DNA of 64,000 bases from Candidatus Aenigmatarchaeota archaeon (GCA_016934325.1 JAFGSV010000019.1:1197-65196); one strand, 5' to 3'. Positions 1 through 64,000 are shown, counted from the stretch's first letter. A program made the numbers and translations. Notes: a model not told the origin generated them from the sequence alone.

Positions 1-3000
1 ACTTCGATCTCATATGCGACGACGGGTTCGGATCGGGCTGCATGACTACCTACTGGGAGTTCAAGGCGTCTGCCGCATCGTGCGATCCGAACCTGCCCGC
101 GAATTACGACAATTCTGGGACCCCCACCCTGAGCGCCAGCACGGCTGCCGTTGACGGCACCATCTGGATAAACAAGGTGTGCTTCTGGTCGGATGACTAT
201 TCCGGCAACAGGGAAGCCCAGGTGGCATCCAACCTCTTCTACATCGACATGGAGGATCCCACTGTCGGCGTGACCGCCCTGAGCGGATTCGATACCTACT
301 TCAACGGGATTTCCTACTTCATCAAGGGCACGGGGACCATATCAGCCCCAGCCGATGACGGCCTCGGAAGCGGGATCGATGGGAGCAGCTCAGAATTCAC
401 CACCGACCTGGCGAGCTGGAACCCCGCAAGCTACTCCGGGGGGGATTGCGAGCGGAGCGGCATCTCGATCGTCAATGGCCTGTCGTATACCTTCAACCTG
501 AGGGTGAGGGATAACGTGGAGAACCTGGGGACCGGGACCCCGTCAGTGACCTATGCCGGCGACACGGCGGCGCCGACCTTCACTGCGCCCGAAATATATG
601 CCGGCAACTATTACAACAACTTCTTCAACGGCATACCTGGCCCGATATCCATAAGGTCCCGTCCCACTGACACGGGGTCGGGCTTCGACCCGAGCAGCTG
701 CGAGTACAGGATCACAGGCAGCTGGAACCCCGCCAGCTGGGACGGCACGTATTGCTACGTGACCGGGCTCTCTCCCGGCGGGGACATATCCGTGCAGTTC
801 AGGGGCGAGGACAACCTGCAGAACGCGGGGACAAGCGCGATCGCCGATTTCATCTACGATGACACGGGGCCGGCGGTCGACATCTCCGGGCTTTCGATGC
901 CCCTGGCAGGCTCGCTCACCATCCAGCTCACCGACATAACATGCGACGACGGTGCGGGTTCGGGATGCGACTTCGGCCCCCCGGCGGACACGAGGATGCT
1001 GCTCCTGTACGCGTCGGATCCGGGCTCATGCTCCAATGTCTACGCGAACTACGTTCTCAGCCCCCCGCAGGTCCTGGGCTCTCCCGGGATGTGGGCGTGC
1101 GCTGCGGCCTTGGACCACCTCGGGAACCCAGGGTTCTCGTCCCCGGCCGACCTGCAGGGCCCTGACGCTCCCGTCATATCGTCCATCACCCACCCGACCC
1201 AGACGAGCTGGTACAGCAACAACGACCCCGGCTTCAGCTGGACCGCGAGCGATGACAACGGCATAGCCCAATACAGCTACGAGTTCGACCAGCTGCCCGC
1301 GACCGTTCCCGACGGCACGAATCTCCAGCCGGGCAATACCATATCCTTCACCGACATATCGGACGGCGAATGGTACATCCATGTCAGGGCGCAGGACGGC
1401 CTCGGCAACTGGGGACCGACGGGCCATTACAGGGCGAGGATCGACGTGACGCCCCCCTCTGTGGACCTTTTCAATCCGGCGACCAGGCCTTGGGACCTGA
1501 CCGACGTAACCGTCACGGTAAGCGTGAGCGACGCCACCTCGGGCCTGAAGGGATACAGGTACGCCTTCACCAACAACGTGGCGAAGCCGTCCTCATGGAG
1601 CTCGTTCTCAGCGCTTTCTGGCAACAGCGACTCATTCTCCGAGACTGTCTCTTCCGATGGCGAGTGGTACCTGCACGTAGAGGTGAATGACAGCGCAGAC
1701 AACGAGGTCTGGGCCTTCAGCGGACCCTACCAGATCGACTCGATAGGGCCGACCATCGAATGGGTGAAAGACCTCTTCTGGGATGCGCTCGCCACCGATC
1801 CCGACGTCGCCGAGATAGGCGACAAGGACAGGGTCGGCGCTGCGTGGAACGCGACGGACTGGGGCCCAGGGCCGGGGATTGAGCAATATCATTATCAGCT
1901 GCGGGACAGCCTCATGAATGTCGTCGCGGAAGGCTACATCAGCGTGGCTCCGCCTGTGAAGACGGAATTGAAGAAGATGTACATCATTTACCCCACGAAC
2001 ATGTCGAGCGAGCTCGTCGAAGGAGAGACCTACATATTCAGGGTGAGGGCGCAGGACAGCGTCTTCGGATGGGGCGGCTGGACCTACAGCGACGGCTTCT
2101 TGGTAGGCATCTGCTTCAACAAGGACTGCGGCGTCCCATGCACCATTCCCGGGGAAGGTGACGGCGTCTGCAACGGCTCCGGGGGGTGCTACGTGCACGA
2201 CCTTTATGGCTTGGGGGTCTGCCCGCTCGGATGCGGCCCCCCTGCGCTCAGCCCGGGCGATGAGAGGGCATGCTACGATTACAGCGGGCTGACGTGGCCG
2301 TGCGGCATGTTCGCCAGCCTCTGCGGGATGAGCTGGCAGGGAGCCACTATAGCGGGCGACAGCCACGCCTGCACCGATTCTCTGTCGATCGATAACTGCT
2401 GCGGGGTCGCGGGATGCGGGTCGAAATCGAACACCGAGATCACGGGCAGCTGGCTTGCCTATCAGCCGCCGGCGCTCGATTACTACGGCCCGAACAAGCC
2501 CTTCACGATCGCCCTTCAGGGCGTCAATGCGTTGCTGAATCCGGACGTTCCTGTCTGCACTTTCATCCCGCTGGTCGATTGTTCCATAACGAGGCCCGAC
2601 GGCAGCTCCCTCTTCGTCGACCAGTGGATAAACTACAAGACGACCGCGGACACGAGCCTCAGCTATACACCCACCAGCCTCGACGGCGAATGGAACCTCA
2701 TCGGATGCGAACTGCGGTCGAACTTCGGGGTCAACGGCGGCTGGGTCATGATGAGGGACTTCAACAACTACAACTTCTTCGTTGATACGAACGATCCCGA
2801 AGCCTGGATAACGGCGCCCCCCGGCACCGGGCCGCCCGGGGCGAACGTTGGCCTGATATTCGACGTCACCTGGGGCAGCCAGGACGTTCCGGTCGGCGGC
2901 GTCGCCTCAGGGATAGACCACTTCGAGTTCCAGTACGTCGACGTGACCCGCTACCCGCTCATCGGATGGGAGAACTACATAATGAACGTCCCGGCTTCGC

Positions 3001-4349
3001 AGAGCTACTATACGATCGATGCCACCGCGGACGGTCCGGGACCCCACACGTACTGCTACAGGGTCAGGCCCGTCGATAACGCCGACAACGTCGGGAGCTG
3101 GTCGTGCGATCCCGGGCCATTGGCTTCGCCCGACTTCTCTCTGTGCAACTGCAGCACCACCGATGACGACCTGCCCATCATATCGAGCGTGGTGACGACC
3201 CCGTTGTACACGAACGCCTACCCGGCGTGGTTCAACGTGAACTGGAGCGGGTCTGACGGGTCCGGCATCAAATGCTTCTTCCCCCAGTACAAGATGATAA
3301 ACAACAGGACAGGCGCCGTCATACGTGACTGGTCAAATTGGACCGCGCTAAACAACGTGTTCAACGTCCCTGTATGGAACGGCCCCGCAAGCGTGATAAA
3401 CTGCACCGACCTGACAAGCGGCATCTTCATCCCGAATTCGGTCGTCGGCCTGGACCAGGAGAACAGGACGTACTATTTCAGGGTGGCCGCCGCCGATGAC
3501 GTGGTCGGGACCTCGAACATGGGCAACTGGGGGTATTCCGCCAACGGCACGTGGGTGGACTGGACCGCTCCCAGCGTCGTGGACCTTGCAGTCACTCGTT
3601 CGGACACCGGGGAGGTGGTGCCTGACGGTTGGGAAATTGAGTTGGGGGAGACAGCGACGTTCAGCCTGAACACATACGACTACTACACCGGCGTCAATGA
3701 ATCGTGGATTGAGATAAGGGTGGTGTCGGCCGATACAGGAGCGGTGATACAGGACTGGAGCGAATTGAGCAGGTGCAGCGGCACCTTCTGCCAGGCCGTC
3801 TCCAGCTGGAACATAGAGGTGAACGTCAGCTACCGCGGGGTTGCGCGCGACCTCGCCGGCAACGAGTACACGACAATCGATTACCTGCTGCTCGTGAGGA
3901 AGCCCAAGTTTCTGATAGCTTCCACAAGGGACCTGTTCATGCCGCTGGGATCCTACGAGTACGTGAACCTGAGGGTATCGAACCTGCAGGACCAGTATGA
4001 GTACGTGAACCTGGAAATCCAGGACGATTACATGTACAGCAAGTTCGTCGCCCTGGAAGACGGCGAGCTCAGCCTCGACCAGAGGTCGCTGAACATATCG
4101 CTTCTGCCCAATGAGATAAGGTCCCTGTCGGTGCTGGTCTACACGGCTGATGTTGGAGACTGGGTGATGACGATATATGCCAACTCCACCCTGCCCGGCC
4201 AGGAGAACGTGACCGACATGGTCCAGATAAAAATAAAGGTCGTCCACCCGGCGGAGTTCTCCGGCCTGTCGCTGTCGGCGGTCGTCATCCTGTTCTGTCT
4301 CGCGGTCATCGCCTACTTCAGGTTCGAGTCAGGCAAGGCGAGACGGTAG
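1..4349 (+). CDS. Giant cell-surface protein, 5'-truncated by the window edge (at least 1448 aa visible). Repeated beta-sandwich modules, Cys-rich segment, single C-terminal TM anchor
   Basis: ORF 42..4349 stays open in the same frame back to nt 3. FDLICDDGFGSGC at nt 3-41 echoes the internal DITCDDGAGSGCDF, so the ATG at 42 is internal. Recurrent module signature: GEWYIHVRAQDGLGNWG, GEWYLHVEVNDSADNEV, TYIFRVRAQDSVFGWG, TYCYRVRPVDNADNVGSW, TYYFRVAAADDVVG. Cys-rich block GICFNKDCGVPC...CCGVAGCGS. C-terminus PAEFSGLSLSAVVILFCLAVIAYFRFESGKARR is a hydrophobic helix plus basic tail. Confidence 0.8.
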   Translation, partial: FDLICDDGFGSGCMTTYWEFKASAASCDPNLPANYDNSGTPTLSASTAAVDGTIWINKVCFWSDDYSGNREAQVASNLFYIDMEDPTVGVTALSGFDTYFNGISYFIKGTGTISAPADDGLGSGIDGSSSEFTTDLASWNPASYSGGDCERSGISIVNGLSYTFNLRVRDNVENLGTGTPSVTYAGDTAAPTFTAPEIYAGNYYNNFFNGIPGPISIRSRPTDTGSGFDPSSCEYRITGSWNPASWDGTYCYVTGLSPGGDISVQFRGEDNLQNAGTSAIADFIYDDTGPAVDISGLSMPLAGSLTIQLTDITCDDGAGSGCDFGPPADTRMLLLYASDPGSCSNVYANYVLSPPQVLGSPGMWACAAALDHLGNPGFSSPADLQGPDAPVISSITHPTQTSWYSNNDPGFSWTASDDNGIAQYSYEFDQLPATVPDGTNLQPGNTISFTDISDGEWYIHVRAQDGLGNWGPTGHYRARIDVTPPSVDLFNPATRPWDLTDVTVTVSVSDATSGLKGYRYAFTNNVAKPSSWSSFSALSGNSDSFSETVSSDGEWYLHVEVNDSADNEVWAFSGPYQIDSIGPTIEWVKDLFWDALATDPDVAEIGDKDRVGAAWNATDWGPGPGIEQYHYQLRDSLMNVVAEGYISVAPPVKTELKKMYIIYPTNMSSELVEGETYIFRVRAQDSVFGWGGWTYSDGFLVGICFNKDCGVPCTIPGEGDGVCNGSGGCYVHDLYGLGVCPLGCGPPALSPGDERACYDYSGLTWPCGMFASLCGMSWQGATIAGDSHACTDSLSIDNCCGVAGCGSKSNTEITGSWLAYQPPALDYYGPNKPFTIALQGVNALLNPDVPVCTFIPLVDCSITRPDGSSLFVDQWINYKTTADTSLSYTPTSLDGEWNLIGCELRSNFGVNGGWVMMRDFNNYNFFVDTNDPEAWITAPPGTGPPGANVGLIFDVTWGSQDVPVGGVASGIDHFEFQYVDVTRYPLIGWENYIMNVPASQSYYTIDATADGPGPHTYCYRVRPVDNADNVGSWSCDPGPLASPDFSLCNCSTTDDDLPIISSVVTTPLYTNAYPAWFNVNWSGSDGSGIKCFFPQYKMINNRTGAVIRDWSNWTALNNVFNVPVWNGPASVINCTDLTSGIFIPNSVVGLDQENRTYYFRVAAADDVVGTSNMGNWGYSANGTWVDWTAPSVVDLAVTRSDTGEVVPDGWEIELGETATFSLNTYDYYTGVNESWIEIRVVSADTGAVIQDWSELSRCSGTFCQAVSSWNIEVNVSYRGVARDLAGNEYTTIDYLLLVRKPKFLIASTRDLFMPLGSYEYVNLRVSNLQDQYEYVNLEIQDDYMYSKFVALEDGELSLDQRSLNISLLPNEIRSLSVLVYTADVGDWVMTIYANSTLPGQENVTDMVQIKIKVVHPAEFSGLSLSAVVILFCLAVIAYFRFESGKARR

Positions 4350-4436
4350 CACAGTCCTTCCTCTGTTGTTTCCTTTGTCGTCAGGTGCCTATCCCGATGC
4401 ATGCCCTTGGTGAAGATTTCGCAGAGCGGCATGCGT

Positions 4437-5636
4437 TCAGAAATGAACCCTGTTCCTGAACGAGAAGAGTATGGCGAACGAGAGCAGGGAAAGGGCCCCC
4501 GAGATGATCAGGGGATACGAGAACCCGTACGCGAAGCCAAGGGGTCCGAAGACAAGGGAACCGAACACGGCTCCCATGATCATGACAGTGTACGCGATGC
4601 TCGTCTCCCCAGCGACCCTCTCCACCTTGAATATCTTCGAGAAGCTGACGTTGTAGCCCACCGCGGCCATGGCATCCCCTATCTCGTGCAGGACCCTGAA
4701 CATGAACGATACGGGTACTACAGGATATGCCATCATTATGTGGCCAATGCCGGAAATCACCAGGCCCGCGAAGAAGAAGACCTTGTTATTGCCTGTCTTG
4801 TCTATCCTCGAGCCGGCGATCATCGATACGACAGCGAGGACCATGACCGGTATCCCCATATATATCCCTATCCCCCCGAGGTCCAGCCCGAGCCCCTCCC
4901 TCAGGAATAGTGAGTATGAAGTGTGCTCAGCTCCCCAGTGGATGCCGAAAAGGAACAGGGGGAGCAGGAAGATGGCCGTGCTCCTCCTCAGGATGATGCT
5001 CCTGTACTCCCTCAGCGGGAATCGCCCTATCCTGGATTCGGTGATAATGTATGAGACGAGCGCCAGCAACAGGAAAGCGGCGCTGGTTATGAGCATCACG
5101 CCGCTGAAATCGAGGCTCGCCAGCATGAATCCACCGAGGACTATGCCTATCCCGAAGCCCCCCGTCGATGCGAGCTGGTATATTCCCAGTTTCCTCCCAC
5201 GGCCGCCGGGGCCCAGGGCCTTGAACGTCAGGCTCCTTATGCTGGTGTCTATCATGTTCCCGCCTAGGCCACCCGCGATGAAGAAGGGGATGATGAGCAG
5301 GAAATCCGTGTATAGGTAAAGGCCCGCGAAGAACAGGGACTCGAGCAGCATGCCAAAGATGATGACGTACTTGATGCTCAGCTTGTCGTTGATGATGCCG
5401 ATCGGAAACGAGCTGAAGAGGTTGACGATGTTGAATATGGACATCAGTATGCCGATCTGCAGCCCGTCGAACCCCAGGTCGAAAAGGTAAAGGGGCAGGA
5501 AGAAGAAGGTGAAGCTTATCAGGAGCTGCTTGAAGAAGTTCAACCCGTTCGGGATTCTTAGCGGCAACATGCGAATCAAGAAATTATTATCATGATTATT
5601 ATTAAATCGATGAGCAGGATGATGGCCGGCGTCCAT
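4437..5636 (-). CDS. Major-facilitator-type (MFS) membrane transporter
   Basis: 399-aa ORF dominated by hydrophobic helices. The loop PIGIINDKLSIKY after the second helix resembles MFS motif A (G-x-L-x-D-r-x-G-r-k). The first ~20 codons are polar, so the true start may be the internal Met of MLPLRIPNG. Confidence 0.65.
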   Translation of the reverse strand: MDAGHHPAHRFNNNHDNNFLIRMLPLRIPNGLNFFKQLLISFTFFFLPLYLFDLGFDGLQIGILMSIFNIVNLFSSFPIGIINDKLSIKYVIIFGMLLESLFFAGLYLYTDFLLIIPFFIAGGLGGNMIDTSIRSLTFKALGPGGRGRKLGIYQLASTGGFGIGIVLGGFMLASLDFSGVMLITSAAFLLLALVSYIITESRIGRFPLREYRSIILRRSTAIFLLPLFLFGIHWGAEHTSYSLFLREGLGLDLGGIGIYMGIPVMVLAVVSMIAGSRIDKTGNNKVFFFAGLVISGIGHIMMAYPVVPVSFMFRVLHEIGDAMAAVGYNVSFSKIFKVERVAGETSIAYTVMIMGAVFGSLVFGPLGFAYGFSYPLIISGALSLLSFAILFSFRNRVHF

Positions 5637-5667
5637 CTTTACTTACAGCCGTGCGCCCTCCATGGGC

Positions 5668-6294
5668 CTAACCCGGCCTGAGGGGGACGAATATGACGCC
5701 CCCGTGGCTCTCGCGCTTGAACCCGTCCTTGGACTTGCGCAGCAGGATCAGATCCTGGTGGTAGAAGCCCCCGACCGGCGCTATCAATATCCCTCCTTCC
5801 TTCAGCTGGTCCTTCCATGCCTGTAATATATCCGGGGCCGCGCAGGTGACTATTATCTTGTCATAGGGCGCCCTGGGCGGGTGGCCCTTGCTCCCGTCGC
5901 CGACAAGCACGTCGACATTCGTGCATCCGGCCTTGTCGAGGTTTCCCTTGGCGAACACGGCCAGGTCGGGCTCGACCTCGACGGTTAATACGCGGCTCAC
6001 CAGCCTAGACAGTATGGCGGCCTGGTACCCCGATCCGGCCCCGATCTCCAGCACGTTGTCGCTTTCCTTCGGCTTCAGCAGCTCCGTCATCATGGCGACC
6101 ATATGGGGGGCGGATATGGTCTGCCCGTGCCCGATCTGCAGCGGATAGTCGGAATAGGAATACACCCTGTCGCTGGCGAGGACGAACTCCTCCCTGGGCA
6201 CCTCCCTGAAGGCGAGGATAACCTTGTCGCTCTTCAGGTATCCCTCCCCCTGCAGCTTGCTGATCAGCATCTCCCTGTCCTCGTTGATACCCAT
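5668..6294 (-). CDS. pcm: Protein-L-isoaspartate O-methyltransferase
   Basis: GHGQTISAPHMVAMMTELL, SAM motif VLEIGAGSGYQAAILSRLV, later APYDKIIVTCAAPDI and GGILIAPVG. Typical PIMT order and length (208 aa). Confidence 0.9.
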   Translation of the reverse strand: MGINEDREMLISKLQGEGYLKSDKVILAFREVPREEFVLASDRVYSYSDYPLQIGHGQTISAPHMVAMMTELLKPKESDNVLEIGAGSGYQAAILSRLVSRVLTVEVEPDLAVFAKGNLDKAGCTNVDVLVGDGSKGHPPRAPYDKIIVTCAAPDILQAWKDQLKEGGILIAPVGGFYHQDLILLRKSKDGFKRESHGGVIFVPLRPG

Positions 6295-6378
6295 GAATAA
6301 TATGTCGTTCCGCTGGTTAAAGTATTTGAGCGGGTTTTCTATGCTTCATTTTTTAGCTTTGCCGGGCAATTTGTTAAC

Positions 6379-7038
6379 ATGAGAATGTACGATTACTGCA
6401 TACTGGACTTCTCCGACCCGGCCGCCGTCTCGGATAAGGCGGCAAAGCTCGGCTGGGGCGGGCTGTGCGTGCTGGACGCTGAAAGCCGCGAGGGGTCGAA
6501 AGAGAAGGGGAAGCCATGCATCGATGTCGCCAAGGGCACCATCATCGAGGCCGACAAGGCGGCAACGGTAAGGCGGGAGGCTCTGAAGAGGAGGAGGGTC
6601 TTCGAGGTCGTTGCCGTCAGGGGGCTGAGCGACGAGGCGAACAGGGCGGCCGTCGAGGCGCCCGCCGCCGACATCCTGCTGCCCGGCGATGATTCGAGGG
6701 TCGATTACGTCATGGTCAAGCTGGCGAAGAAGAACAGCGTGTCCATAGGGTTCGAGTTCAGGCAGCTGCTCCAGTCGAGCGGGGAGGACAGGAGCAGGAT
6801 CTTCTCCAGGATGCGGGCCACGGCGAAGCTGGTGCGCAAGTTCGGGGCCTCCTTCGTCATAACGAGCGGGGCCATGTCCGAATGGGACTTGAGGGCCCCA
6901 TCGGAGCTCATCGCCTTCGGCAGGGTCCTCGGATTCGAGACCCCCGGCATAACGAAGGCCATCTCCGCCTGGCTGATTGAAAGGAACAGGAAGAGGCTGG
7001 GAGGCAAATGGGTCATGCCTGGGGTGGAGGTCGAATAG
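6379..7038 (+). CDS. rnp3: RNase P protein component 3 (Rpp30 family)
   Basis: 219 aa with Rpp30-like pattern (VDYVMVKLAKKNSVSIGFEF...RMRATAKLVRKFGASFVITSGAMSEWDLRAPSELIAFGRVLGF). It lies immediately upstream of a Pop5-like gene, the usual archaeal pairing. Confidence 0.7.
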   Translation: MRMYDYCILDFSDPAAVSDKAAKLGWGGLCVLDAESREGSKEKGKPCIDVAKGTIIEADKAATVRREALKRRRVFEVVAVRGLSDEANRAAVEAPAADILLPGDDSRVDYVMVKLAKKNSVSIGFEFRQLLQSSGEDRSRIFSRMRATAKLVRKFGASFVITSGAMSEWDLRAPSELIAFGRVLGFETPGITKAISAWLIERNRKRLGGKWVMPGVEVE

Positions 7039-7076
7039 GTGCCAGGGATGGAATATATGAGTAAGAGGCGATTGTC

Positions 7077-7418
7077 GTGAAGCTCAAGAGGCTCCCGAGC
7101 ATGCGGGAGAAGAGGCACTACGTGACTTTCAGGCTGCACAGCAATAATCCCGTCATGTACAGCGAGATGAAGGGCGCCGTCATGAACTCCGTCCTGAACT
7201 GGCTGGGGGAGGGAGGCTTCTCAGCTGCCAGGTGCAGGATCATAAAGAACCTGTGGGACCACAGGAGGCAGGTCGGCATGATGGAATGCTCGCCTGCTTC
7301 CGTGGACGACATCAAGCTGGCCCTCGCCCTGGTCCACCAGATAGGCGACGAGCGGGTAATCTTCCAGGTCACCCGGGTCTCAGGCACGATCAAGTCCGGG
7401 AAGGCAAAGATGAAATAG
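7077..7418 (+). CDS. rnp2: RNase P protein component 2 (Pop5 family)
   Basis: 113 aa, GTG start. LKRLPSMREKRHYVTFRL at the N-terminus and VSGTIKSGK near the C-terminus match the Pop5 pattern (LPPxxRxxxRYIxFEI ... SGTI). Confidence 0.7.
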   Translation: MKLKRLPSMREKRHYVTFRLHSNNPVMYSEMKGAVMNSVLNWLGEGGFSAARCRIIKNLWDHRRQVGMMECSPASVDDIKLALALVHQIGDERVIFQVTRVSGTIKSGKAKMK

Positions 7419-7510
7419 ACTTAATATAATAGTAATTATTATGGAATATTATTCCGATAACACATTTATTACTGATTTTAAACCCAGGAAGTGGGAGTAT
7501 AAGCGAAAAC

Positions 7511-7519
7511 TATTTAAAG
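7511..7519 (+). promoter_or_regulatory. Candidate TATA box (TATTTAAAG) with A-rich BRE-like upstream bases for ORF 7541
   Basis: gcgaaaacTATTTAAAGatttc is centred about 26 nt upstream of the ATG at 7541. This implies a leaderless or near-leaderless transcript. Confidence 0.4.
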
Positions 7520-7540
7520 ATTTCTACTGAAGAATAGAGC

Positions 7541-7990
7541 ATGTCAGACGGAATTTTCGATTTCGGTCCAATAAAGTTGGATATGCTGGGAAATCCGAAC
7601 CACGGTAAAAGTTACGGCTTCATATATGATTCAGAAAAAGCTATCAATTTTGGTAGCTGGATCGAAGAAGGTACCTATAGGAATGCACCTGCTGATGTAG
7701 CTGAAATGTTGAACAGGAAGTACGGAGCGGAAGTCTTCCAGAAAAGGTGCTCATTCATCATCGTGCATTATGAAAACGAAATAGATATCGTTAATGACAT
7801 TTTTACCGATTCCGCTACGGAAGAATCGGCAGAAGAAGGGGTTGTTACCTTTGGATATGACATGAAAGGCCCAAACGGAGGTAGGTGGATAGACGCAAGA
7901 ACGCTTTCCCCAATCGTGGGAATTGCCTCCAAGCCATTAGACAGGGAATACCGGCATGTAATAGAATTGGTCAGTCCGAATTCTGAATGA
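7541..7990 (+). CDS. Hypothetical protein (149 aa), orphan in an AT-rich islet
   Basis: Clean ORF with balanced composition, preceded by a TATA-like box. No motif recognised. Confidence 0.5.
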   Translation: MSDGIFDFGPIKLDMLGNPNHGKSYGFIYDSEKAINFGSWIEEGTYRNAPADVAEMLNRKYGAEVFQKRCSFIIVHYENEIDIVNDIFTDSATEESAEEGVVTFGYDMKGPNGGRWIDARTLSPIVGIASKPLDREYRHVIELVSPNSE

Positions 7991-8044
7991 CTACCGTCAG
8001 CTCATTTGTTCTTTTTATAAAAAGAAGCTGATAATTGCTACTAT

Positions 8045-8707
8045 ATGAGATTGGACCTGCACATTCATACGTATTATTCGGATGACGCGATAAGGAGCCC
8101 CGAGGAGATGGTCGCGGGGGCCAAAGCCAGGGGGCTTGACGGCCTAGCTATCACCGAGCACAATAACACGGAGAGCTGGAAGAGGGCCATCGAGGCGGGG
8201 AAGAGGAGCGGCCTGGGCATAATACTCGGAGAGGAGATCAAGGTCTTGCACGAAGGCGAGAAGATCGGCGAGGTGATTGCGCTCTTCATAAACCATGAGA
8301 TAAGATTCCGCGAGTTCCTAGAGGTCAAGGACGAGATCAGGAGCCAAGGGGGGCTGATGATAGCCGCCCACCCTTTCGACTCGTTCAGGAACCGATTCAA
8401 GATGCTCGACGAATTCAGGAGATACTTCGATGCCGTCGAGGCGTTCAATGCGCGCGCCGTGATGCACAGGTTCAACAGGAAAGCCGAGGAGTTCGCCCTG
8501 AAGAACGGGATGGCGATGACTGGGGGCTCGGATGCTCACTGCGTCAGGGAGCTGGGAAAGGGTCAGACCATCACCGACATAGACAATGTTAAAGATCTCT
8601 ACGGCGCGATCAGGAAGAAGAAGACGCAAGTGTGGGGGAAGGAATCAAGCCCTATCATCCATGCGGTGACGACGTTCGCGAAGCTGGGCATTTGGAAATC
8701 CAAATAA
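8045..8707 (+). CDS. PHP-domain metal-dependent phosphoesterase
   Basis: N-terminal MRLDLHIHTYYSDDA plus GLDGLAITEHNN, AAHPF and GGSDAHC. These are the His/Asp metal ligand motifs of the PHP fold. Confidence 0.8.
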   Translation: MRLDLHIHTYYSDDAIRSPEEMVAGAKARGLDGLAITEHNNTESWKRAIEAGKRSGLGIILGEEIKVLHEGEKIGEVIALFINHEIRFREFLEVKDEIRSQGGLMIAAHPFDSFRNRFKMLDEFRRYFDAVEAFNARAVMHRFNRKAEEFALKNGMAMTGGSDAHCVRELGKGQTITDIDNVKDLYGAIRKKKTQVWGKESSPIIHAVTTFAKLGIWKSK

Positions 8708-8741
8708 TTAATCGTGTGAGATTTCTTTGGGTTCTATTCAA

Positions 8742-9590
8742 CTAAGCAGCTTCCAACCAGGTCATCTGGAAATCTCCCATATCGATTATCAACGGTCTGC
8801 TTTTACCTTTCCCGTCTTCTGAAATAATCCTTTCCGTCCTCAGTGCGGTTTCCGCGATCTCGCGCCTGCATGAGGGAAGGAAGACCCTCCTGTACGGGGC
8901 CTTGCTCTCATCAACGTATTGGGCCTCGCCGACTACACCAACGATATCCTCAGTCGCTCTTCTGACATCATCCATTCCGAATCCGCAGACATTGGATATC
9001 TCCTTGTCCGAGAACTTCGGGTACCAGTTATCGCCATACGCATTTCTCAGCTCTTCGGATCTCTCCAGGATATACTTCAGCACGGGAAGCGATGCTGTAT
9101 CGAATTCCCCCTCGAAGGTGTGGGTCTCGCTGTCTATCGCCCTTTCCACAGCATCCGAGACGCATTCGGGAATGTAGAGCCCGCATGTCCTCTTCTTTTT
9201 CATCCATTTTCTGGTGTAAAACTTGAGCTCATTCCCGTCTTTCACCGTCCACGTGCGCTTTCCGCGTCCCTCCCATTTCAGTTCTTTCTCAAGGACGGCC
9301 TTCTGCAACTCGCCCATGTACTTTAATTTCGTCCAGTCGATTGAATCCACATGCTTGTCGAGATGGAATGAATCGAATTTCTCGATAAATGTCCCAACGG
9401 GACCATAAAGATACTTCCGGCAGAGCCTCAAGGCCTCGTCTCTACCGATACCCGTCTTGTATTCAAGGAATTCTATGCCGCTTCTTCCGGCCCTGAATCG
9501 GTTGATTTCCCCTTTAGAAGGGACATCGAGGTTTGAAACCAGACAGGCCGCATCGTCTGATATGGAGAAAGAATACTGTATAACTGCCAT
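8742..9590 (-). CDS. Hypothetical protein (282 aa)
   Basis: Long ORF with ordinary soluble-protein composition. No motif recognised. Lies downstream of the PadR-like gene on the same strand. Confidence 0.5.
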   Translation of the reverse strand: MAVIQYSFSISDDAACLVSNLDVPSKGEINRFRAGRSGIEFLEYKTGIGRDEALRLCRKYLYGPVGTFIEKFDSFHLDKHVDSIDWTKLKYMGELQKAVLEKELKWEGRGKRTWTVKDGNELKFYTRKWMKKKRTCGLYIPECVSDAVERAIDSETHTFEGEFDTASLPVLKYILERSEELRNAYGDNWYPKFSDKEISNVCGFGMDDVRRATEDIVGVVGEAQYVDESKAPYRRVFLPSCRREIAETALRTERIISEDGKGKSRPLIIDMGDFQMTWLEAA

Positions 9591-9632
9591 TTCAATTAAT
9601 TGCCGGGAAATTTTTTAAGCGGCATTCTAATC

Positions 9633-9944
9633 TCAGCTTTCCAGTGACTTTATCTGCCCTTTGTAGAACGTGATCGCGTCTTTGAGGGCTTCCTTGCCCT
9701 TCTCCGTTATGTAATATATCTTCCTCCTGCCTTCGGCCTTCTTGCTGACGAATCCCTTGCCGGTCAGATGATACAGGACCCTGTACGCGGTCACGGTCCC
9801 GGGCTTGAACCCGAACCTGTCCTCGATCTGCTTCCTCAGCATGTACGCGTGGGTCTCCCTGTCCTGGAGAATCCTCAGGATGTAAATCCACAGGCAGTCC
9901 TTCGTGTTCAGGTCGGCCAGCCGGCGCAACAACTTGTCGGTCAT
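9633..9944 (-). CDS. PadR-family winged-helix transcription regulator
   Basis: DCLWIYILRILQDRETHAYMLRKQIEDRFGFKPGTVTAYRVLYHLTGKGFVSKKAEGRRKIYYITEKGKEAL fits the PadR wHTH pattern, including the K-x-Y-x-IT-x-x-G segment. Confidence 0.75.
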   Translation of the reverse strand: MTDKLLRRLADLNTKDCLWIYILRILQDRETHAYMLRKQIEDRFGFKPGTVTAYRVLYHLTGKGFVSKKAEGRRKIYYITEKGKEALKDAITFYKGQIKSLES

Positions 9945-9992
9945 AATGATTATTTTGTTTTACCGGCATAAAATATATAAACATGCCCCGCA

Positions 9993-10014
9993 ATATTTTA
10001 TACAGGTAAAATAT
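9993..10014. promoter_or_regulatory. Perfect 8-6-8 inverted repeat ATATTTTA-tacagg-TAAAATAT overlapping the TATA region of ino1, in the divergent PadR/ino1 intergenic
   Basis: Read directly at 9993-10000 and 10007-10014, ending 2 nt before the ino1 ATG (10016). It is AT-only, so it may be partly chance. Confidence 0.35.
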
Positions 10015-10015
10015 T

Positions 10016-12517
10016 ATGTCCAAGAGCATAAAATTCGCCGTTTCGGGGGTAGGCAACTGCCTCAGCTCGCTGATACAGGGGATCCACTACTACAAGGACA
10101 TCGAATCGGGCGACGTCCCGGGCCTGATGCACGTGAACTTCGGCGGCTACCTGATAAAGCAGCTCAAGCCGGTGGCGGCCTTCGACGTCGATAAAAGGAA
10201 GGTTGGCAAGGACCTGGGCGAGGCCATATTCGCCAAGCCGAACTGCACTACGGTATTCCACAAGGACGTGCCCAAGCTGGGCGTTGAGGTGAAGAAGGGC
10301 CCGGTCCTTGACGGGGTCGCTTCGCACATGCATGAGCATCCGGAGGACAGGACCTTCGTCCTGTCGGACGAATCCCCGGTCGACGCGGCGAAGGAGCTGC
10401 GCGACAGCGGCGCCGAGATCCTCATCAACTACATGCCCGTGGGTTCCGAGCATGCGACGAGCTATTACGCCCAGGCCGCGCTGGACGCGGGCTGCGCCTT
10501 CGTAAACTGCATGCCGGTATTCATAGCCTCCACGCCGCACTGGGTCAAGAGGTTCGAGGACAAGCGCCTGCCCATAATCGGGGACGACATCAAGTCCCAA
10601 GTCGGGGCGACCATCGTCCACAGGACCCTGGCCAAGCTCTTCTCCGACAGGGGAGTCAAGATCGTGTCGAGCTACCAGCTCAACGTGGGGGGCAACAGCG
10701 TGACAGGAGACCAAGAAATCATGCTTGCCGTCAATGGGAAGGTGAAGAAAACCAGGATTGGGGATTTTATCGACCGTTTTGTGGATGTCTTTGGAGAGAA
10801 GAGAGCTGACGGGAAGGATGTTGTAATCGTTGAAGATACCGAACAGGAAATAAAATGCTTCACTGTTGATGACGATTTTAATGTGATACAGTCGGATGTG
10901 GGCGCACTGATAAGGCACAGAATCTCAGAGCCAATTTATGAGATTACAACCGAGGAAGGCAGGAAGATCAAGATAACGAAGGACCATAACGTGTTCACAC
11001 TTGATGATGAGGGAAACCTGGAAGAGATCCCAATAGGATCGGTCAGGGAGAATGATACTTTCATTGCGGTACCAAGAAGCCTGGAGTTCTGTGCCAAGGA
11101 AGAAGCCAAGGTGATAGACCTTAACCCTTATCTGGATGACATGTTCGTGAAAGGCGTATCGGATGGCTTCATGAGGATTCACAACCATCCTGAGATAAGG
11201 ATCCCCGTGCATCTGCCTGTAACGGATGAGCTTTTACAGATAGTGGGTCTGTGGCTTGCGGACGGTAACTATGACAGGTTATCGTCATCTAACATAGAAC
11301 TGGCATGCGGTAATGAACCCGAGTGCATGGCAATTGTAGACAGCTTCACCTGCAATTACAATTTGAACTACAATGTGCGGAGCGACGGGGTGAGGGTGAG
11401 GCTCCTTTCAAAGACCCTGTCGAAGATTTTCAGATTGGCACTTGGATTAGGAGGGAATGCCTACTCGAAGCGAGTGCCGGGATGGGTATTCGGCCTTTCA
11501 GAGCGGCAGATTGGACTGGTACTAAGGGGGTATCTAAGCGGCGACGGGGGGGTGACCGGAAAACAAATACGCTGGTCTTCCGCATCGGAAGGCCTTGTCA
11601 GTGATATCCAGACATTATTCTTGCGCATCGGTATCAACTCCACCGTTTTCAAGGAGACCTATGGTAGCAGCAAGTCCTCCTACAGCAGCTCCCTGGGGCA
11701 TATCTGGCATGGCTTAATATCATCCGACGACATGGGGCCATTCATGGCTAAGGCGGGTTTCTTGCAGGATTACAAGAATGAAATGGCGTCGGAAGCTTTA
11801 GGGAAGCTGAGAATGAATAACACGCATAAGATACCGAACATATCCTTATTCAAGAGATCTCGAATTAAATCAAAAACCTGGCATAAGCATAAATCCATAA
11901 GAGCATACATAGTCCTCAATCAGCTCGACAAGATTAAGGATGAATTCGAAAGGGAGAGGGCAAGAAGCATCTGCTCCGGCGATGTGCGCTTCCTAAAAAT
12001 AAGAAAGGTAAAGCAAATAAGGACGGATGGTGTTTATGTTTACGACATAAGCACCAAGCCTTATGAACGATTTATCTGTTCCAATATCCTGGTTCACAAT
12101 ACCGATTTCAGCAACATGCTCGCCAGGGACAGGCTCAAGTCGAAGAAGATAAGCAAGACCCAGGCCGTCCAGTCGAACCTTCCCGTGCCAATAAATCCCT
12201 ACAACCTGCACATCTCGCCGAGCGACTACGTCCCCTGGCTCAAGGACAAGAAGCTCTGCTTCCTGAGGATAGAGGGCAGGAAGTTCGGCGACGTTCCCAT
12301 AAACATCGAGGCAAGGCTGGAGGTCGAGGACTCCCCGAACTCGGCTGGAGTCGTCATCGACGCCCTGAGGGCCGCGAAGATAGGCCTGGACAGGGGCCTT
12401 GGGGGCCCGCTTGATTCCATATCAGCATACTGCATGAAGAGCCCGCCGCACCAGTACCCGGATCCCATAGCCAGGGACATGGTCGAGGAGTTCATCAGGG
12501 GAGACAGGGAAAGGTAG
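10016..12517 (+). CDS. ino1: myo-Inositol-1-phosphate synthase interrupted by an intein (exteins 10016..10696 and 12101..12517, 365 aa when joined)
   Basis: N-extein FAVSGVGNCLSSLIQGIHYYKD...YQLNVGGN and C-extein TDFSNMLARDRLKSKKISKTQAV match the Ino1/IPS family (VGVGNCASSLVQG ... QLNVGGN-x-DF-x-NML-x-RDRL-x-SKKISKT). The joined length is typical for the family. Confidence 0.9.
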   Translation: MSKSIKFAVSGVGNCLSSLIQGIHYYKDIESGDVPGLMHVNFGGYLIKQLKPVAAFDVDKRKVGKDLGEAIFAKPNCTTVFHKDVPKLGVEVKKGPVLDGVASHMHEHPEDRTFVLSDESPVDAAKELRDSGAEILINYMPVGSEHATSYYAQAALDAGCAFVNCMPVFIASTPHWVKRFEDKRLPIIGDDIKSQVGATIVHRTLAKLFSDRGVKIVSSYQLNVGGNSVTGDQEIMLAVNGKVKKTRIGDFIDRFVDVFGEKRADGKDVVIVEDTEQEIKCFTVDDDFNVIQSDVGALIRHRISEPIYEITTEEGRKIKITKDHNVFTLDDEGNLEEIPIGSVRENDTFIAVPRSLEFCAKEEAKVIDLNPYLDDMFVKGVSDGFMRIHNHPEIRIPVHLPVTDELLQIVGLWLADGNYDRLSSSNIELACGNEPECMAIVDSFTCNYNLNYNVRSDGVRVRLLSKTLSKIFRLALGLGGNAYSKRVPGWVFGLSERQIGLVLRGYLSGDGGVTGKQIRWSSASEGLVSDIQTLFLRIGINSTVFKETYGSSKSSYSSSLGHIWHGLISSDDMGPFMAKAGFLQDYKNEMASEALGKLRMNNTHKIPNISLFKRSRIKSKTWHKHKSIRAYIVLNQLDKIKDEFERERARSICSGDVRFLKIRKVKQIRTDGVYVYDISTKPYERFICSNILVHNTDFSNMLARDRLKSKKISKTQAVQSNLPVPINPYNLHISPSDYVPWLKDKKLCFLRIEGRKFGDVPINIEARLEVEDSPNSAGVVIDALRAAKIGLDRGLGGPLDSISAYCMKSPPHQYPDPIARDMVEEFIRGDRER
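10697..12100 (+). mobile_element. Full-size intein (468 aa) with LAGLIDADG homing-endonuclease domain, inserted in ino1
   Basis: Starts with Ser1 (SVTGDQEIML, block A). TKDH (block B TxxH). Two LAGLIDADG motifs, LQIVGLWLADGNYD and VLRGYLSGDGGV. Ends ILVHN followed by Thr+1 (block G HN/T). Insertion lies between GGN and TDF of a conserved Ino1 motif. Confidence 0.85.
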
Positions 12518-12533
12518 GGCCTGCCTTCCAAGA

Positions 12534-13190
12534 ATGTTCTGGAAAAGTTATATAGGGAAGAGAGTAAATATTATCATGACCTTCTACGAGAACAGGCAGC
12601 GCTTCGAGAACATCTCCATCAGGATTGGCGCCGCCTTCAGCAAGCTCGGCCTCAGCCCGAACCAATGGACCATGCTGACTATCATCCCCGCCTTGCTTGC
12701 TTTGTACTTCCTCGTAAACTCGCAGTTCCTTTATGCGGCCATATTCTTCATAATATCGGGGTTCCTGGACATGGTAGACGGGGCGGTCGCGAGGGTCATG
12801 GGCAAGGTCACCAAGCTGGGTGCATACCTCGACACCATGATGGACAGGTACGTAGAGGCCGTGATAATCCTCGGCCTTCTCTTCGTCCCGCTGCCGGGCT
12901 TCGTGATACCGGCCACCGCCTGGCTCTTCCTGTACTTCATGGGATCAATGCTTACGACGTACGCCAAGTCAGCGGCCAAGGAGAAGGAGCTCGTCGAGCG
13001 AGAGCTGAAGGGCGGGATCCTCGAGAGGGCGGAGAGGCTGCTCATCCTTTTCGTGGGCATACTGCTGGCGATCGTCGACGTGACATACCTCACCTATGTC
13101 ATCGTCCTGCTCGCCATCCTGACGAACATCTCGGCTATCCAGAGGGCATACATTGCCATGAAGGCGGCGGGGAAGAAGGCCATCTCCTGA
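12534..13190 (+). CDS. CDP-alcohol phosphatidyltransferase, probable archaetidylinositol-phosphate synthase
   Basis: Signature DMVDGAVARVMGKVTKLGAYLDTMMDRY equals D-x2-DG-x2-AR-x8-G-x3-D-x3-D. Multi-TM protein directly downstream of ino1. An alternative start ATG at 12576 (MTFYENRQ) is possible. Confidence 0.8.
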   Translation: MFWKSYIGKRVNIIMTFYENRQRFENISIRIGAAFSKLGLSPNQWTMLTIIPALLALYFLVNSQFLYAAIFFIISGFLDMVDGAVARVMGKVTKLGAYLDTMMDRYVEAVIILGLLFVPLPGFVIPATAWLFLYFMGSMLTTYAKSAAKEKELVERELKGGILERAERLLILFVGILLAIVDVTYLTYVIVLLAILTNISAIQRAYIAMKAAGKKAIS

Positions 13191-13229
13191 GCCCGCTTTG
13201 ACCGGGCCGGCCTGCGCATATTTTAAGGA

Positions 13230-13616
13230 ATGCTGCAAATATTGATTATGAAACAGGAAGAAAGGGCCATAATCATCTGGTCGACCTTCTTCGTCATATC
13301 GGGATTCGTTTTCATGCTGGCCCTGTTCTTCTCACCCGTCATCGGCGCGATGATAACGCTTGCCTACATAATGCTCTATGTCGGCCTGTGCGCGGCCTTC
13401 ATAATCGTGTTCAGGGAGATCGAGGTCATCAAGAAGGACACGATCGAGAACCTCACGGAAAGGAAGGAAGAGCTCGAGCAGGTCAAGAGTGCCATAAAGA
13501 CCAAGTACTTCAAGAAGAAAATCGATGAGTCATCCTTCAAGTCAATCATCCAGGACTACGAGAAGATGCTGACCGAGATCGAGGTCAAGATAAAGAGGCT
13601 CGAGGGCCAGAAATAG
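13230..13616 (+). CDS. Small membrane protein with coiled-coil / SHOCT-like C-terminal tail
   Basis: Two hydrophobic helices (IIIWSTFFVISGFVFMLALFF, GAMITLAYIMLYVGLCAAFIIVF). These are followed by a charged helix ending KKKIDESSFKSIIQDYEKMLTEIEVKIKRLE. Confidence 0.55.
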   Translation: MLQILIMKQEERAIIIWSTFFVISGFVFMLALFFSPVIGAMITLAYIMLYVGLCAAFIIVFREIEVIKKDTIENLTERKEELEQVKSAIKTKYFKKKIDESSFKSIIQDYEKMLTEIEVKIKRLEGQK

Positions 13617-13622
13617 TCAGCT

Positions 13623-15383
13623 TCAGCGCCCGCCCTTCTGCTGCTTGTACATCAAGCTTATCCTGTCTATGTCGTCCGCGTCCTCGGGGCTCTTGTCGGG
13701 CCTGAGCCTTATGAGCCTCGGGAACCTGAGGGCAAAGCCGCTGTCGTAGTTCGGGGATTTCTGTATCTCCTCGTAGGCTATCTCGATGACGATCTTCGGG
13801 GTGATCCTCACCGTGCTGCCCTTCTCGCCGACGATATCGGGCTTCAGCATATCCGTAAGGTCCTTGAAGGTGATGTCGGTCTCCGCCGTCTTCTTCTCCT
13901 TCACCCCGGTCCCCATCATGCCGCATTGCAGGAACTCACCGCTCGCCTGGTCCCTGCACGCGAGCAGGAAGGAACCGAGCCATCCGGCCCTCTTGCCCGT
14001 GCCCCACTGCGCCCCCGATATCACGAGGTCCAGGGTCTCCATGATGGGCTTGACCTTCAGCCATCCCCCGGCCACCCTCTTCCCAGGCTGGTAGGTGGCG
14101 TCGAGGTTCTTCACCATCACGCCCTCCTGGCCGGCATAGAGCGCTTCCTGATAGAATTTCTCGGCTTTCTTTAGGTCTTTGGTAGTCAGGGGCTCCGCCA
14201 GCTGGAACTTCCCTAGGGTGGCCTTGATGACTTTTTCGAGCAGCCGCCTCCTCTCTTTGAAGGGCTTGTCGAACAGCTGCTCGCCCTCGAGATAGACTAT
14301 GTCGAACCAGTTGAGCTGGACGGGTATCTCCTTGGTCATCCTGGCTATGTCGTACTTCCTGTGTATTCGCTGGGAGAGCGCCTGGAAGGCCATCGGCTTC
14401 CCTGTCTTAGGGTTCACGGCCATGGCCTCGCCCTCGATTATGCATCTCTTCGCCTTGACCCCTTTCCTGACCATCTCGACCAGGTCCGGGAACTGCGTCG
14501 TCACGTTCTCGAGCCTCCTCGTGAAGAGCCATACCTTGTCGCCGTCCTTGTGCGCCTGTATCCTCGCCCCGTCAAATTTTTGCTCTATTTGCAGGTTATC
14601 GTAGGATTCAAGGGCGTCTTTCAGGGACGGCGCCTTGTCTGCAAGCAGGACGTGGAACGGCTTGCCGAGTTCAAGCGTCGCCTTCTTCAGGCCATCAAGC
14701 CCCTTGTCCTTCGCTATGCATGCGACCTCACCGTAATCGGGCCTGAGGAACCATGCCCACTCAATCGCCTTGATGGCATCTTTCTTGTCATCCCCTTCCT
14801 TATCAGGGAAGTAGGCTTTGGCGATGGCGTCCCTGATCACGCCCTCAGCCACGCCAACGCGCAGCTGCCCGAGGGATGTCCTGACGATATATTTCGCCTC
14901 CAACGGCGAGGAATGCATTATCAGCTCCTTGACTATGCTTATCTTGACCTCCTGGCTCCCCTTCCCCTCAACGGAAGCGAGCTTCCGCATGTTCTTGAAG
15001 ACCTTCTCGATGTCAATGTGCTTGAATCCGAGGGTCTGCTGCTGCTTCTTACCCATCAAAGCCTCCACTGTCAGTCCTAGGTCCCCGGTCTCCCTGTAGC
15101 TCCTGACCACCGCCGATTCAGGGAAGCCGGTAGCAGTCGCGACTATCTTGATGACAATCTTGTCGGCGATCCCTATCACCATCTCGCTCCATGAAGGGAA
15201 GACCTTACCCTGCAGCAGAAGGACTATCCTAGGGAGGTTCTCTGAATCGGATTCTTGCAGAAGGCTTGCGACGGCGTCAATTTTCGCCAGCCTTGACGGC
15301 GTCTCCTCAAGCTTCGCGTAAACGTCAACGAGCTTCGAATACAGCATGATTATAGTTGGTTTGGGATTTAAAATAGTGCTCAA
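13623..15383 (-). CDS. lig: ATP-dependent DNA ligase
   Basis: 586 aa. Adenylation motif I EQKFDGARIQ (KxDG). Also LFTRRLENVT, EGEAMAV, EGVMVK, WLKVKP. Standard archaeal Lig architecture. Confidence 0.9.
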   Translation of the reverse strand: MSTILNPKPTIIMLYSKLVDVYAKLEETPSRLAKIDAVASLLQESDSENLPRIVLLLQGKVFPSWSEMVIGIADKIVIKIVATATGFPESAVVRSYRETGDLGLTVEALMGKKQQQTLGFKHIDIEKVFKNMRKLASVEGKGSQEVKISIVKELIMHSSPLEAKYIVRTSLGQLRVGVAEGVIRDAIAKAYFPDKEGDDKKDAIKAIEWAWFLRPDYGEVACIAKDKGLDGLKKATLELGKPFHVLLADKAPSLKDALESYDNLQIEQKFDGARIQAHKDGDKVWLFTRRLENVTTQFPDLVEMVRKGVKAKRCIIEGEAMAVNPKTGKPMAFQALSQRIHRKYDIARMTKEIPVQLNWFDIVYLEGEQLFDKPFKERRRLLEKVIKATLGKFQLAEPLTTKDLKKAEKFYQEALYAGQEGVMVKNLDATYQPGKRVAGGWLKVKPIMETLDLVISGAQWGTGKRAGWLGSFLLACRDQASGEFLQCGMMGTGVKEKKTAETDITFKDLTDMLKPDIVGEKGSTVRITPKIVIEIAYEEIQKSPNYDSGFALRFPRLIRLRPDKSPEDADDIDRISLMYKQQKGGR

Positions 15384-15448
15384 ATTTCACTTTTCACTTT
15401 TCTATCGTGCACTAACGCAATCAATATAAGATAGCTAGAGAATTCCGA

Positions 15449-16189
15449 TTGATGGGTCTGAAAATGCCATTAAAAGAAAGTCCCATTTTAGCAGAATTAA
15501 TTGGTATTTTATTAGGCGATGGATCAATCGGTATTTACAAATGCAAGAGAAAATGTGGTAATTTTTCTTTACAGCATAAAATGCAGATTACCCTGAATTC
15601 TATCGATGATAAAGATTATATTATTTTCTTAGAAAAAATGATCTTTCGACTTTTTGGTGTAAAACCCAAGATAACCTACAGAAGTGGGAGAACTTGCGAT
15701 TTACGCCTTTTCAAGAAGGAAATAATTCAATTTTTAATCAATGAAATTGGTATGGTGATGTCTCCAAAATGGAAAAATGCAAAAATCCCTGATTATTACT
15801 TGCATACAGATTTGGAAATTAAAATTATACGAGGGTATTTCGATACTGATGGAAGCGTTGTTGTAACAAATAATAATGGAACATTGTACCCTAGATTAGA
15901 AATGAAAATATGCCCATCACCAATGCAAAGCCATATTATTGATATTCTAAAAAGAATGGAATTTAGATTTGGTGTTTATTCCATTGGGAAAGGGAAAGTA
16001 AGAATACAATTGAATGGTAAGCAACAATTGGAAAAATGGATAAAAGAAATTGGTTTTAGTAATAATAAACATATAATCAAGGCAAAACTATTCTTTTCTT
16101 CAAAACCGATAGCGGGGGATGGATTTGAACCATCGACCTTTGGGTCTCCCTTTGAACCTGAAGTCCAATATGAGCCATTCGCGAGTTAA
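15449..16189 (+). CDS. Free-standing LAGLIDADG homing endonuclease (double-motif) in an AT-rich islet
   Basis: Motifs LAELIGILLGDGSIG and IIRGYFDTDGSVV. TTG/ATG start at 15449/15452. The last ~27 codons (PIAGDGFEPSTFG...) are read-through into the antisense strand of the tRNA gene, so the functional C-terminus is probably near ...KAKLFF. Confidence 0.7.
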   Translation: MMGLKMPLKESPILAELIGILLGDGSIGIYKCKRKCGNFSLQHKMQITLNSIDDKDYIIFLEKMIFRLFGVKPKITYRSGRTCDLRLFKKEIIQFLINEIGMVMSPKWKNAKIPDYYLHTDLEIKIIRGYFDTDGSVVVTNNNGTLYPRLEMKICPSPMQSHIIDILKRMEFRFGVYSIGKGKVRIQLNGKQQLEKWIKEIGFSNNKHIIKAKLFFSSKPIAGDGFEPSTFGSPFEPEVQYEPFAS

Positions 16190-16258
16190 TACCCTCAACG
16201 AGCACTCCAGGCTTTGAGGACAAACCGAATGAACTGATTTGTCTTGCTCTACCCCGCT
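16110..16258 (-). tRNA. Initiator tRNA-Met (CAU) gene with three predicted introns (16214..16244, 16177..16195, 16146..16168). No encoded CCA
   Basis: The minus strand reads AGCGGGG-TA-GAGC-A[31 nt]AGCCTGGAGT-GCTC-G-TTG[19 nt]GG-CTCATA[23 nt]A-CCCAA-AGGTC-GATGG-TTCAAAT-CCATC-CCCCGCT-A. The spliced product is 76 nt including the discriminator A73. It has a 7-bp acceptor stem, A1:U72, A11:U24, G29-31:C39-41 and anticodon CAU (16170..16172), which are archaeal initiator hallmarks. The introns fold into BHB-like motifs. Confidence 0.8.
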
Positions 16259-16341
16259 GTTGCTATTATAATGAGGATGGTGGTTTTTAAAGGTTAACTG
16301 GGGGATACATTTTTCAAATTCGCCTGCTATAATGTGTTCTT

Positions 16342-17028
16342 ATGGGAGAAAAAATCATTGCAGGCGTTGATGAAGCGGGTAGGGGATGCGTCATAGGTCC
16401 GCTCGTTGTCGCCGGAATATCGATTCCTCACGACAAGGAAGAAGAGCTCAAGAGGATTGGCGTTAAGGATTCCAAGGAATTGCCTCACACTAAGAGGGAG
16501 AAGCTGGCCAAGCAGATAGAGGAGATTGCGAAGGACGTCATCGTCTTCAAGGTCGGGTCCTGCAAGATAGACACCTTCAGGAAGCAGGGCGTCAGCATGA
16601 ACAGGATCGAGGCGATGAAGTTCTCTGACATAATAAGGATGCTGAATCCCCATATGGCATATATTGACTGCCCGGACACGAACATAAACAAGTTCCATCT
16701 TTTCATGAACAAGCTGGTCGGAGGGGGCCCGGAGCTGATAGTGAAGCACAAGGCCGACAGGGACTATCCGGTGGTTTCAGCTGCCAGCATAATAGCGAAG
16801 GTCGAGAGGGAGCTCGAGATATCCAAGCTAAAGGAGGAGTACGGTGATTTCGGGACCGGGTACACGAGCGACGAGAGGACGATAGAATGGCTTAGGGGAT
16901 GGCTGAAGGAGAACAAGGAATTCCCCGAGCATCTCGTGAGGAGGAGCTGGATTACGTCATCCGTACTTAAAGGGGAACAAGAGCAGACAAATCTCGTGGG
17001 ATGGTTCAGGGATTTGTTAAAGAAATAA
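16342..17028 (+). CDS. rnhB: Ribonuclease HII
   Basis: GVDEAGRGCVIGPLVVAG catalytic motif, DSKEL, ADRDYPVVSAASIIAKVERE. 228 aa, typical archaeal RNase HII. Confidence 0.9.
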   Translation: MGEKIIAGVDEAGRGCVIGPLVVAGISIPHDKEEELKRIGVKDSKELPHTKREKLAKQIEEIAKDVIVFKVGSCKIDTFRKQGVSMNRIEAMKFSDIIRMLNPHMAYIDCPDTNINKFHLFMNKLVGGGPELIVKHKADRDYPVVSAASIIAKVERELEISKLKEEYGDFGTGYTSDERTIEWLRGWLKENKEFPEHLVRRSWITSSVLKGEQEQTNLVGWFRDLLKK

Positions 17029-17050
17029 GCCGGGAAAACATGTCCAAGTC

Positions 17051-17437
17051 TTATGGTGGTGTGTCCGTAGACCTAATTTCAAGTCTATATAATTTCTGAT
17101 TGAGTTGTTCTATCCTTAAAACATCTCCTGGCCCAAGTTCTTCATGCTTTCTATACCAGTTTGTAACGCTCATCTTATCGGAATCTCTTTCTGATCGCCT
17201 GGGAGAACATATATAGGCACCTGCCTTCTGGTCTCCAACACTAGTATCACTCGAAGCTGCCGCCGTTACCCATGCCTCTACTTTTCCATCGTCAGTATTA
17301 AATACGAATCGTTTCTTATATCCGGGGAAAAAATCTCTATGTTTTCTAGGGAAAACGATGATTCCATACCTTCTCCAAGATGGCTCGTCCCCTCTTGCTT
17401 GTGGGAGCTCAAGCTCTATGACTCCTGAATCGGTCAT
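17051..17437 (-). CDS. Small protein, possible B3/EcoRII-N-like DNA-binding pseudobarrel (tentative)
   Basis: Pattern IIVFPRKHRDFFPGYKKRFVFNTDDGKVEAWV...GAYI...TNWYRKHEELGPGDVLRIEQ...YRLEI resembles B3-type barrels (fP..f......l.D..G..w.v......g.yi...W..f....l..GD.v.f). The call rests on pattern only. Confidence 0.4.
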   Translation of the reverse strand: MTDSGVIELELPQARGDEPSWRRYGIIVFPRKHRDFFPGYKKRFVFNTDDGKVEAWVTAAASSDTSVGDQKAGAYICSPRRSERDSDKMSVTNWYRKHEELGPGDVLRIEQLNQKLYRLEIRSTDTPP

Positions 17438-17484
17438 GATTTAGCATATGACAGAAAACTTTATAAGTTTTCTTTTTAACTACT

Positions 17485-20076
17485 TTAGGGTTGTGTAATG
17501 GAATGGGTTCGCTCCTTCAACTGTGAAAATGCATTATCCAAGGGCCCGATTCTCTTCCCGGAATATCGGACATCTTTGCCATAAGAAGGTTGCGTGAATT
17601 TTGCCCCAAGATATATTCTTGATAGCCCGCCACTTGCGGCATAAGTTCTTGGCGTATGATTGTACATGACGAATTCTCCTTCAGGAACAGTATATCCTGA
17701 CTCATGATCCTTCACTTTCTCGGCTGCGACAAGGTATACCTTTTGAATCTGTCGCCTTTGACCATTCACTGTGGCACGGCCCGTGAACAGGTCAGAAAGA
17801 ACAGGATTTAAATTATACGAGGCAAGGACTTCATTGAAAGCGTGGAATATTTTGTTGTTTGTGCGGTAATGCGGTAATGTTGCTATGAAAAAGCCCTCGG
17901 GCACCAGCAAACCGTTGGTATCAATGAGTGTGTCCTCCACCTCCCTTTGAAATTTACTATCACCGTCATATCTTTGGGCAAGATACATCAGAGAATAGGA
18001 AGCTGTCACTAAATCGAACATCCCATTCCCAAAAAGCATATGCGCCTCTGCCATGTTGCCCTTCACATACTGCATCTTTCTTAAGCCACTCTTTACATGT
18101 TCCAGTTCTAATCCCTCGCATCTCTTCTTCGCTTCCTGTAGCATCCTCTCGTCTATATCCAGATTTACAATAGGTCTGCCGAGAGCTCTCGCCAGATTAG
18201 CGGACCCACATCCATAATCGAGTATTCTTCCGAATTTTCTTCCCCTCAGCTCTTCAAGTCCCTTAATCACCATAGTTACAAATCCAGCAGTTTTCGAGGG
18301 AGGCAGGTGACTATCATCCTCAATGGTGTAACTTCTTCGCATATTAGCAAATTTATCAGCGAACCGACCTTCTCCTGAACATGCCCTTTTGATTTCTTTG
18401 CTGCCTGCACCATAAAGCTCGACACTGCTTATCATGCCGCTCATGAATCTTTGTAATCTTCTGTCCTTGCTCTTTCTTGGAAGGCTGCCTAGTCCCTTAT
18501 TCGCTGCTTCTGTATGACTATCAGTATTCATCAATTTTTCTTCAACTTCATCCAATCTAAGCCCTTCATACAGTTTGTCTTTTAGAATACGGTCTTTTGC
18601 GATTCTCATATTATATGCGTCCAAGTCTATCGTTCCAGGAAGCCAAGTCGGCTTGAATTCAACCGCGTATTCGGTTTCCAGTGAATCCTTAGCTTTTATC
18701 ATGTAATCAGATAATTCAGAACTATTAGCCAAAACCGTATGGATATGGACCGGAGCAATTTGACCCTTCCTGTATCCCCTTCCAACAATTTCTCCATAAT
18801 CGCAGGGTGTGATTGCAGGCTCAAGAATGATTATATGTGAAGGCCTGTCATATGTTGTAAGAGGTATGCCCTCTCCCATTGTCTGTATGGTGTTGGCAAG
18901 TGCCCGTAGTTTTCCTTCGCGATACTGCTTGGCCATTTCTACCCTGTCCTCAATTCTATTTACGGTCCCGTCAATTCTTCCAACTCTTCTAGGCATTACC
19001 CTTTCAAGCCTTCTCGCAATTTCTTTGGTAACACCATCACGCAAATAAGAATATACCAAAATTTGTGATTCGCTGTCACCTTTGGCTATAGCATCCGCCA
19101 TATTCTCCAATGCATCATATTTTGATGCCAAAAGAGTTCTTCCGAGGAGCGGTATTTTCACCCCCGTGGGCATGTCCCCGTCTCTCCAGTATTTCATGTA
19201 CCTGTCTTTGTACTTGTCCTCCATATCAACGGAAACCGTGTCTTCACATAATTCGGGCAGATTGAATATCTCCTTCAGATCGTCCCTTGTGAAGGTCAAA
19301 AGCTTTCCCTGCATTTTCAAGTCCCTGAAAACAGCCGGATTCGAATTATAGTTAAAGGTACTAAGAGTATACCTGTCAGGGTCCAAGAGATGCAGCGCAA
19401 CACCAGCGTCTTTCAAACGATTTGGTATGGGATAAGCACTAAGAAGAACAACATATTTGTCCATGGTAGCTCTAATAATTTCATCGATAATCCTGGTCTT
19501 GTTTGATTTTGGATTTTTCAATAATTGGCATTCATCGAATACAAGTATATCTGGACCTTTGCTACTTTGGCACCATGATAAGAATCTTGAAAAGTATGAA
19601 TTATCAGCCCTTGCTTCCGGTCTCGTATAGCCGAATTTATGATAATTGACCGCTGCCATATCAAAGTCCGAGTCCAAAAGGGAAAGGTCGCTTCTGCCCA
19701 TAACGGGAACAACTTGCATAGGATCCATTCCCATAGCTTCACGGTAGCTGTTCTGCTCCTCCTCGGTCCATGCAGTCTGAATGGCCTGATTTGGTGCCCA
19801 GACCGCTGTCCTTGCAGGTCTTCCGATTTCTTCGGAAAGCAGTGAATGCAGCAGGTTTGTGACAAACGTTTTTCCTGATGATGTCGCATCCGCACAAAGA
19901 ATTCTCTTGTTTCCATTGTTCAAAGCCTCATATACCCTCCTGGTTTGATGTGCGGTGGGTGTGATTTCTCCTGTACTCCTTTTGCATAGGCCAGACCAGA
20001 AATCCACAAATTTGTTGCACTCAGCCAATGCTGCCTGCCTGGTTTCTGTTGAAATTGCGTTTTTCTGTCCCATCAT
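17485..20076 (-). CDS. SNF2-family SF2 helicase fused to a C-terminal class-I SAM-dependent methyltransferase
   Basis: Helicase motifs are I CADATSSGKT, Ia VWAPNQAI, II VFDECQLLKN, III LLSAYPIPNR, V TMGEGIPL and VI GRGYRKGQ. The C-terminal MTase has motif I ILDYGCGSANLARAL, an acidic post-I NLDID, FDLVTASYSLMYL and LVPEGFF. No (D/N/S)PP(Y/F/W) DNA-MTase motif was seen. Confidence 0.8.
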   Translation of the reverse strand: MMGQKNAISTETRQAALAECNKFVDFWSGLCKRSTGEITPTAHQTRRVYEALNNGNKRILCADATSSGKTFVTNLLHSLLSEEIGRPARTAVWAPNQAIQTAWTEEEQNSYREAMGMDPMQVVPVMGRSDLSLLDSDFDMAAVNYHKFGYTRPEARADNSYFSRFLSWCQSSKGPDILVFDECQLLKNPKSNKTRIIDEIIRATMDKYVVLLSAYPIPNRLKDAGVALHLLDPDRYTLSTFNYNSNPAVFRDLKMQGKLLTFTRDDLKEIFNLPELCEDTVSVDMEDKYKDRYMKYWRDGDMPTGVKIPLLGRTLLASKYDALENMADAIAKGDSESQILVYSYLRDGVTKEIARRLERVMPRRVGRIDGTVNRIEDRVEMAKQYREGKLRALANTIQTMGEGIPLTTYDRPSHIIILEPAITPCDYGEIVGRGYRKGQIAPVHIHTVLANSSELSDYMIKAKDSLETEYAVEFKPTWLPGTIDLDAYNMRIAKDRILKDKLYEGLRLDEVEEKLMNTDSHTEAANKGLGSLPRKSKDRRLQRFMSGMISSVELYGAGSKEIKRACSGEGRFADKFANMRRSYTIEDDSHLPPSKTAGFVTMVIKGLEELRGRKFGRILDYGCGSANLARALGRPIVNLDIDERMLQEAKKRCEGLELEHVKSGLRKMQYVKGNMAEAHMLFGNGMFDLVTASYSLMYLAQRYDGDSKFQREVEDTLIDTNGLLVPEGFFIATLPHYRTNNKIFHAFNEVLASYNLNPVLSDLFTGRATVNGQRRQIQKVYLVAAEKVKDHESGYTVPEGEFVMYNHTPRTYAASGGLSRIYLGAKFTQPSYGKDVRYSGKRIGPLDNAFSQLKERTHSITQP

Positions 20077-20084
20077 GCACCACC

Positions 20085-21422
20085 TTACAAACCTGCCCCA
20101 AGTCGCTCTAAATCTTTAAGATAGTTTCTCGCTTGCTGGGGGTTTCGCATCCTTTCTATAACGTCCATATGATACCTCGAAAGAATTCTTCCCGCAGTTT
20201 CCGATTCGACGTTAAGTTCAGCAAGGGACATTTCCAATGCTTCCGAGTCCTCGAATCCATTGGAAGGATCATTAGATGATTCATCCAGTCTTATCACGCC
20301 AAGATTCATTTTTGGCATTGTATAAACCAATCGTGCTAAGGCATCAGGGCTGGTCCTGCTTTTTTGTCCATTCAGTTTCTCATAAATTAATCTGCCAGCT
20401 GTTCCAGCCATTTGCATGCTTTCAGTATCTGTCGAATACCTTGAAGCTATTCGGTAAGCGTCAATTGTACCCGCTGAATCTGGTGATGCCTTCAACAATT
20501 CTTCAGAAGTAAAAGGTTTTATACCGTAGTTTAACTTTTTAGCAATAATTATTTTTTGTTTAAGTTCTTCCAAATCGATGCCCATTGCTATTGCTGCTGC
20601 ATTAAGGACTTTTTCATTTCTTAAGTAAACCATTGCACTTTTTCCATTATACCCAAAAACATCAGCTATAGAATCCATAGTGCCTTCATTGGAAGCATAT
20701 CGGGTAACCATTTGGACTTTATCATCAAAAGGTAGCCTTTTATTACTATGTTTTTCATCTAAATCTTCGATTCTTTGCCTTAATTCAGACACTGTTATAC
20801 CAATTGATTCTGCTGCGGAGGAAAGAATGTCGTCGTTTCTTAAATATTTTAAACAAGAAGTTCTACTACATCCAAAATCACGAGCTATAGAAGCCACAGT
20901 GCCTTCATTGGAAGCATATCGGGTAACCATTTGGACTTTATCATCAAAAGGTAGCCTTTTTCGATTTGTAAAATTTCCCCCTACCCTCATCATTTTTTGT
21001 TTTAATTCAGAAACTGTTATACCCATTGATTCGGCTGCAGCGGTAATAATATCTTCTTTTTTCAAAGAATATCCTAAAATCCATTCACGACATCCAAAAT
21101 CATCAGCGACAGAATCCATAGTGCCTTCATTGGAAGCATATCGGGTAACCATTTGGACTTTATCATCAAAAGGTGTATCTTTATTATGCTTATTATAAAT
21201 CCTTGCATTAATTATTCCTTGTTTCAATTCAGGCACGGTTATACCCATAGAATTAGCCGCAGCGTATAGAATTTCATTGTTGCTTAGACAATTTGTAACT
21301 GATTTTTTATGGCATCGAAAATCACGAGCTAAAGAAGACAAAGAGCCTTTATTTTTAGCATATCGGGTAACTATTTGGACTTTATCTTTGAATGAAATTC
21401 TATTTATACTTGGCATATTCAC
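20085..21422 (-). CDS. Protein made of four tandem ~73-aa double-HTH-like modules plus a unique C-terminal region
   Basis: The module (P/S)F(D/K)DKVQ(M/I)VTRYA(S/K)N(E/K)G(T/S)..S.A.DF(G/R)C...(N/D).(I/V)L.AAA.(S/A)(M/I)GI(T/D)(V/L).EL(K/R)Q occurs four times. It resembles transposase/terminase-type HTHs. The stop lies 8 nt before the helicase start codon. Confidence 0.7.
   Translation of the reverse strand: MNMPSINRISFKDKVQIVTRYAKNKGSLSSLARDFRCHKKSVTNCLSNNEILYAAANSMGITVPELKQGIINARIYNKHNKDTPFDDKVQMVTRYASNEGTMDSVADDFGCREWILGYSLKKEDIITAAAESMGITVSELKQKMMRVGGNFTNRKRLPFDDKVQMVTRYASNEGTVASIARDFGCSRTSCLKYLRNDDILSSAAESIGITVSELRQRIEDLDEKHSNKRLPFDDKVQMVTRYASNEGTMDSIADVFGYNGKSAMVYLRNEKVLNAAAIAMGIDLEELKQKIIIAKKLNYGIKPFTSEELLKASPDSAGTIDAYRIASRYSTDTESMQMAGTAGRLIYEKLNGQKSRTSPDALARLVYTMPKMNLGVIRLDESSNDPSNGFEDSEALEMSLAELNVESETAGRILSRYHMDVIERMRNPQQARNYLKDLERLGAGL
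20670..21175. repeat. Intragenic tandem repeat: about 60-bp near-identical cores spaced 219 and 222 bp apart (three copies, plus a diverged fourth near 21358)
   Basis: The string gtgccttcattggaagcatatcgggtaaccatttggactttatcatcaaaaggt occurs starting at 20680, 20899 and 21121. A diverged copy (gcatatcgggtaactatttggactttatc) starts at about 21358. Confidence 0.85.
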
Positions 21423-21483
21423 ACCTATTTACTACTAAAATATAACTAATAATGTTTAAATAGCTTATTTTGAGGTTCTCATA

Positions 21484-22815
21484 GTGATACAAATAAAAAT
21501 AGCCACAAACATAAATTGCTTTATGCAGAGAACTTATTCCAGTCACGTTAAGGTCGGGAACCATGTCATGGTCAAAGGATGGATAGCCAAGGTCAGGGAC
21601 CTGGGCGGTCTCAAGTTCTTCCTGCTCAGGGACAGGACCGGTACCATACAGGTAACGGCGAAGAAGGGCAAGGTTTCAGATGCGATCATCAAGAAGTTCG
21701 GCGAGCTCGGCAGGGAGGACTGCGTCTCGGTCGAGGGGAAGGTTACCGCAGCGAAGCAAGCTCCGGGAGGCAGGGAGCTCGTCCCGGAAAAGCTCGAGAT
21801 AGTCTCCAAGTCCGAAACGAAGCTTCCCATAGACGTGTTCGGCAAGATCGAATCCGGGAAGGACAAGAGGTTCGACTTCAGGTTCCTTGACATCAGGGAT
21901 CCCAAGCTGCAGGCCATATTCAGGATCAAGGCTGTAGCTATTAACAGCATCCGTGATTATTTCGTCAAGTCCGGATTCATAGAAGTGCATACGCCTGTGA
22001 TACAGGCAGCGGGAGCGGAAGGGGGAGCAACGATGTTCCCGGTGATATATTACAACCGCGAAGCCTTCCTTCGGCAGAGCCCGCAGCTCTACAAGCAGAT
22101 GCTGATGGCATCGGGCATGGACGGGGTCTTCGAGATCGGCCAGGCCTTCAGGGCCGAGAAGTTCCATACATCCAGGCATGTGTCCGAGTTCCTTTCCGTC
22201 GATTTCGAGCAGGCATGGATCGAGAGCGAGGAGGACATAATGAATACCCTCGAAAGGATGGTCGCCCATTCGCTCAGGGAGATAGCGAAAGATTGCAAGG
22301 ACGAGCTGGAGACGCTCGGCAGGAAGGTCAAGGTCCCCGAGCTTCCGCTGAGAAGGGTTACCTATGATGATATGGTGAAGACGCTGAGCAAGGCAGGCAC
22401 CCCTCTGGAATGGGGGGACGACATAGAGGACGCCCAGGAGAGGAAGATGGGCGAGATACTGGCGAAGAAGGGCATAGAATGGTACTTCATCACGAAGTTC
22501 CCCTCGAAGATAAAGCCGTTCTACATAATGCTCGACGGCGAGGTGAGCAGGGGCCTGGACCTGGACTACAAGGGCCTCGAGATGGCGAGCGGCGGCCAGA
22601 GGGAGCATAGGTACGACATCCTGAAGAAGGTCATGAAGCAGAAGGGCCTCGACCCGCACAAGTTCGAGTTCTATCTGGAGCCTTTCAGGTACGGGATGCC
22701 TCCGCACGGGGGGATAGGCTTCGGCGTCGAGAGGATGGTCGAGAAGATCCTCGACCTGCCCGACATAAAGGAGGCAATCCTCTTCCCAAGGACTCCGGAG
22801 AGGCTCGTGCCTTAA
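21484..22815 (+). CDS. aspS: Aspartyl-tRNA synthetase, archaeal type
   Basis: OB N-domain VMVKGWIAKVRDLGGLKFFLLRDRTGTIQV. Class II motifs FRAEKFHTSRHVSEFLSVDFE and GGIGFGVERMV. The probable true start is the ATG at 21523 (MQRTYSSHV), since the track start is GTG. Confidence 0.9.
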   Translation: MIQIKIATNINCFMQRTYSSHVKVGNHVMVKGWIAKVRDLGGLKFFLLRDRTGTIQVTAKKGKVSDAIIKKFGELGREDCVSVEGKVTAAKQAPGGRELVPEKLEIVSKSETKLPIDVFGKIESGKDKRFDFRFLDIRDPKLQAIFRIKAVAINSIRDYFVKSGFIEVHTPVIQAAGAEGGATMFPVIYYNREAFLRQSPQLYKQMLMASGMDGVFEIGQAFRAEKFHTSRHVSEFLSVDFEQAWIESEEDIMNTLERMVAHSLREIAKDCKDELETLGRKVKVPELPLRRVTYDDMVKTLSKAGTPLEWGDDIEDAQERKMGEILAKKGIEWYFITKFPSKIKPFYIMLDGEVSRGLDLDYKGLEMASGGQREHRYDILKKVMKQKGLDPHKFEFYLEPFRYGMPPHGGIGFGVERMVEKILDLPDIKEAILFPRTPERLVP

Positions 22816-22839
22816 TTTTTCTATCTGAAAATTCTAATT

Positions 22840-23361
22840 TCAAGCAATTTCGGATACGTAAATATTCCACATCTCTCTCCATAAAATATTCGGATGGTTT
22901 GCGCCGGTCAGAAGATTTGCAGTTCTTCTTCCATAAACTGATTCTGAAATCTTGAATGGAATATTGCCAAATGGCTGATAACCCTGGATCATCTCACCCA
23001 ACATGTTAGAGTGGTTGTTCAAAACGTGTTCAATAAAAGCGATCGACTTCTCACCGTTTTCAATCAGTGAAGCGCGAATTATTTTCCCTCCCATGAATGA
23101 TGTATAATCGTCGCAGAGGTATGAAAATACAACCTCATTGGATTGATAAGTCCTGAGCAATTTCTCAGGTCTATCGCTTATTGGTTTGAACCTTTTGTAT
23201 GGTCCCATACTTTCATGAATTTCTTTATCATCACGAAAGAAGCTATCCAGGGCATCAATCTGTTCCCTTCCCGATTCGGTAGATATTGATGCCGGATAAT
23301 CGGTTATTACATATCCGATGCCATCGAATTCCTCCATAGGTTCGTAACCCATATTCATCAA
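22840..23361 (-). CDS. Hypothetical protein (173 aa), AT-rich, 14 nt downstream of propeller paralogue 1
   Basis: Clean ORF, soluble composition, no motif recognised. Confidence 0.45.
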   Translation of the reverse strand: MMNMGYEPMEEFDGIGYVITDYPASISTESGREQIDALDSFFRDDKEIHESMGPYKRFKPISDRPEKLLRTYQSNEVVFSYLCDDYTSFMGGKIIRASLIENGEKSIAFIEHVLNNHSNMLGEMIQGYQPFGNIPFKISESVYGRRTANLLTGANHPNILWREMWNIYVSEIA

Positions 23362-23375
23362 CCCGAATTTTCCCT

Positions 23376-24656
23376 TTAGAATTCTTCATCCACCTGGTAT
23401 TTTCCCTTCGCCATGTACTGATTCGATACCTGATAGGTAATCCTTGACTTGTAAGCGCCCTCGAAATCGTCTTCCTTCCCGATATCCAGTTCGTATCTTT
23501 TCTTCCCTGACTCTTCGACATGTGCCTGAGGGATCATCATCTTTATCTCGTAGCCCTCGAATGGGGGCGGGATGAAAGCAGGGCCCCCTTCTGCCCTGAA
23601 CTTCCAGAGAAGGCTCTTGTTCTCGATATCGAGGCAGTAGAGGTTGCAGTCCCATGAGGAGAAGAAAAGCCTGCCTTCATGAACAACCGGCTGGATGTAG
23701 ACGAAGCCCTCCGTCTTGAATGACCAGAGCTTCTGCCCGTCGAGTGAGAGGGAATATATGTTATAGTCCTCGCTGCCTATGAATATCTTGTCATCATGGA
23801 TTGCAGGGGCGCCGAAAGGCTCCCTGTTTACATACTTCCATATTTGTTTTCCATCCGGGGTGAGCGCGAACAGAAGTCCGTCCCTCGATGCGTGGTATAA
23901 TATTCCTTTATAGACTACAGGCGATGCGGCGTTGCCGTAAATTCCGGTTGGAAACTTCCATAGCAGTTCACCGGTATTGGCATCGAGGGCCCTGAGGAAA
24001 TTGTCAAAAGAACCGAAATATACAACTCCATCATGCACTAATGGAGGGTGCATGTTGTGGTTTTCGCCTTGGGTGGTGAATTTCCATATGAGATTTCCGG
24101 TATCGGCGTTTAGGCAGTAGAAGTTCTTGTCAAAGGATCCTATGTAGACCTTATTTTTATGAACACTCGGGCTTGCCGATATCTCATCGAACGTCTTGAA
24201 CTTCCATATCAGGGAACCGGTCATTGCACCCAGAGCGTACACATTATGGTCCTTGGAACCAAAATAAACAATCCCGTCTGCAACTGAAGCTTTTGAGTCA
24301 ATCTGGCCTTCAGTCTTGAACTTCCATTTCAGTTTCCCTGTCTCCGCATCCAGGCAATAGAGATTGTAATCAAAGGAACCGATATAGATGTTTCCGTTCC
24401 AGTGGGTGGGCGACGATTCAAGAATTATTCCCCGGGTTTCGAATTTCCATTTCAGCTGGCCAGTTCTAACATCCACAGCATAAACGTTTCTGTTGCATGA
24501 ACCGAAAAATATTGTATCACTGTGTATTTCGGGTATTTGAAGTATGCTGCCGCCGTAACCGATATTCCACATCCTGTCGAATTTCCTCGACTTCTTCAGC
24601 TCGAATTCCTGCATCTCGGTCGAAAATTCGTCGAACGTGAACTGTCCCTCTTCCAT
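23376..24656 (-). CDS. Cytoplasmic PQQ-like (BamB/YVTN-type) beta-propeller repeat protein, paralogue 1 (AT-rich copy)
   Basis: Has about eight ~40-aa repeats of the type G.(I/V)Y.GS.D..(L/F)Y(A/C)(L/V)D..TG.L.WKF.T. No signal peptide. The start is set at the ATG at 24656 (MEEGQFTFDEFSTEMQEFE), by analogy with the paralogues. The track start at 24668 is GTG. Confidence 0.8.
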   Translation of the reverse strand: MEEGQFTFDEFSTEMQEFELKKSRKFDRMWNIGYGGSILQIPEIHSDTIFFGSCNRNVYAVDVRTGQLKWKFETRGIILESSPTHWNGNIYIGSFDYNLYCLDAETGKLKWKFKTEGQIDSKASVADGIVYFGSKDHNVYALGAMTGSLIWKFKTFDEISASPSVHKNKVYIGSFDKNFYCLNADTGNLIWKFTTQGENHNMHPPLVHDGVVYFGSFDNFLRALDANTGELLWKFPTGIYGNAASPVVYKGILYHASRDGLLFALTPDGKQIWKYVNREPFGAPAIHDDKIFIGSEDYNIYSLSLDGQKLWSFKTEGFVYIQPVVHEGRLFFSSWDCNLYCLDIENKSLLWKFRAEGGPAFIPPPFEGYEIKMMIPQAHVEESGKKRYELDIGKEDDFEGAYKSRITYQVSNQYMAKGKYQVDEEF

Positions 24657-24773
24657 GGCAAAACGCACCTCAAAGAATAAGAAAAAGTATCAGTTTATAA
24701 AATTATGAAATGATAATTTTAACAAATTAACAAAATATTTAAATATTAGGTTATAAAGATAAATCGTGAAATC

Positions 24774-25769
24774 ATGAAAATGATAAAACTTGACGCGAAG
24801 GACAGGAAAATCCTTTACGAGCTGGACAAGAACAGCAGGCTTTCCAACTCGGAGATAGGAAGGCGGGTGAGGCTGAGCAAGGAGGTCGTCAAGTACCGGA
24901 TAGACAGGATGATGAAGGACGGCCCGATAGTAAGGTTCTACACACTGACCAATTATTTCAAGATAGGCATTGTTAAATACAAGCTCTATCTTCGGCTGAG
25001 GGATGTCAACAACGAGAAGATAGAGGAAATCGCGGAATACTTCAGGAGCCACAGGAAGACGGAATGGGTCGTGACTTGCACCGGGCGATGGGACATGATA
25101 ATAGGCTTCCTGGTCCGCAACATCAACGAGTTCGACATGGAAGTGCAGAACCTGATGAACAGGTTCTCGCAGCACATACAGGAGAAAGCCATGACGACCA
25201 CACTGTACCTTGCGCATCATCTCAGGGAATTCCTCAGCGATTCCGAAACCAGGGAAATGAAAAGGGTTATATACCACACGTCTGCAGACAAGCAGACGGG
25301 GGTTGACGAGACCGACCTCGAGATAATAAGGATCATAACGAACAACGGGCGGATGCCTGTGAGGGAGATCGCAAAAAGGCTGCATACTACCCCGCGTGTC
25401 ATACAGTACAGGATGAGAAGGATGGAAAAGGAGAACATCATTCTGGCCTACAAGGTCCATCTCGACCCCAAGAAGATGGGCAATATCTTCTGCAAGGCCA
25501 TCATATATCTCCGCCCCTCGACGAAAGAGCGGCTGAACGAATTTGTCAATTACTGCTCATCGCTGCCGGACGCGGTCTGGCCTCAGAGGGTGATGGGAAC
25601 GTGGGACTTCGAGTTAGACTTCGAGATAGAAAGCTACGACAGGTTCCAGGGCGTCCTGTTCGACATAAAGGAAAAGTTCTCGGACATCGTCCAGTCCCAC
25701 GAGTTCGTAATAATCTCCAAGGAGTTCAAGCTGGACTTCTTCCCCGGCTGCTATCCCGAATTGAACTGA
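24774..25769 (+). CDS. Tandem (duplicated) Lrp/AsnC-family transcription regulator
   Basis: Two HTH_AsnC-like units, LDAKDRKILYELDKNSRLSNSEIGRRVRLSKEVVKYRIDRMMKDG and DETDLEIIRIITNNGRMPVREIAKRLHTTPRVIQYRMRRMEKEN. Each is followed by an effector-domain-sized segment. 331 aa. Confidence 0.75.
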   Translation: MKMIKLDAKDRKILYELDKNSRLSNSEIGRRVRLSKEVVKYRIDRMMKDGPIVRFYTLTNYFKIGIVKYKLYLRLRDVNNEKIEEIAEYFRSHRKTEWVVTCTGRWDMIIGFLVRNINEFDMEVQNLMNRFSQHIQEKAMTTTLYLAHHLREFLSDSETREMKRVIYHTSADKQTGVDETDLEIIRIITNNGRMPVREIAKRLHTTPRVIQYRMRRMEKENIILAYKVHLDPKKMGNIFCKAIIYLRPSTKERLNEFVNYCSSLPDAVWPQRVMGTWDFELDFEIESYDRFQGVLFDIKEKFSDIVQSHEFVIISKEFKLDFFPGCYPELN

Positions 25770-25798
25770 TTCAGAGGCGCTGCATTAAAGGCTCTTGA

Positions 25799-26689
25799 TC
25801 AACCCTTCCTTCTCCCATGGTTCCATTTGACGTACCTCTCAGCAACAGTGTCGAAGAAGGGAATCTTATGGAGAACTGGATTGACCTGCCTCTTGAACAC
25901 CCTGATGGCATCGATATCATCCATCTCCTTCTTCTTGAGCTTCCAGCCGAATATGTCAATGTTCTCCTTGAGATGCTCAACTGAGCTCGACTTTGGGATG
26001 ACGGCCATGCCGTGCTGGACCAGCCAGCGCAGGCTCACCTGTGCCGGGGTCTTTCCGTGGCCCTCAGCGATGCGTTTCAGCACGCCATCATCGAGTAACT
26101 CGGTTCGGGCAAGCGGGGAATATGCGGTGAGAACGATGCCGCTCCCCTTGCAGAAATCGAGCAGGTCCCCCTGGTACAGGTGCGGATGGAATTCGACCTG
26201 GTTCACCGAAACCGGTATCCTCGAGGCGTCAAGCGCCTTCTTGCACCATTCCATGTCGAAGTTGCTGACGCCTGTGCTCCTGACCATCCCATTGTCAACA
26301 AGCTCTGCCATAGCGCCCATGGTCTCCCCTATGGGGACACTGCCGCTCGGCCAATGAATCAGGTAAAGGTCCAGGTATGACGTGCCCAGCAGCTTAAGAG
26401 AGTTTTCGCAAGCCTTGAGCAAATCGCCCCGGCACAGGTTGGACGCCCATACCTTTGAAACCAGGAAAAGGTCCGACCGGTCGAATCCCTTTATGGCTCT
26501 CCCTATCTCATGCTCGTTGCCGTACAGCTCCGCGGTGTCTATGTGCCTGTACCCGAGCTCTATAGCTTGCCTGACGATCTTCTCGCAGAGCGCGCCGGTG
26601 AGCCGCCAGGTGCCAAGCCCCAGGACGGGTATGCTGTGGCCGCTCCTGAGCTTCAGGCTCCTCTTATCCATACCAATCATCCAGACCAA
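25799..26689 (-). CDS. Aldo/keto reductase
   Basis: LRSGHSIPVLGLGTWRL, GYRHIDTAELYGNEHEIG, DLFLVSKVW, LDLYLIHWP and IPKSSSVEHLKENI are AKR family signatures. The likely start is the internal MDKRSL. Confidence 0.85.
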   Translation of the reverse strand: MVWMIGMDKRSLKLRSGHSIPVLGLGTWRLTGALCEKIVRQAIELGYRHIDTAELYGNEHEIGRAIKGFDRSDLFLVSKVWASNLCRGDLLKACENSLKLLGTSYLDLYLIHWPSGSVPIGETMGAMAELVDNGMVRSTGVSNFDMEWCKKALDASRIPVSVNQVEFHPHLYQGDLLDFCKGSGIVLTAYSPLARTELLDDGVLKRIAEGHGKTPAQVSLRWLVQHGMAVIPKSSSVEHLKENIDIFGWKLKKKEMDDIDAIRVFKRQVNPVLHKIPFFDTVAERYVKWNHGRRKG

Positions 26690-26698
26690 GAAAACCGG

Positions 26699-28024
26699 TC
26701 AGTCCAGCTCGATCTCCCTGCCGAGCTCCTTCCTGACGAAGGCGGCTATCTCCCTCTTCTTATCCTTGATGCCGCCCCTCTTCTCCTTCAGCTTCCTCTC
26801 CAGCTCCGACTCCTCCCGGTGCAGCATGTCCAGCTCGGCCCGGCTCTTCTCGAGCATGCGCTCCGTCTCCCTCTTCTCGACCATGACGTTTATGCCGTCC
26901 CTTTCATGCTTCGCGGCCGATGCCGCCAGCCTGTTCTCATCGTGCTCGGCCTTCGACTTCGAAACCCAGCCGGATTCAAGCATCTCATGCAGCTCCGCCG
27001 TCTTCCCCTCGTCCTTCTTAGAGAGCCTGAAATCGCCGCTCTCTATCCCCTTTTCGAGCTTCTCAAGGCCCCTCTCGACCGTGCCGGCATCGGTCGCCAT
27101 GAAAGTCTTCAGGGGGGAGTGCGACAGGTCCTCGAAAAACCTCCTCTCGTCCTTGTCCAGCTCCGCGGCGTCATGCGCGAACAGCTTGAAGACCCTCTTC
27201 ATGGAGCCCAGCCTCTCGCTCACCCGCAGCTCGATCTCATCGACCCTCTCCAGGCTCTCCTTTATCCTCTTGTCGAGCTCCGTCAGCTCGCCCCATTCCG
27301 GCCTCTTCTCCACCTCGGCGAACTGGGCTTCCAGCCGCTTGATCTCCTCTTCCTTTTCCCTCAGTCTGGACCTCGCTTCCTCTATGCTCATCACCGTCCT
27401 CTTGACCTCTCCCGCGAGCGCGTTCAGCTGGCTGAGCATGTCCTTGACCCTGCTCACGCTCTTCAGGGTCCCCGTCCCGGTCACCGCCTGCTTGATGTTG
27501 TCCGTCACCGTCCCGAAGGATTTCAGTATCTCCGCCATCCTCTTGCTCTCCGGCTCGAAATACCTGCTCAGCACCAGCCTCTGCCTCGGTATCATGTTTA
27601 TCTCGTTCATGAGGCGCGTCGTGTTTGCATACAGGTCCCTGAGAGCGGGGAAGTCCATGCTTTCCGTGGTTATCCTCTCGTTCCTGATCTCCCTGAAGAA
27701 CGACGTCAGGCTTAGCAGGGCCTTCTTCGACCAGGTGTCCTTTATCATGTTGACGGCGGCATAGGTCCTGTCACCCGCCTCGAAGCTTCGCTGCCTTATT
27801 CCCTCGACGATCTTGCGGAAATCCCTGATCAGGCCCAGCAGCTCGCTGGCCCAGGCGCTGTACGTCTCCCTCTCCTGCGCGATCTCTTGCGCCAGCTGGC
27901 CATTCAGCCACTCGAGGACGTTGGCCGTCTCGAGGCGCTTCTTCCCGGCTGGGGATGCGGGAGCCCCCTCTTCATGCGCGGGCTTCTTCCTGCCTAACAG
28001 AGAGCCTAGAAAACCGAATGCCAT
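26699..28024 (-). CDS. Long coiled-coil protein (about 441 aa from the ATG at 28024)
   Basis: E/K/R/L-rich heptad-like sequence throughout the C-terminal two-thirds (EEARSRLREKEEEIKRLEAQFAEVEKRPEW...). The ATG at 28024 (MAFGFLGSLLGRKK) lies about 24 nt downstream of a TATA-like box. The track start at 28063 would fall inside that promoter. Confidence 0.7.
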   Translation of the reverse strand: MAFGFLGSLLGRKKPAHEEGAPASPAGKKRLETANVLEWLNGQLAQEIAQERETYSAWASELLGLIRDFRKIVEGIRQRSFEAGDRTYAAVNMIKDTWSKKALLSLTSFFREIRNERITTESMDFPALRDLYANTTRLMNEINMIPRQRLVLSRYFEPESKRMAEILKSFGTVTDNIKQAVTGTGTLKSVSRVKDMLSQLNALAGEVKRTVMSIEEARSRLREKEEEIKRLEAQFAEVEKRPEWGELTELDKRIKESLERVDEIELRVSERLGSMKRVFKLFAHDAAELDKDERRFFEDLSHSPLKTFMATDAGTVERGLEKLEKGIESGDFRLSKKDEGKTAELHEMLESGWVSKSKAEHDENRLAASAAKHERDGINVMVEKRETERMLEKSRAELDMLHREESELERKLKEKRGGIKDKKREIAAFVRKELGREIELD

Positions 28025-28042
28025 ATTATGAATACAAAGGGG

Positions 28043-28053
28043 CTTTTTAAAAG
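28043..28053 (-). promoter_or_regulatory. Candidate TATA box (minus strand CTTTTAAAAAG) for the coiled-coil gene
   Basis: Centred about 24 nt upstream of the ATG at 28024, consistent with a leaderless-type archaeal promoter. Confidence 0.4.
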
Positions 28054-28177
28054 ATTTTGTCAATAGAATAACGGGCTATGAGGAAAACGCTCCAGAATGA
28101 CTTCCCGACGGAGGATGATTTTCTAGGTAGCTTCCGAGCCCATGATGATTCATCTCTCTGGCGGCATTCTCCCATCA

Positions 28178-29476
28178 TCACAAAGCTTCCTCGTCGCTGT
28201 CTATCTGGTATTTCCCCTTCTCAGCGTACTGCGTCGAGATCTGGTACGTTATCCTGGACTTGTAGAACCTGCCGTCCTCGCTCTCGTCGTCAAGGATGAA
28301 CTCGTAGGTCTTCCTCTCGCCCTCCTTCTTCCCGGCACCTTCGGCCTGCTTCCTGATGACGACCTCGAACTCATCGTGCGCTGGCGGGAGGTATGACGGT
28401 GACCCCTCGGTCCTGAACTTCCAGATGACCCTTGCGCTGGAGGCGTCGATCGCGTACATGTTGCAGTCCCAGCTCGGGAATATGACCATGTTCCCCCAGA
28501 AGACGGCTGTCAGCCAGATCGGGCCCTGTGTGGTGAACTTCCATATCACCTTGCCCTGCATGTCCAGGCAGTACAGGTTGTAGTCCTCGAAACCCACGTA
28601 GATCCTGCCGTCCTTGAACGCAGGTATGGACGGGACGTGCATCCTCGAGAACTTCCATTCGATCCTGCCGTCCATCGAGATCGCCAGCAGGTTGCCGTCC
28701 CTCGTAGCGAGAAACATCTTCCCGTCATGATATACGGGGGAGTAGGCGTTGCCGAACTCCGCCGTCTTCAGTTTCCAAACATTCTTTCCCTCATCTGCCG
28801 TCAGGGCGTACAAGTTGTTGTCGAAGGACGTGAAGTATACGATGCCGTCACGGATGAGCGGCCTGTTGGCGTGGTAGACCTCGCCCTGCGTGACGAACTT
28901 CCAGACCAGCCTGCCGTTCCTGGCATCGATGCAGTAGAAGACCTTATCGAACGAGCCTATGTACACCTTGCCGTCGTGGACGGCCGGGCTCGAGCCGATC
29001 TCGTCCTGCGTATGGAATTTCCAGATCAGGCTGCCGTTCCTGGCATCGCAGCAATAGACGTTCTGGTCCTTCGAGGCGAAATATATCCTCCCGTTGTCGA
29101 TGCATGCCATCGAATTGACCTTGTCCATGCACTCGTACTTCCACCTTAGCTCGCCGCTCTTCGCGTCGAGCGCGTACATGTTGCGGTCGAAGCTGCCCGC
29201 GAATATCATTCCCTTCCAATAGACGGGCGAGGATTCGAAGACTATGCCGAAGGTCTTGAATTTCCATACCAGCTTCCCCGTCTTGACGTCCACGGCGTAG
29301 ATGTTGAAGTTGTTGGAGCCGAAGTAAAGGATGCCGTCGTGTGTCAGGGGTATGCAGCACATGCTGCCCCCATCGGAGACCCTCCATATCCGGTCGAACT
29401 TGCTCGTCCGCCTCATCTTGAAGTCCTCCATCTCGACGGAGAACTCGTCGAACCCGAATCCAGTGTGCTCTTCCAT
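28178..29476 (-). CDS. Cytoplasmic PQQ-like beta-propeller repeat protein, paralogue 2
   Basis: Same repeat pattern as paralogue 1. N-terminus MEEHTGFGFDEFSVEMEDFKM and C-terminus FYKSRITYQISTQYAEKGKYQIDSDEEAL are shared with paralogue 3. Confidence 0.8.
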   Translation of the reverse strand: MEEHTGFGFDEFSVEMEDFKMRRTSKFDRIWRVSDGGSMCCIPLTHDGILYFGSNNFNIYAVDVKTGKLVWKFKTFGIVFESSPVYWKGMIFAGSFDRNMYALDAKSGELRWKYECMDKVNSMACIDNGRIYFASKDQNVYCCDARNGSLIWKFHTQDEIGSSPAVHDGKVYIGSFDKVFYCIDARNGRLVWKFVTQGEVYHANRPLIRDGIVYFTSFDNNLYALTADEGKNVWKLKTAEFGNAYSPVYHDGKMFLATRDGNLLAISMDGRIEWKFSRMHVPSIPAFKDGRIYVGFEDYNLYCLDMQGKVIWKFTTQGPIWLTAVFWGNMVIFPSWDCNMYAIDASSARVIWKFRTEGSPSYLPPAHDEFEVVIRKQAEGAGKKEGERKTYEFILDDESEDGRFYKSRITYQISTQYAEKGKYQIDSDEEAL

Positions 29477-29500
29477 TTTAAATAAGAGGGGCGGAAAGAT

Positions 29501-29527
29501 TTATAACGGTTATAACGGTTATAACGC
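29501..29527. repeat. Three tandem 9-bp units TTATAACGG / TTATAACGG / TTATAACGC between propeller genes 3 and 2. Likely TATA/regulatory element
   Basis: Read directly. The third unit contains the stop codon of gene 29519..30820. The first unit is centred about 29 nt upstream of the ATG at 29476. Each unit contains the palindrome TTATAA. Confidence 0.5.
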
Positions 29528-30820
29528 TTCCTCGTCGCTGTCTATCTGATACTTGCCCTTGGAGGCATACTGGGTAGAAATCTGGTAGGTTATCTTGGAC
29601 TTGTACTGGGAGGTGGTCTCCTCCTCGGACATGCCGAAGTCGTACCTCTTCCTCGTCGCCTTCTCCTCGAGGCCCGATTCGGATGCCGCCTTCTTGACGG
29701 TCAGCTCGTAGCTATCGAAAGGAGGCGGGAAATATGAGGGGGCGCCCTGCCCCCTGAACTTCCACAATAGCTGATGAGTGTTTATGTCGACGCAGTATAC
29801 GTTGCAGTCGTGGCTGGTGAATAAGACCTTCTCCTCCCAGATCGTCGGCTTCCACCACAGGGACCCCTGCGTCTTGAACTTCCACAGGACGTTCCCTTCA
29901 AGATCGATGCAGTACAGGTTCTCGTCCTCGGTCCCCACGTATATCTTGCCGTCATGAATCATCGGCAGGGCCATCGCTTGGTTTATCCTGAACTTCCATA
30001 TCACCTTGCCCCCGAACGTCAGGGCGTGCATGACCCCCTCCCTGTTGACCTGGATGAGCCTGTCACCGGCCATCCTGGGCCCCGAATGCATGCCCCCATA
30101 GTTACCTGTCCTGAACTTCCACAGCATGCGGCCGGTCTTGATGTCCACGGCCCTGAGGAAATTGTCGAATGACGGGAAGTAGACAACTCCTTCATGGATC
30201 AGGACGTCATCCTCGTTGTAGACATCCCCCTGGGTCTCGAACTTCCATATCAGCCGCCCAGATTGCTCGTCGACGCAGTAGAAGAAGCGGTCGTAGGACC
30301 CGAATAACACCATGCCGTCATGGAACGTGGGCTTCGAGGGGACCTCTCCCTGCGTCCTGAACTTCCATATGAACTCCCCTGTCTTCGCATCCAGGCAGTA
30401 CATGTTGTAATCGTTGGAGCCGACGAAGACCCTGCTCCCGTGTATCGTGGCGTTGCCGGCCAGCTTTCCCTGAGTATGGTATTTCCAGATCATGCCCCCG
30501 GTCCTGGCGTCCAGCGCATACAAGTTGTAATCATAGGACCCTATGTAGACGATTCCCTCATCTATCATCGGGGATGCGGGGGCGAAACCCCCGTCCGCCG
30601 TGAACTTCCAGACCAGGCCCCCCGTCCTGCCGTCCAGGCAGTAGACGTTCCGGTCCAGGCAGGCCACGTATACCCTTCCCTCGTACAGAAAGGGCCATTG
30701 CAGGAACGAGCCTCCCTCTCCAAGGTTGAATATCCTGTCGAACTTCTTGACCAGCTTGTACTCGAAGTCCTCTATCTCGACGCTAAAGTCATCGAACCCG
30801 AAGCCTCCATGCTCTTCCAT
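29519..30820 (-). CDS. Cytoplasmic PQQ-like beta-propeller repeat protein, paralogue 3
   Basis: MEEHGGFGFDDFSVEIEDFEY..., a repeated Y(A/C)(L/V)D..TG...WK(F/Y) pattern, and C-terminus YKSKITYQISTQYASKGKYQIDSDEEAL. The last ~25 nt are identical to paralogue 2 (gcttcctcgtcgctgtctatctg). Confidence 0.8.
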   Translation of the reverse strand: MEEHGGFGFDDFSVEIEDFEYKLVKKFDRIFNLGEGGSFLQWPFLYEGRVYVACLDRNVYCLDGRTGGLVWKFTADGGFAPASPMIDEGIVYIGSYDYNLYALDARTGGMIWKYHTQGKLAGNATIHGSRVFVGSNDYNMYCLDAKTGEFIWKFRTQGEVPSKPTFHDGMVLFGSYDRFFYCVDEQSGRLIWKFETQGDVYNEDDVLIHEGVVYFPSFDNFLRAVDIKTGRMLWKFRTGNYGGMHSGPRMAGDRLIQVNREGVMHALTFGGKVIWKFRINQAMALPMIHDGKIYVGTEDENLYCIDLEGNVLWKFKTQGSLWWKPTIWEEKVLFTSHDCNVYCVDINTHQLLWKFRGQGAPSYFPPPFDSYELTVKKAASESGLEEKATRKRYDFGMSEEETTSQYKSKITYQISTQYASKGKYQIDSDEEAL

Positions 30821-30934
30821 AGAGTCTTTTTCAGAACAAAATTATATAATGTTATCTGAGCGTCCCAATTCGCATGGCTGAGAGAATCAGCCGCTGCGGA
30901 AATTAAAAAATGAATAAAGGGGGGTCCCTAGTTG

Positions 30935-31402
30935 CTATCCCTTCAGACCCAGAGCCCCGCCGATTATTCCGAGTATCGCGCCTATGAAGAACCCGCTTCC
31001 GACGACCGTCACCAGGGACGCGATGGAGCAGATCAGCACGAGAATCGATCCCATCTTCGCCATCCCGCCGGTCTTCATCAATGCCGCCCCGACGATGACC
31101 ACGATGCCCAGGATGAGGGGTATGTACATCATAGCTCCCGCCGCCATGAGAACTTCCATGCCAAACATGGGGATTATTGATGCAATAGCCGCTATTATCG
31201 TGCCCATGGCTGCGAACACAACGCCCGTAATCAGGATCAAGATCCCCCCGATCAGGGACAGCACGAAAGGCTTTGACGATACACCAGAAGGCTGTGCAGC
31301 TGCCGCTGGCGCTGCTCCGGCTTCAGGCTTCCCGACCGGCTTCCCTGCTGGTGCCGCTGCCGGCTTCTCGACTGGCTTCTCTGCTGGCGCTTCTTCTGCC
31401 AT
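30935..31402 (-). CDS. Small polytopic membrane protein with Pro/Ala/Lys-rich N-terminal tail
   Basis: N-terminus EKPVEKPAAAPAGKPVGKPEAGAAPAAAAQP followed by about four Gly/Ala/Ile-rich helices. The plus-strand ORFs over the same region are low-complexity shadows. Confidence 0.6.
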   Translation of the reverse strand: MAEEAPAEKPVEKPAAAPAGKPVGKPEAGAAPAAAAQPSGVSSKPFVLSLIGGILILITGVVFAAMGTIIAAIASIIPMFGMEVLMAAGAMMYIPLILGIVVIVGAALMKTGGMAKMGSILVLICSIASLVTVVGSGFFIGAILGIIGGALGLKG

Positions 31403-31452
31403 ATTTTCACCTCCTTATGACTTCGATGTTCAGCATCCGTCCGTGCACAGGG

Positions 31453-32742
31453 CTATCCGAGTATGCCCACTTCCTTGATCGCCGTGGGCGATCCCCCCGC
31501 ATGCCATGTCTTCCTCGGCCTCGCCTGCAGGGTGTATATCCTCTCGCTGTTGTCGTCTAGCAGTATGGCGGTGCCTTTCTGCCTCGGAAGGGCGTTTATG
31601 TATTCCTCGATGTCCTCGAGCATGTAGCTCTGCATTATGCCCCTCAGCGCCTCCAGGTCGGCCTTGGCCGTGAGCCTGTGCGCTATGATTATGTCGGACT
31701 GGGCAAGGGCGTCCTCGTGCAGCTTGTTCGGCCTCTGCGTTATGAAAAGCAGTGATATGCCCGGTTCCCTTCCCTGCTTGACCAAGGTCAGCAGGGGCTC
31801 CGTCGCGGCGGTCTTCCCCTTGTTCGGGAGGAACTGGTGGGCTTCGTCGATCATTATCCACGCCATCGGCAGCGTCGTCCTGGCCTCCCCCGTCATCACC
31901 TCGAGTTCCTCGGACTTCCTCGCCATCAGCCTGGAATGGAAGAGCTTCCTGCAGAGAAGCGCCACGAGCATGGAGCGCACCGACCAACCTGCGGATATCT
32001 GCATGTAATGGGACACGTCGATGATGGTCACGGTCCCGGGCTGCATGATGTCCTTCATCATGGTCCCCTCGGTGCTGAATATGCCCCAGCCTTCCGCTGC
32101 CGTGAACCTGTTCACGAGGGAGTCCTTCACCCGCTGCTCCGACCTCTTGTCGGCCTCTATCGCCGATATTATGTCCTTTATCGAATACGTCCCGGCCTTC
32201 TTCCTCTTCAGCTGCTTTATGACCCTCTCGATGGTGATGCCGAACTCGTCTATGAAGGAGAATCCGAAGGTCAGTATCCAGTCCTCAGACGAAAGGTCGG
32301 TGCACTGAAGGGTGAACACGCTGTCGTAGGCCACCCCCGCCTGCTCGTACTCGCCCGCGTAGCCGCTGGGTATGAAGAGCCTGGTCTCCATGCCCTCGGC
32401 CTTCAGGCCCCATCCCTTGAGGATGTCCTTGTCCTTGTCGTTCGGGTTCTTCATCGACCAGTATATCCCCATCGTGTCGATCATCACCACGGAAAGGTTC
32501 TCCTTTATGGATTTGGGGAGCCCCGCTATCTCCTCGGAGACAATCCCCGCGGAGTATGACTTCCCGGTCCCCCTCTTGCCGCAGACCAGCACCACGTGGG
32601 GCCTCGCGACATCCATGAGTATCGGGTTGGTCAGGTGGGCGTCCTCCCCCTTGCCCACTATGTGCTTGCCTATGAACGCGGTTCCCTTGTCGCCGAACTT
32701 CTTGAGGTCCTCCTTGTCCCGGCCTATTATTATGTTCTCCAT
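31453..32742 (-). CDS. HerA/FtsK-superfamily P-loop ATPase (DUF87-like), stand-alone, 429 aa
   Basis: Walker A VVLVCGKRGTGKSYS, Walker B WIMIDEAHQFLP, then LLFITQRPNKLHEDALAQSDIIIAHRLT. No TM segment and no long HAS-barrel N-domain. Confidence 0.8.
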   Translation of the reverse strand: MENIIIGRDKEDLKKFGDKGTAFIGKHIVGKGEDAHLTNPILMDVARPHVVLVCGKRGTGKSYSAGIVSEEIAGLPKSIKENLSVVMIDTMGIYWSMKNPNDKDKDILKGWGLKAEGMETRLFIPSGYAGEYEQAGVAYDSVFTLQCTDLSSEDWILTFGFSFIDEFGITIERVIKQLKRKKAGTYSIKDIISAIEADKRSEQRVKDSLVNRFTAAEGWGIFSTEGTMMKDIMQPGTVTIIDVSHYMQISAGWSVRSMLVALLCRKLFHSRLMARKSEELEVMTGEARTTLPMAWIMIDEAHQFLPNKGKTAATEPLLTLVKQGREPGISLLFITQRPNKLHEDALAQSDIIIAHRLTAKADLEALRGIMQSYMLEDIEEYINALPRQKGTAILLDDNSERIYTLQARPRKTWHAGGSPTAIKEVGILG

Positions 32743-32888
32743 GGCAAACAGCTTCCTAATCAGGTATCATTTATTAATTGGCTTGGATTATATTTATTTG
32801 GCTTGCCTTTGACGCATCCAATTTGCCATCTCATCGCTTTTCTTGCCGCGGGAAAGGATAAAAAATTTCCTGACATTATAAATGAATT

Positions 32889-33851
32889 ATGTATTACGAT
32901 GAACCACGTCAACCAAGTGATATACCACTTGAAGTCGGGGAAAGCTTTATAATGGTAATCAGTGGTTTTGATAGAAGCGGCTTACCTTATGGATGGTGCA
33001 GACCCCCGGGTAGCCATGACAAGCCGATAAGAATCAGAATCGGGAAGCCAGAAACTTTTCCTGAAAGGCCCCAGAGGAACATGGAATATGAAGCCGGTGC
33101 CCAGTGTGCTGATGCGGTCAGGGTCGAAATTACGGGCGTATCGGATAGGTCGGCTTTTGCGAGGGTCAATGAGATAATCGGCTGTTCCTTTGAGAAGTGC
33201 TCGGATTCTGACGGACGTTTCCATGTGGATTATCAGAGTGACGGTCGCGGTAAATGCAGGAGAGTGGAATTGACCAATCATAGTTACACGGATACCAGGA
33301 ATGCGGTAAGCCAAGGAGGGCCTAAGCATAAAGCGGGTTTCAGAGGCGTCACCACGATAGTCAAGCATGCGAAGTATGGTTCTAGGGATTATAGGCCTGA
33401 ATGCGAAGTGTGGCTTGACAGGTGGCGCAGAGATAAACATGGCAGGTATATAATAAACGCCCATCCGGTGAACGAGAAGGATAAGAGGGACGTGACAAAG
33501 GAGATCTGGGTTGCTGAATACAGTTCATCACGTTCATTGGCCGAGGAAATCAGCTTTCCATGGCTTTATGAAAATTTATCAGGTTTCCCCAAAAGCCTTG
33601 TCAATGCATTGTTTTTCGACGGCCCCAATCAGATGTATATCATTCACAGAGGCGGGAACAATGATATTAGCGGAAGGCCCATTCAGAAGGTGGTCGATGA
33701 TTTCTTCTATGGCAGCGATCCTCAAAGTTACAGGCTGGTGGTTACGACCCCTTGGAGCAGGTCTCAAATTGAAGATGCAATAGGTAATTCTGATTATAGA
33801 CTGGATCTTCAGAGAATACCACTTGATTTCTGCCGAAAGAAAACTTTATAA
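32889..33851 (+). CDS. Hypothetical protein (320 aa)
   Basis: Long ORF with normal composition and lower GC than the backbone. No motif recognised, and the start codon is uncertain. Confidence 0.45.
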   Translation: MYYDEPRQPSDIPLEVGESFIMVISGFDRSGLPYGWCRPPGSHDKPIRIRIGKPETFPERPQRNMEYEAGAQCADAVRVEITGVSDRSAFARVNEIIGCSFEKCSDSDGRFHVDYQSDGRGKCRRVELTNHSYTDTRNAVSQGGPKHKAGFRGVTTIVKHAKYGSRDYRPECEVWLDRWRRDKHGRYIINAHPVNEKDKRDVTKEIWVAEYSSSRSLAEEISFPWLYENLSGFPKSLVNALFFDGPNQMYIIHRGGNNDISGRPIQKVVDDFFYGSDPQSYRLVVTTPWSRSQIEDAIGNSDYRLDLQRIPLDFCRKKTL

Positions 33852-33899
33852 TCTATAATTCCAAATAATGAGATAGCTGCAATCAAAGCGGAGGTGTTG

Positions 33900-34097
33900 A
33901 TGATGGGTGTTATAGAGGAGATATTGAAGAACAAGGAAGGCCTGCTTACCAAGTTCCTGAGCATCGTTGAGGGGAAGGAGACCAAAGCGAACGTGAACCT
34001 GGACGGCATAGAGTTCAAGGTGGGCAAGACCTCGGTCCAGCTCAACGGCAACGTGGAGTTCACAGTTGTGCCTAACTTCGGCAAGAGGAAAAAGTAG
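33900..34097 (+). CDS. Small hypothetical protein (65 aa)
   Basis: ATG at 33900 preceded by a GGAGGTG Shine-Dalgarno-like sequence (33892-33898). No motif recognised. Confidence 0.4.
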   Translation: MMGVIEEILKNKEGLLTKFLSIVEGKETKANVNLDGIEFKVGKTSVQLNGNVEFTVVPNFGKRKK

Positions 34098-34146
34098 CCC
34101 TGGTGCCGGTCGCTCAATATCAAAATTTAAACTTCTTTTGATTTGC

Positions 34147-34407
34147 ATGGGCATGATGACTAACATACTCGAGATGATGCAAGGGAAGGTTCATTTCTAC
34201 CTGTTCGTCGGTGGGTCCCCTGCCATCGAGATCAAGATACACAACAAGGAGATCATCGCCGAGATCAAGAACCCACTGCTGGCCCTTGAGCTGGGGATCC
34301 ATCAGCTGGCCACGAACAGGAAGTCGGACTCTTACATCCTGAAGCAGGCCAAGAAGGCAGGATACAAGGTCAGGGTGAAGTACAAGATGCTCGAGATAGA
34401 GCTATGA
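34147..34407 (+). CDS. Small hypothetical protein (86 aa)
   Basis: In-frame ATG at 34147 within track ORF 34066..34407. No motif recognised. Confidence 0.35.
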   Translation: MGMMTNILEMMQGKVHFYLFVGGSPAIEIKIHNKEIIAEIKNPLLALELGIHQLATNRKSDSYILKQAKKAGYKVRVKYKMLEIEL

Positions 34408-34432
34408 TGAATATAATCATGATTGCCGGTAC

Positions 34433-35446
34433 TCACCTGAGATATATGTGGCCCTTTATCTTCTTGTCCCACAGCCAGCCGTCCTCCGTGTTGGCCTCCC
34501 TCTTCAGCCTCAAGAACAGGTCCACCCTCGCATCGCATTGGTCAGCGTGGTGGATGGCCACGGCCTCGGGCAGCTGGGGCTCCTTCGACGCGCCATATTC
34601 GGGCCTTCCGTGATGGCTGATTATTATGTGCAGCAGCTTGAGCCCGAGCTCCTTGGGGAATCCCTGCATCTCGTTGATCTTGTTCGAGAGTATCTCATAG
34701 CCGATTATGATGTGCCCCACCAGCATACCCTCGTGCGAGACGTCTATGATGCCCCCGGAGACCTCGAACTCCTTTACCTTCCCGAAGTCGTGCAGGAAGG
34801 CGCCTGTCAGGACAAGGTCCCTGTCCAGCTCTGGGTGAATGTCACACAGGTTGACGCATATCCGCATGACGTTCAGTGTGTGCTCGGCGAGACCCCCGAT
34901 GTAGTTCTGGTGGTACTCCATCGCCGCGGGGGACCTCATGAAGGCCTGCATCAGCTTCGCGTCCTCCATGTACTTGGCGAGCAGCGCCCTCAAATGCTCG
35001 TTCCTGACGGACGATAGCATCACCTTCATCTCGTTTACCATTCCCTTGACATCCTTCTTTGTCGCGGCCACGTAATCGGTAATATCATACTCCCCTGGCT
35101 GGCACTTGCGCAGCTTGCCCTTGGCAGCATCGACGGATATGGAGAAAAGCCTGCTGCCGCGCGGGTATTCCTGCACCTCCCCTGTGACATGCACCACGTC
35201 CCCTTTGGCTATGGTGCCGTACAGTTCGTCAGTCTGCTTGTCGCTCCTTCCCCAGTACTTAGCCGTGATCTCGCCCGTCTTGTCCGACAGCCTCAGCTCG
35301 AACCATTTCCCCGGCTTGTCGCTGCCCCTGTAGGACACGGGCGGCTTCTTGAACTTGACTGCGAACTTATCATCCACCCTGTCGCCATCTTGTGTCAGCG
35401 CATTCACGTACTGTTTCTTCATCTGATCGCCGCTACCGGCAAACAC
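34433..35446 (-). CDS. OB-fold plus HD-domain phosphohydrolase (YhaM/CBF-like 3'-5' exoribonuclease family)
   Basis: N-terminal OB pattern (WFELRLSDKTGEITAKYWGR...GDVVHVTGEVQEY). HD motif AEHTLNVMRI...GAFLHDFGKV and later HIIISHHG. Confidence 0.75.
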   Translation of the reverse strand: MFAGSGDQMKKQYVNALTQDGDRVDDKFAVKFKKPPVSYRGSDKPGKWFELRLSDKTGEITAKYWGRSDKQTDELYGTIAKGDVVHVTGEVQEYPRGSRLFSISVDAAKGKLRKCQPGEYDITDYVAATKKDVKGMVNEMKVMLSSVRNEHLRALLAKYMEDAKLMQAFMRSPAAMEYHQNYIGGLAEHTLNVMRICVNLCDIHPELDRDLVLTGAFLHDFGKVKEFEVSGGIIDVSHEGMLVGHIIIGYEILSNKINEMQGFPKELGLKLLHIIISHHGRPEYGASKEPQLPEAVAIHHADQCDARVDLFLRLKREANTEDGWLWDKKIKGHIYLR

Positions 35447-35519
35447 GGGCCGGCAGTAATAAATAAGGACCTGAAATTTAAATGCGTATCCGGGTAACTG
35501 CGGAGAAGGACGTGTCGGT

Positions 35520-36389
35520 TCATCTTGCCTTCTTTTTCATCTTCTTCCTCAGCACGACCTCCGTGTGCGGGTAGGCGAACTCGACGTCGATTGCCCTGTT
35601 GATGCCCCTGAATATCTCCTGGGTCAGGTCGCTGACCACCCTTATCCTCTCGCTCGCCTTCACATAATATCTGGTCTTCACGTCGATGCCCGACGGCTGG
35701 AAGTAAGTTCTGATGTAAGGAGGCTTCGGCATGCCCGGCCCGAAATCCTGTGTCACCTTATCTATAGCGTCTTGGCATATCTTTATCGCCTTATCTAGAT
35801 TGCTATCGTAGGTGACGGTAATCACGACCTGGTCCAGGATGTACTCGTCCATCATCGTGTAGTTGATGATGTTCTGCTCGAACAGGATCGAGTTGGGCAG
35901 CAATATGACCCTGCCGGAGATCTCCTCGGTGGCTATCGTTCCTCCGATCTCCCGCAGACATATGTGCGTCAGCGTGATGTCTATCACGTCACCCTTCACG
36001 GCACCGATCTCGATCCTGTCCCCGATCTGGAAAGGCTTCTTGATGACCACAAGAAGGTATCCAGCGATTCCCGTTATGGGCTTCTGCAAGGCCCATCCCA
36101 AGGCCGCCGTCATGAGCCCCGCCCATAAACCGAGGCCCGCGATGTCTCCGCCAAGGTAGAAGATGAGCCCTATGATTATTATGATGGTGAAGGCGTACTT
36201 CCAGATGCTGAGGAACACTAGGGCGTTGTTCTTCTGATTCTTCGTCTTGGCCTTGGAAATCAAGGCTCTCCTTAATGCCGCCGTGATCACCTTGTATATG
36301 GCGAACGAGACGGCTAAAATCAGCAGCAAGTAGAAGAAGGTCGGGAAAGATTGGAATATGCCCTGGATGAAAGCCAAATAGTCTGCCAT
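35520..36389 (-). CDS. MscS-family mechanosensitive channel
   Basis: Three N-terminal TM helices, then KPFQIGDRIEIGAVKGDVIDITLTHICLRE...ILLPNS. This is the MscS beta-domain signature. Confidence 0.8.
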   Translation of the reverse strand: MADYLAFIQGIFQSFPTFFYLLLILAVSFAIYKVITAALRRALISKAKTKNQKNNALVFLSIWKYAFTIIIIIGLIFYLGGDIAGLGLWAGLMTAALGWALQKPITGIAGYLLVVIKKPFQIGDRIEIGAVKGDVIDITLTHICLREIGGTIATEEISGRVILLPNSILFEQNIINYTMMDEYILDQVVITVTYDSNLDKAIKICQDAIDKVTQDFGPGMPKPPYIRTYFQPSGIDVKTRYYVKASERIRVVSDLTQEIFRGINRAIDVEFAYPHTEVVLRKKMKKKAR

Positions 36390-36444
36390 GATACTCTATT
36401 GCCCAATATTAGTTATATGTGTAAAAAAATGGCATTTCAGGGCG

Positions 36445-36927
36445 TCATTCCCACAGGACGAAATTCACCTTCACGATCCTCTCATCATATATCGCGTAGC
36501 GCTCGATAGGGACTACGATGGGCGAGGCCGTGCTAACCGGAGTGGTGGTGTTCGCGTAGACCGTGCCGTTGATGTCCCTGACCTCGAAATAGAAGTCGTG
36601 CAATCCTATGTCCATCAGGCCTTTCAGTTGGTCCTCGTCAACGATGCTCATGTCGATGAAGAGCCCAACCTTGCTCACGTCAAGCACATTCTGGTCCTGC
36701 GCCAGGCCAACGACCTCCACGGTGCTCTCGTTCCAGTCAAGGGGTATGCCCCTGGTCCTTATCAGGGAATCGGACAATGCCAGGGCCTTCACCTGCAGGT
36801 CCTTCATCGCCTGGTTCTCCAGCGCGTTCACGCTGATGTAGTTCCATGCGAATATGACCGCGAAGAGAGAGGTCATGAAAATGACGAGGGAAAGCGCGAA
36901 ATCCAGCGACCATACCTGAGCCTTCAT
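36445..36927 (-). CDS. Type IV pilin-like protein with class III signal peptide (tentative)
   Basis: N-terminus MKAQVWSLDFALSLVIFMTSLFAVIFAW resembles archaeal prepilin leaders (K-[GA]-Q-x-S-L-[ED]-F followed by a hydrophobic helix). The rest is soluble. Confidence 0.5.
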   Translation of the reverse strand: MKAQVWSLDFALSLVIFMTSLFAVIFAWNYISVNALENQAMKDLQVKALALSDSLIRTRGIPLDWNESTVEVVGLAQDQNVLDVSKVGLFIDMSIVDEDQLKGLMDIGLHDFYFEVRDINGTVYANTTTPVSTASPIVVPIERYAIYDERIVKVNFVLWE

Positions 36928-36934
36928 CCAAGCA

Positions 36935-37726
36935 TCACCCGCCTGTTATCCTTTTGGTCGAGTATCCTTTTAACTTCCCTACCCGCACCACCTTGCACGT
37001 GATGCCCGCGCTATTCAGCTGCGCCTTCATGCCCCGCACATCCTGATCGTATCCCATCGCTATCACATCGGGACGCTCCGCTCTGACGACCTTGAGCATG
37101 TCGCGCTCATCACCTATGACGGCCTTGCTCACGAATCCGATCGACCCGACCATCCGAGCCCTGATTCCGGCGGGGAAGAGGAGCTGCTTCCCGGCCTTCA
37201 ATACCGTCTTGTCGCTCGCGACGACCACGACGAGCTCGTCCCCGAGCTCCCTGGCCCTCTCCAGGAAATGGATGTGCCCCGGGTGCACAAGGTTGAAGGC
37301 CCCTCCCGCGAGGACCTTCTTGGGCGCCTTCTTCGTACCGAGCAGCCCGGCCGCGTCCCTGATCATCTCCCTGTGGTCGAAGGCCATCCTGCTGGGCAAC
37401 CTATCCAGAGGGAAGAATCGCACTCCGCAAGAATCGGAGCCGGCGCTCGGCTCGCCATCTTTTATGCTGCACAGGAAAGCTATGGTGACGTTCCCCCGCT
37501 TGTCCCTCTTCGGGTCGTCATAAATCCCAACGGGCATACCGGGCTCGACGACGAGGCCGGTCTCCTCCCTGACCTCCCTGACCAGGGCCTGAATCACGTC
37601 CTCGTTCTTCTCTATGTGCCCGCCGGGAAGCGCATAGTATCCCCTGAAGGGAGGGCTTCCCCTCCTGATGAGCAGTATCCTGCCTTCTTCGATGACTATG
37701 CCGTCAACGGTCAGTGCTCTCGGCAT
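36935..37726 (-). CDS. Nudix hydrolase fused to a RibL-like (FMN adenylyltransferase-type) nucleotidyltransferase
   Basis: Nudix box GGHIEKNEDVIQALVREVREETGL in the N-half. The C-half GGAFNLVHPGHIHFLERARELGDELVVVVASDKTV...PDVIAMGYDQ resembles archaeal RibL (GTFDxLHPGH...LGDELIVIVARD...PDIIxLGxDQ). Confidence 0.75.
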   Translation of the reverse strand: MPRALTVDGIVIEEGRILLIRRGSPPFRGYYALPGGHIEKNEDVIQALVREVREETGLVVEPGMPVGIYDDPKRDKRGNVTIAFLCSIKDGEPSAGSDSCGVRFFPLDRLPSRMAFDHREMIRDAAGLLGTKKAPKKVLAGGAFNLVHPGHIHFLERARELGDELVVVVASDKTVLKAGKQLLFPAGIRARMVGSIGFVSKAVIGDERDMLKVVRAERPDVIAMGYDQDVRGMKAQLNSAGITCKVVRVGKLKGYSTKRITGG

Positions 37727-37876
37727 TTGTTATCACTTCATATCATTTCATTCCTGCTTTGCAGAAAAGACGAATTACACAAGCAATTTCATTTTTTGGA
37801 ATAAAAGCTTTAATTACGGAGAATCTGATTGGAAAGACGATTAGATTATATTATTATATTAAAACAATAATTAATA

Positions 37877-38488
37877 ATGGGACCTGGCAGGTACATGAGA
37901 AAGGCCATACACTGCGCATCGCTCACCAATCCCGCAATCCTCAGCAGCAAGGTCGGTTCTATTGTGGTTGCTGACGGAATAATAATCGGCGAGGGATGCA
38001 AGAAGTTTGCTTACGTCTTCTACGGGAATCCTGACTATGGCAACTCGGTCCTCCATGCCGAGAGGGTCGCTATCGAGAATGCGGAAGGGGGCGCTCATGG
38101 CGCGACGCTCTACACCACACTCGAGCCTTGCTTGCCGCTGGATTATGAGGGGAACCATGACTTCTCCTGCTGCTCGGATCTTATCGCGGAGAGCGGGATA
38201 AAGACGGTTTATATAGGCATGCTGGATCCCAATCGGGATATCAACGGCAGAGGGATGGATTACCTCGCCGAACATGGAGTCAATGCGATCTTGCTCCCCG
38301 GATTCGAAGATATGATCTCCCCGCTACTCGAATATGAACGGTTGCCGTGGAAAACGACCAGAGGTAAGAGCAAGGACTGGAGGCATTTGAAGCCAATCCT
38401 GGGAGACAAGGACACGCATATCCATTGGAGTATCCTGAGAAGGTTGGAGAAAGCCAGGGTAAGAGAGCTGATGAGCGAGTGGGTTTGA
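37877..38488 (+). CDS. CMP/dCMP-type zinc deaminase, RibD-deaminase-like
   Basis: HAERVAIENAEG ... TLYTTLEPCLP...CC ... VYIGMLDPNRDINGRGMDYLAEHGV follows the RibD N-domain pattern. It has an unusually long spacer in the PC...C zinc motif. Confidence 0.65.
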   Translation: MGPGRYMRKAIHCASLTNPAILSSKVGSIVVADGIIIGEGCKKFAYVFYGNPDYGNSVLHAERVAIENAEGGAHGATLYTTLEPCLPLDYEGNHDFSCCSDLIAESGIKTVYIGMLDPNRDINGRGMDYLAEHGVNAILLPGFEDMISPLLEYERLPWKTTRGKSKDWRHLKPILGDKDTHIHWSILRRLEKARVRELMSEWV

Positions 38489-38548
38489 AGGGCTGTCATC
38501 GAGCATTTAGCTGATTCCATTTATTTATCATCCGGGACAAAACTTAAT

Positions 38549-39118
38549 ATGACAGTGGCAAATTCATCGTGGCGCATCGTCGAAGAAACGCTGCCAATAA
38601 TCATCCTCTTCTCCCTGATCGAGCTTTTCACCGGGGGATTCCTCAGCTCGATAGTCAGCGAGGCCGTCAATGCCCCGGGGCTGCTCATCATCGTTCCCGG
38701 GATTCTCGGGCTCAGGGGCAACATATCCTCGGCCCTGGGCGCGCGCATTTCCAGCGGCCTTCACCTCGGCTACATCTCCGCCAACAAGTTCTCCGATGCG
38801 CTCAAGGTCAACATACTGATCGGCATAGCGCTGAGCCTCATCATGTCCTTCCTTCTGTCGATTTTCGCCTGGATGATGTGCTCTTGGACCAGCCCGGTCT
38901 GCATGAGCCTGATCAACTTCGTCCTCATATCAGTCCTGACCGGCCTGCTTTCTGGTGTCATACTGTCCTTCACGACAGCCTCGATCGCCATTCTGAGCAG
39001 CAGAAGGGGCCTGGATCCGGACAACACGACCCTGCCGAGCAGCGCGAGCATAGGGGACGTCATGACGATAATATGCCTGCTGATAGCAGTGAATTTGGTG
39101 GTGGGATTGGGCCTATGA
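38549..39118 (+). CDS. MgtE/SLC41-type divalent-cation transporter membrane domain protein (half 1)
   Basis: PGLLIIVPGILGLRGNISSALGARISSGLHLG and RRGLDPDNTTLPSSASIGDVMTI match the MgtE TM-domain motifs. The stop overlaps the next start (ATGA at 39115-39118). Confidence 0.7.
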   Translation: MTVANSSWRIVEETLPIIILFSLIELFTGGFLSSIVSEAVNAPGLLIIVPGILGLRGNISSALGARISSGLHLGYISANKFSDALKVNILIGIALSLIMSFLLSIFAWMMCSWTSPVCMSLINFVLISVLTGLLSGVILSFTTASIAILSSRRGLDPDNTTLPSSASIGDVMTIICLLIAVNLVVGLGL

Positions 39119-39672
39119 GCTATCTTGATGTCAGGGAGATATTCGAGGAAAGCATTCCGGTGCTGACGCTGACGGCGGCGATAAGCATATTCTCGGGGTT
39201 CTTCCTCAACAACAACGAGGAAGTGCTCAAGTTCCTGCCCGGGCTGCTGATTATAATCCCGTCCTTCATCGCGATCAACGGCAACATCTCGAGCGTGATG
39301 ACGAGCAGGCTGAGCAGCGCGCTGCACATGGGCCTCATAAAGCCCGACTTCAGGAGGACCAGCCTCCTGATGAGGAACTTCTATTCCATGATATTCATAT
39401 CCCTTGTATCATTCCCGGTGCTGGGCCTGATAGCCGGGGGGTTGAACGTCCTGTTCGGCGGCGGGGCGGAGTGCATGCTCGCATTCCTCCTCATCACGTT
39501 CGCGGCTGGGATGACGACGGCCCTCGTCCTCATTTTCGTATCGATGCTGTTCAGCTATCTGACCTACAGGAGGGGCCTGGATCCGGACAACGTCGTGATT
39601 CCCCTCCTGACCACGATAGGCGACCTCGTCGGCATTTCGGTGCTGCTCATAGTCACTGGATTGGTGATTTAG
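39115..39672 (+). CDS. MgtE/SLC41-type divalent-cation transporter membrane domain protein (half 2)
   Basis: PGLLIIIPSFIAINGNISSVMTSRLSSALHMG and RRGLDPDNVVIPLLTTIGDLVGI. The start is set at ATG 39115. Upstream codons of track ORF 38569..39672 are an out-of-frame overlap of half 1. Confidence 0.7.
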   Translation: MSYLDVREIFEESIPVLTLTAAISIFSGFFLNNNEEVLKFLPGLLIIIPSFIAINGNISSVMTSRLSSALHMGLIKPDFRRTSLLMRNFYSMIFISLVSFPVLGLIAGGLNVLFGGGAECMLAFLLITFAAGMTTALVLIFVSMLFSYLTYRRGLDPDNVVIPLLTTIGDLVGISVLLIVTGLVI

Positions 39673-39710
39673 TAAACAATTTAAATCGTGACATTAATAA
39701 AAAAGGATAA

Positions 39711-40316
39711 GTGGTGATGCAAATACCAAAAAGCGAATACCAGAGCGAAGAGATTCTCGAAGACCTTCAAAAGGGCAAAAACGTCGTGGACCTTATTGTC
39801 GAAATGAAGAACATGGTGAACCTTGCGATAGCCCTGGGGTTCTCGGCCCTGCTCATGCAGGACAAGAACCTCGTCAAGAAGATACACGAGCTCGAAGAGG
39901 AGATCGACATTAGGCAGTACGAGATAGAGGCGGAGTGCATGCTCGCCAGCAAGACGCCCAAGGACGCGCTCGAGCTGACGTCGGTGATAAGGCTCTCCTC
40001 AGCGATGGAAGACATATCGGACGCGATCAAGGAACTGATCGATTCCCTTTCGAGGGGGATACCGATCCACCCGACGATACTGAAAGGTCTGAAGGACTCT
40101 ATGGAAGTCGCCGACTACGTGGAGATGAAGAAGAAGTCCAAGGCGATCGGGAAGACCCTGGAGGTTTTCACTGAGGGCAAGGTAGAGGTGATCGGCCTGC
40201 GCAGGGACGAGAAATGGATATACCTTCCTAACAGGGAAGAGGTTATCAAGCCCGACGACGTCTTGATAATATCCGGCAGGAGAAAACTGGTATCCGAGAC
40301 GGGCAAGAAGGCCTGA
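39711..40316 (+). CDS. PhoU-like plus TrkA-C (RCK-C) domain regulator, likely partner of the MgtE-like halves
   Basis: The N-half is a helical PhoU-like segment (VEMKNMVNLAIALGFSALLMQDKNLVKKIHELEEEID). The C-half GKTLEVFTEGKVEVIGLRRDEKWIYLPNREEVIKPDDVLIISG is TrkA-C-like. GTG/ATG starts at 39711/39717. Confidence 0.6.
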   Translation: MVMQIPKSEYQSEEILEDLQKGKNVVDLIVEMKNMVNLAIALGFSALLMQDKNLVKKIHELEEEIDIRQYEIEAECMLASKTPKDALELTSVIRLSSAMEDISDAIKELIDSLSRGIPIHPTILKGLKDSMEVADYVEMKKKSKAIGKTLEVFTEGKVEVIGLRRDEKWIYLPNREEVIKPDDVLIISGRRKLVSETGKKA

Positions 40317-40395
40317 GGCCCGTAACCGGATCGGGAATCGGCTTGTCTTCAGTCCCATTTATTCGGGATTCCGATCCTGGCGGCAGCCCTCTGGA

Positions 40396-40554
40396 TCAGG
40401 ACCTTGCCTTCTTGGGCTTCCTCCTGCTCCTCGGGTTCGTGAATGGGGCAGGCATGGATTCCTCAGCCTTCGCCCTCAGAAAATGCAGATAGATGCCCAC
40501 GCCGATGAATGCCAGCGCAGCAATCCCCATGACGAGCAACGCGTAAGTCTCCAT
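40396..40554 (-). CDS. Possible 52-aa single-TM protein (below the ORF-track cutoff)
   Basis: Hand translation of the minus strand gives METYALLVMGIAALAFIGVGIYLHFLRAKAEESMPAPFTNPRSRRKPKKARS-stop. It lies 27 nt downstream of the 865-aa coiled-coil gene. Confidence 0.3.
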   Translation of the reverse strand: METYALLVMGIAALAFIGVGIYLHFLRAKAEESMPAPFTNPRSRRKPKKARS

Positions 40555-40581
40555 CTTCAACCAGCTCCGCCGTTATCGGGC

Positions 40582-43179
40582 TTACTCTTTGTCGGGTTCC
40601 AGGTCCACCAGCATCACCTTCTCCCCGGCCTCTCCCTTCGTCTCGAGCTTGTCGACGTCCCTCCTGATCTCAGCGCTCCTCTCGGTGACCCTGTCCATCT
40701 TCTTCTCGAGCAGGTCCATCCTCATCATCGACCTGGAGAAATCGTTCATCCTCCTCTCCAGCTCCGACAGCTTGGCATCGAGGCCGTTCATCTTGCCGCT
40801 CAGCTCGCCCCTGGTCGTTAGGAAGGCCTTCACCGCGGAATCGAACTTGTCCCGGCCTCCCATCTTCAGAGAGTCGACCTGGCTCCTGGCATCCGCGAGG
40901 CCCTTCGCAAGGCCGGACCTCATCTCCTTCATCTCCTTCCCCAAGTTCCTCGCCCTCTCGTCGATGCCAGCCTGGTTGGCCTTCATGGCCTGCAGCGAAG
41001 CCACGCTCCTCTCGATCTCATCTTTCTCCTCGTCTATGAATCTCAGCCTCTCCTCCAGCCTGCCGAGCGATTCCAGCCTGGTCTTCATCCTCTCCATGCC
41101 CTTAGACGAGGCGGTCATTTCTTTCCTCAAGCCTGCCATGTCGGACCTCATCTTCGACTCGATCGCTTTCGTCTTCTCGCCGAAGCCGGCTTCGATGTTT
41201 TCCCTCAACTGCCGCATGCTGGCCTCCAGGAACTGGACCTTCTCCTCGATCCTCTCGTCAACGGCCGCGCTCTGCGCGTCCTTCGCCTGGTCTATCTCCT
41301 TGAGCCTAATCTGAAGCTTCTCTATGTCCTCGAGCTTCCTGTCGTACTTGGAAAGTTCCGCATGGACGAACGACATGTCCCTCTTGCCGGCCTGCCAGTC
41401 CTTCCTTGCCGACTGCATCTCGAGGTTCAGGGCCTTCAGCTCCTCGGAAAGCTTTGATAATGAAGCCGTGTTGAATCCGGTCTCCCTCTTCAGCGCCGCG
41501 ACATTGTAATCCAGCTTGCCATCGAGGACGGTGCTCGCGCTCTCGATCTTGTCCTGGATGGCCATGTCGGCGCTCTTGGATTCCTTCATGGCGGATTGCA
41601 GTTCGTTCCTGAGCGCGGCTGTCTGACGCAGGACGGGCTTGATCTCGCTGAGGCTGGCGGACAATGACCTTTCCAGCTTCTCTATGTCCCTGATCTTCTG
41701 CCTGAGGGTGCCCAGGGACGCGACCTTCTTGCCGAACTCCAGCTGGCCGGCCCTGAGCCCCGCGGCCGTTTTCGCGAGGTCTGCCTTGATAGCAGCCGCC
41801 TCCCCGGCCAACCTGCCGTCGAGGGATTTGTGCTTCTCATCCAATTTCACGAGGCCTTCCCGGACCTCGGAAACGTCTCCCATCCCTGCGAGGAGGGCAT
41901 CCTTTGCGTCCTCGATCACCTTCACCCTTTCTCTGAGAGCCTCGAGCGACCCGACCCTCTTCGATATCGAAGCCAGGCCGGCCTTGACATCCTGGATCCC
42001 TGCCTTGGATCCCGTCGAGCTGTTCCTGATGTCCCTCATGCCCGCGCTTAGCTTATGCAGCTCCGCCTTAAGCTTCGCGATTCCCGCATGCTCCTGGGCC
42101 AAGGACTTTCCCATGCCCACGAGATCCGCCGACACTCCCGCTTCGAACTGCTTGCCCCTTTCGACCAGCCTCGTCTCCATGGTCCTGCCCTTCTCGGTCA
42201 GGCTGGCCTCGAGAAACTTGAGCCTCTCCTGCAGCTTCGAATCGAGGACCTTGTCCGCGCCCGTGAGCCGGGCATCGATGTCCCTCGTCTTCTGCTCCAA
42301 TAACGCCAGCTTCGCCTTCATCTCCTTGTTGGACTCCACTCCCCTGACGAGGCTCTCCTTGACGGCCTCAAGGTTCTTTATCCGGGACTGCAGCGTGCCG
42401 AGCAGCTCCAGCCTCTTCCTGTCCTGGGCGGCGTGGCCCCTCACTCGCGCGATGCTCGCGCCCTGAGATTCCAGGTCCTTCCTCAGGGCCTGCAGGTCCA
42501 GGGCCGACCTGTCCAGCGCCGCGTCAACTGCCTTGATCGCGAGGCTGTTGCCCCTCATGTCCTTCTGCATGGAAGCCATGTCCGCCGACAGCTTGGATTG
42601 GGCCTGGGCTGCCTTATCCCCTATCGAGGACTCCAGGCCGGAAAGCCTTTCCTTCAGGACGGCGACGCTGCCGCTCAGCGATTCTAGGTCCTGCACCCCC
42701 TTGAGCAGGACCTGCCCCGCCTTCTCTATCTCGCTCACCTTCTCGCGCACAGAAGAGAGGCTGGCTATCCTCTTCTCCAGCCCGTCAAGGTACCTGGTCA
42801 GCGCCTTGTCATCATCCTTGCTCTCCTTCACGCCATGCTGCGCATCCTCCGCCGCGCCCTGGGCGCGCTGGATCCTCTCCCCGACCTCGAGCAGCGCCGT
42901 CTTGTGATCCTCCGAGCGCTTCTCCAGGGCGGAAATGCCGGCCGCGAGCCTCCTCTCGGCATCCCCGATGCCTCCTTCCAGCTCCTTCATCCTCTCGCTC
43001 AGCTTGGCCAGCGATTCGGAAGCGGAGATGGCCCTCTGGGAAACCTCCCTGATCCCGAGCCTGTTCGATTCGACGACCTTGGTAAGCTCGTTTGCCAGAA
43101 CATCATGCTTGGCCTTCAGCTCTTCCTTCTCCCTCTTCAGTTCGGTTATGCCGCTTCTGATCCTTTTGAAGGTGTCCAT
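40582..43179 (-). CDS. Very long coiled-coil protein (865 aa)
   Basis: A/E/K/L/R/S-rich, with no TM or signal peptide. Recurrent signature near residues 139, 258, 409, 487, 616 and 702 (for example VGSLEALRERVKVIEDAKDAL, VASLGTLRQKIRDIEKLERSL, LESLGRLEERLRFIDEEKDEI). The start lies 1 nt after the stop of the upstream gene. Confidence 0.75.
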   Translation of the reverse strand: MDTFKRIRSGITELKREKEELKAKHDVLANELTKVVESNRLGIREVSQRAISASESLAKLSERMKELEGGIGDAERRLAAGISALEKRSEDHKTALLEVGERIQRAQGAAEDAQHGVKESKDDDKALTRYLDGLEKRIASLSSVREKVSEIEKAGQVLLKGVQDLESLSGSVAVLKERLSGLESSIGDKAAQAQSKLSADMASMQKDMRGNSLAIKAVDAALDRSALDLQALRKDLESQGASIARVRGHAAQDRKRLELLGTLQSRIKNLEAVKESLVRGVESNKEMKAKLALLEQKTRDIDARLTGADKVLDSKLQERLKFLEASLTEKGRTMETRLVERGKQFEAGVSADLVGMGKSLAQEHAGIAKLKAELHKLSAGMRDIRNSSTGSKAGIQDVKAGLASISKRVGSLEALRERVKVIEDAKDALLAGMGDVSEVREGLVKLDEKHKSLDGRLAGEAAAIKADLAKTAAGLRAGQLEFGKKVASLGTLRQKIRDIEKLERSLSASLSEIKPVLRQTAALRNELQSAMKESKSADMAIQDKIESASTVLDGKLDYNVAALKRETGFNTASLSKLSEELKALNLEMQSARKDWQAGKRDMSFVHAELSKYDRKLEDIEKLQIRLKEIDQAKDAQSAAVDERIEEKVQFLEASMRQLRENIEAGFGEKTKAIESKMRSDMAGLRKEMTASSKGMERMKTRLESLGRLEERLRFIDEEKDEIERSVASLQAMKANQAGIDERARNLGKEMKEMRSGLAKGLADARSQVDSLKMGGRDKFDSAVKAFLTTRGELSGKMNGLDAKLSELERRMNDFSRSMMRMDLLEKKMDRVTERSAEIRRDVDKLETKGEAGEKVMLVDLEPDKE

Positions 43180-43180
43180 T

Positions 43181-45403
43181 TCAGCCCTCTATCTCTTTCA
43201 GCAGCCGGTCAAGCTCCAGCTTGTACTCCTTCTTCCAGCTGACGATCTCGCCGAGCACCTTCTGCAGCCTCTTGTCAAGCATTTCCAAACGCTTCCTGTT
43301 CGCGGCCGAGAGCTGGGTGTTCTTCCCCGCCTGGCCGCCCAGCTCTTGCAGGCTCTTGCCGACCTCAGCGACCGACTTCCCAAGGCCCTCGAACCTGCTC
43401 TCCAGGCCGGCGCTCTGCCTGCCGAAGGCCTGCTTCTCGGCCGCAATCATGTCCTTCAGGTCGCTCTTGAGCTTGGCCGCCGTCCCTGCCATGTCCTTGC
43501 TGGCCCTGAGGGCCTCGTTCTCGAGCCTGGCGCTCGTGCCCGCGGCCAGCCTGTCCATGGAATTGCCGAAAGCGTCCATCCTCTTCTCCATGCCGGCGAC
43601 GCTCTTCTGCATCCCGGTGACCATGGCCGCGAGGGAATGCAGGCCCTTGACATCGGCCTTCAGCGCGGCGTTATCCTCCCGCAGGGCGTGCACGTCCTGC
43701 CTAAGGTTGTGCCTTGCGGCCGAGAAGGCCTTAACGTTCTCCTCGGTGATCCTGGATTCCGCAGCCTCCAAACCGCTCTTGATCTCGGACTTCAGCAGAT
43801 CGAGCTGCTTCTTGAGCCGCATGTCGTCGCGCTCCGACTTGTCCATCACCTGCCGTGAGATGGCATCGATTTTGGACTGCAGCGCCGCATCGGCATCATC
43901 CGCCTTCCTAAGGCCGGCCGCCAGCGCCTTGATGTCGGAGGTAAGTGCCTTGAGCCTGGCGACCTCCTTCGAGGTCGCTTCAGCCCGCGAGCGCAGGGAG
44001 ATGAGGGCTGCCATGTTGTCCTCCCTGAGCTTGGCGATGACCGCCGCATTCTCCTTTCCCAGCTCGGAGCTGATCAGCTTGACCCTCTCGTCTATCTTCT
44101 TGTCGATCTTCTGCAGCTCGTTCTTGATAATGATCCTGTTCCTCTCGAACCTGTCCTTGAATGAGGCTATGTTCTCGTTCACCCCGGCTTCCGTGGTCTG
44201 GATCCTCCGACTCATCGTTGCCGCCTGCTTAACCATGTCTCCCATCCTGCCTTTCATCTCCCTGAGGCCGGCTATCTCGCCGCTGGCCGCAGCCAGGCCG
44301 CTGTCCAGGCTCGATATCTTACCCAGGATCGCCTTCTCGGAATCCTTCTGGGCCCTTGCGTTGCCGTCGATCCCCTTCTCGAGCATCCTCAGCCTTTCAT
44401 CCACGCCCCTGATCTCCGAGCCGAGGCCGCTTCTGAGGGCGGACCCGGCCTTCCGCACCTTGCTATCGACCTTCCTCTCGAATGACAGCCTGGCGGAATT
44501 GGCCGATTCAAGCTGCCTCGCCAGATGTGCCTGGATCTCCTCCAGCCTCAGCATCGTTTCGCGCAAGTTCTTCTCGTCCTTCTGCCTGAGGTCGCTGGAG
44601 AAAGACAGCACCTTCCTGTCGACATCGTCCGCCAGCCCCTTCAGCGCCCCGCTGATGTCCGCCTCCTTCTTGGACATGACGCCCTTTATCCTTCCCTCGA
44701 GCTTCTCCATGTCGAGCTTCGTCTGGCTGAGGTTCGCGATCGTCTCCTGCAGCCTGCCGTCCAGCCCGCCTATGTCCTGCTCGAACTTCATGATGGCCTC
44801 TATGTCCTTGCCTATGATGAGGTTCCTCTCTCTAAGCATGTTGATCTTGGCGTTGAGGTCCTTCTCGAGGGCCGCTGCCTTGCCGGCCACCTTCCTGTCG
44901 AGCGAGAGCCTCAGCGCATCGAGCTTCTTGTCCGTCTCGGCCAGGGCGCCGGTTATGCTCTCCCCTAGCGCGGCGTCGACCTTCTGCGTCTTGGTCACGG
45001 ACCCCTTGATGGCCAAGCCTAGCCTATCATCCCTGGCGTCGAGCTCCTGCGCAAGGGCCGCAATCCTTGCGTCCAGCTTCCCAAGGCTTTCGTTCATGGA
45101 CTTCTTCAGGGAAAGGATGGATTCGCCAAGCATCCTGTCCTCCGTCCCGAGCTTCCTCGAGCCGCCCTCGAGCTTGTTGAGCCTCTCCACAACCGGGTTG
45201 ACCTGGTTGTTTATGAAGTAGAGGAGCCTCTTCCCCGCCTCGCCGTAGACATAGGACGCCTCCTTCAGCTTGTTCAGCAGGTAGTCGTTCCTGCTCTTGA
45301 GCAGCGTGTTCTCCTTCTTCAGGGCCTGGGCTGCAGACTTCTGGTTCTCGGCGTCATCCCTCAGACGCTTCAGCTCGACTTCAACCCTGCTTATCTCGTC
45401 CAT
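43181..45403 (-). CDS. Very long coiled-coil protein (740 aa), compositional paralogue of the 865-aa protein
   Basis: Same A/E/K/L/R/S-rich heptad-like composition, with no TM. The plus-strand 666-aa ORF over it is Ser/Leu-rich antisense noise. Confidence 0.75.
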   Translation of the reverse strand: MDEISRVEVELKRLRDDAENQKSAAQALKKENTLLKSRNDYLLNKLKEASYVYGEAGKRLLYFINNQVNPVVERLNKLEGGSRKLGTEDRMLGESILSLKKSMNESLGKLDARIAALAQELDARDDRLGLAIKGSVTKTQKVDAALGESITGALAETDKKLDALRLSLDRKVAGKAAALEKDLNAKINMLRERNLIIGKDIEAIMKFEQDIGGLDGRLQETIANLSQTKLDMEKLEGRIKGVMSKKEADISGALKGLADDVDRKVLSFSSDLRQKDEKNLRETMLRLEEIQAHLARQLESANSARLSFERKVDSKVRKAGSALRSGLGSEIRGVDERLRMLEKGIDGNARAQKDSEKAILGKISSLDSGLAAASGEIAGLREMKGRMGDMVKQAATMSRRIQTTEAGVNENIASFKDRFERNRIIIKNELQKIDKKIDERVKLISSELGKENAAVIAKLREDNMAALISLRSRAEATSKEVARLKALTSDIKALAAGLRKADDADAALQSKIDAISRQVMDKSERDDMRLKKQLDLLKSEIKSGLEAAESRITEENVKAFSAARHNLRQDVHALREDNAALKADVKGLHSLAAMVTGMQKSVAGMEKRMDAFGNSMDRLAAGTSARLENEALRASKDMAGTAAKLKSDLKDMIAAEKQAFGRQSAGLESRFEGLGKSVAEVGKSLQELGGQAGKNTQLSAANRKRLEMLDKRLQKVLGEIVSWKKEYKLELDRLLKEIEG

Positions 45404-45457
45404 TCGATCACGTCAGACATCGGCCTCATCGAAACGGCCTTACATATACATCACTTA

Positions 45458-47347
45458 TCACTTCAGCTCGTGCAGCAGCATCGCCACCCTGGCCTTCTGG
45501 GCCTTGATGGTGTCCTCCAGCTTCCTCTTCTCGGCTGCGTGCTGCTTGATCAGGGCATGGAACTCCTTCTTCTCCCCCGCGACCCTCTGCTCCAGCGCCT
45601 TGTAGGAATCCCGCAAAGCCTTGACGTCGTTCAAGATGACGGCCACCCTGTCATGGAGCTTCTTCGTTGGGACGGCCCTCTCGTCGAGGTCGTTAATCCT
45701 CTGCTCGAGCCCATCGGCCCGCCGGACGAAGAACTCCCTGATCTCGAGTATGTCCTTCGTCTTGTTGTCCAGCTCCGTGATGATCTCCTTCGGCGTCTGC
45801 AGCGCCTTTATCATGTCCTCGAGGTCCACGTCCCGGGACTTGAGGCCTTCGATCCTTCCGGATAACTTCTCCTGCTCGTCGTTGATGTCCTGCATTTCGT
45901 CCTCGAGCTTGTCGAACTGCCCTTGCAGGACCGCAAGCTCGCTTATCTCCTTGTGGGATTCGGCCACCATGTTTTCCACCGACTCTAGCTTGTCATCGAT
46001 GAACGCGAACCGGCCGGCGAACTCCTTCCTGATGCTGCTTGCCTCCGCCTCTATCATCTTGGGCAGCAGCTCCTTAATCCTGTCCTCGGTTGATTTCTTC
46101 TGCTCCTTGTCCAGCTCCCTGACCAGCGCCCTCAGCTCGGCCAAGAGCTGCTTGGTGCCGGTGAGGCCCTCGTCCAGCTTCTCGATCCGCTGATCGAACT
46201 TGTATAATGACTTGATGTCCTTGTTGGCCGTGTCTATTTCGCTTCGGATGGACAGCCTCGCCTCATCGGCTTTCTGCAAGGCGTCCTCCACGTCCTTCAC
46301 CCTCTTCGAGAAGGGATCGATCCTCTCATCTACCTTCCTCTTGACGATCACGGGGATGACCTCTTCCTTCAGGTCGTCCGCGGATGATATCAGCATCCTG
46401 AGCTTCTGGACGTTGTCCGCCCCCAGCTTCCTGTCCAGCTGCTTCATCTTGTCCTCGAGGTCCGGCACCACATCCACGACTTGGAGTTCCTTGTCTATCG
46501 CCATGAACCTGTTCTCGGCCTCCTCCTTGAAGGCATCGAAAAGGGTCGCCATGTCCCTGATGCCCTTCTTTATCTTATCTATCTCCTTCTGCAGCTCGAC
46601 GCCCCCTCCCATGGCCATGAGCCCGCCCGATACCTCTCCGGCAGCGGCCGCCTCCTGCCTGGGCGGCGACTCCTTCTTCTCCTCGAGCTTCTCCGACAGC
46701 TCCTTGAGCCTCTTGTCGAACATCTTCTTCATCGTCTCCGCGACCTCCTCCTCTCCCTTCTTTTGCTCTTCCTTCTTCGCCGAGGCGGCCTCCAAGGCTT
46801 CCTTCAGCGCCGTTATCTGGGATGCCGTCTTCTCCTCGAGCTCCCTGAGCTTCGGCTCTATGTCGGGCGCGGCTGACTGGGTGGCGGGAGCGGCTTGCGC
46901 GGCCGGGGTCGTCTTGGCCTCCTTTATCTCGCCGGAAAGCTCCTCGACGAGGCTGGCCATCTCGTCCCTCTTCCTTTCCGCATCCTCCTTTTCCTTCTCG
47001 GCTTCCTCTATGCTGGCCTTCTGCTGCTCAAGCTGCTTCCTCAGCTTCGCGACGGAGGATGGCTCTTCCTTCTTCTTCGCCTTTTTCGGCCTGGGAGCCG
47101 GCTTTTCAACCTCGTCGGGTTTCTCCTGCTCCACTGCCTCGACGAGCGCCTCTTCCATGGCGCCCGGGGGCTTCTCCTCGGCCTTCCCCGCATCTTCCTT
47201 TTCGCCCGCGGCGAAATTGGCGAGGCCGGCAAGCGATTCTTCCTTCTTCCCTTCCCGGCCGCTGCCTGGCTCATCGAGCTTCTTGCCCTCTTGCTTGGCC
47301 TTCTCAAGCTCCTTCTTCCTCTTTTCCTCTTCGCTCTTTCCGAACAT
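45458..47347 (-). CDS. Coiled-coil protein (629 aa) with a K/E/P/A-rich disordered N-terminal third
   Basis: N-terminus MFGKSEEEKRKKELEKAKQEGKK...PAPRPKKAKKKEEP, followed by long helical segments. The start codon directly abuts the stop of the 90-aa TM protein (47348). Confidence 0.75.
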   Translation of the reverse strand: MFGKSEEEKRKKELEKAKQEGKKLDEPGSGREGKKEESLAGLANFAAGEKEDAGKAEEKPPGAMEEALVEAVEQEKPDEVEKPAPRPKKAKKKEEPSSVAKLRKQLEQQKASIEEAEKEKEDAERKRDEMASLVEELSGEIKEAKTTPAAQAAPATQSAAPDIEPKLRELEEKTASQITALKEALEAASAKKEEQKKGEEEVAETMKKMFDKRLKELSEKLEEKKESPPRQEAAAAGEVSGGLMAMGGGVELQKEIDKIKKGIRDMATLFDAFKEEAENRFMAIDKELQVVDVVPDLEDKMKQLDRKLGADNVQKLRMLISSADDLKEEVIPVIVKRKVDERIDPFSKRVKDVEDALQKADEARLSIRSEIDTANKDIKSLYKFDQRIEKLDEGLTGTKQLLAELRALVRELDKEQKKSTEDRIKELLPKMIEAEASSIRKEFAGRFAFIDDKLESVENMVAESHKEISELAVLQGQFDKLEDEMQDINDEQEKLSGRIEGLKSRDVDLEDMIKALQTPKEIITELDNKTKDILEIREFFVRRADGLEQRINDLDERAVPTKKLHDRVAVILNDVKALRDSYKALEQRVAGEKKEFHALIKQHAAEKRKLEDTIKAQKARVAMLLHELK

Positions 47348-47620
47348 CTACTTCCCCAGCTCCTCTATCAGCTTCTTGGTCAGCTTCTTCTGCTTCTCTA
47401 TATCGCCCTCGATGCCGGCGATCCTGGCCTCCAGCTTCTGCACCTTCTCCGTGAGGTTTGATTCTTCCATGTCATCGGGCCTTATGCCGACGAACTTCTC
47501 CCATATCTTCTCCGTTGGCAGCTCGTACTTCCTGGCATGCAGGACGCCGAACTTGCGCAGCTCGTATACGAGAAAAACGATGGATGCCAGAAGCAAAACA
47601 GACAAAGCTATGTCCCACAT
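47348..47620 (-). CDS. Small N-terminal-TM protein with coiled-coil tail (90 aa)
   Basis: MWDIALSVLLLASIVFLVYEL (TM), then KVQKLEARIAGIEGDIEKQKKLTKKLIEELGK. There is zero-nt spacing to the next gene. Confidence 0.6.
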   Translation of the reverse strand: MWDIALSVLLLASIVFLVYELRKFGVLHARKYELPTEKIWEKFVGIRPDDMEESNLTEKVQKLEARIAGIEGDIEKQKKLTKKLIEELGK

Positions 47621-47749
47621 GATTATCTGAGTTATAATTTAGACTAGGTGTTAATAAATTTACCATATGGCTGTATGCCGTTTTCTGGCATTTGGGTCGC
47701 CATGGATTTTGCACACGATACAATGGATTTGCTGGTGGTTGGAAAGGGA

Positions 47750-47760
47750 TTAAAAAAGAA
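47750..47760 (-). terminator. Candidate oligo-T terminator after the MinD-like gene
   Basis: The minus strand reads TTCTTTTTTA about 30 nt downstream of the stop at 47787. Archaeal termination commonly uses T-runs. Confidence 0.3.
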
Positions 47761-47786
47761 TAAGATACCGATTCAATGCTCCTGTC

Positions 47787-48557
47787 TCATCTCGACAGCC
47801 CGAAGAATCTCAGGAACCTCGTTATGAAGCTCTCTATCCTGTACTTCTCCCCTATCAGCCTGCCGGCCAGCTCGAAGAACTGCCTGCTCGCTGGAGATGA
47901 GGGATCGTAAAGGACGACCGGAGTCTTCAGGGCGAGGCTCCTCAGGACGTTCTTGTCCATCGGCACGCTTATGGTCACGGGCAGCTCGGCCAGCTGCTCG
48001 ACCTCGTCAGTGCTGAGCTCGTACCTCTCCTTACCGACCATATTGAGCATGATGCCTATGGGCTTGACCCCGACTTCCAGTGCAACCTGATGGGACTTTA
48101 TGATGTCCATGGTGGAAGGGACGAAAGGCGTTGATATGAAGAGCACCTCGTCGCTGGCCCTCATGGTCGCCATCGCCTCCCTTCCCAGTCCGGGGGCCGC
48201 ATCAAGCAGCACGATGTCTGCCTCGCCCGACAGCTTCTTTATGGTGTTCCTGAGCCTGCTGATGTCCACCCCTCTCAGGTCCTTCAGCGACAGGGAGGCT
48301 GGTATCACCCTGAGCCCCGGCACGTGATAATCGTAGATGGCCTCGTGGATCCTGGCCTTCCCCGTAAGCACCTGGTTCAGGGTGACCGGCGAATAGTACA
48401 TGCCGAGATAGAGGCTCAGGTGGGATGTCGTTATGTTGCAATCGACGATTATTACATTCTTCTTGAAATATGACGCGAGGGCTGTCCCGACGTTTGCGAC
48501 CGTGGTCGTCTTTCCTACCCCGCCCTTACCGGAAAGGATGCCTATAATCCTTGTCAT
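47787..48557 (-). CDS. MinD/ParA-family deviant Walker-A ATPase with C-terminal amphipathic helix
   Basis: GILSGKGGVGKTTTVANVGTALA (deviant Walker A KGGxGK[ST]), VLLDAAPGLG (Walker B region), and C-terminus ESFITRFLRFFGLSR. Confidence 0.85.
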   Translation of the reverse strand: MTRIIGILSGKGGVGKTTTVANVGTALASYFKKNVIIVDCNITTSHLSLYLGMYYSPVTLNQVLTGKARIHEAIYDYHVPGLRVIPASLSLKDLRGVDISRLRNTIKKLSGEADIVLLDAAPGLGREAMATMRASDEVLFISTPFVPSTMDIIKSHQVALEVGVKPIGIMLNMVGKERYELSTDEVEQLAELPVTISVPMDKNVLRSLALKTPVVLYDPSSPASRQFFELAGRLIGEKYRIESFITRFLRFFGLSR

Positions 48558-48642
48558 TCCAACACCAGATGTATTATTTTAACGTTTCTTAATATATATT
48601 TCCGACCGATTTCCGACCGGGACCCACCCGGACCCGTTGACA

Positions 48643-49308
48643 TCACCATTTCAGTGGGCACAGCATCTTTGCCAGCTCCGTCTCGTTCTTGACCAGCACA
48701 GGGAAATCCCCGCTCCCCCCTATCTGGGAATGCAGATGGTACATGTAGTTCAGCACGTCTGCGCCTGTTCCCAGCGACAGCGATGTTGAAATCATCCTCG
48801 TTACGATTTCCGCGTGATACCTCTTGGAGAAGAGCACCAGGTTGGAGAAGAGCACGTAGAGGAAGATGTGCTGGAACACGTATCTGCCATGCGTCCCGAG
48901 CATGTCCTTGTCGCTCTTGTAAAGTATCCTGAGGTTGTCGAGGTCGAAGAAGAACGTCCTGCGCCTCTCCATGAAAGGCTGGACCAGAGGCCAACCTCCC
49001 TTGACGGCGAGCTCCGGGGACCAGCCGCTGGTTGGCTTCTCCATGTGAAAAAGGTGGCTGACATAATCGGGTATCCATTCGAACTTCGGCCTTATCTTGT
49101 TCCCTGCGATATCCATGTAGCCCTGCTCGGCCATCAGTTTGAAGAGGGGCTTCCCCAAGCCCGCCTCCTTGTGGTAAAGGTAGTTCGTCTGGATCCCCCA
49201 TGTGGTCTGGATTCTGAACAGGGAGATGCCCTTCTCATGGCCCGCGCAGCTGAGCCAGATCAGCCAGAAGTTCTTGTAATCGGTGAGCTTCTCCTTCAGC
49301 GTTCCCAT
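48643..49308 (-). CDS. Hypothetical Trp-rich protein (221 aa), possible winged-helix segment
   Basis: Balanced composition. It is preferred over the overlapping R/G/P-rich ORF 48554..49201. No secure motif. Confidence 0.5.
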   Translation of the reverse strand: MGTLKEKLTDYKNFWLIWLSCAGHEKGISLFRIQTTWGIQTNYLYHKEAGLGKPLFKLMAEQGYMDIAGNKIRPKFEWIPDYVSHLFHMEKPTSGWSPELAVKGGWPLVQPFMERRRTFFFDLDNLRILYKSDKDMLGTHGRYVFQHIFLYVLFSNLVLFSKRYHAEIVTRMISTSLSLGTGADVLNYMYHLHSQIGGSGDFPVLVKNETELAKMLCPLKW

Positions 49309-49512
49309 GATACCACTATAATATATTGTATGAACATATAAATAAATTCATATATTTTTTCGGTTTTAAAAACCAAAGATCCTTCCAGAGGCTCAGTACT
49401 GTTTGTTCGTCTGGGAAAATTGATCCTGGAAAAAATAGTATGGACATATGATAAAGGGCGTCATATTATGAATTTGCAATGCCTTATGAAGGGGACCGGA
49501 AGGGGTAATCCC

Positions 49513-49782
49513 CTACCAGCCAAGCGCCTTGAGCTTCTCCATGTTCCGCTTTCTCAGCTCCTTGTAGGCATTTTCAGAGATGATGCCCTGGTTGTACTCC
49601 TTCTCGAGCAGGTTGAGAACCTTGATTATCTTCGCCTTCTCTTCCTCCTTCCTGGCTGCTGCAGCTGCATCCTTCTCCACATATTTACCCTTCATGGCAG
49701 GCCCGGCTCCTATCATCTCCTTTGCGGCAGTCACCTCGGGGACCTCCCTCTTGAAGGTCCTCTCTATCCTCTTCCTGTACCT
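49513..49782 (-). other. Cytoplasmic tail of giant protein B with a SHOCT-like motif (49513..49632)
   Basis: Positive-inside residues RYRKRIERTFKR follow the TM. The terminal L-x2-L-x3-Y-x2-G-x-I-S-x2-x-Y-x2-L-x-K pattern resembles the SHOCT short C-terminal domain. Confidence 0.5.
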
Positions 49783-52700
49783 GCTCAGCAATATGACCAG
49801 CACGAGTATCGAGATTATCAACAGCATGACGAGGGTGAGCACCCAGTCGGGTATCATGAACATCGTTATCGCCCTAAGCGGAGGGGCCGCCAGGAGCAGC
49901 TCCCTCCCCCTCTCCAGCAGCCTCCATCCCGTGGTCACGGCGTTCAGGGCCTCATCGAACATCTTGGCGTCGAGATAGCCCTCGGTCATGTCTATCTGGT
50001 TCTGTATCTCATCGATTATGTCGTAGACCCTGGACAGGTCAAGCAGGCCCTCCTCTGCTGTCGCGTTCACATCCTCCCGGAAATCCTTGAACTCCTCCTT
50101 GAGCTTCTTAAGCTGGTACCTGACGAGCTCCTCCCTCGATCCGAACACGATTATCGACGTCAGCTCCTCGTCATAGGTCTCGTTCGCCGTCGCGTTGATG
50201 GTCCCGAAATACTGCCTTGCCTCCGTCCCCACGGGCACGATCAGGTTGATGACGAAAGTCTTGCCCACGCCCGGATTGAGCAGCGGCAGCATGAGCGGCT
50301 CGACTGTGTACCAGCTTGATGGTATTCCATCGATCCTTATCCTTATGTTGTGAAGGGTTGTGGTGCCCGTGTTGTTGACGGTCACCGACGGGTACTGCGC
50401 CCAGCCGACCTCCGTCGTGATCTCCTCAGGGTAATCGACTATCTCCATCTGCGGCTTTGGTGCTGGTCCGATGCCTCCTCCTTCAGGGCCTTCTGGCCCC
50501 TCTGGCCCGGGAGTCGGCCCCGGAGGCTGGGGCCCTGGAGGTCCCTCCTCGACAGTCTCGAACTCCCAGAAGGCCCCGGCCCTGTAGGGGCCGTATTGGA
50601 TGATGACCGTGATCTTCACCCAGCCGAGGTAGGTTATGCCTGGGATGTCGATGTAGTGGTCAAGGACCGAATTGGCTGCCACCTTCACCGTGGTCCCTCC
50701 TGCCCTCAGGTTCTCTCCCGTGTCCCTGATCGTAAGGTTCCAGGCCAGGTCAACGTCCACCTCCTCGTCTCCGGTATTCGTCAGTTTGGCCAACGCCTGA
50801 AGGTCGGGTATCGTGTTGTCGGTTTCCGTCACGTTGACGTCGAATAGGGCCCCGACAAGCCTCTGGAAAAGGTCCTTCGTCACGTTCTTGCCTTTGTAAG
50901 AGGCCGTAACCTCCCACCTGAATATGCCGGCTGCCAGGAACTCCGAATCCACGGTCCAGTTGTACCTTCCGGGACCCATCCGGACCGGGAATCCGGGATC
51001 CAAGGGGAAACCGGTGGAAGTGTACAGCGTGGCGCTGATGGAGTCAGGGTCTATGTTCTCGACGCCGTTCGTCAAGATCGCCACGATCGAAAGGTCCTCG
51101 GACGTCTGGGCTATCCTGTCAAGGCCTTCCAGCTCGAGCTGAACGATTCCCGGCTGGCTTTCGACGACCATGAAGTACGACTTAGTTGTGTTCGTGACGA
51201 TGTAGCTTATAGGCGTATCGTTGAACACCGAAGTCGCGGTCATGTTATAAATCCCCGTAGGCGAGTCGCTGAAAAGTGCGAAGTTCGGGAGGGTGTCGGA
51301 TTCGCCGTTCGTATTCGTTATAAAATTAGCATTGTTCAGGTTGAGGGTGCGGTTGGTCGGGTCCATGATGCCTATGCTTACGTTTACTCCCGGCAGGTCT
51401 GACCCCGAAAGGTCGGTGACGTGGCAATCGATTGTTCCCGTCTCGCCCTGGTAGTACAATCCGCTGCTCCTGGCCGTCTGGAGGCTCACGTCCATGACGG
51501 CATAGGCATAGAAGCTTCCGTTCGCGGTCTTGTTCAGCCCGATGTTGTCCTCGGTGTAAACGGAGAACGTGTAGTTGCCCCTCAGGGTGCTGTCCCCCCA
51601 GGTGCCGTTCACGCTGTCGAACGGGTAACCGATCAGGTATTCATAGGGGTCGGTGCTGCTTCCGAAACGCCTCATCAGTATGCTGTCGACGGTGTCGTCG
51701 GGCCTTGTCATATAGATGCGGGTGAAGTTTATCGGGATGCCGGATTGGCTTGTCACGTTCGCCCAAATCTCCAGGTTCCCAAGCTGAGGGATTATCCCGG
51801 GAACCGCGCTTACTCCAATCAGGGGGGCGATGTTCGGGGACAGAATGACCGTAAGATTGAGATGGGAAGGGGAGCCCTGGACTGCCGATATGTTGTAGCT
51901 TGCATTGTACAAGGTTATGTTGGCCCCCGAGATGTTGTAGAAAACGCTGAACTTGAAGGCCGTCTGGTTCTCGACCTGAAAATTAACGAACTCGGTCCAG
52001 GTATAGTTGAACATGCTAGAGCTAGAGGTCGCTGGATAGATGTTGAAGGTGATGTTGACGTTGCCGGAGTTGTTGATGGTCACGTTGCAAAGGACACCCT
52101 CCTCGGGCGATTCGGAATGCTCGCAGAAGAGGTCAGCCGGATCCGGCACGGCCCACGTCCTGCTCGCCGGGACGTTGACTGCCATGCTGAGCGTCTTGTA
52201 CCCGCCGTTATCTGATGTTATGTTCAGCAATCCACTATATTCACCTGGCGGGTAGCTGAGCGGAACGGAAACGCTCAGATTGACCCTTACGAAAGAGCCC
52301 GGAGTGAGGTTCCCGCCCGCCGTCGCCGTGATGTTCGGGATGACCTTAATTGTGAAATCGTCCAGTTCCGACAAAGGGTCCAGTACCGTGAATTCCATTC
52401 CCTCGACCGGGTCGTTCCCCGTGCAGTTCATGGTGAAATTGCCGATGATGCCGGTCGTTCCGTGGGTCACCGTCCCGTTGAGTACGTCCTCTGGTATTAT
52501 CACCGTGACATTGGACAGCACGAATATGTCGACCAGAGAGGAGTTCATCCTCATGCCAATCTCCGGGTTGTCCCAGATCACGCTCACGTTTACGGTGTAG
52601 TTGCCCGAAGGTGTCCCGTTCGAGACTGTGATCAAGTAAGAGCCTGGGCAGGACTCGGAACTCCCCAGGTTCCCGCACTCGTAATTCGTCGTGTTGCTCG

Positions 52701-55700
52701 TGTTTATGAATGGCGAAGAGAAATTCAGGGTAATGTTGACCGCATAAGCCGTGGCATTCTCGACGTTGGTGGAGTTGACGAACACGCTGAACGATTGGCC
52801 TTTGAAATAAGTGATGATGTCCGCGGTGAAGTTTGCTGGGCTGACGTTCAGCGTCAGGTTCGTGCCGGAGACCGTGACGTTGATGGGCAACTCCTCGTAC
52901 CCGCCATTGCCGCTGCTGATGTTGACCGTCCCCGAGTAATCCCCGCTGGGGTATCCGCTCTCGACCTCGAGCCACATCGGGACCTGGCTCACGTTCCCGG
53001 GGGCCATGGCCGTGATGTTCGGAGGAACGAAAGTGAAATTGAACTGGCTGACGAAGCCGGTCACGTTGAACGTCACGTTCTCAAGCTCAGCATTGCCGAA
53101 GGACCTCAGCGTCAGGTTCGCGATGTTCTTCGGGATGCCCGCGGCCACGGTGGCCGAGACGTTCTCCTCGAGGACATCCAGCACATGGGTCGGCGTGACG
53201 TTCACGGTAAGGTAGGTCTCGTTGAAATCCGATGTTGGGTTGGTGTTGTCCCAGGTGACGTTTATGAGCACCGAGAAGTTCCAGGGCGCAGTCGTCTTCC
53301 AGACTGTGATGTTGAAATCTCGCGAGCAGGTCTTGGATATCAGCACCATTCCGCAGGATGCGCTGGAAGAGTCCGATGTCAGGTTCTGGGGCAGGCCGAG
53401 ATTGATTGTGGTGTTGTATGCCGTGCCGTTCTCGGTGTTGGTTGCATTCACCGTCACCAAGAAGCTTTGATTGTTTATCCAGGTAACGTTCGAGGCGATA
53501 TAGCTCGCGGGGAATACCGATATGGACATGTTCGTCTCCAGCGCCTCCGTCGTGAAATCCTCCGTGCCGAACCCTTCGTTCCCCGTCTTGTTCGCGCTGC
53601 AGTTGAGCGTATATAGCCCATAAATCAGGGGCGATTTGAATTTCACGAAATAAGAGCCGTTGTTGAGATCCGTGATGTTGTCAGGATGGACATCGAACAG
53701 CTCCGTGGCCCCCCGGTATATGGAGCAGTTCATCGTAGCGGCCGGGTGCCACACGTCCTGCCTGAACGATAACACATCGACTGAGGCGTTGACCGCCCTT
53801 CCGGATATCCCGGTGGGGTTATAGATCGTGACGTTGACGAACAGCTCCTTCGTCACGTTGAATTGCTTCGACGAGATGTTGAGCAGGACAAGGTCCCCGT
53901 CATAAAGCCACGCGATCGCTTCCCATTTCCCGGTATTTGCGGTGTAGGCAAACTGGTAGGTGTTCGTGTATACGCCGTCTCCCGCAGTCAGATCCCCGTT
54001 CGTGCCGTCATCATACATGGTCATGTTTATGTCATCATCCGGGGACGGTGTCCCGTTATCGAGAGACAGGTTGACGTATTGGAGCAGGCTGTATGGGTCG
54101 TAGGTGATGTTGACGGTGATGAAAGCTGTCTCGTTCCTGTTGTAAATGTCCAGGTCGGTCTCCGTCCTTGAGGCCAAGGTCCGCTGGCCGAAGCCTCCGA
54201 CGACAATGACTGGGGGGCTCCTGATGGCGTCCTTCAGGGCCAGGAACTCGTCGGTCTGCCCGGTTCCCTTCCCGAAATAAGCCACCGCCTTCTCGGTTAT
54301 CGATTGGCCGGGGCTCACGGTTATGGCGCTGAGCTGAATGCCGATCCTGTCCCCAGCCGAGTTGTTGGTCGCGAAGAAGTCCGCGGCCGTCTCGTTTAAA
54401 TTGATCACGCCAACAAGATCACCATAGCTCGACAGCGCATAGAACCATGAAAACGGGTCGGTCTTGTTCCCCTGATCGATGGACGTGACCGAGCCGCCGT
54501 ACGAGCCCCAGGAATCACCGACATCGAAGGCGAGCGCACCTGCCTCGGTGGAGTTCCTGTCGATGCCGTAACCGGCTGCGTTGGTGAAGTTCTGCTCGAT
54601 CTTGATGAACGTCCCGGTCTTTTCCTGTCCCGCGTGATTGTAAACATAATATTTCTTGGTCAGCATGCCCTCGTTGGTAGGCAGGCTCGCATTGCCCCAA
54701 TAAGTCTCATTCCCGGTCTGGACAATGGTGAGCCTCACGGGCCCCGGAACGAGGGTTACGTCGTCAAAAAGCCTGAAGCCGAACGAGTCCGTGCCGTTCG
54801 AGTATTCGATGTATTCAACTGTCTTCATGTACTCATAGTCGTTGAGGAAGATGAACGGCGGGGAACCTCCCGAGTATATCTTGAAAAGGCCGCTGGCGTT
54901 CTCGCTCCTGTTCGTGTCCAGGAAGAAGTACAGCCTTGTAGTATTGAAGTGGAACTCGTCCCCGCTCCAGACATACGTCAGGTTCGTGGCATAATTTCGA
55001 TATGGCTTCGCTCCGTTCTCAAGGGTGTCGAAATGCATGTAGAAGACCCTCCTTGTGCCGTTAGTTGTTGTCCCGTTCATGATGAACACGGCGTTCCCTG
55101 CCGCATTCGTAAAAGGGTCATATGACGACAGCTGGTCGAACTGGCTGGGCAGCTCATGCATCGCTCCGCCCGAGAGGTTGTACTCGACGAGCCTGGTCGA
55201 GTTCTCGTCGAACGTGCCGCTCGCACCTACCTGCCTCAAGACGTCTGTGAAGTTCAAGTCCCATTCAACGGGCCAGTTCGAAACGTTGGAATCGCCGGTA
55301 TCGACAACGAACCTCATCCTGTAGCCCCAGGTGTCGTTCCACCACTCGTATCGATTCAGGTAAATCCCGTCGCTGTCCGTGACGTTGAGCGTCTCGAATC
55401 CCCCGGCCGCGCCGTCGCAGAGCACGTTCCAGCTGAAGTTGCCAATGTTGCTGAACGTCCTGTTGTACGCGTAAAGGGATGAAGCCGCGTCAAAGTACAT
55501 CGCGGCCGGGGCGCTCCAAGCACCGGTTTCGTTGAATCTTATCTCGCAGTAGACCCCGCTTCCGTTGATGGGCTCCGATGAGGTCAAGTTCGTGAAATTG
55601 GCGAAGAAGAAGACCGGCTCGTTTATGAATGCCGGCTCGTTCCCGCCGAGCGCCTCGCTCGAGTCCCAGACCCCGAGCCGCGAGTCGGTTCCGGTGACGA

Positions 55701-55794
55701 ACGCGAAGAAGCCCGTGAAGGCGGGCTGCAGGTAAATTCCTGCAGCTAACAAAGCGGCCACGACAAGTATCTGCAACAGCCTCATCCCTAACAT
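49513..55794 (-). CDS. Giant surface protein B (2093 aa): signal/anchor, sequon-rich ectodomain, Pro/Gly linker, membrane-proximal CARDB/NEW3-like domain, helical stalk, TM, SHOCT-like cytoplasmic tail
   Basis: N-terminus MLGMRLLQILVVAALLAAGIYL. Very frequent N-x-S/T sequons (NFTNLT, NGSG, NETG, NRTF, NFSW, NVTD...). Linker PPGPQPPGPTPGPEGPEGPEGGG. TM ITMFMIPDWVLTLVMLLIISILVLVILLS (49783..49869). The 89-aa tail ends KIIKVLNLLEKEYNQGIISENAYKELRKRNMEKLKALGW. Confidence 0.85.
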   Translation of the reverse strand: MLGMRLLQILVVAALLAAGIYLQPAFTGFFAFVTGTDSRLGVWDSSEALGGNEPAFINEPVFFFANFTNLTSSEPINGSGVYCEIRFNETGAWSAPAAMYFDAASSLYAYNRTFSNIGNFSWNVLCDGAAGGFETLNVTDSDGIYLNRYEWWNDTWGYRMRFVVDTGDSNVSNWPVEWDLNFTDVLRQVGASGTFDENSTRLVEYNLSGGAMHELPSQFDQLSSYDPFTNAAGNAVFIMNGTTTNGTRRVFYMHFDTLENGAKPYRNYATNLTYVWSGDEFHFNTTRLYFFLDTNRSENASGLFKIYSGGSPPFIFLNDYEYMKTVEYIEYSNGTDSFGFRLFDDVTLVPGPVRLTIVQTGNETYWGNASLPTNEGMLTKKYYVYNHAGQEKTGTFIKIEQNFTNAAGYGIDRNSTEAGALAFDVGDSWGSYGGSVTSIDQGNKTDPFSWFYALSSYGDLVGVINLNETAADFFATNNSAGDRIGIQLSAITVSPGQSITEKAVAYFGKGTGQTDEFLALKDAIRSPPVIVVGGFGQRTLASRTETDLDIYNRNETAFITVNITYDPYSLLQYVNLSLDNGTPSPDDDINMTMYDDGTNGDLTAGDGVYTNTYQFAYTANTGKWEAIAWLYDGDLVLLNISSKQFNVTKELFVNVTIYNPTGISGRAVNASVDVLSFRQDVWHPAATMNCSIYRGATELFDVHPDNITDLNNGSYFVKFKSPLIYGLYTLNCSANKTGNEGFGTEDFTTEALETNMSISVFPASYIASNVTWINNQSFLVTVNATNTENGTAYNTTINLGLPQNLTSDSSSASCGMVLISKTCSRDFNITVWKTTAPWNFSVLINVTWDNTNPTSDFNETYLTVNVTPTHVLDVLEENVSATVAAGIPKNIANLTLRSFGNAELENVTFNVTGFVSQFNFTFVPPNITAMAPGNVSQVPMWLEVESGYPSGDYSGTVNISSGNGGYEELPINVTVSGTNLTLNVSPANFTADIITYFKGQSFSVFVNSTNVENATAYAVNITLNFSSPFINTSNTTNYECGNLGSSESCPGSYLITVSNGTPSGNYTVNVSVIWDNPEIGMRMNSSLVDIFVLSNVTVIIPEDVLNGTVTHGTTGIIGNFTMNCTGNDPVEGMEFTVLDPLSELDDFTIKVIPNITATAGGNLTPGSFVRVNLSVSVPLSYPPGEYSGLLNITSDNGGYKTLSMAVNVPASRTWAVPDPADLFCEHSESPEEGVLCNVTINNSGNVNITFNIYPATSSSSMFNYTWTEFVNFQVENQTAFKFSVFYNISGANITLYNASYNISAVQGSPSHLNLTVILSPNIAPLIGVSAVPGIIPQLGNLEIWANVTSQSGIPINFTRIYMTRPDDTVDSILMRRFGSSTDPYEYLIGYPFDSVNGTWGDSTLRGNYTFSVYTEDNIGLNKTANGSFYAYAVMDVSLQTARSSGLYYQGETGTIDCHVTDLSGSDLPGVNVSIGIMDPTNRTLNLNNANFITNTNGESDTLPNFALFSDSPTGIYNMTATSVFNDTPISYIVTNTTKSYFMVVESQPGIVQLELEGLDRIAQTSEDLSIVAILTNGVENIDPDSISATLYTSTGFPLDPGFPVRMGPGRYNWTVDSEFLAAGIFRWEVTASYKGKNVTKDLFQRLVGALFDVNVTETDNTIPDLQALAKLTNTGDEEVDVDLAWNLTIRDTGENLRAGGTTVKVAANSVLDHYIDIPGITYLGWVKITVIIQYGPYRAGAFWEFETVEEGPPGPQPPGPTPGPEGPEGPEGGGIGPAPKPQMEIVDYPEEITTEVGWAQYPSVTVNNTGTTTLHNIRIRIDGIPSSWYTVEPLMLPLLNPGVGKTFVINLIVPVGTEARQYFGTINATANETYDEELTSIIVFGSREELVRYQLKKLKEEFKDFREDVNATAEEGLLDLSRVYDIIDEIQNQIDMTEGYLDAKMFDEALNAVTTGWRLLERGRELLLAAPPLRAITMFMIPDWVLTLVMLLIISILVLVILLSRYRKRIERTFKREVPEVTAAKEMIGAGPAMKGKYVEKDAAAAARKEEEKAKIIKVLNLLEKEYNQGIISENAYKELRKRNMEKLKALGW

Positions 55795-55798
55795 GCCA

Positions 55799-57823
55799 TC
55801 ATTTCTTCAGCAACATCCTCTTGCTCTTTTCATAAGCCCTTCTGCTGATCTCCCCGTTCTTGTAGGATTCCTGGAGCTTAGCCAGCATCATCGCCTTGCT
55901 GTGGCGCTTCCCGCCACCGCCGCCGGTTGCCGCCGGATCTTCGCCCTTCTGGGCCTTCGGCTTCGAGTAGGACGCTATCTTGGCGTCGATCTCCCTTATC
56001 CTCTGCAGGTTCTTGGTCTTGGCGCTGTTGAACTCCTCCTCCGATATGTCCTTGTTGCGCAGGTTCTCCTCCAGCGTGCTCAGCAGCGTCTCGATCTCCT
56101 CCTTCTCCTCCTGCAGCATCTTGGCCTCGGGCGGGAGCTCGATTTCGGTAGACTTCGCTGCCTTCATGGCCTGTTCCTTCACTTCGGAAACCGCCTGCTT
56201 GACGACTTCCATGTCGTCCCTGGTCGCATAATCCGACAGCCTCCTTGTCACGTCCTCCATGTTCTTCATGATGTCCGCCAGCATTCCTTCGGTCTTGTCC
56301 TGCCTGACCCTGTAGGTGTTGAATTCGTCAAGGCGCTTCCTCAGCTCCACGTACAGGCCGTCCAGCTTTGTCGAAGCCGCCTTCATCCTCTCCTCGATCT
56401 CCTGTATCCTCTCGAGCTTCTCCCCCACGAGCTTGCTGCCCTTCATTATGTTCTCCAGGCTTCCGATATCGGTCATGAGGCCCTTTATCCTGTTCATCGT
56501 GTCGGAGAGCATCTTCCCGCTCCTCTCGAGCCTCTCTATCCTCGTGTTTACGTCCCTCATCTGCTCGTCCCTCGTCGTGAACTCCCTCAGAATCCTGGCC
56601 GAATCCACCTGCGATATGGCGTCCTTGAGCTTGTCGAAGACGACCTCCTGCTCCTTTGATTGCGCTTCCCTCTGATATACGATCGACCTGATCTCGGCGA
56701 AGCTCTCCATCATCCTCTGGATCTTATCATCAGTGACGTTCTTTGCTTCCTTCATGCTCTCGACCAGGGCCTTGCTCTTCTCGACCTCCGTGTTCATCTT
56801 CGTGAACTGCTTGTCAAAGCCTGCCACCGTCTCGCCGGCCTTCTTCAGGTCCTTCAGTTCCGATTCTATAGAGCTGATCCTGTCATCGACCTTCTTGATC
56901 CTCTTGTCCGTCATCTCAAGGCTGGCCGCGGTTATGACATCCTTCATGCGGTCCCCTACCATCTTCTCGAAGTCCTCAAGTACCGGGACTGAGGAAAAGA
57001 TACCTGGCCTCTGGGTCTGCGCGGCCGCCTCCGTTGGGGCTTCGGGCCGTGCAGCTCCCGTCACGACGACGGGCCTCTCCTGCGCGGCAGCCGCGACCGG
57101 CGCCTCTTGCGGGGCGGGCCTCTCCTCCACCTTCACGCCGGAGGCTTCCAGCCTCTTTATCTTGTCCTCCAGCTCCTTGAGCTTGTTCTCGTTCTTTGAC
57201 CTGACCTCCTGGTAGGTCTTGTCCGGGAGAGTGGCTTCCCTGTAGGCATCCTCTATCGAAGAAAGCAGCGCCTCAACCTCATCCTTCTGGGCAATAAGCT
57301 CTGACATGGTCTCCACCGGATTCTCTCCTGGCGCCGTCTCATCCTTGGTGGTCTTTCCATGTTTTCCCTTCTTCTTTACGGGTTTTCTTCCCTTCTTCGG
57401 CCTCGCGTCCTTACTATGACCTTTGACATCATTCCGGGATCCTGCGCCTTCGGGCTTGTCGTCGTCTGGCGCCCCTTGCGTGCCTTCGTCTGGTTTCCGG
57501 TCCCCTTTTCCAGCAGCTTCAGTATTTCCCCCGGAGTCAGATTCCTTCGGCTTATCGGGCCTTTTTCCAGGCTTCGATGAATCGCCTTTGGCACCAGCCG
57601 CGCTCAGGCCTTTAACCCCCGTATCTGAATCTTCCTTTCCCTCCATAACACCAGCCTCCTTCTGCGCCTCCTCGTTATCCTTCCCGCCGCGCTTTTCAAG
57701 CATGACGCGGAACTTGGACCCGAACCTCTTCCGCAGCCCGCCTATGCCGCCTCCGTCATCCGTCCGATCCGCATCCCGCCGGGCATCGCCGCCCGCTCCC
57801 GTATCCTCGCCTTTGCCTTTCAT
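55799..57823 (-). CDS. Coiled-coil protein (674 aa) with highly charged disordered N-terminus and SHOCT-like C-terminus
   Basis: N-terminal ~170 aa are G/K/D/E/P-rich. A central helical region follows. SHOCT-like segments are LLSSIEDAYREATLPDKTYQEVRSKNENKL, LLSTLEENLRNKDISEEEFNSAKTKNLQRI and the C-terminal MLAKLQESYKNGEISRRAYEKSKRMLLKK. The stop lies 4 nt before the giant B start. Confidence 0.75.
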   Translation of the reverse strand: MKGKGEDTGAGGDARRDADRTDDGGGIGGLRKRFGSKFRVMLEKRGGKDNEEAQKEAGVMEGKEDSDTGVKGLSAAGAKGDSSKPGKRPDKPKESDSGGNTEAAGKGDRKPDEGTQGAPDDDKPEGAGSRNDVKGHSKDARPKKGRKPVKKKGKHGKTTKDETAPGENPVETMSELIAQKDEVEALLSSIEDAYREATLPDKTYQEVRSKNENKLKELEDKIKRLEASGVKVEERPAPQEAPVAAAAQERPVVVTGAARPEAPTEAAAQTQRPGIFSSVPVLEDFEKMVGDRMKDVITAASLEMTDKRIKKVDDRISSIESELKDLKKAGETVAGFDKQFTKMNTEVEKSKALVESMKEAKNVTDDKIQRMMESFAEIRSIVYQREAQSKEQEVVFDKLKDAISQVDSARILREFTTRDEQMRDVNTRIERLERSGKMLSDTMNRIKGLMTDIGSLENIMKGSKLVGEKLERIQEIEERMKAASTKLDGLYVELRKRLDEFNTYRVRQDKTEGMLADIMKNMEDVTRRLSDYATRDDMEVVKQAVSEVKEQAMKAAKSTEIELPPEAKMLQEEKEEIETLLSTLEENLRNKDISEEEFNSAKTKNLQRIREIDAKIASYSKPKAQKGEDPAATGGGGGKRHSKAMMLAKLQESYKNGEISRRAYEKSKRMLLKK

Positions 57824-57857
57824 ATCCTTAATTTCACCTCATATTTTTTATATCGGG

Positions 57858-58968
57858 TCACATCGCCTTCACCCGGTTGCTAACGGATTCTATGTAGCTC
57901 TCCGCCATCGTGAAAAGCCCCTGCTTCAGCTTGTCCCTGGCGAGGTTGAGTTCCACCTCCACGTCGCTCGTTTCGACCCCCCTCTTCTTCATGTCGTCGA
58001 GCTTCTTCTGGATCTCGTCGACCGACTTGCCTATCTTGACGTACTTGTCCAACTCCTCCGCCGTCAGCCTCTTGGTATCATGGAGCAGCGGCCTGAAGCT
58101 CACGAACCACGGCTTCCCGTTGTTGTAGCTCGCGTTCTGCATGAGCCCCGTCCCCGTCACGAGCTTGGTGATCTTGCTGGCATAGTCCGGGCCGTACTTG
58201 GTCTTGACCCTGTTTATGTCGCCCTCGTACTTCGTCCTGAGCTGTATCTCGGTCGATATGTTCGCCCTTATGGCTCCCCTGAAGTCCATGAGCACCTGGG
58301 ATATCATGAATATCCCGACGCCCCACTTCCTGAACTCCCTGCACGCCCTCTCGAGCACGATATAGCCGCCCTTGCCTCCATATTTCGGAAGCAGCCTGTG
58401 GACCTCGTCGTATATGAGCATCATCCTCATCTCCCTTGCCTCCGGCAACCTCATCTCGAAAAGGCTCTCGACGCTCCTCCTGACGAACTTGTCCATCTCC
58501 TTGTTGGGAAGCTTCTCCGTGACAAGCACCGTCATCTCTCCCTTCTTCTCCATGATATCCTTCCAAGGTATCGGTTGGTCGCCGTTCTCGATCATTATGA
58601 TGTTCACCTTGTAAGCCCTTGCGTCGTCGGGCTTCATGCCGAACTGCGGGTAGAGGTTCAGCATCGCCGGGTCCTTGCATGGCCTCATGAAGCCGGTCCA
58701 CTGGGCAGTCGGGTCGACAACGACTATGGGTATGCCTCTCTTGAGCAGCTCCTCCGAGCAGACCTGGGCCGACACCGACTTCCCGGCGCCCGTGGAACCC
58801 GCCGCTATGCTGTGGGTGGTGAGGTCGTCAAGGGTCATGTACGCCTTCATGTCGGTCTCGGCGATCTTCCCGACCAGAAGCGACCTGTCCCCGGGCTTGG
58901 GCAGCTTTCCGACATCCATCGGGAATATGTACCTGGCCTTCGATTTCTTCTTCTTCCTGTACATCGAG
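57858..58968 (-). other. Cytoplasmic HerA/FtsK-superfamily ATPase domain of giant protein A
   Basis: Walker A AAGSTGAGKSVS (about 58776-58802), Walker B MLIYDEVHRLLP (about 58387-58420), GVGIFMISQVLMDFRGAIRANISTEIQLRT, and a C-terminal coiled-coil ELDKYVKIGKSVDEIQKKLDDMKKRG. The motif order parallels the stand-alone ATPase at 31453..32742. Confidence 0.75.
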
Positions 58969-61900
58969 AAGAACCTGCTGCCGAAGTAGTAGCCGGGGAT
59001 AAGCGCAAACAGTATCGCATACGTTATCCAGCTCGAGAAGATGGACATGAGCATCTTGATGGGGAGCGGCACGTATATTATGTCGAAGGAGTCTATCGCG
59101 AAAGCCTGCTTCCTGCCGTCCCAGTAAGTCGCGTTGATCTCGATGACGTACCTTCCGAACGATGTGTCGGCCGGTATCTCGATGGACTTCTTGAAGGTCT
59201 TCACGTTCTCTATTGCCAGCGTCTCCCTCTTCCTGATAATGACGTTCTCCGTCTCCAGGCTCTTGATATCATAGGTCACGACGATGTCGTCGATATCTGC
59301 CGTTTCCCCCATGTTCAGCAGGGTGACCTCCAGCGTGAGGTTCGTGCCCGGCTCCACCGTCTTCGAAAGCGCCTTGACCCCCACGTCGAGCAACGGCTCC
59401 TTGGGCCTCTCCACCTTGACGGTTATGGGGGTGACGTGGGTTATGTTCCTTTCCCTGATCCTGGTTATAATGTCGCCTGTGTATATCCCCTCCATCGTCG
59501 ACGGCAGGGTGAACACCTTGATCTTGACAGTTCCCGTGGAGCTTCCCCTGATGTCGAAGACCGGCCTCTCTATCATGACCAGCTCCCAGACATTGCCCTC
59601 CACGCTAACGTCCACCGTTATCGCGCTGCCCAGGTTGTTGGTGACGTCGATGCTGTGTATCTCATGCTCCCCCGGCCTGAGTGTCACGAATATGAGACTC
59701 GACTTTATTTCCACCGGGACCCTGGGCACGCCGACGGCCCCCACCGCGCCGGCTCCGACCCCGCTTGGCCCTCCGGGGGTCGGGGGTTTAGGCGGGACTG
59801 GCTCGGGAGTAACATGCCTGCAGTCCTGCGGGCAGTTGGCGTTAGACTCGCCGTAGTCCTCCTCGCACTCTCCGTTGCCGCAGACGTACTCGGCCAGCGC
59901 GTACGCATCCCCGATCGAGGTCATGAATGCCGCCAAGGTGGTGTTCGACGGGTAGACAGCGACGTTGCTCATCCTGGTCCAAACGCTTCCGCACCCGGTC
60001 CTCCTCGTCCAATTGGTGCATTGGTAGATGCCCAGCACTTTCGGGCTGGCGATTTCATCCTCGAACTCGCTGTAGTTGAAAACCAGAGTGGCGTTGGTCA
60101 TGTTAAGCGTGGTGTTGACCGTGATGCCCCTGAACAGCCCCCTGACGTTCATGCCTATCAGTTTTGTCATGATGTTGCCGAAGCACAGCGGGTTGAAGAC
60201 ATCCGATTGTATGCCGACCCCCCTGATCCCAAGGGATTCGTTCCACAGGTGCAGGTCGATGTTGTACACCCCGGAGTCGATCGTCTGGTTGTAGGTACCC
60301 GCCTGATCGGTGCTGAAGTTGAAGTACGACATGCCTTCGATGTAATAAAGGCTGAAATCAACGCTCAACGGGTCCTTGGGAGCCGTGTCCTCTTCGTCAA
60401 CCGCCTTACCGTGGAACAATATGAGCACAGAGACCAGGAAGGACGCGGAAGTCCCGTTCATGTTCCCCGACATGTCGTAGACCGTCGCGTTTACGTAGTA
60501 ATCACCGGTCTGCGAGGTGTTCGTGAACTGTCCCTGATACGTGTAGGTGTCTCCTATCCTTCCCAAAAGGTAGAGGGAGAGGTTCTCGGTTACATTGTGA
60601 TGGCTAACCGTGGCAGTCACGTTTTTCACGCCGCCAGGCTCTATTATGTCAACGGTTACCGTCGCAATCGAGTTAAGCGAGACCTTCGGAGGAACGCTTA
60701 TCGATATGTCCGGGGGTGAGGTATCCGTGTATATCACGGACTTGTACGCGACATCCCAGTAATAAAGGCTGGTATTGGTGCCATTCATGGTATAGTTGGC
60801 GGAGACGTTCAGGTCGTATCCCCTGTCCAGCTCCAGGTCTGGGGCGGTGAAATTGATCAGCCAATAGCTCTCGTTGGTGACGTTGTCCAAGATCCAGATG
60901 ATATATGTCAAGTTGACATTGAAGGTATCCGTTCCGTTAGAAAGGCTTATATTCCATGCTACGGTGTCGTTCGAGGTTATCGTGTAGTTCCCGTATGTGA
61001 GATTCGCCATCACCCGGACGCTGTCGTTCCAATTCACATTCACGACAGGGTTTGACTCGGTCGGTGATAGGATGTCCACGAAGTATGGGTGCACGGTTAA
61101 GTTCAGGACGGTGGTCTCTATCTTCTCGCCAGCCTCCGCCGTCCAGTTCCTCGTCCTGGCATAGGCGTAGAAAGTGGAGAACTGGCTCACAACCGGCGCC
61201 GTGTAATTGACCTCAAGCTGCCGTGAACCGCCGATGGGGATGTCGATAATCTGCTGGTCCTCTTCAAGCACGAAGTACTGCGGGTATCCTCCGGTTCCCC
61301 TGTAAACGTCGAGCTCAAGATAAACATTCCCCAGGTTCTCGACATATATCTTGCCGAGCGTGCCGTTAGTTCCCTGGATTACGGTCTTGGCGAGCTGTGG
61401 AGTCACCGACCAGGTCAGGTTGGTGGGTATCCTCACGTACACGTCGATGTCATCGTATACCCCCTCGTCGCTAGTCACTTCGAGCATGCCGGAGTACTGC
61501 GCAGCGGGATAGTCCATCGGCACGTAGACCCCGACGCTGATGTTGGCGATTTGCCCGGATTCGAGAACGGACAGGCCGGGAGGCACGAATACCGTGCTGA
61601 AGTTCACGCACACCTCGCCCATGACGCAGTCGAAATCGATGTTTGTGACGTTGACGTTCCCGACGGATTTCACCTGCATCGTCTCGTTCCCGTAAGTGAC
61701 GTTCATTATCCATATGGTGATGTTCTGCCCAAGTATCTCGATGGCCGGATTCGGCTCCACCACGACGAGGACGGTTGTGGTGCTGTTGCCGGTCGTGCTG
61801 TCTATGTTTGTCCATCCGGCTGTGAAGTTGATGGTGTAATTTCCGGCCGGCGTTCCATCCGGCACCGAAAGCGTTATGTTCCCCTCTTTGCTTGAGTTCT

Positions 61901-64000
61901 TGTATATTACCCCGAAGTCGAACGTGCCCGGCGTCACGTTCCACCCGCTTCCTGCCGTCGCATTAACCGACACGTTGTATGCCCTTGCGTACCCGGCGGT
62001 CGCGTTGAAGGCCAGGGCATAAGAGCTGCCATTGTAAATCGTGATGTTATGTATGTATATCGTCGAGACGTTGGGCACGACCGTAACGGCGGTGTTCGCG
62101 GTCGCTGTGCCGTTTATATCGACGCACCTCATCAGGTTGTACGTGTCATTCGCGCATATCTTGAACTGGTAAAGGCCTGTCACGCCTGTCGAGAAGTTAT
62201 GGTAATAATAAGAGCCGTTATGATCCATGGGGACGGTGGTTACACCTCCGATCGTGTTTGTTATGTTTATCCATGCGTAATCCACCGCCTCGTTGTCACT
62301 TATTATGGCGTTCACCGTAGCATTGCTGAAGATTATCTCGAAAACCGGCGGGTCGACGCTGGCATTCTCGATGGTCGGCGGCGGGTTTGTTATGTTCATG
62401 ATGAAGGTCACGTCCCTGGGAGTGGGCGGGGCAGGATCCGTCGTGCCGGTGATGATCGCTGTGATCGTGATCTTGTTGCTGTACTCTCCCGGCGTTGCCA
62501 GAGCCGGCACGGAATAGTTGATGAAGAGCTGTCCCGAAGTCTGCTTTCCTACGTCGAAAGCTTTGTAGAGGTCGTTCGTCCCGTTTATAAGAACGTAAGC
62601 TGGGGTCGAGCCGCCCTTGTAGAAGGTCAGGGTAACCTTGACGTTGCCCGTGTTCGAGAAGTTTATCACGCCGATCGAGCCTTGGGTGGCAAGCGGCGTC
62701 AGGATGGCACCGAAGGTGCTGGGGGCATTCAGCCAGCTGCTGTTCACAAGCACTGTCATATTCAGCAGGGCTTCATCGTACTCTGCGTTGCTGACGTTCG
62801 CCCTCAGCTTGGTCCAATAATCTCCCGGCTGCTGGCCGGCCGGCAAGGTCACCTCGATGTCGGAGGTGAAATTATCACCGGCGGCCAGGTATCCCTGATA
62901 ATCGGGAACAAGCTCAAGTGTGCAGACGGGGCAGTTTACCCTGAAATTGCCACCGACATCCTGCATGTTTACAAGAAGCAGCGGAGAGTTGCCCGTGGAT
63001 GCTATCGTTATGTTCCCGACGAATGTCTTCATGCCATGCTGTATCTGCTTGTAGACATAGTTCTCAAGGATATCAACGACGGGGTTGGATGCCACGACCA
63101 CGGTGGTTGTGCCCACCGTGGTGTTTATGGTCTTGTCCGGATTCCTCCACGTCGCATTGGCCGTGATTGTGATGAGGCCCGGAGGCGTCTTCGGCTTTAT
63201 AGTGACTATTATCTTCCAAACGCATGATTCGCCGGCTTCCATGGTCTGGCATGAGACGTCCGACTGGTTGTACTGCACTTTTCCTCCGGAGTCGTCGTAG
63301 ACGCTGAGATTGACGTTATAAGCGTGGGCAGGTCCGGGGTTGGTGAAATTCATCGTAAGGTTGAAGGGATATCCGCCAGTCTGGGTTATGTTGCTGGCCG
63401 TAAGCCACGACGGGCTAGAGTTCATGATGCCATCGACCTTGCCCCATACCGAGAAATTATAGATAGCCGACTCGTTCATGTTATGCTCCGTGTACGGGTC
63501 CCACGCCCTTATGGTGACGTTGAAGAGGCCGCCCACTGCAGGCAGGTACTGGACCCTATAGGTGTCATTCGCGATCTCCGTCATGTTGAGGTCCACGTAT
63601 CCGTCTCCCGGTATCCCTATGTGCGCCTTGACATCGTAGACATCATAGTTGTCGATTGCCATGGCCGTGATGTTCGTGTAATTCAGGTTGGCTTCCAGGC
63701 TGGCGTTAGGTATGATCGTTATATTGAAAATCTGCGGCGGCTGCTGGTCCTCGATCGTGTATGTGGCGAACGCCTCCGTCGGGTCGGATGCGTTGTACAG
63801 CATGCTCTGGTTGTCGGTAATGTTGCACTTGAAGTATATGACCCCTTTGCTCTCAGGGATCCACAGATGGGTTATGTAGCCGCTGATATTCGAGTAGTGC
63901 GAACCGTTGAATGTATAGTCGGCACCGTTGTAGCTGTACCAGACCTTGACGAGATAGTCCTTAACGGGGTTGTCCTCCGGCCTGTCCTTCACCTGGCAGG
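57858..64000 (-). CDS. Giant surface protein A (more than 2044 aa, 5'-truncated by the window edge) fused through one TM helix to a cytoplasmic HerA/FtsK-like ATPase
   Basis: The frame stays open to nt 64000 and there is no signal peptide at the track start (GTG). The ectodomain is sequon-rich with repeated modules. Cys motif CGNGECEEDYGESNANCPQDC. Linker PEPVPPKPPTPGGPSG. Two CARDB-like domains. TM MSIFSSWITYAILFALIPGYYFGSRFF (about 58969..59047). Then RKKKKSKAR and the ATPase domain. Confidence 0.85.
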   Translation of the reverse strand, partial: CQVKDRPEDNPVKDYLVKVWYSYNGADYTFNGSHYSNISGYITHLWIPESKGVIYFKCNITDNQSMLYNASDPTEAFATYTIEDQQPPQIFNITIIPNASLEANLNYTNITAMAIDNYDVYDVKAHIGIPGDGYVDLNMTEIANDTYRVQYLPAVGGLFNVTIRAWDPYTEHNMNESAIYNFSVWGKVDGIMNSSPSWLTASNITQTGGYPFNLTMNFTNPGPAHAYNVNLSVYDDSGGKVQYNQSDVSCQTMEAGESCVWKIIVTIKPKTPPGLITITANATWRNPDKTINTTVGTTTVVVASNPVVDILENYVYKQIQHGMKTFVGNITIASTGNSPLLLVNMQDVGGNFRVNCPVCTLELVPDYQGYLAAGDNFTSDIEVTLPAGQQPGDYWTKLRANVSNAEYDEALLNMTVLVNSSWLNAPSTFGAILTPLATQGSIGVINFSNTGNVKVTLTFYKGGSTPAYVLINGTNDLYKAFDVGKQTSGQLFINYSVPALATPGEYSNKITITAIITGTTDPAPPTPRDVTFIMNITNPPPTIENASVDPPVFEIIFSNATVNAIISDNEAVDYAWINITNTIGGVTTVPMDHNGSYYYHNFSTGVTGLYQFKICANDTYNLMRCVDINGTATANTAVTVVPNVSTIYIHNITIYNGSSYALAFNATAGYARAYNVSVNATAGSGWNVTPGTFDFGVIYKNSSKEGNITLSVPDGTPAGNYTINFTAGWTNIDSTTGNSTTTVLVVVEPNPAIEILGQNITIWIMNVTYGNETMQVKSVGNVNVTNIDFDCVMGEVCVNFSTVFVPPGLSVLESGQIANISVGVYVPMDYPAAQYSGMLEVTSDEGVYDDIDVYVRIPTNLTWSVTPQLAKTVIQGTNGTLGKIYVENLGNVYLELDVYRGTGGYPQYFVLEEDQQIIDIPIGGSRQLEVNYTAPVVSQFSTFYAYARTRNWTAEAGEKIETTVLNLTVHPYFVDILSPTESNPVVNVNWNDSVRVMANLTYGNYTITSNDTVAWNISLSNGTDTFNVNLTYIIWILDNVTNESYWLINFTAPDLELDRGYDLNVSANYTMNGTNTSLYYWDVAYKSVIYTDTSPPDISISVPPKVSLNSIATVTVDIIEPGGVKNVTATVSHHNVTENLSLYLLGRIGDTYTYQGQFTNTSQTGDYYVNATVYDMSGNMNGTSASFLVSVLILFHGKAVDEEDTAPKDPLSVDFSLYYIEGMSYFNFSTDQAGTYNQTIDSGVYNIDLHLWNESLGIRGVGIQSDVFNPLCFGNIMTKLIGMNVRGLFRGITVNTTLNMTNATLVFNYSEFEDEIASPKVLGIYQCTNWTRRTGCGSVWTRMSNVAVYPSNTTLAAFMTSIGDAYALAEYVCGNGECEEDYGESNANCPQDCRHVTPEPVPPKPPTPGGPSGVGAGAVGAVGVPRVPVEIKSSLIFVTLRPGEHEIHSIDVTNNLGSAITVDVSVEGNVWELVMIERPVFDIRGSSTGTVKIKVFTLPSTMEGIYTGDIITRIRERNITHVTPITVKVERPKEPLLDVGVKALSKTVEPGTNLTLEVTLLNMGETADIDDIVVTYDIKSLETENVIIRKRETLAIENVKTFKKSIEIPADTSFGRYVIEINATYWDGRKQAFAIDSFDIIYVPLPIKMLMSIFSSWITYAILFALIPGYYFGSRFFSMYRKKKKSKARYIFPMDVGKLPKPGDRSLLVGKIAETDMKAYMTLDDLTTHSIAAGSTGAGKSVSAQVCSEELLKRGIPIVVVDPTAQWTGFMRPCKDPAMLNLYPQFGMKPDDARAYKVNIIMIENGDQPIPWKDIMEKKGEMTVLVTEKLPNKEMDKFVRRSVESLFEMRLPEAREMRMMLIYDEVHRLLPKYGGKGGYIVLERACREFRKWGVGIFMISQVLMDFRGAIRANISTEIQLRTKYEGDINRVKTKYGPDYASKITKLVTGTGLMQNASYNNGKPWFVSFRPLLHDTKRLTAEELDKYVKIGKSVDEIQKKLDDMKKRGVETSDVEVELNLARDKLKQGLFTMAESYIESVSNRVKAM

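Follow-up and report, generated by a model that had tools for sequence, protein, structure and literature searches.

The abundant DPANN archaea live off other cells, and the SPEARE proteins are leading candidates for attachment to and exchange with their hosts, a role in host contact that has so far been hypothesised. Examples include NAR1_1133 of Ca. Nanohaloarchaeum antarcticus (5,998 aa); Ca. Nanopetramus SG9; and SVXNc_0300 (9,409 aa) (PMC6642349, PMC10266531). The IMG annotation of NAR1_1133 reads 'NEW3 domain'. Hamm 2019 (PMC6642349) described SPEARE with the layout that we report here, detected the protein by proteomics, and noted that its intracellular part has homologues in Altiarchaeales and among Aenigm-, Woese-, and Micrarchaeota. 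Reva 2023 (PMC10266531) laid out SPEARE as a signal peptide, Ig repeats, a transmembrane (TM) helix, an ATPase, and a coiled coil, gave the intracellular domain a new annotation, that of a VirB4/TraG-like ATPase with the coiled coil behind it, and reported second ATPase copies downstream in nanohaloarchaea. The same study disputed the serine-protease, laminin-G, and restriction-endonuclease domains in SPEARE, and found no endonuclease domain.

Within the 64,000-nucleotide stretch of DNA analysed here (the window; all features of the locus lie on the minus strand), a giant gene is almost certainly an Aenigmarchaeota member of the SPEARE family. Its last 626 residues were compared by BLASTP with the Ca. 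Nanohaloarchaeum antarcticus SPEARE C-terminus, taken from Fig. S18 of Hamm 2019, and shared 35% identity (E 1e-114) in a colinear match that ran through the Ig domains, TM helix, ATPase, and coiled coil. The original prediction had been aware of no described family with this architecture, but the match over 626 residues identifies it as the SPEARE family of Hamm 2019 (PMC6642349). The window protein resembles SPEARE in its giant extracytoplasmic Ig/NEW3-rich region, one TM helix near the C-terminus, cytoplasmic P-loop ATPase, and terminal coiled coil, and short (~717 aa) and giant versions stand side by side in the family. It differs from SPEARE of Nanohaloarchaeota in its source, an Aenigmarchaeota MAG, in its non-halophilic composition, and in its downstream neighbours, which are a coiled-coil partner, a second giant TM protein, and MinD in place of an immediately adjacent second ATPase gene. 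In the 2,046 aa that are visible, Pfam found none of the domains that gave SPEARE its name (serine protease, laminin-G, restriction endonuclease); the N-terminal part lies outside the window.

The gene is an uninterrupted ORF (57858..>64000) that stays open to the window end; 57858..63998 translates as 2,046 codons with 0 stops ahead of the stop codon at 57858..57860. The size of more than 2,000 aa originally given for the protein is a lower bound, because the N-terminus lies outside the window. Going towards the C-terminus, its product has a sequon-rich ectodomain (at least 1,650 residues), a single TM helix, a basic cluster, a P-loop ATPase of the HerA/DUF87 type, and a terminal coiled coil. 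The orthologue at locus L012, in a different genome, is colinear with the window protein over residues 1-2043 at 44-47% identity, including the junction, and extends at least 1,590 residues further upstream. A misassembly or frameshift might have joined a surface-protein gene to a separate TM-ATPase gene, and a separate gene of this kind (~550-700 aa) does follow the giant gene at loci L004 and L015. However, the L012 orthologue crosses the junction colinearly over 2,043 residues; the Cys-rich motif, two Ig domains, TM helix, and ATPase form one conserved unit that is also present in 720-aa forms and in SPEARE; the fusion is repeated across dozens of independent assemblies; and the L004 giant gene itself terminates in its own ATPase tail. 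Colinearity and recurrence rule out such an artefact, whose probability we regard as negligible. The open ORF, the L012 orthologue, and recurrence in the family instead establish that the fusion originally proposed, of surface protein and ATPase in one polypeptide, is genuine and recurrent.

The visible extracellular region (59049..64000, residues 1-1650 of the partial translation) consists of NEW3/CARDB-like and other beta-sandwich modules. Pfam NPCBM_assoc/NEW3 matched it in two stretches (E 7.8e-18), alongside weak Ig-like matches, while no laminin-G, protease, toxin-like, or PQQ-propeller domain was detected by Pfam in these visible 1,650 aa, upstream of which the N-terminal part lies outside the window. 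The region is colinear with the membrane-proximal ectodomains of 2,000-6,250-aa family members (33-49% identity), and with L012. The Cys-rich motif CGNGECEEDYGESNANCPQDC (59820..59882) and the Pro/Gly-rich linker after it (59715..59807) open a conserved core module of ~700 aa, whose two membrane-proximal Ig-like/NEW3-like domains (59049..59693) were delimited by alignment to ~720-aa homologues and the SPEARE C-terminus. Those ~720-aa homologues match the window protein at 48% over 626 aa, and short family members begin with the same Cys-rich motif (for example, P0097, CGNNRCETGENEYNCPQDC).

A single TM helix, MSIFSSWITYAILFALIPGYYFG (58980..59048, residues 1651-1673), is followed by the positive-inside cluster RKKKKSKAR (58932..58958), assigned from the K+R count in the flanks: the 20 flanking residues hold 1 on the outer (N-terminal) side and 8 on the inner (C-terminal) side. 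N-X-S/T sequons number 93 in the 1,650 ectodomain residues, compared to 23.5 expected from composition, and the 373-residue tail has 2; the density per 100 aa is 5.6 outside and 0.5 inside. Among 144 family representatives, the median sequon density is 4.9 per 100 aa for the ectodomain and 0.18 for the tail, and 137 of the 144 carry a hydrophobic segment at most 130 residues upstream of Walker A. The sequon and charge asymmetries place the ATPase inside the cell and bear out the cytoplasmic ATPase, single hydrophobic helix, and positive-inside cluster of the original prediction. Hydrophobic segments that resemble signals occur at the N-terminus of a complete relative of 3,671 aa (L013) and of the 720-aa forms; the N-terminus of the window protein is outside the window. 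From these sequence features, we predict that the giant protein, which is built of Ig/NEW3-like modules and anchored in the membrane by one stop-transfer helix, is exported by Sec and N-glycosylated.

The HerA/DUF87-type P-loop ATPase core (58086..58883) was delimited by Pfam, PDB profile search, AF2, and Foldseek. It contains Walker A, GSTGAGKS (58776..58799); Walker B, (ML)IYDEVH (58398..58421); a REFRKWG block with invariant arginines (58320..58340); and ISQ (58296..58304). Pfam scored DUF87/HerA central at 34.3 bits against a gathering cut-off of 23.2 and HerA_C at 36.6 against 22 (PF01935, PF05872), and the PDB profile search returned HerA (4d2i, E 3.1e-14). The AF2 model of the tail, a monomer with a pLDDT of 90.4, had Sulfolobus HerA (4d2i) as its best Foldseek match (E 4.8e-12), followed by HerA-NurA, SIR2-HerA, the TcpA coupling protein, EccC, B204, and VirB4. 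The fold matches thus range across the FtsK-HerA superfamily, and the tail carries its defining features: Walker A, Walker B (hhhhDE), then a conserved polar residue that follows the next strand, with one or more conserved arginines ahead of it. Walker A is present in 144/144 family representatives and Walker B in 136/144. A 43-sequence alignment showed G108/T110/G111/G113/K114, D238/E239/H241, the REFRKWG arginines, and S274/Q275 to be invariant, and R261/R264 may form the arginine finger. The C-terminal helical/coiled-coil extension (57861..58061; AF2 helices 354-379, 385-399, and 403-419) has its own invariant residues in this alignment (D386, E390, K397, and Y409).

The original reading of the tail as a HerA/FtsK-superfamily P-loop ATPase is thus supported by Pfam, AF2, and Foldseek; all of the motifs that it quoted were found in place, the Walker motifs are conserved in relatives, and DUF87/HerA and HerA_C occur above their Pfam cut-offs together with NPCBM_assoc/NEW3 in the same polypeptide, a combination that it had proposed to look for. 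Its stand-alone copy of the ATPase at 31453..32742 did not turn out to be a close one: BLASTP aligned the motif regions only (E 5e-4), and we rejected this gene as a paralogue, since the similarity stays at the level of motifs; it encodes a separate HerA/mad8-like protein, a distant superfamily relative.

Judged from sequence comparison and the predicted fold, the ATPase is nearest to HerA, yet lies outside HerA, VirB4, and FtsK proper. It shares with HerA proteins (4d2i, 9x1l; SIR2-HerA, DUF4297-HerA) a RecA-like core, the DUF87 signature, Walker A and B, and a REGRKxG-type arginine block; HerA proteins also work as hexameric rings, an assembly that the tail may share. In structural alignments, identity to HerA was 11-18% with a TM-score of about 0.45-0.5. 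NCBIfam HerA models scored the tail at 17-26 bits against cut-offs of 800-970, with only the core aligned and no full-length HerA match. The HAS-barrel N-terminal domain is absent from the tail, where the TM helix and a linker come before the core, and the tail differs from HerA further in having no NurA, Sir2, or DUF4297 partner and in being anchored in the membrane behind a giant ectodomain. An N-terminal membrane anchor followed by a cytoplasmic FtsK-HerA-superfamily motor is also the arrangement of TcpA (6o1w), VirB4 (4ag6), FtsK/SpoIIIE, and EccC, and type IV coupling proteins, VirB4, FtsK, and EccC are functionally the closest analogues for a translocation ring tethered to the membrane. 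Unlike HerA, however, these motors matched the tail more weakly; the tail lacks the all-alpha domain, VirB4 N-domain, and FtsK gamma domain of T4CP, VirB4, and FtsK; and the anchor of T4SS/FtsK motors is a small domain of 2-4 TM helices, whereas here it is the end of a huge extracellular protein.

The family comprises 3,927 representative proteins at E<=1e-3 and 435 (clusters at 50% identity) at E<=1e-30. The 144 closest representatives are mostly 1,000-6,900 aa long with the ATPase at or near the C-terminus (best new representatives: median 1,650 aa, 63 above 2,000 aa, maximum 6,873 aa). The ATPase fusion recurs with ectodomains from 0 to >15,000 aa, and a gene call of 15,808 aa at L004 bears this ATPase tail. 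Two members, P0010 and P0111, have no ectodomain at all, from which it follows that the ATPase can act without the adhesin.

Downstream of the ATPase gene, after 34 nt, lies the gene of a 674-aa cytoplasmic coiled-coil partner (55799..57823); JXC85_03890, from a Ca. Aenigmarchaeota MAG, shares 100% identity with this partner. No Pfam family matched the partner, and its AF2 model consists of long helices (pTM 0.23). The genome scan for family loci returned at least 18 loci; among the loci listed, a profile search placed the partner family immediately or 1-2 genes downstream of the ATPase gene in 12/15, and the profile gave no match to the window's remaining coiled-coil proteins. By this sequence similarity, the putative partner family is found from Aenigm- to Woese- and Micrarchaeota and Altiarchaeales. 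MGLFKK-type N-termini in Woesearchaeota prompted us to consider a PspA/ESCRT-III-like protein, which was rejected for want of Pfam support, and matches to SHOCT-like motifs, both in the partner and in the second giant protein's tail, stayed below threshold (E 0.004-0.1).

The second giant surface protein (2,093 aa, 49513..55794) starts 4 nt past the partner gene. It combines a signal/anchor at the N-terminus with a sequon-rich ectodomain (111 sequons in 1,947 aa), a C-terminal TM helix, and a helical cytoplasmic tail of 90 aa that has 0 sequons. A 306/344-aa protein encoded at the corresponding position in L001 matches its last ~310 aa, and a 1,971-aa protein in L012 matches its whole length. 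A 6-kb Logan contig spans the tail end of the ATPase gene, the partner gene, and the start of the second giant gene. Between the second giant gene and MinD lies a putative conserved protein of 221 aa (48643..49308) with no Pfam match and 49% identity over 221 aa at the syntenic L012 position; an overlapping ORF (48554..49201, 215 aa) was dismissed as an alternative-frame artefact, being Arg/Gly/Pro-rich with 28% identity in L012. The archaeal MinD-type ATPase (47787..48557) scored 234 bits with NCBIfam TIGR01969 minD_arch against a cut-off of 201.75 and is syntenic with the module in L001/L002 and L012; the order of second giant gene, 221-aa gene, and MinD holds in L001 and L012. Among the loci listed, those of Aenigmarchaeota type alone show synteny of MinD and the second giant protein; the Woese- and Micrarchaeota loci do not. 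tRNA and Rfam scans found nothing in the window. The neighbourhood yielded no polytopic channel protein, pilin, or further secretion component, so that no translocation path is apparent.

We favour the reading that this SPEARE member is, in general terms, a host-contact motor, with a probability of about 0.65, and weighed it against other functions. In a T4SS- or conjugation-like system, the tail would be an ATPase of the VirB4/TraG class, with the giant protein serving as a 'straw' for injecting effectors into a host (Reva 2023, PMC10266531), or the locus would import DNA as Ced/Ted do. A membrane-anchored FtsK-HerA-superfamily ATPase whose fold matches TcpA, EccC, and VirB4 is consistent with this, as are precomputed TrwB/T4SS-DNA_transf/FtsK Pfam matches on some homologues, second ATPase copies downstream in L004, L015, and L019, as in nanohaloarchaea (PMC10266531), and weak NCBIfam matches to CedD, TraC, and TraD. 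These T4SS and Ced models, however, all fall far under their cut-offs on the tail (TraC-F 27 bits vs 567; SXT_TraD 20.5 vs 366; CedD, NF053655, 35.3 vs 600, with only the Walker A region aligned), AAA_10 also stays below (25 vs 27.5), PF03135 (the VirB4 N-terminal domain) and PF02534 gave no match, and the sequence as well as the fold agrees better with HerA. Over 40-64 kb of the window, no gene for a VirB6-like channel, VirB3, a pilin, or a relaxase occurs; T4SS or T7SS partner genes were likewise not found at the locus, and the locus is chromosomal, syntenic across genomes, and not part of a mobile element. We consider this explanation unlikely. HerA proteins, including antiphage ones, are the best sequence and fold matches of the tail, and PADLOC returned mad8 (1.4e-13) and HerA (1.7e-11), which would fit a membrane-tethered defence or DNA-repair ATPase such as SIR2-HerA, DUF4297-HerA, or HerA-NurA. 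No Sir2, DUF4297, or NurA is fused or adjacent, the neighbours being a coiled-coil protein and a giant surface protein; the HAS-barrel and adequate HerA scores are missing, as described above; and those systems offer no counterpart to the constant tie with a glycosylated ectodomain, so that a defence function seems highly improbable.

The original interpretation of SPEARE as a type III restriction-enzyme-like nuclease/helicase that degrades imported host DNA drew on matches to type III restriction enzyme helicase domains (Hamm 2019, PMC6642349), and a few homologues do have precomputed ResIII/DEAD Pfam matches (PF04851, PF00270). It is already largely refuted and, in our estimate, very unlikely: no ResIII, DEAD, or nuclease family matched the window tail in Pfam at E<=0.01, the fold is HerA-like rather than that of an SF2 helicase, and the re-analysis of Reva 2023 (PMC10266531) found no endonuclease domain. 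The locus might alternatively serve the archaeon's own envelope or cell cycle, with no host role, by anchoring or patterning the surface layer or by handling DNA at division as FtsK does, with MinD and coiled-coil proteins as organisers. An archaeal MinD and several long coiled-coil proteins are encoded next to the gene, the family occurs in most DPANN lineages sampled with a conserved core gene order, and short forms have just two Ig domains or none. Yet the MinD linkage is confined to Aenigmarchaeota-type loci, the hypervariable ectodomain length (0 to >15,000 aa) is typical of adhesins and contact proteins rather than housekeeping envelope parts, and neither an FtsK gamma domain nor a PF01580 match was found in the window tail. 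An envelope or cell-cycle function is thus quite improbable.

For the host-contact motor that we prefer, we assume from its phylum that the source organism depends on a host. By analogy with related motors, the tail is probably a ring-forming, active NTPase, and on balance we lean towards a role in host or cell contact; that it translocates a substrate, rather than signalling or remodelling, is a tentative view that we hold with somewhat less than even confidence. The tail would form a ring, probably a hexamer, at the inner membrane face, like HerA, T4SS coupling proteins, and FtsK, and the ring would gather several ectodomain stalks into one surface fibre. ATP hydrolysis could then power the movement of DNA or protein, or mechanical remodelling, at the site of host-cell contact, with the downstream coiled-coil protein as a possible cytoplasmic scaffold or adaptor. 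Construction or positioning of the apparatus may be aided, in Aenigmarchaeota, by MinD and the second giant TM protein. The contact-coupled transport suggested in the original prediction coincides with the role hypothesised in the literature. A bolder proposal, which we rate as rather unlikely, is that the SPEARE-type ATPase is the motor of a conserved multi-gene transfer machine of a new, envelope-spanning class, with outer parts unrelated to T4SS, that moves DNA or proteins between DPANN cell and host. Its parts would be the giant fibre-ATPase, the coiled-coil partner, and, in some lineages, the second giant TM protein and MinD, with a HerA-like ring covalently tied to extracellular stalks; we found no description of such an apparatus in the papers that we consulted.

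The window contributes an Aenigmarchaeota member to a kind of protein that was already known. To this, our analysis adds that the family is large; that its cytoplasmic domain is HerA-like, rather than a restriction enzyme or canonical VirB4; that a specific coiled-coil partner travels with the ATPase gene across phyla; and that Aenigmarchaeota-type loci also encode a second giant TM protein and an archaeal MinD. Collectively, the coiled-coil partner, the HerA-like domain, and the size of the family provide concrete handles for biochemistry and cryo-ET.

The ATPase gene lies on the minus strand and is open at the window end, with 2,046 sense codons on translating 57858..63998. In this translation we located every motif quoted in the original prediction where it had been placed: the TM helix MSIFSSWITYAILFALIPGYYFG (58980..59048), RKKKKSKAR (58932..58958), Walker A GSTGAGKS (58776..58799), Walker B IYDEVH (within 58398..58421) and ISQ (58296..58304), all on the minus strand. 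The proposed union of HerA-like and NEW3-like domains in one polypeptide was borne out by Pfam, with the tail passing the cut-offs for DUF87/HerA-central (34.3 against 23.2 bits) and HerA_C (36.6 against 22 bits) and the ectodomain matching NPCBM_assoc/NEW3 (E 7.8e-18). The visible ectodomain is homologous to the membrane-proximal 1,300-1,400 residues of members of 4,000-6,250 aa, so the complete protein is probably several thousand residues long.

Archaeal N-glycosylation is known to be restricted to exported segments. N-X-S/T sequons occur 93 times in the 1,650 ectodomain residues, compared with 23.5 predicted by composition, and twice in the 373-residue tail, while the 20 residues flanking the TM helix contain one K/R on the N-terminal side and eight on the C-terminal side. 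Sequon distribution and flanking charge both place the ATPase inside the cell, as its description as a cytoplasmic tail required. The same asymmetry was observed across 125 family representatives, with medians of 4.9 sequons per 100 aa in the ectodomain versus 0.18 in the tail. The protein has an extracellular stalk that is glycosylated, a single TM helix and, on the cytoplasmic side, an ATPase whose catalytic motifs are intact and conserved.

The original prediction was right in both its observation and its structural interpretation, but its suggestion of novelty was wrong: it knew of no family built this way, and SPEARE proteins had already been published. Reva et al. 2023 reported giant surface proteins of nanohaloarchaea with this layout: they carry a Sec signal, domains of the Ig and PQQ-propeller types, and ~75 Ig-like domains, then a TM helix, a 'VirB4/TraG-like ATPase' in the cytosol, and a coiled coil at the end. 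The authors equated them with the SPEARE proteins that Hamm et al. 2019 had described (PMC10266531). The latter study identified the intracellular part as the most conserved SPEARE region, described versions from 655/717 aa up to 8,553 aa, detected a SPEARE protein by proteomics, presented gel fractions that hint at cleavage between the ectodomain and the TM-ATPase part, and noted similar sequences in Woesearchaeota, Aenigmarchaeota, Micrarchaeota, and Altiarchaeales (PMC6642349), the same phyla found among our listed loci. Using the Ca. Nha. antarcticus sequence from the Hamm 2019 supplement (PMC6642349), we aligned the window protein with the C-terminal 611 residues of SPEARE. Over 626 columns the two are 35% identical (E 1e-114), and the match extends from the pair of Ig domains across the TM helix and the ATPase into the coiled coil. 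In both proteins a giant Ig ectodomain is joined through a TM helix to an ATPase in the cytosol and a final coiled coil, and the window protein is a new member, from Aenigmarchaeota, of the SPEARE kind already known.

An assembly artefact was rejected as an explanation for the fusion, since the ORF is colinear in a second genome and the fused tail recurs in independent ones. On a 164-kb contig of an uncultured archaeon (L012), an ORF is colinear with residues 1 to 2043 of the window protein at 44-47% identity and extends at least 1,590 residues upstream of the matched part. The tail also ends a complete 3,671-aa ORF in a Woesearchaeota locus (L013), ORFs of at least 3,772 aa in Micrarchaeota (L006) and at least 2,429 aa in an uncultured archaeon (L015), and a 15,808-aa gene call in Woesearchaeota GCA_021734865.1 (L004).

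When 1.84 billion representatives were searched exhaustively with an HMM, 3,927 proteins scored E<=1e-3, of which 435 reached E<=1e-30. Among the best 144 new family representatives, the median length was 1,650 aa and the maximum 6,873 aa, with 63 exceeding 2,000 aa and 19 exceeding 4,000 aa. Walker A was present in all 144 and Walker B in 136, a hydrophobic segment lay just N-terminal to Walker A in 137, and in most the ATPase was at or near the C-terminus. In a minority of family representatives the ATPase is N-terminal, with a long extension behind it. Some members, from Aenigmatarchaeota and Micrarchaeia, are labelled at NCBI as 'DUF87 domain-containing protein' or 'NEW3 domain-containing protein'. 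Short members of ~720 aa comprise, in order, a signal peptide, Cys-rich motif, Pro-rich linker, two Ig-like domains, TM helix, ATPase, and coiled coil. Exactly this core forms the C-terminus of the window protein (48% identity over 626 aa), beginning at a Cys motif (59820..59882, minus strand). At L004 positions 1-12100, the gene call has a SPEARE-type TM-ATPase tail of its own at the end, and another copy of the core module, 699 aa long, follows directly with a stop/start overlap; tandem copies also occur in L015 and a further locus, L019.

The conservation expected of the Walker motifs was evident in an alignment of 43 homologues, in which G108, T110, G111, G113, and K114 of Walker A and D238, E239, and H241 of Walker B (tail numbering) are invariant, as are R261-E-F-R-K-W-G267, S274, and Q275. 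An AlphaFold2 model of the tail built from this alignment (pLDDT 90.4, pTM 0.83) predicted a RecA-like core, preceded by a long TM/juxtamembrane helix and followed by three helices at the C-terminus. In a Foldseek search of the PDB with the model, Sulfolobus HerA 4d2i ranked first (E 4.8e-12), followed by HerA-NurA, SIR2-HerA, and DUF4297-HerA, with TcpA coupling protein, EccC, STIV2 B204 packaging ATPase, and VirB4 lower. A PDB-sequence profile search likewise placed HerA at the top (E 3.1e-14) and FtsK at the bottom (E 0.0098), and the NCBIfam HerA, CedD, TraC, and TraD models matched only partially and far below their cut-offs. Because HerA leads by both fold and sequence while the NCBIfam matches are partial and sub-threshold, the tail is a distinct branch of the FtsK-HerA superfamily, nearest to HerA/DUF853 and outside HerA, VirB4, T4CP, and FtsK proper.

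The window's stand-alone HerA/DUF87-type ATPase (429 aa, 31453..32742, minus strand; PADLOC mad8 8e-24 plus several HerA models) is only a distant relative of this tail. It is followed by a small Ala/Pro-rich membrane protein (30935..31402, minus strand). Three PQQ-like beta-propeller paralogues of ~430 aa (23376..24668, 28178..29476, and 29519..30820, minus strand) share N- and C-terminal motifs, are without signal peptides, and look cytoplasmic; PQQ-like propellers are reported within nanohaloarchaeal SPEARE ectodomains (PMC10266531). Elsewhere, an intein with a LAGLIDADG homing-endonuclease domain splits the myo-inositol-1-phosphate synthase gene (10016..12517, plus strand). The region 16000..22000 may be a foreign island, given its G+C of 0.40-0.45 versus 0.50-0.62 in the rest of the window and its genes for an 863-aa methyltransferase-domain protein and a 445-aa HTH protein.

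The gene 34 nt downstream of the ATPase gene encodes a 674-aa coiled-coil protein (55799..57823, minus strand), with long helices predicted over its C-terminal ~390 residues. It is 100% identical to JXC85_03890 of a Ca. Aenigmarchaeota MAG, which identifies such a MAG as the origin of the window. With a profile built on this partner, we found a homologue directly after the ATPase gene, or within two genes of it on the downstream side, in 12 of the 15 listed loci that have downstream sequence, including L001 (6690-8273), L004 (12097-14187), L006 (11414-13018), L012 (11307-12812), and L013 (11620-12897), across four lineages: Aenigmarchaeota, Woesearchaeota, Micrarchaeota, and Altiarchaeales. 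The profile did not match the window's three other long coiled-coil proteins, so its signal goes beyond mere coiled-coil composition. No Pfam family covers the partner, and we found no mention of its family in the SPEARE papers PMC6642349 and PMC10266531. The C-terminal helical extension of the ATPase protein and the partner gene are both conserved.

Four nucleotides after the partner gene begins a second giant protein (2,093 aa, 49513..55794, minus strand). It has a signal at the N-terminus, contains 111 sequons, and finishes with a C-terminal TM helix and a helical cytoplasmic tail of 90 aa. Over its whole length it corresponds to a 1,971-aa protein in L012, while its last ~310 residues match a 306/344-aa protein that occupies the equivalent place in L001, a 'minimal' Aenigmarchaeota locus; like the ATPase protein, it therefore has small and giant editions. 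For each of the module's two membrane proteins, the ectodomain is an expandable add-on to a conserved core in the membrane and cytoplasm. Next come a conserved 221-aa protein (48643..49308, minus strand; 49% identity and synteny in L012) and an archaeal MinD (47787..48557, minus strand; TIGR01969, 234 bits, above cut-off), whose synteny with the SPEARE module holds in both L001 and L012. A 215-aa ORF in another frame (48554..49201, minus strand) overlaps the 221-aa ORF, is Arg/Gly/Pro-rich, and was rejected as an artefact. Beyond MinD are three long coiled-coil genes (629, 740, and 865 aa; 40582..47347, minus strand) with weak SMC/Rad50-like coiled-coil matches. At the other end of the window, a 1,435-aa protein (42..4349, plus strand) with a hydrophobic anchor at its C-terminal end, basic residues after that anchor, and no Pfam match is a candidate further large surface protein.

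HerA, T4CPs, and FtsK are ring-forming ATPases. By analogy, the tail may assemble into a ring at the membrane, probably hexameric, which would gather several stalks into one fibre and could spend ATP on moving a polymer or on mechanical work. A classical secretion system is disfavoured by the lack of a channel, pilin, or other T4SS gene nearby and by the tail's poor scores against T4SS models. The original reading of the SPEARE cytoplasmic domain as a restriction enzyme is likewise at odds with the predicted HerA-like fold, and Pfam returned no nuclease or SF2 helicase match for the tail. The MinD and coiled-coil neighbours leave some room for a part in the archaeon's own envelope or in its division. 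The hypervariable ectodomain and the DPANN lifestyle suggest host contact, the role proposed by Hamm 2019 (PMC6642349) and Reva 2023 (PMC10266531), which we retain as the putative function of the SPEARE family. Our analysis adds that the ATPase is best assigned as HerA-like, and it adds a measure of how large the family is, a conserved coiled-coil partner, and synteny with a paired giant protein and MinD.
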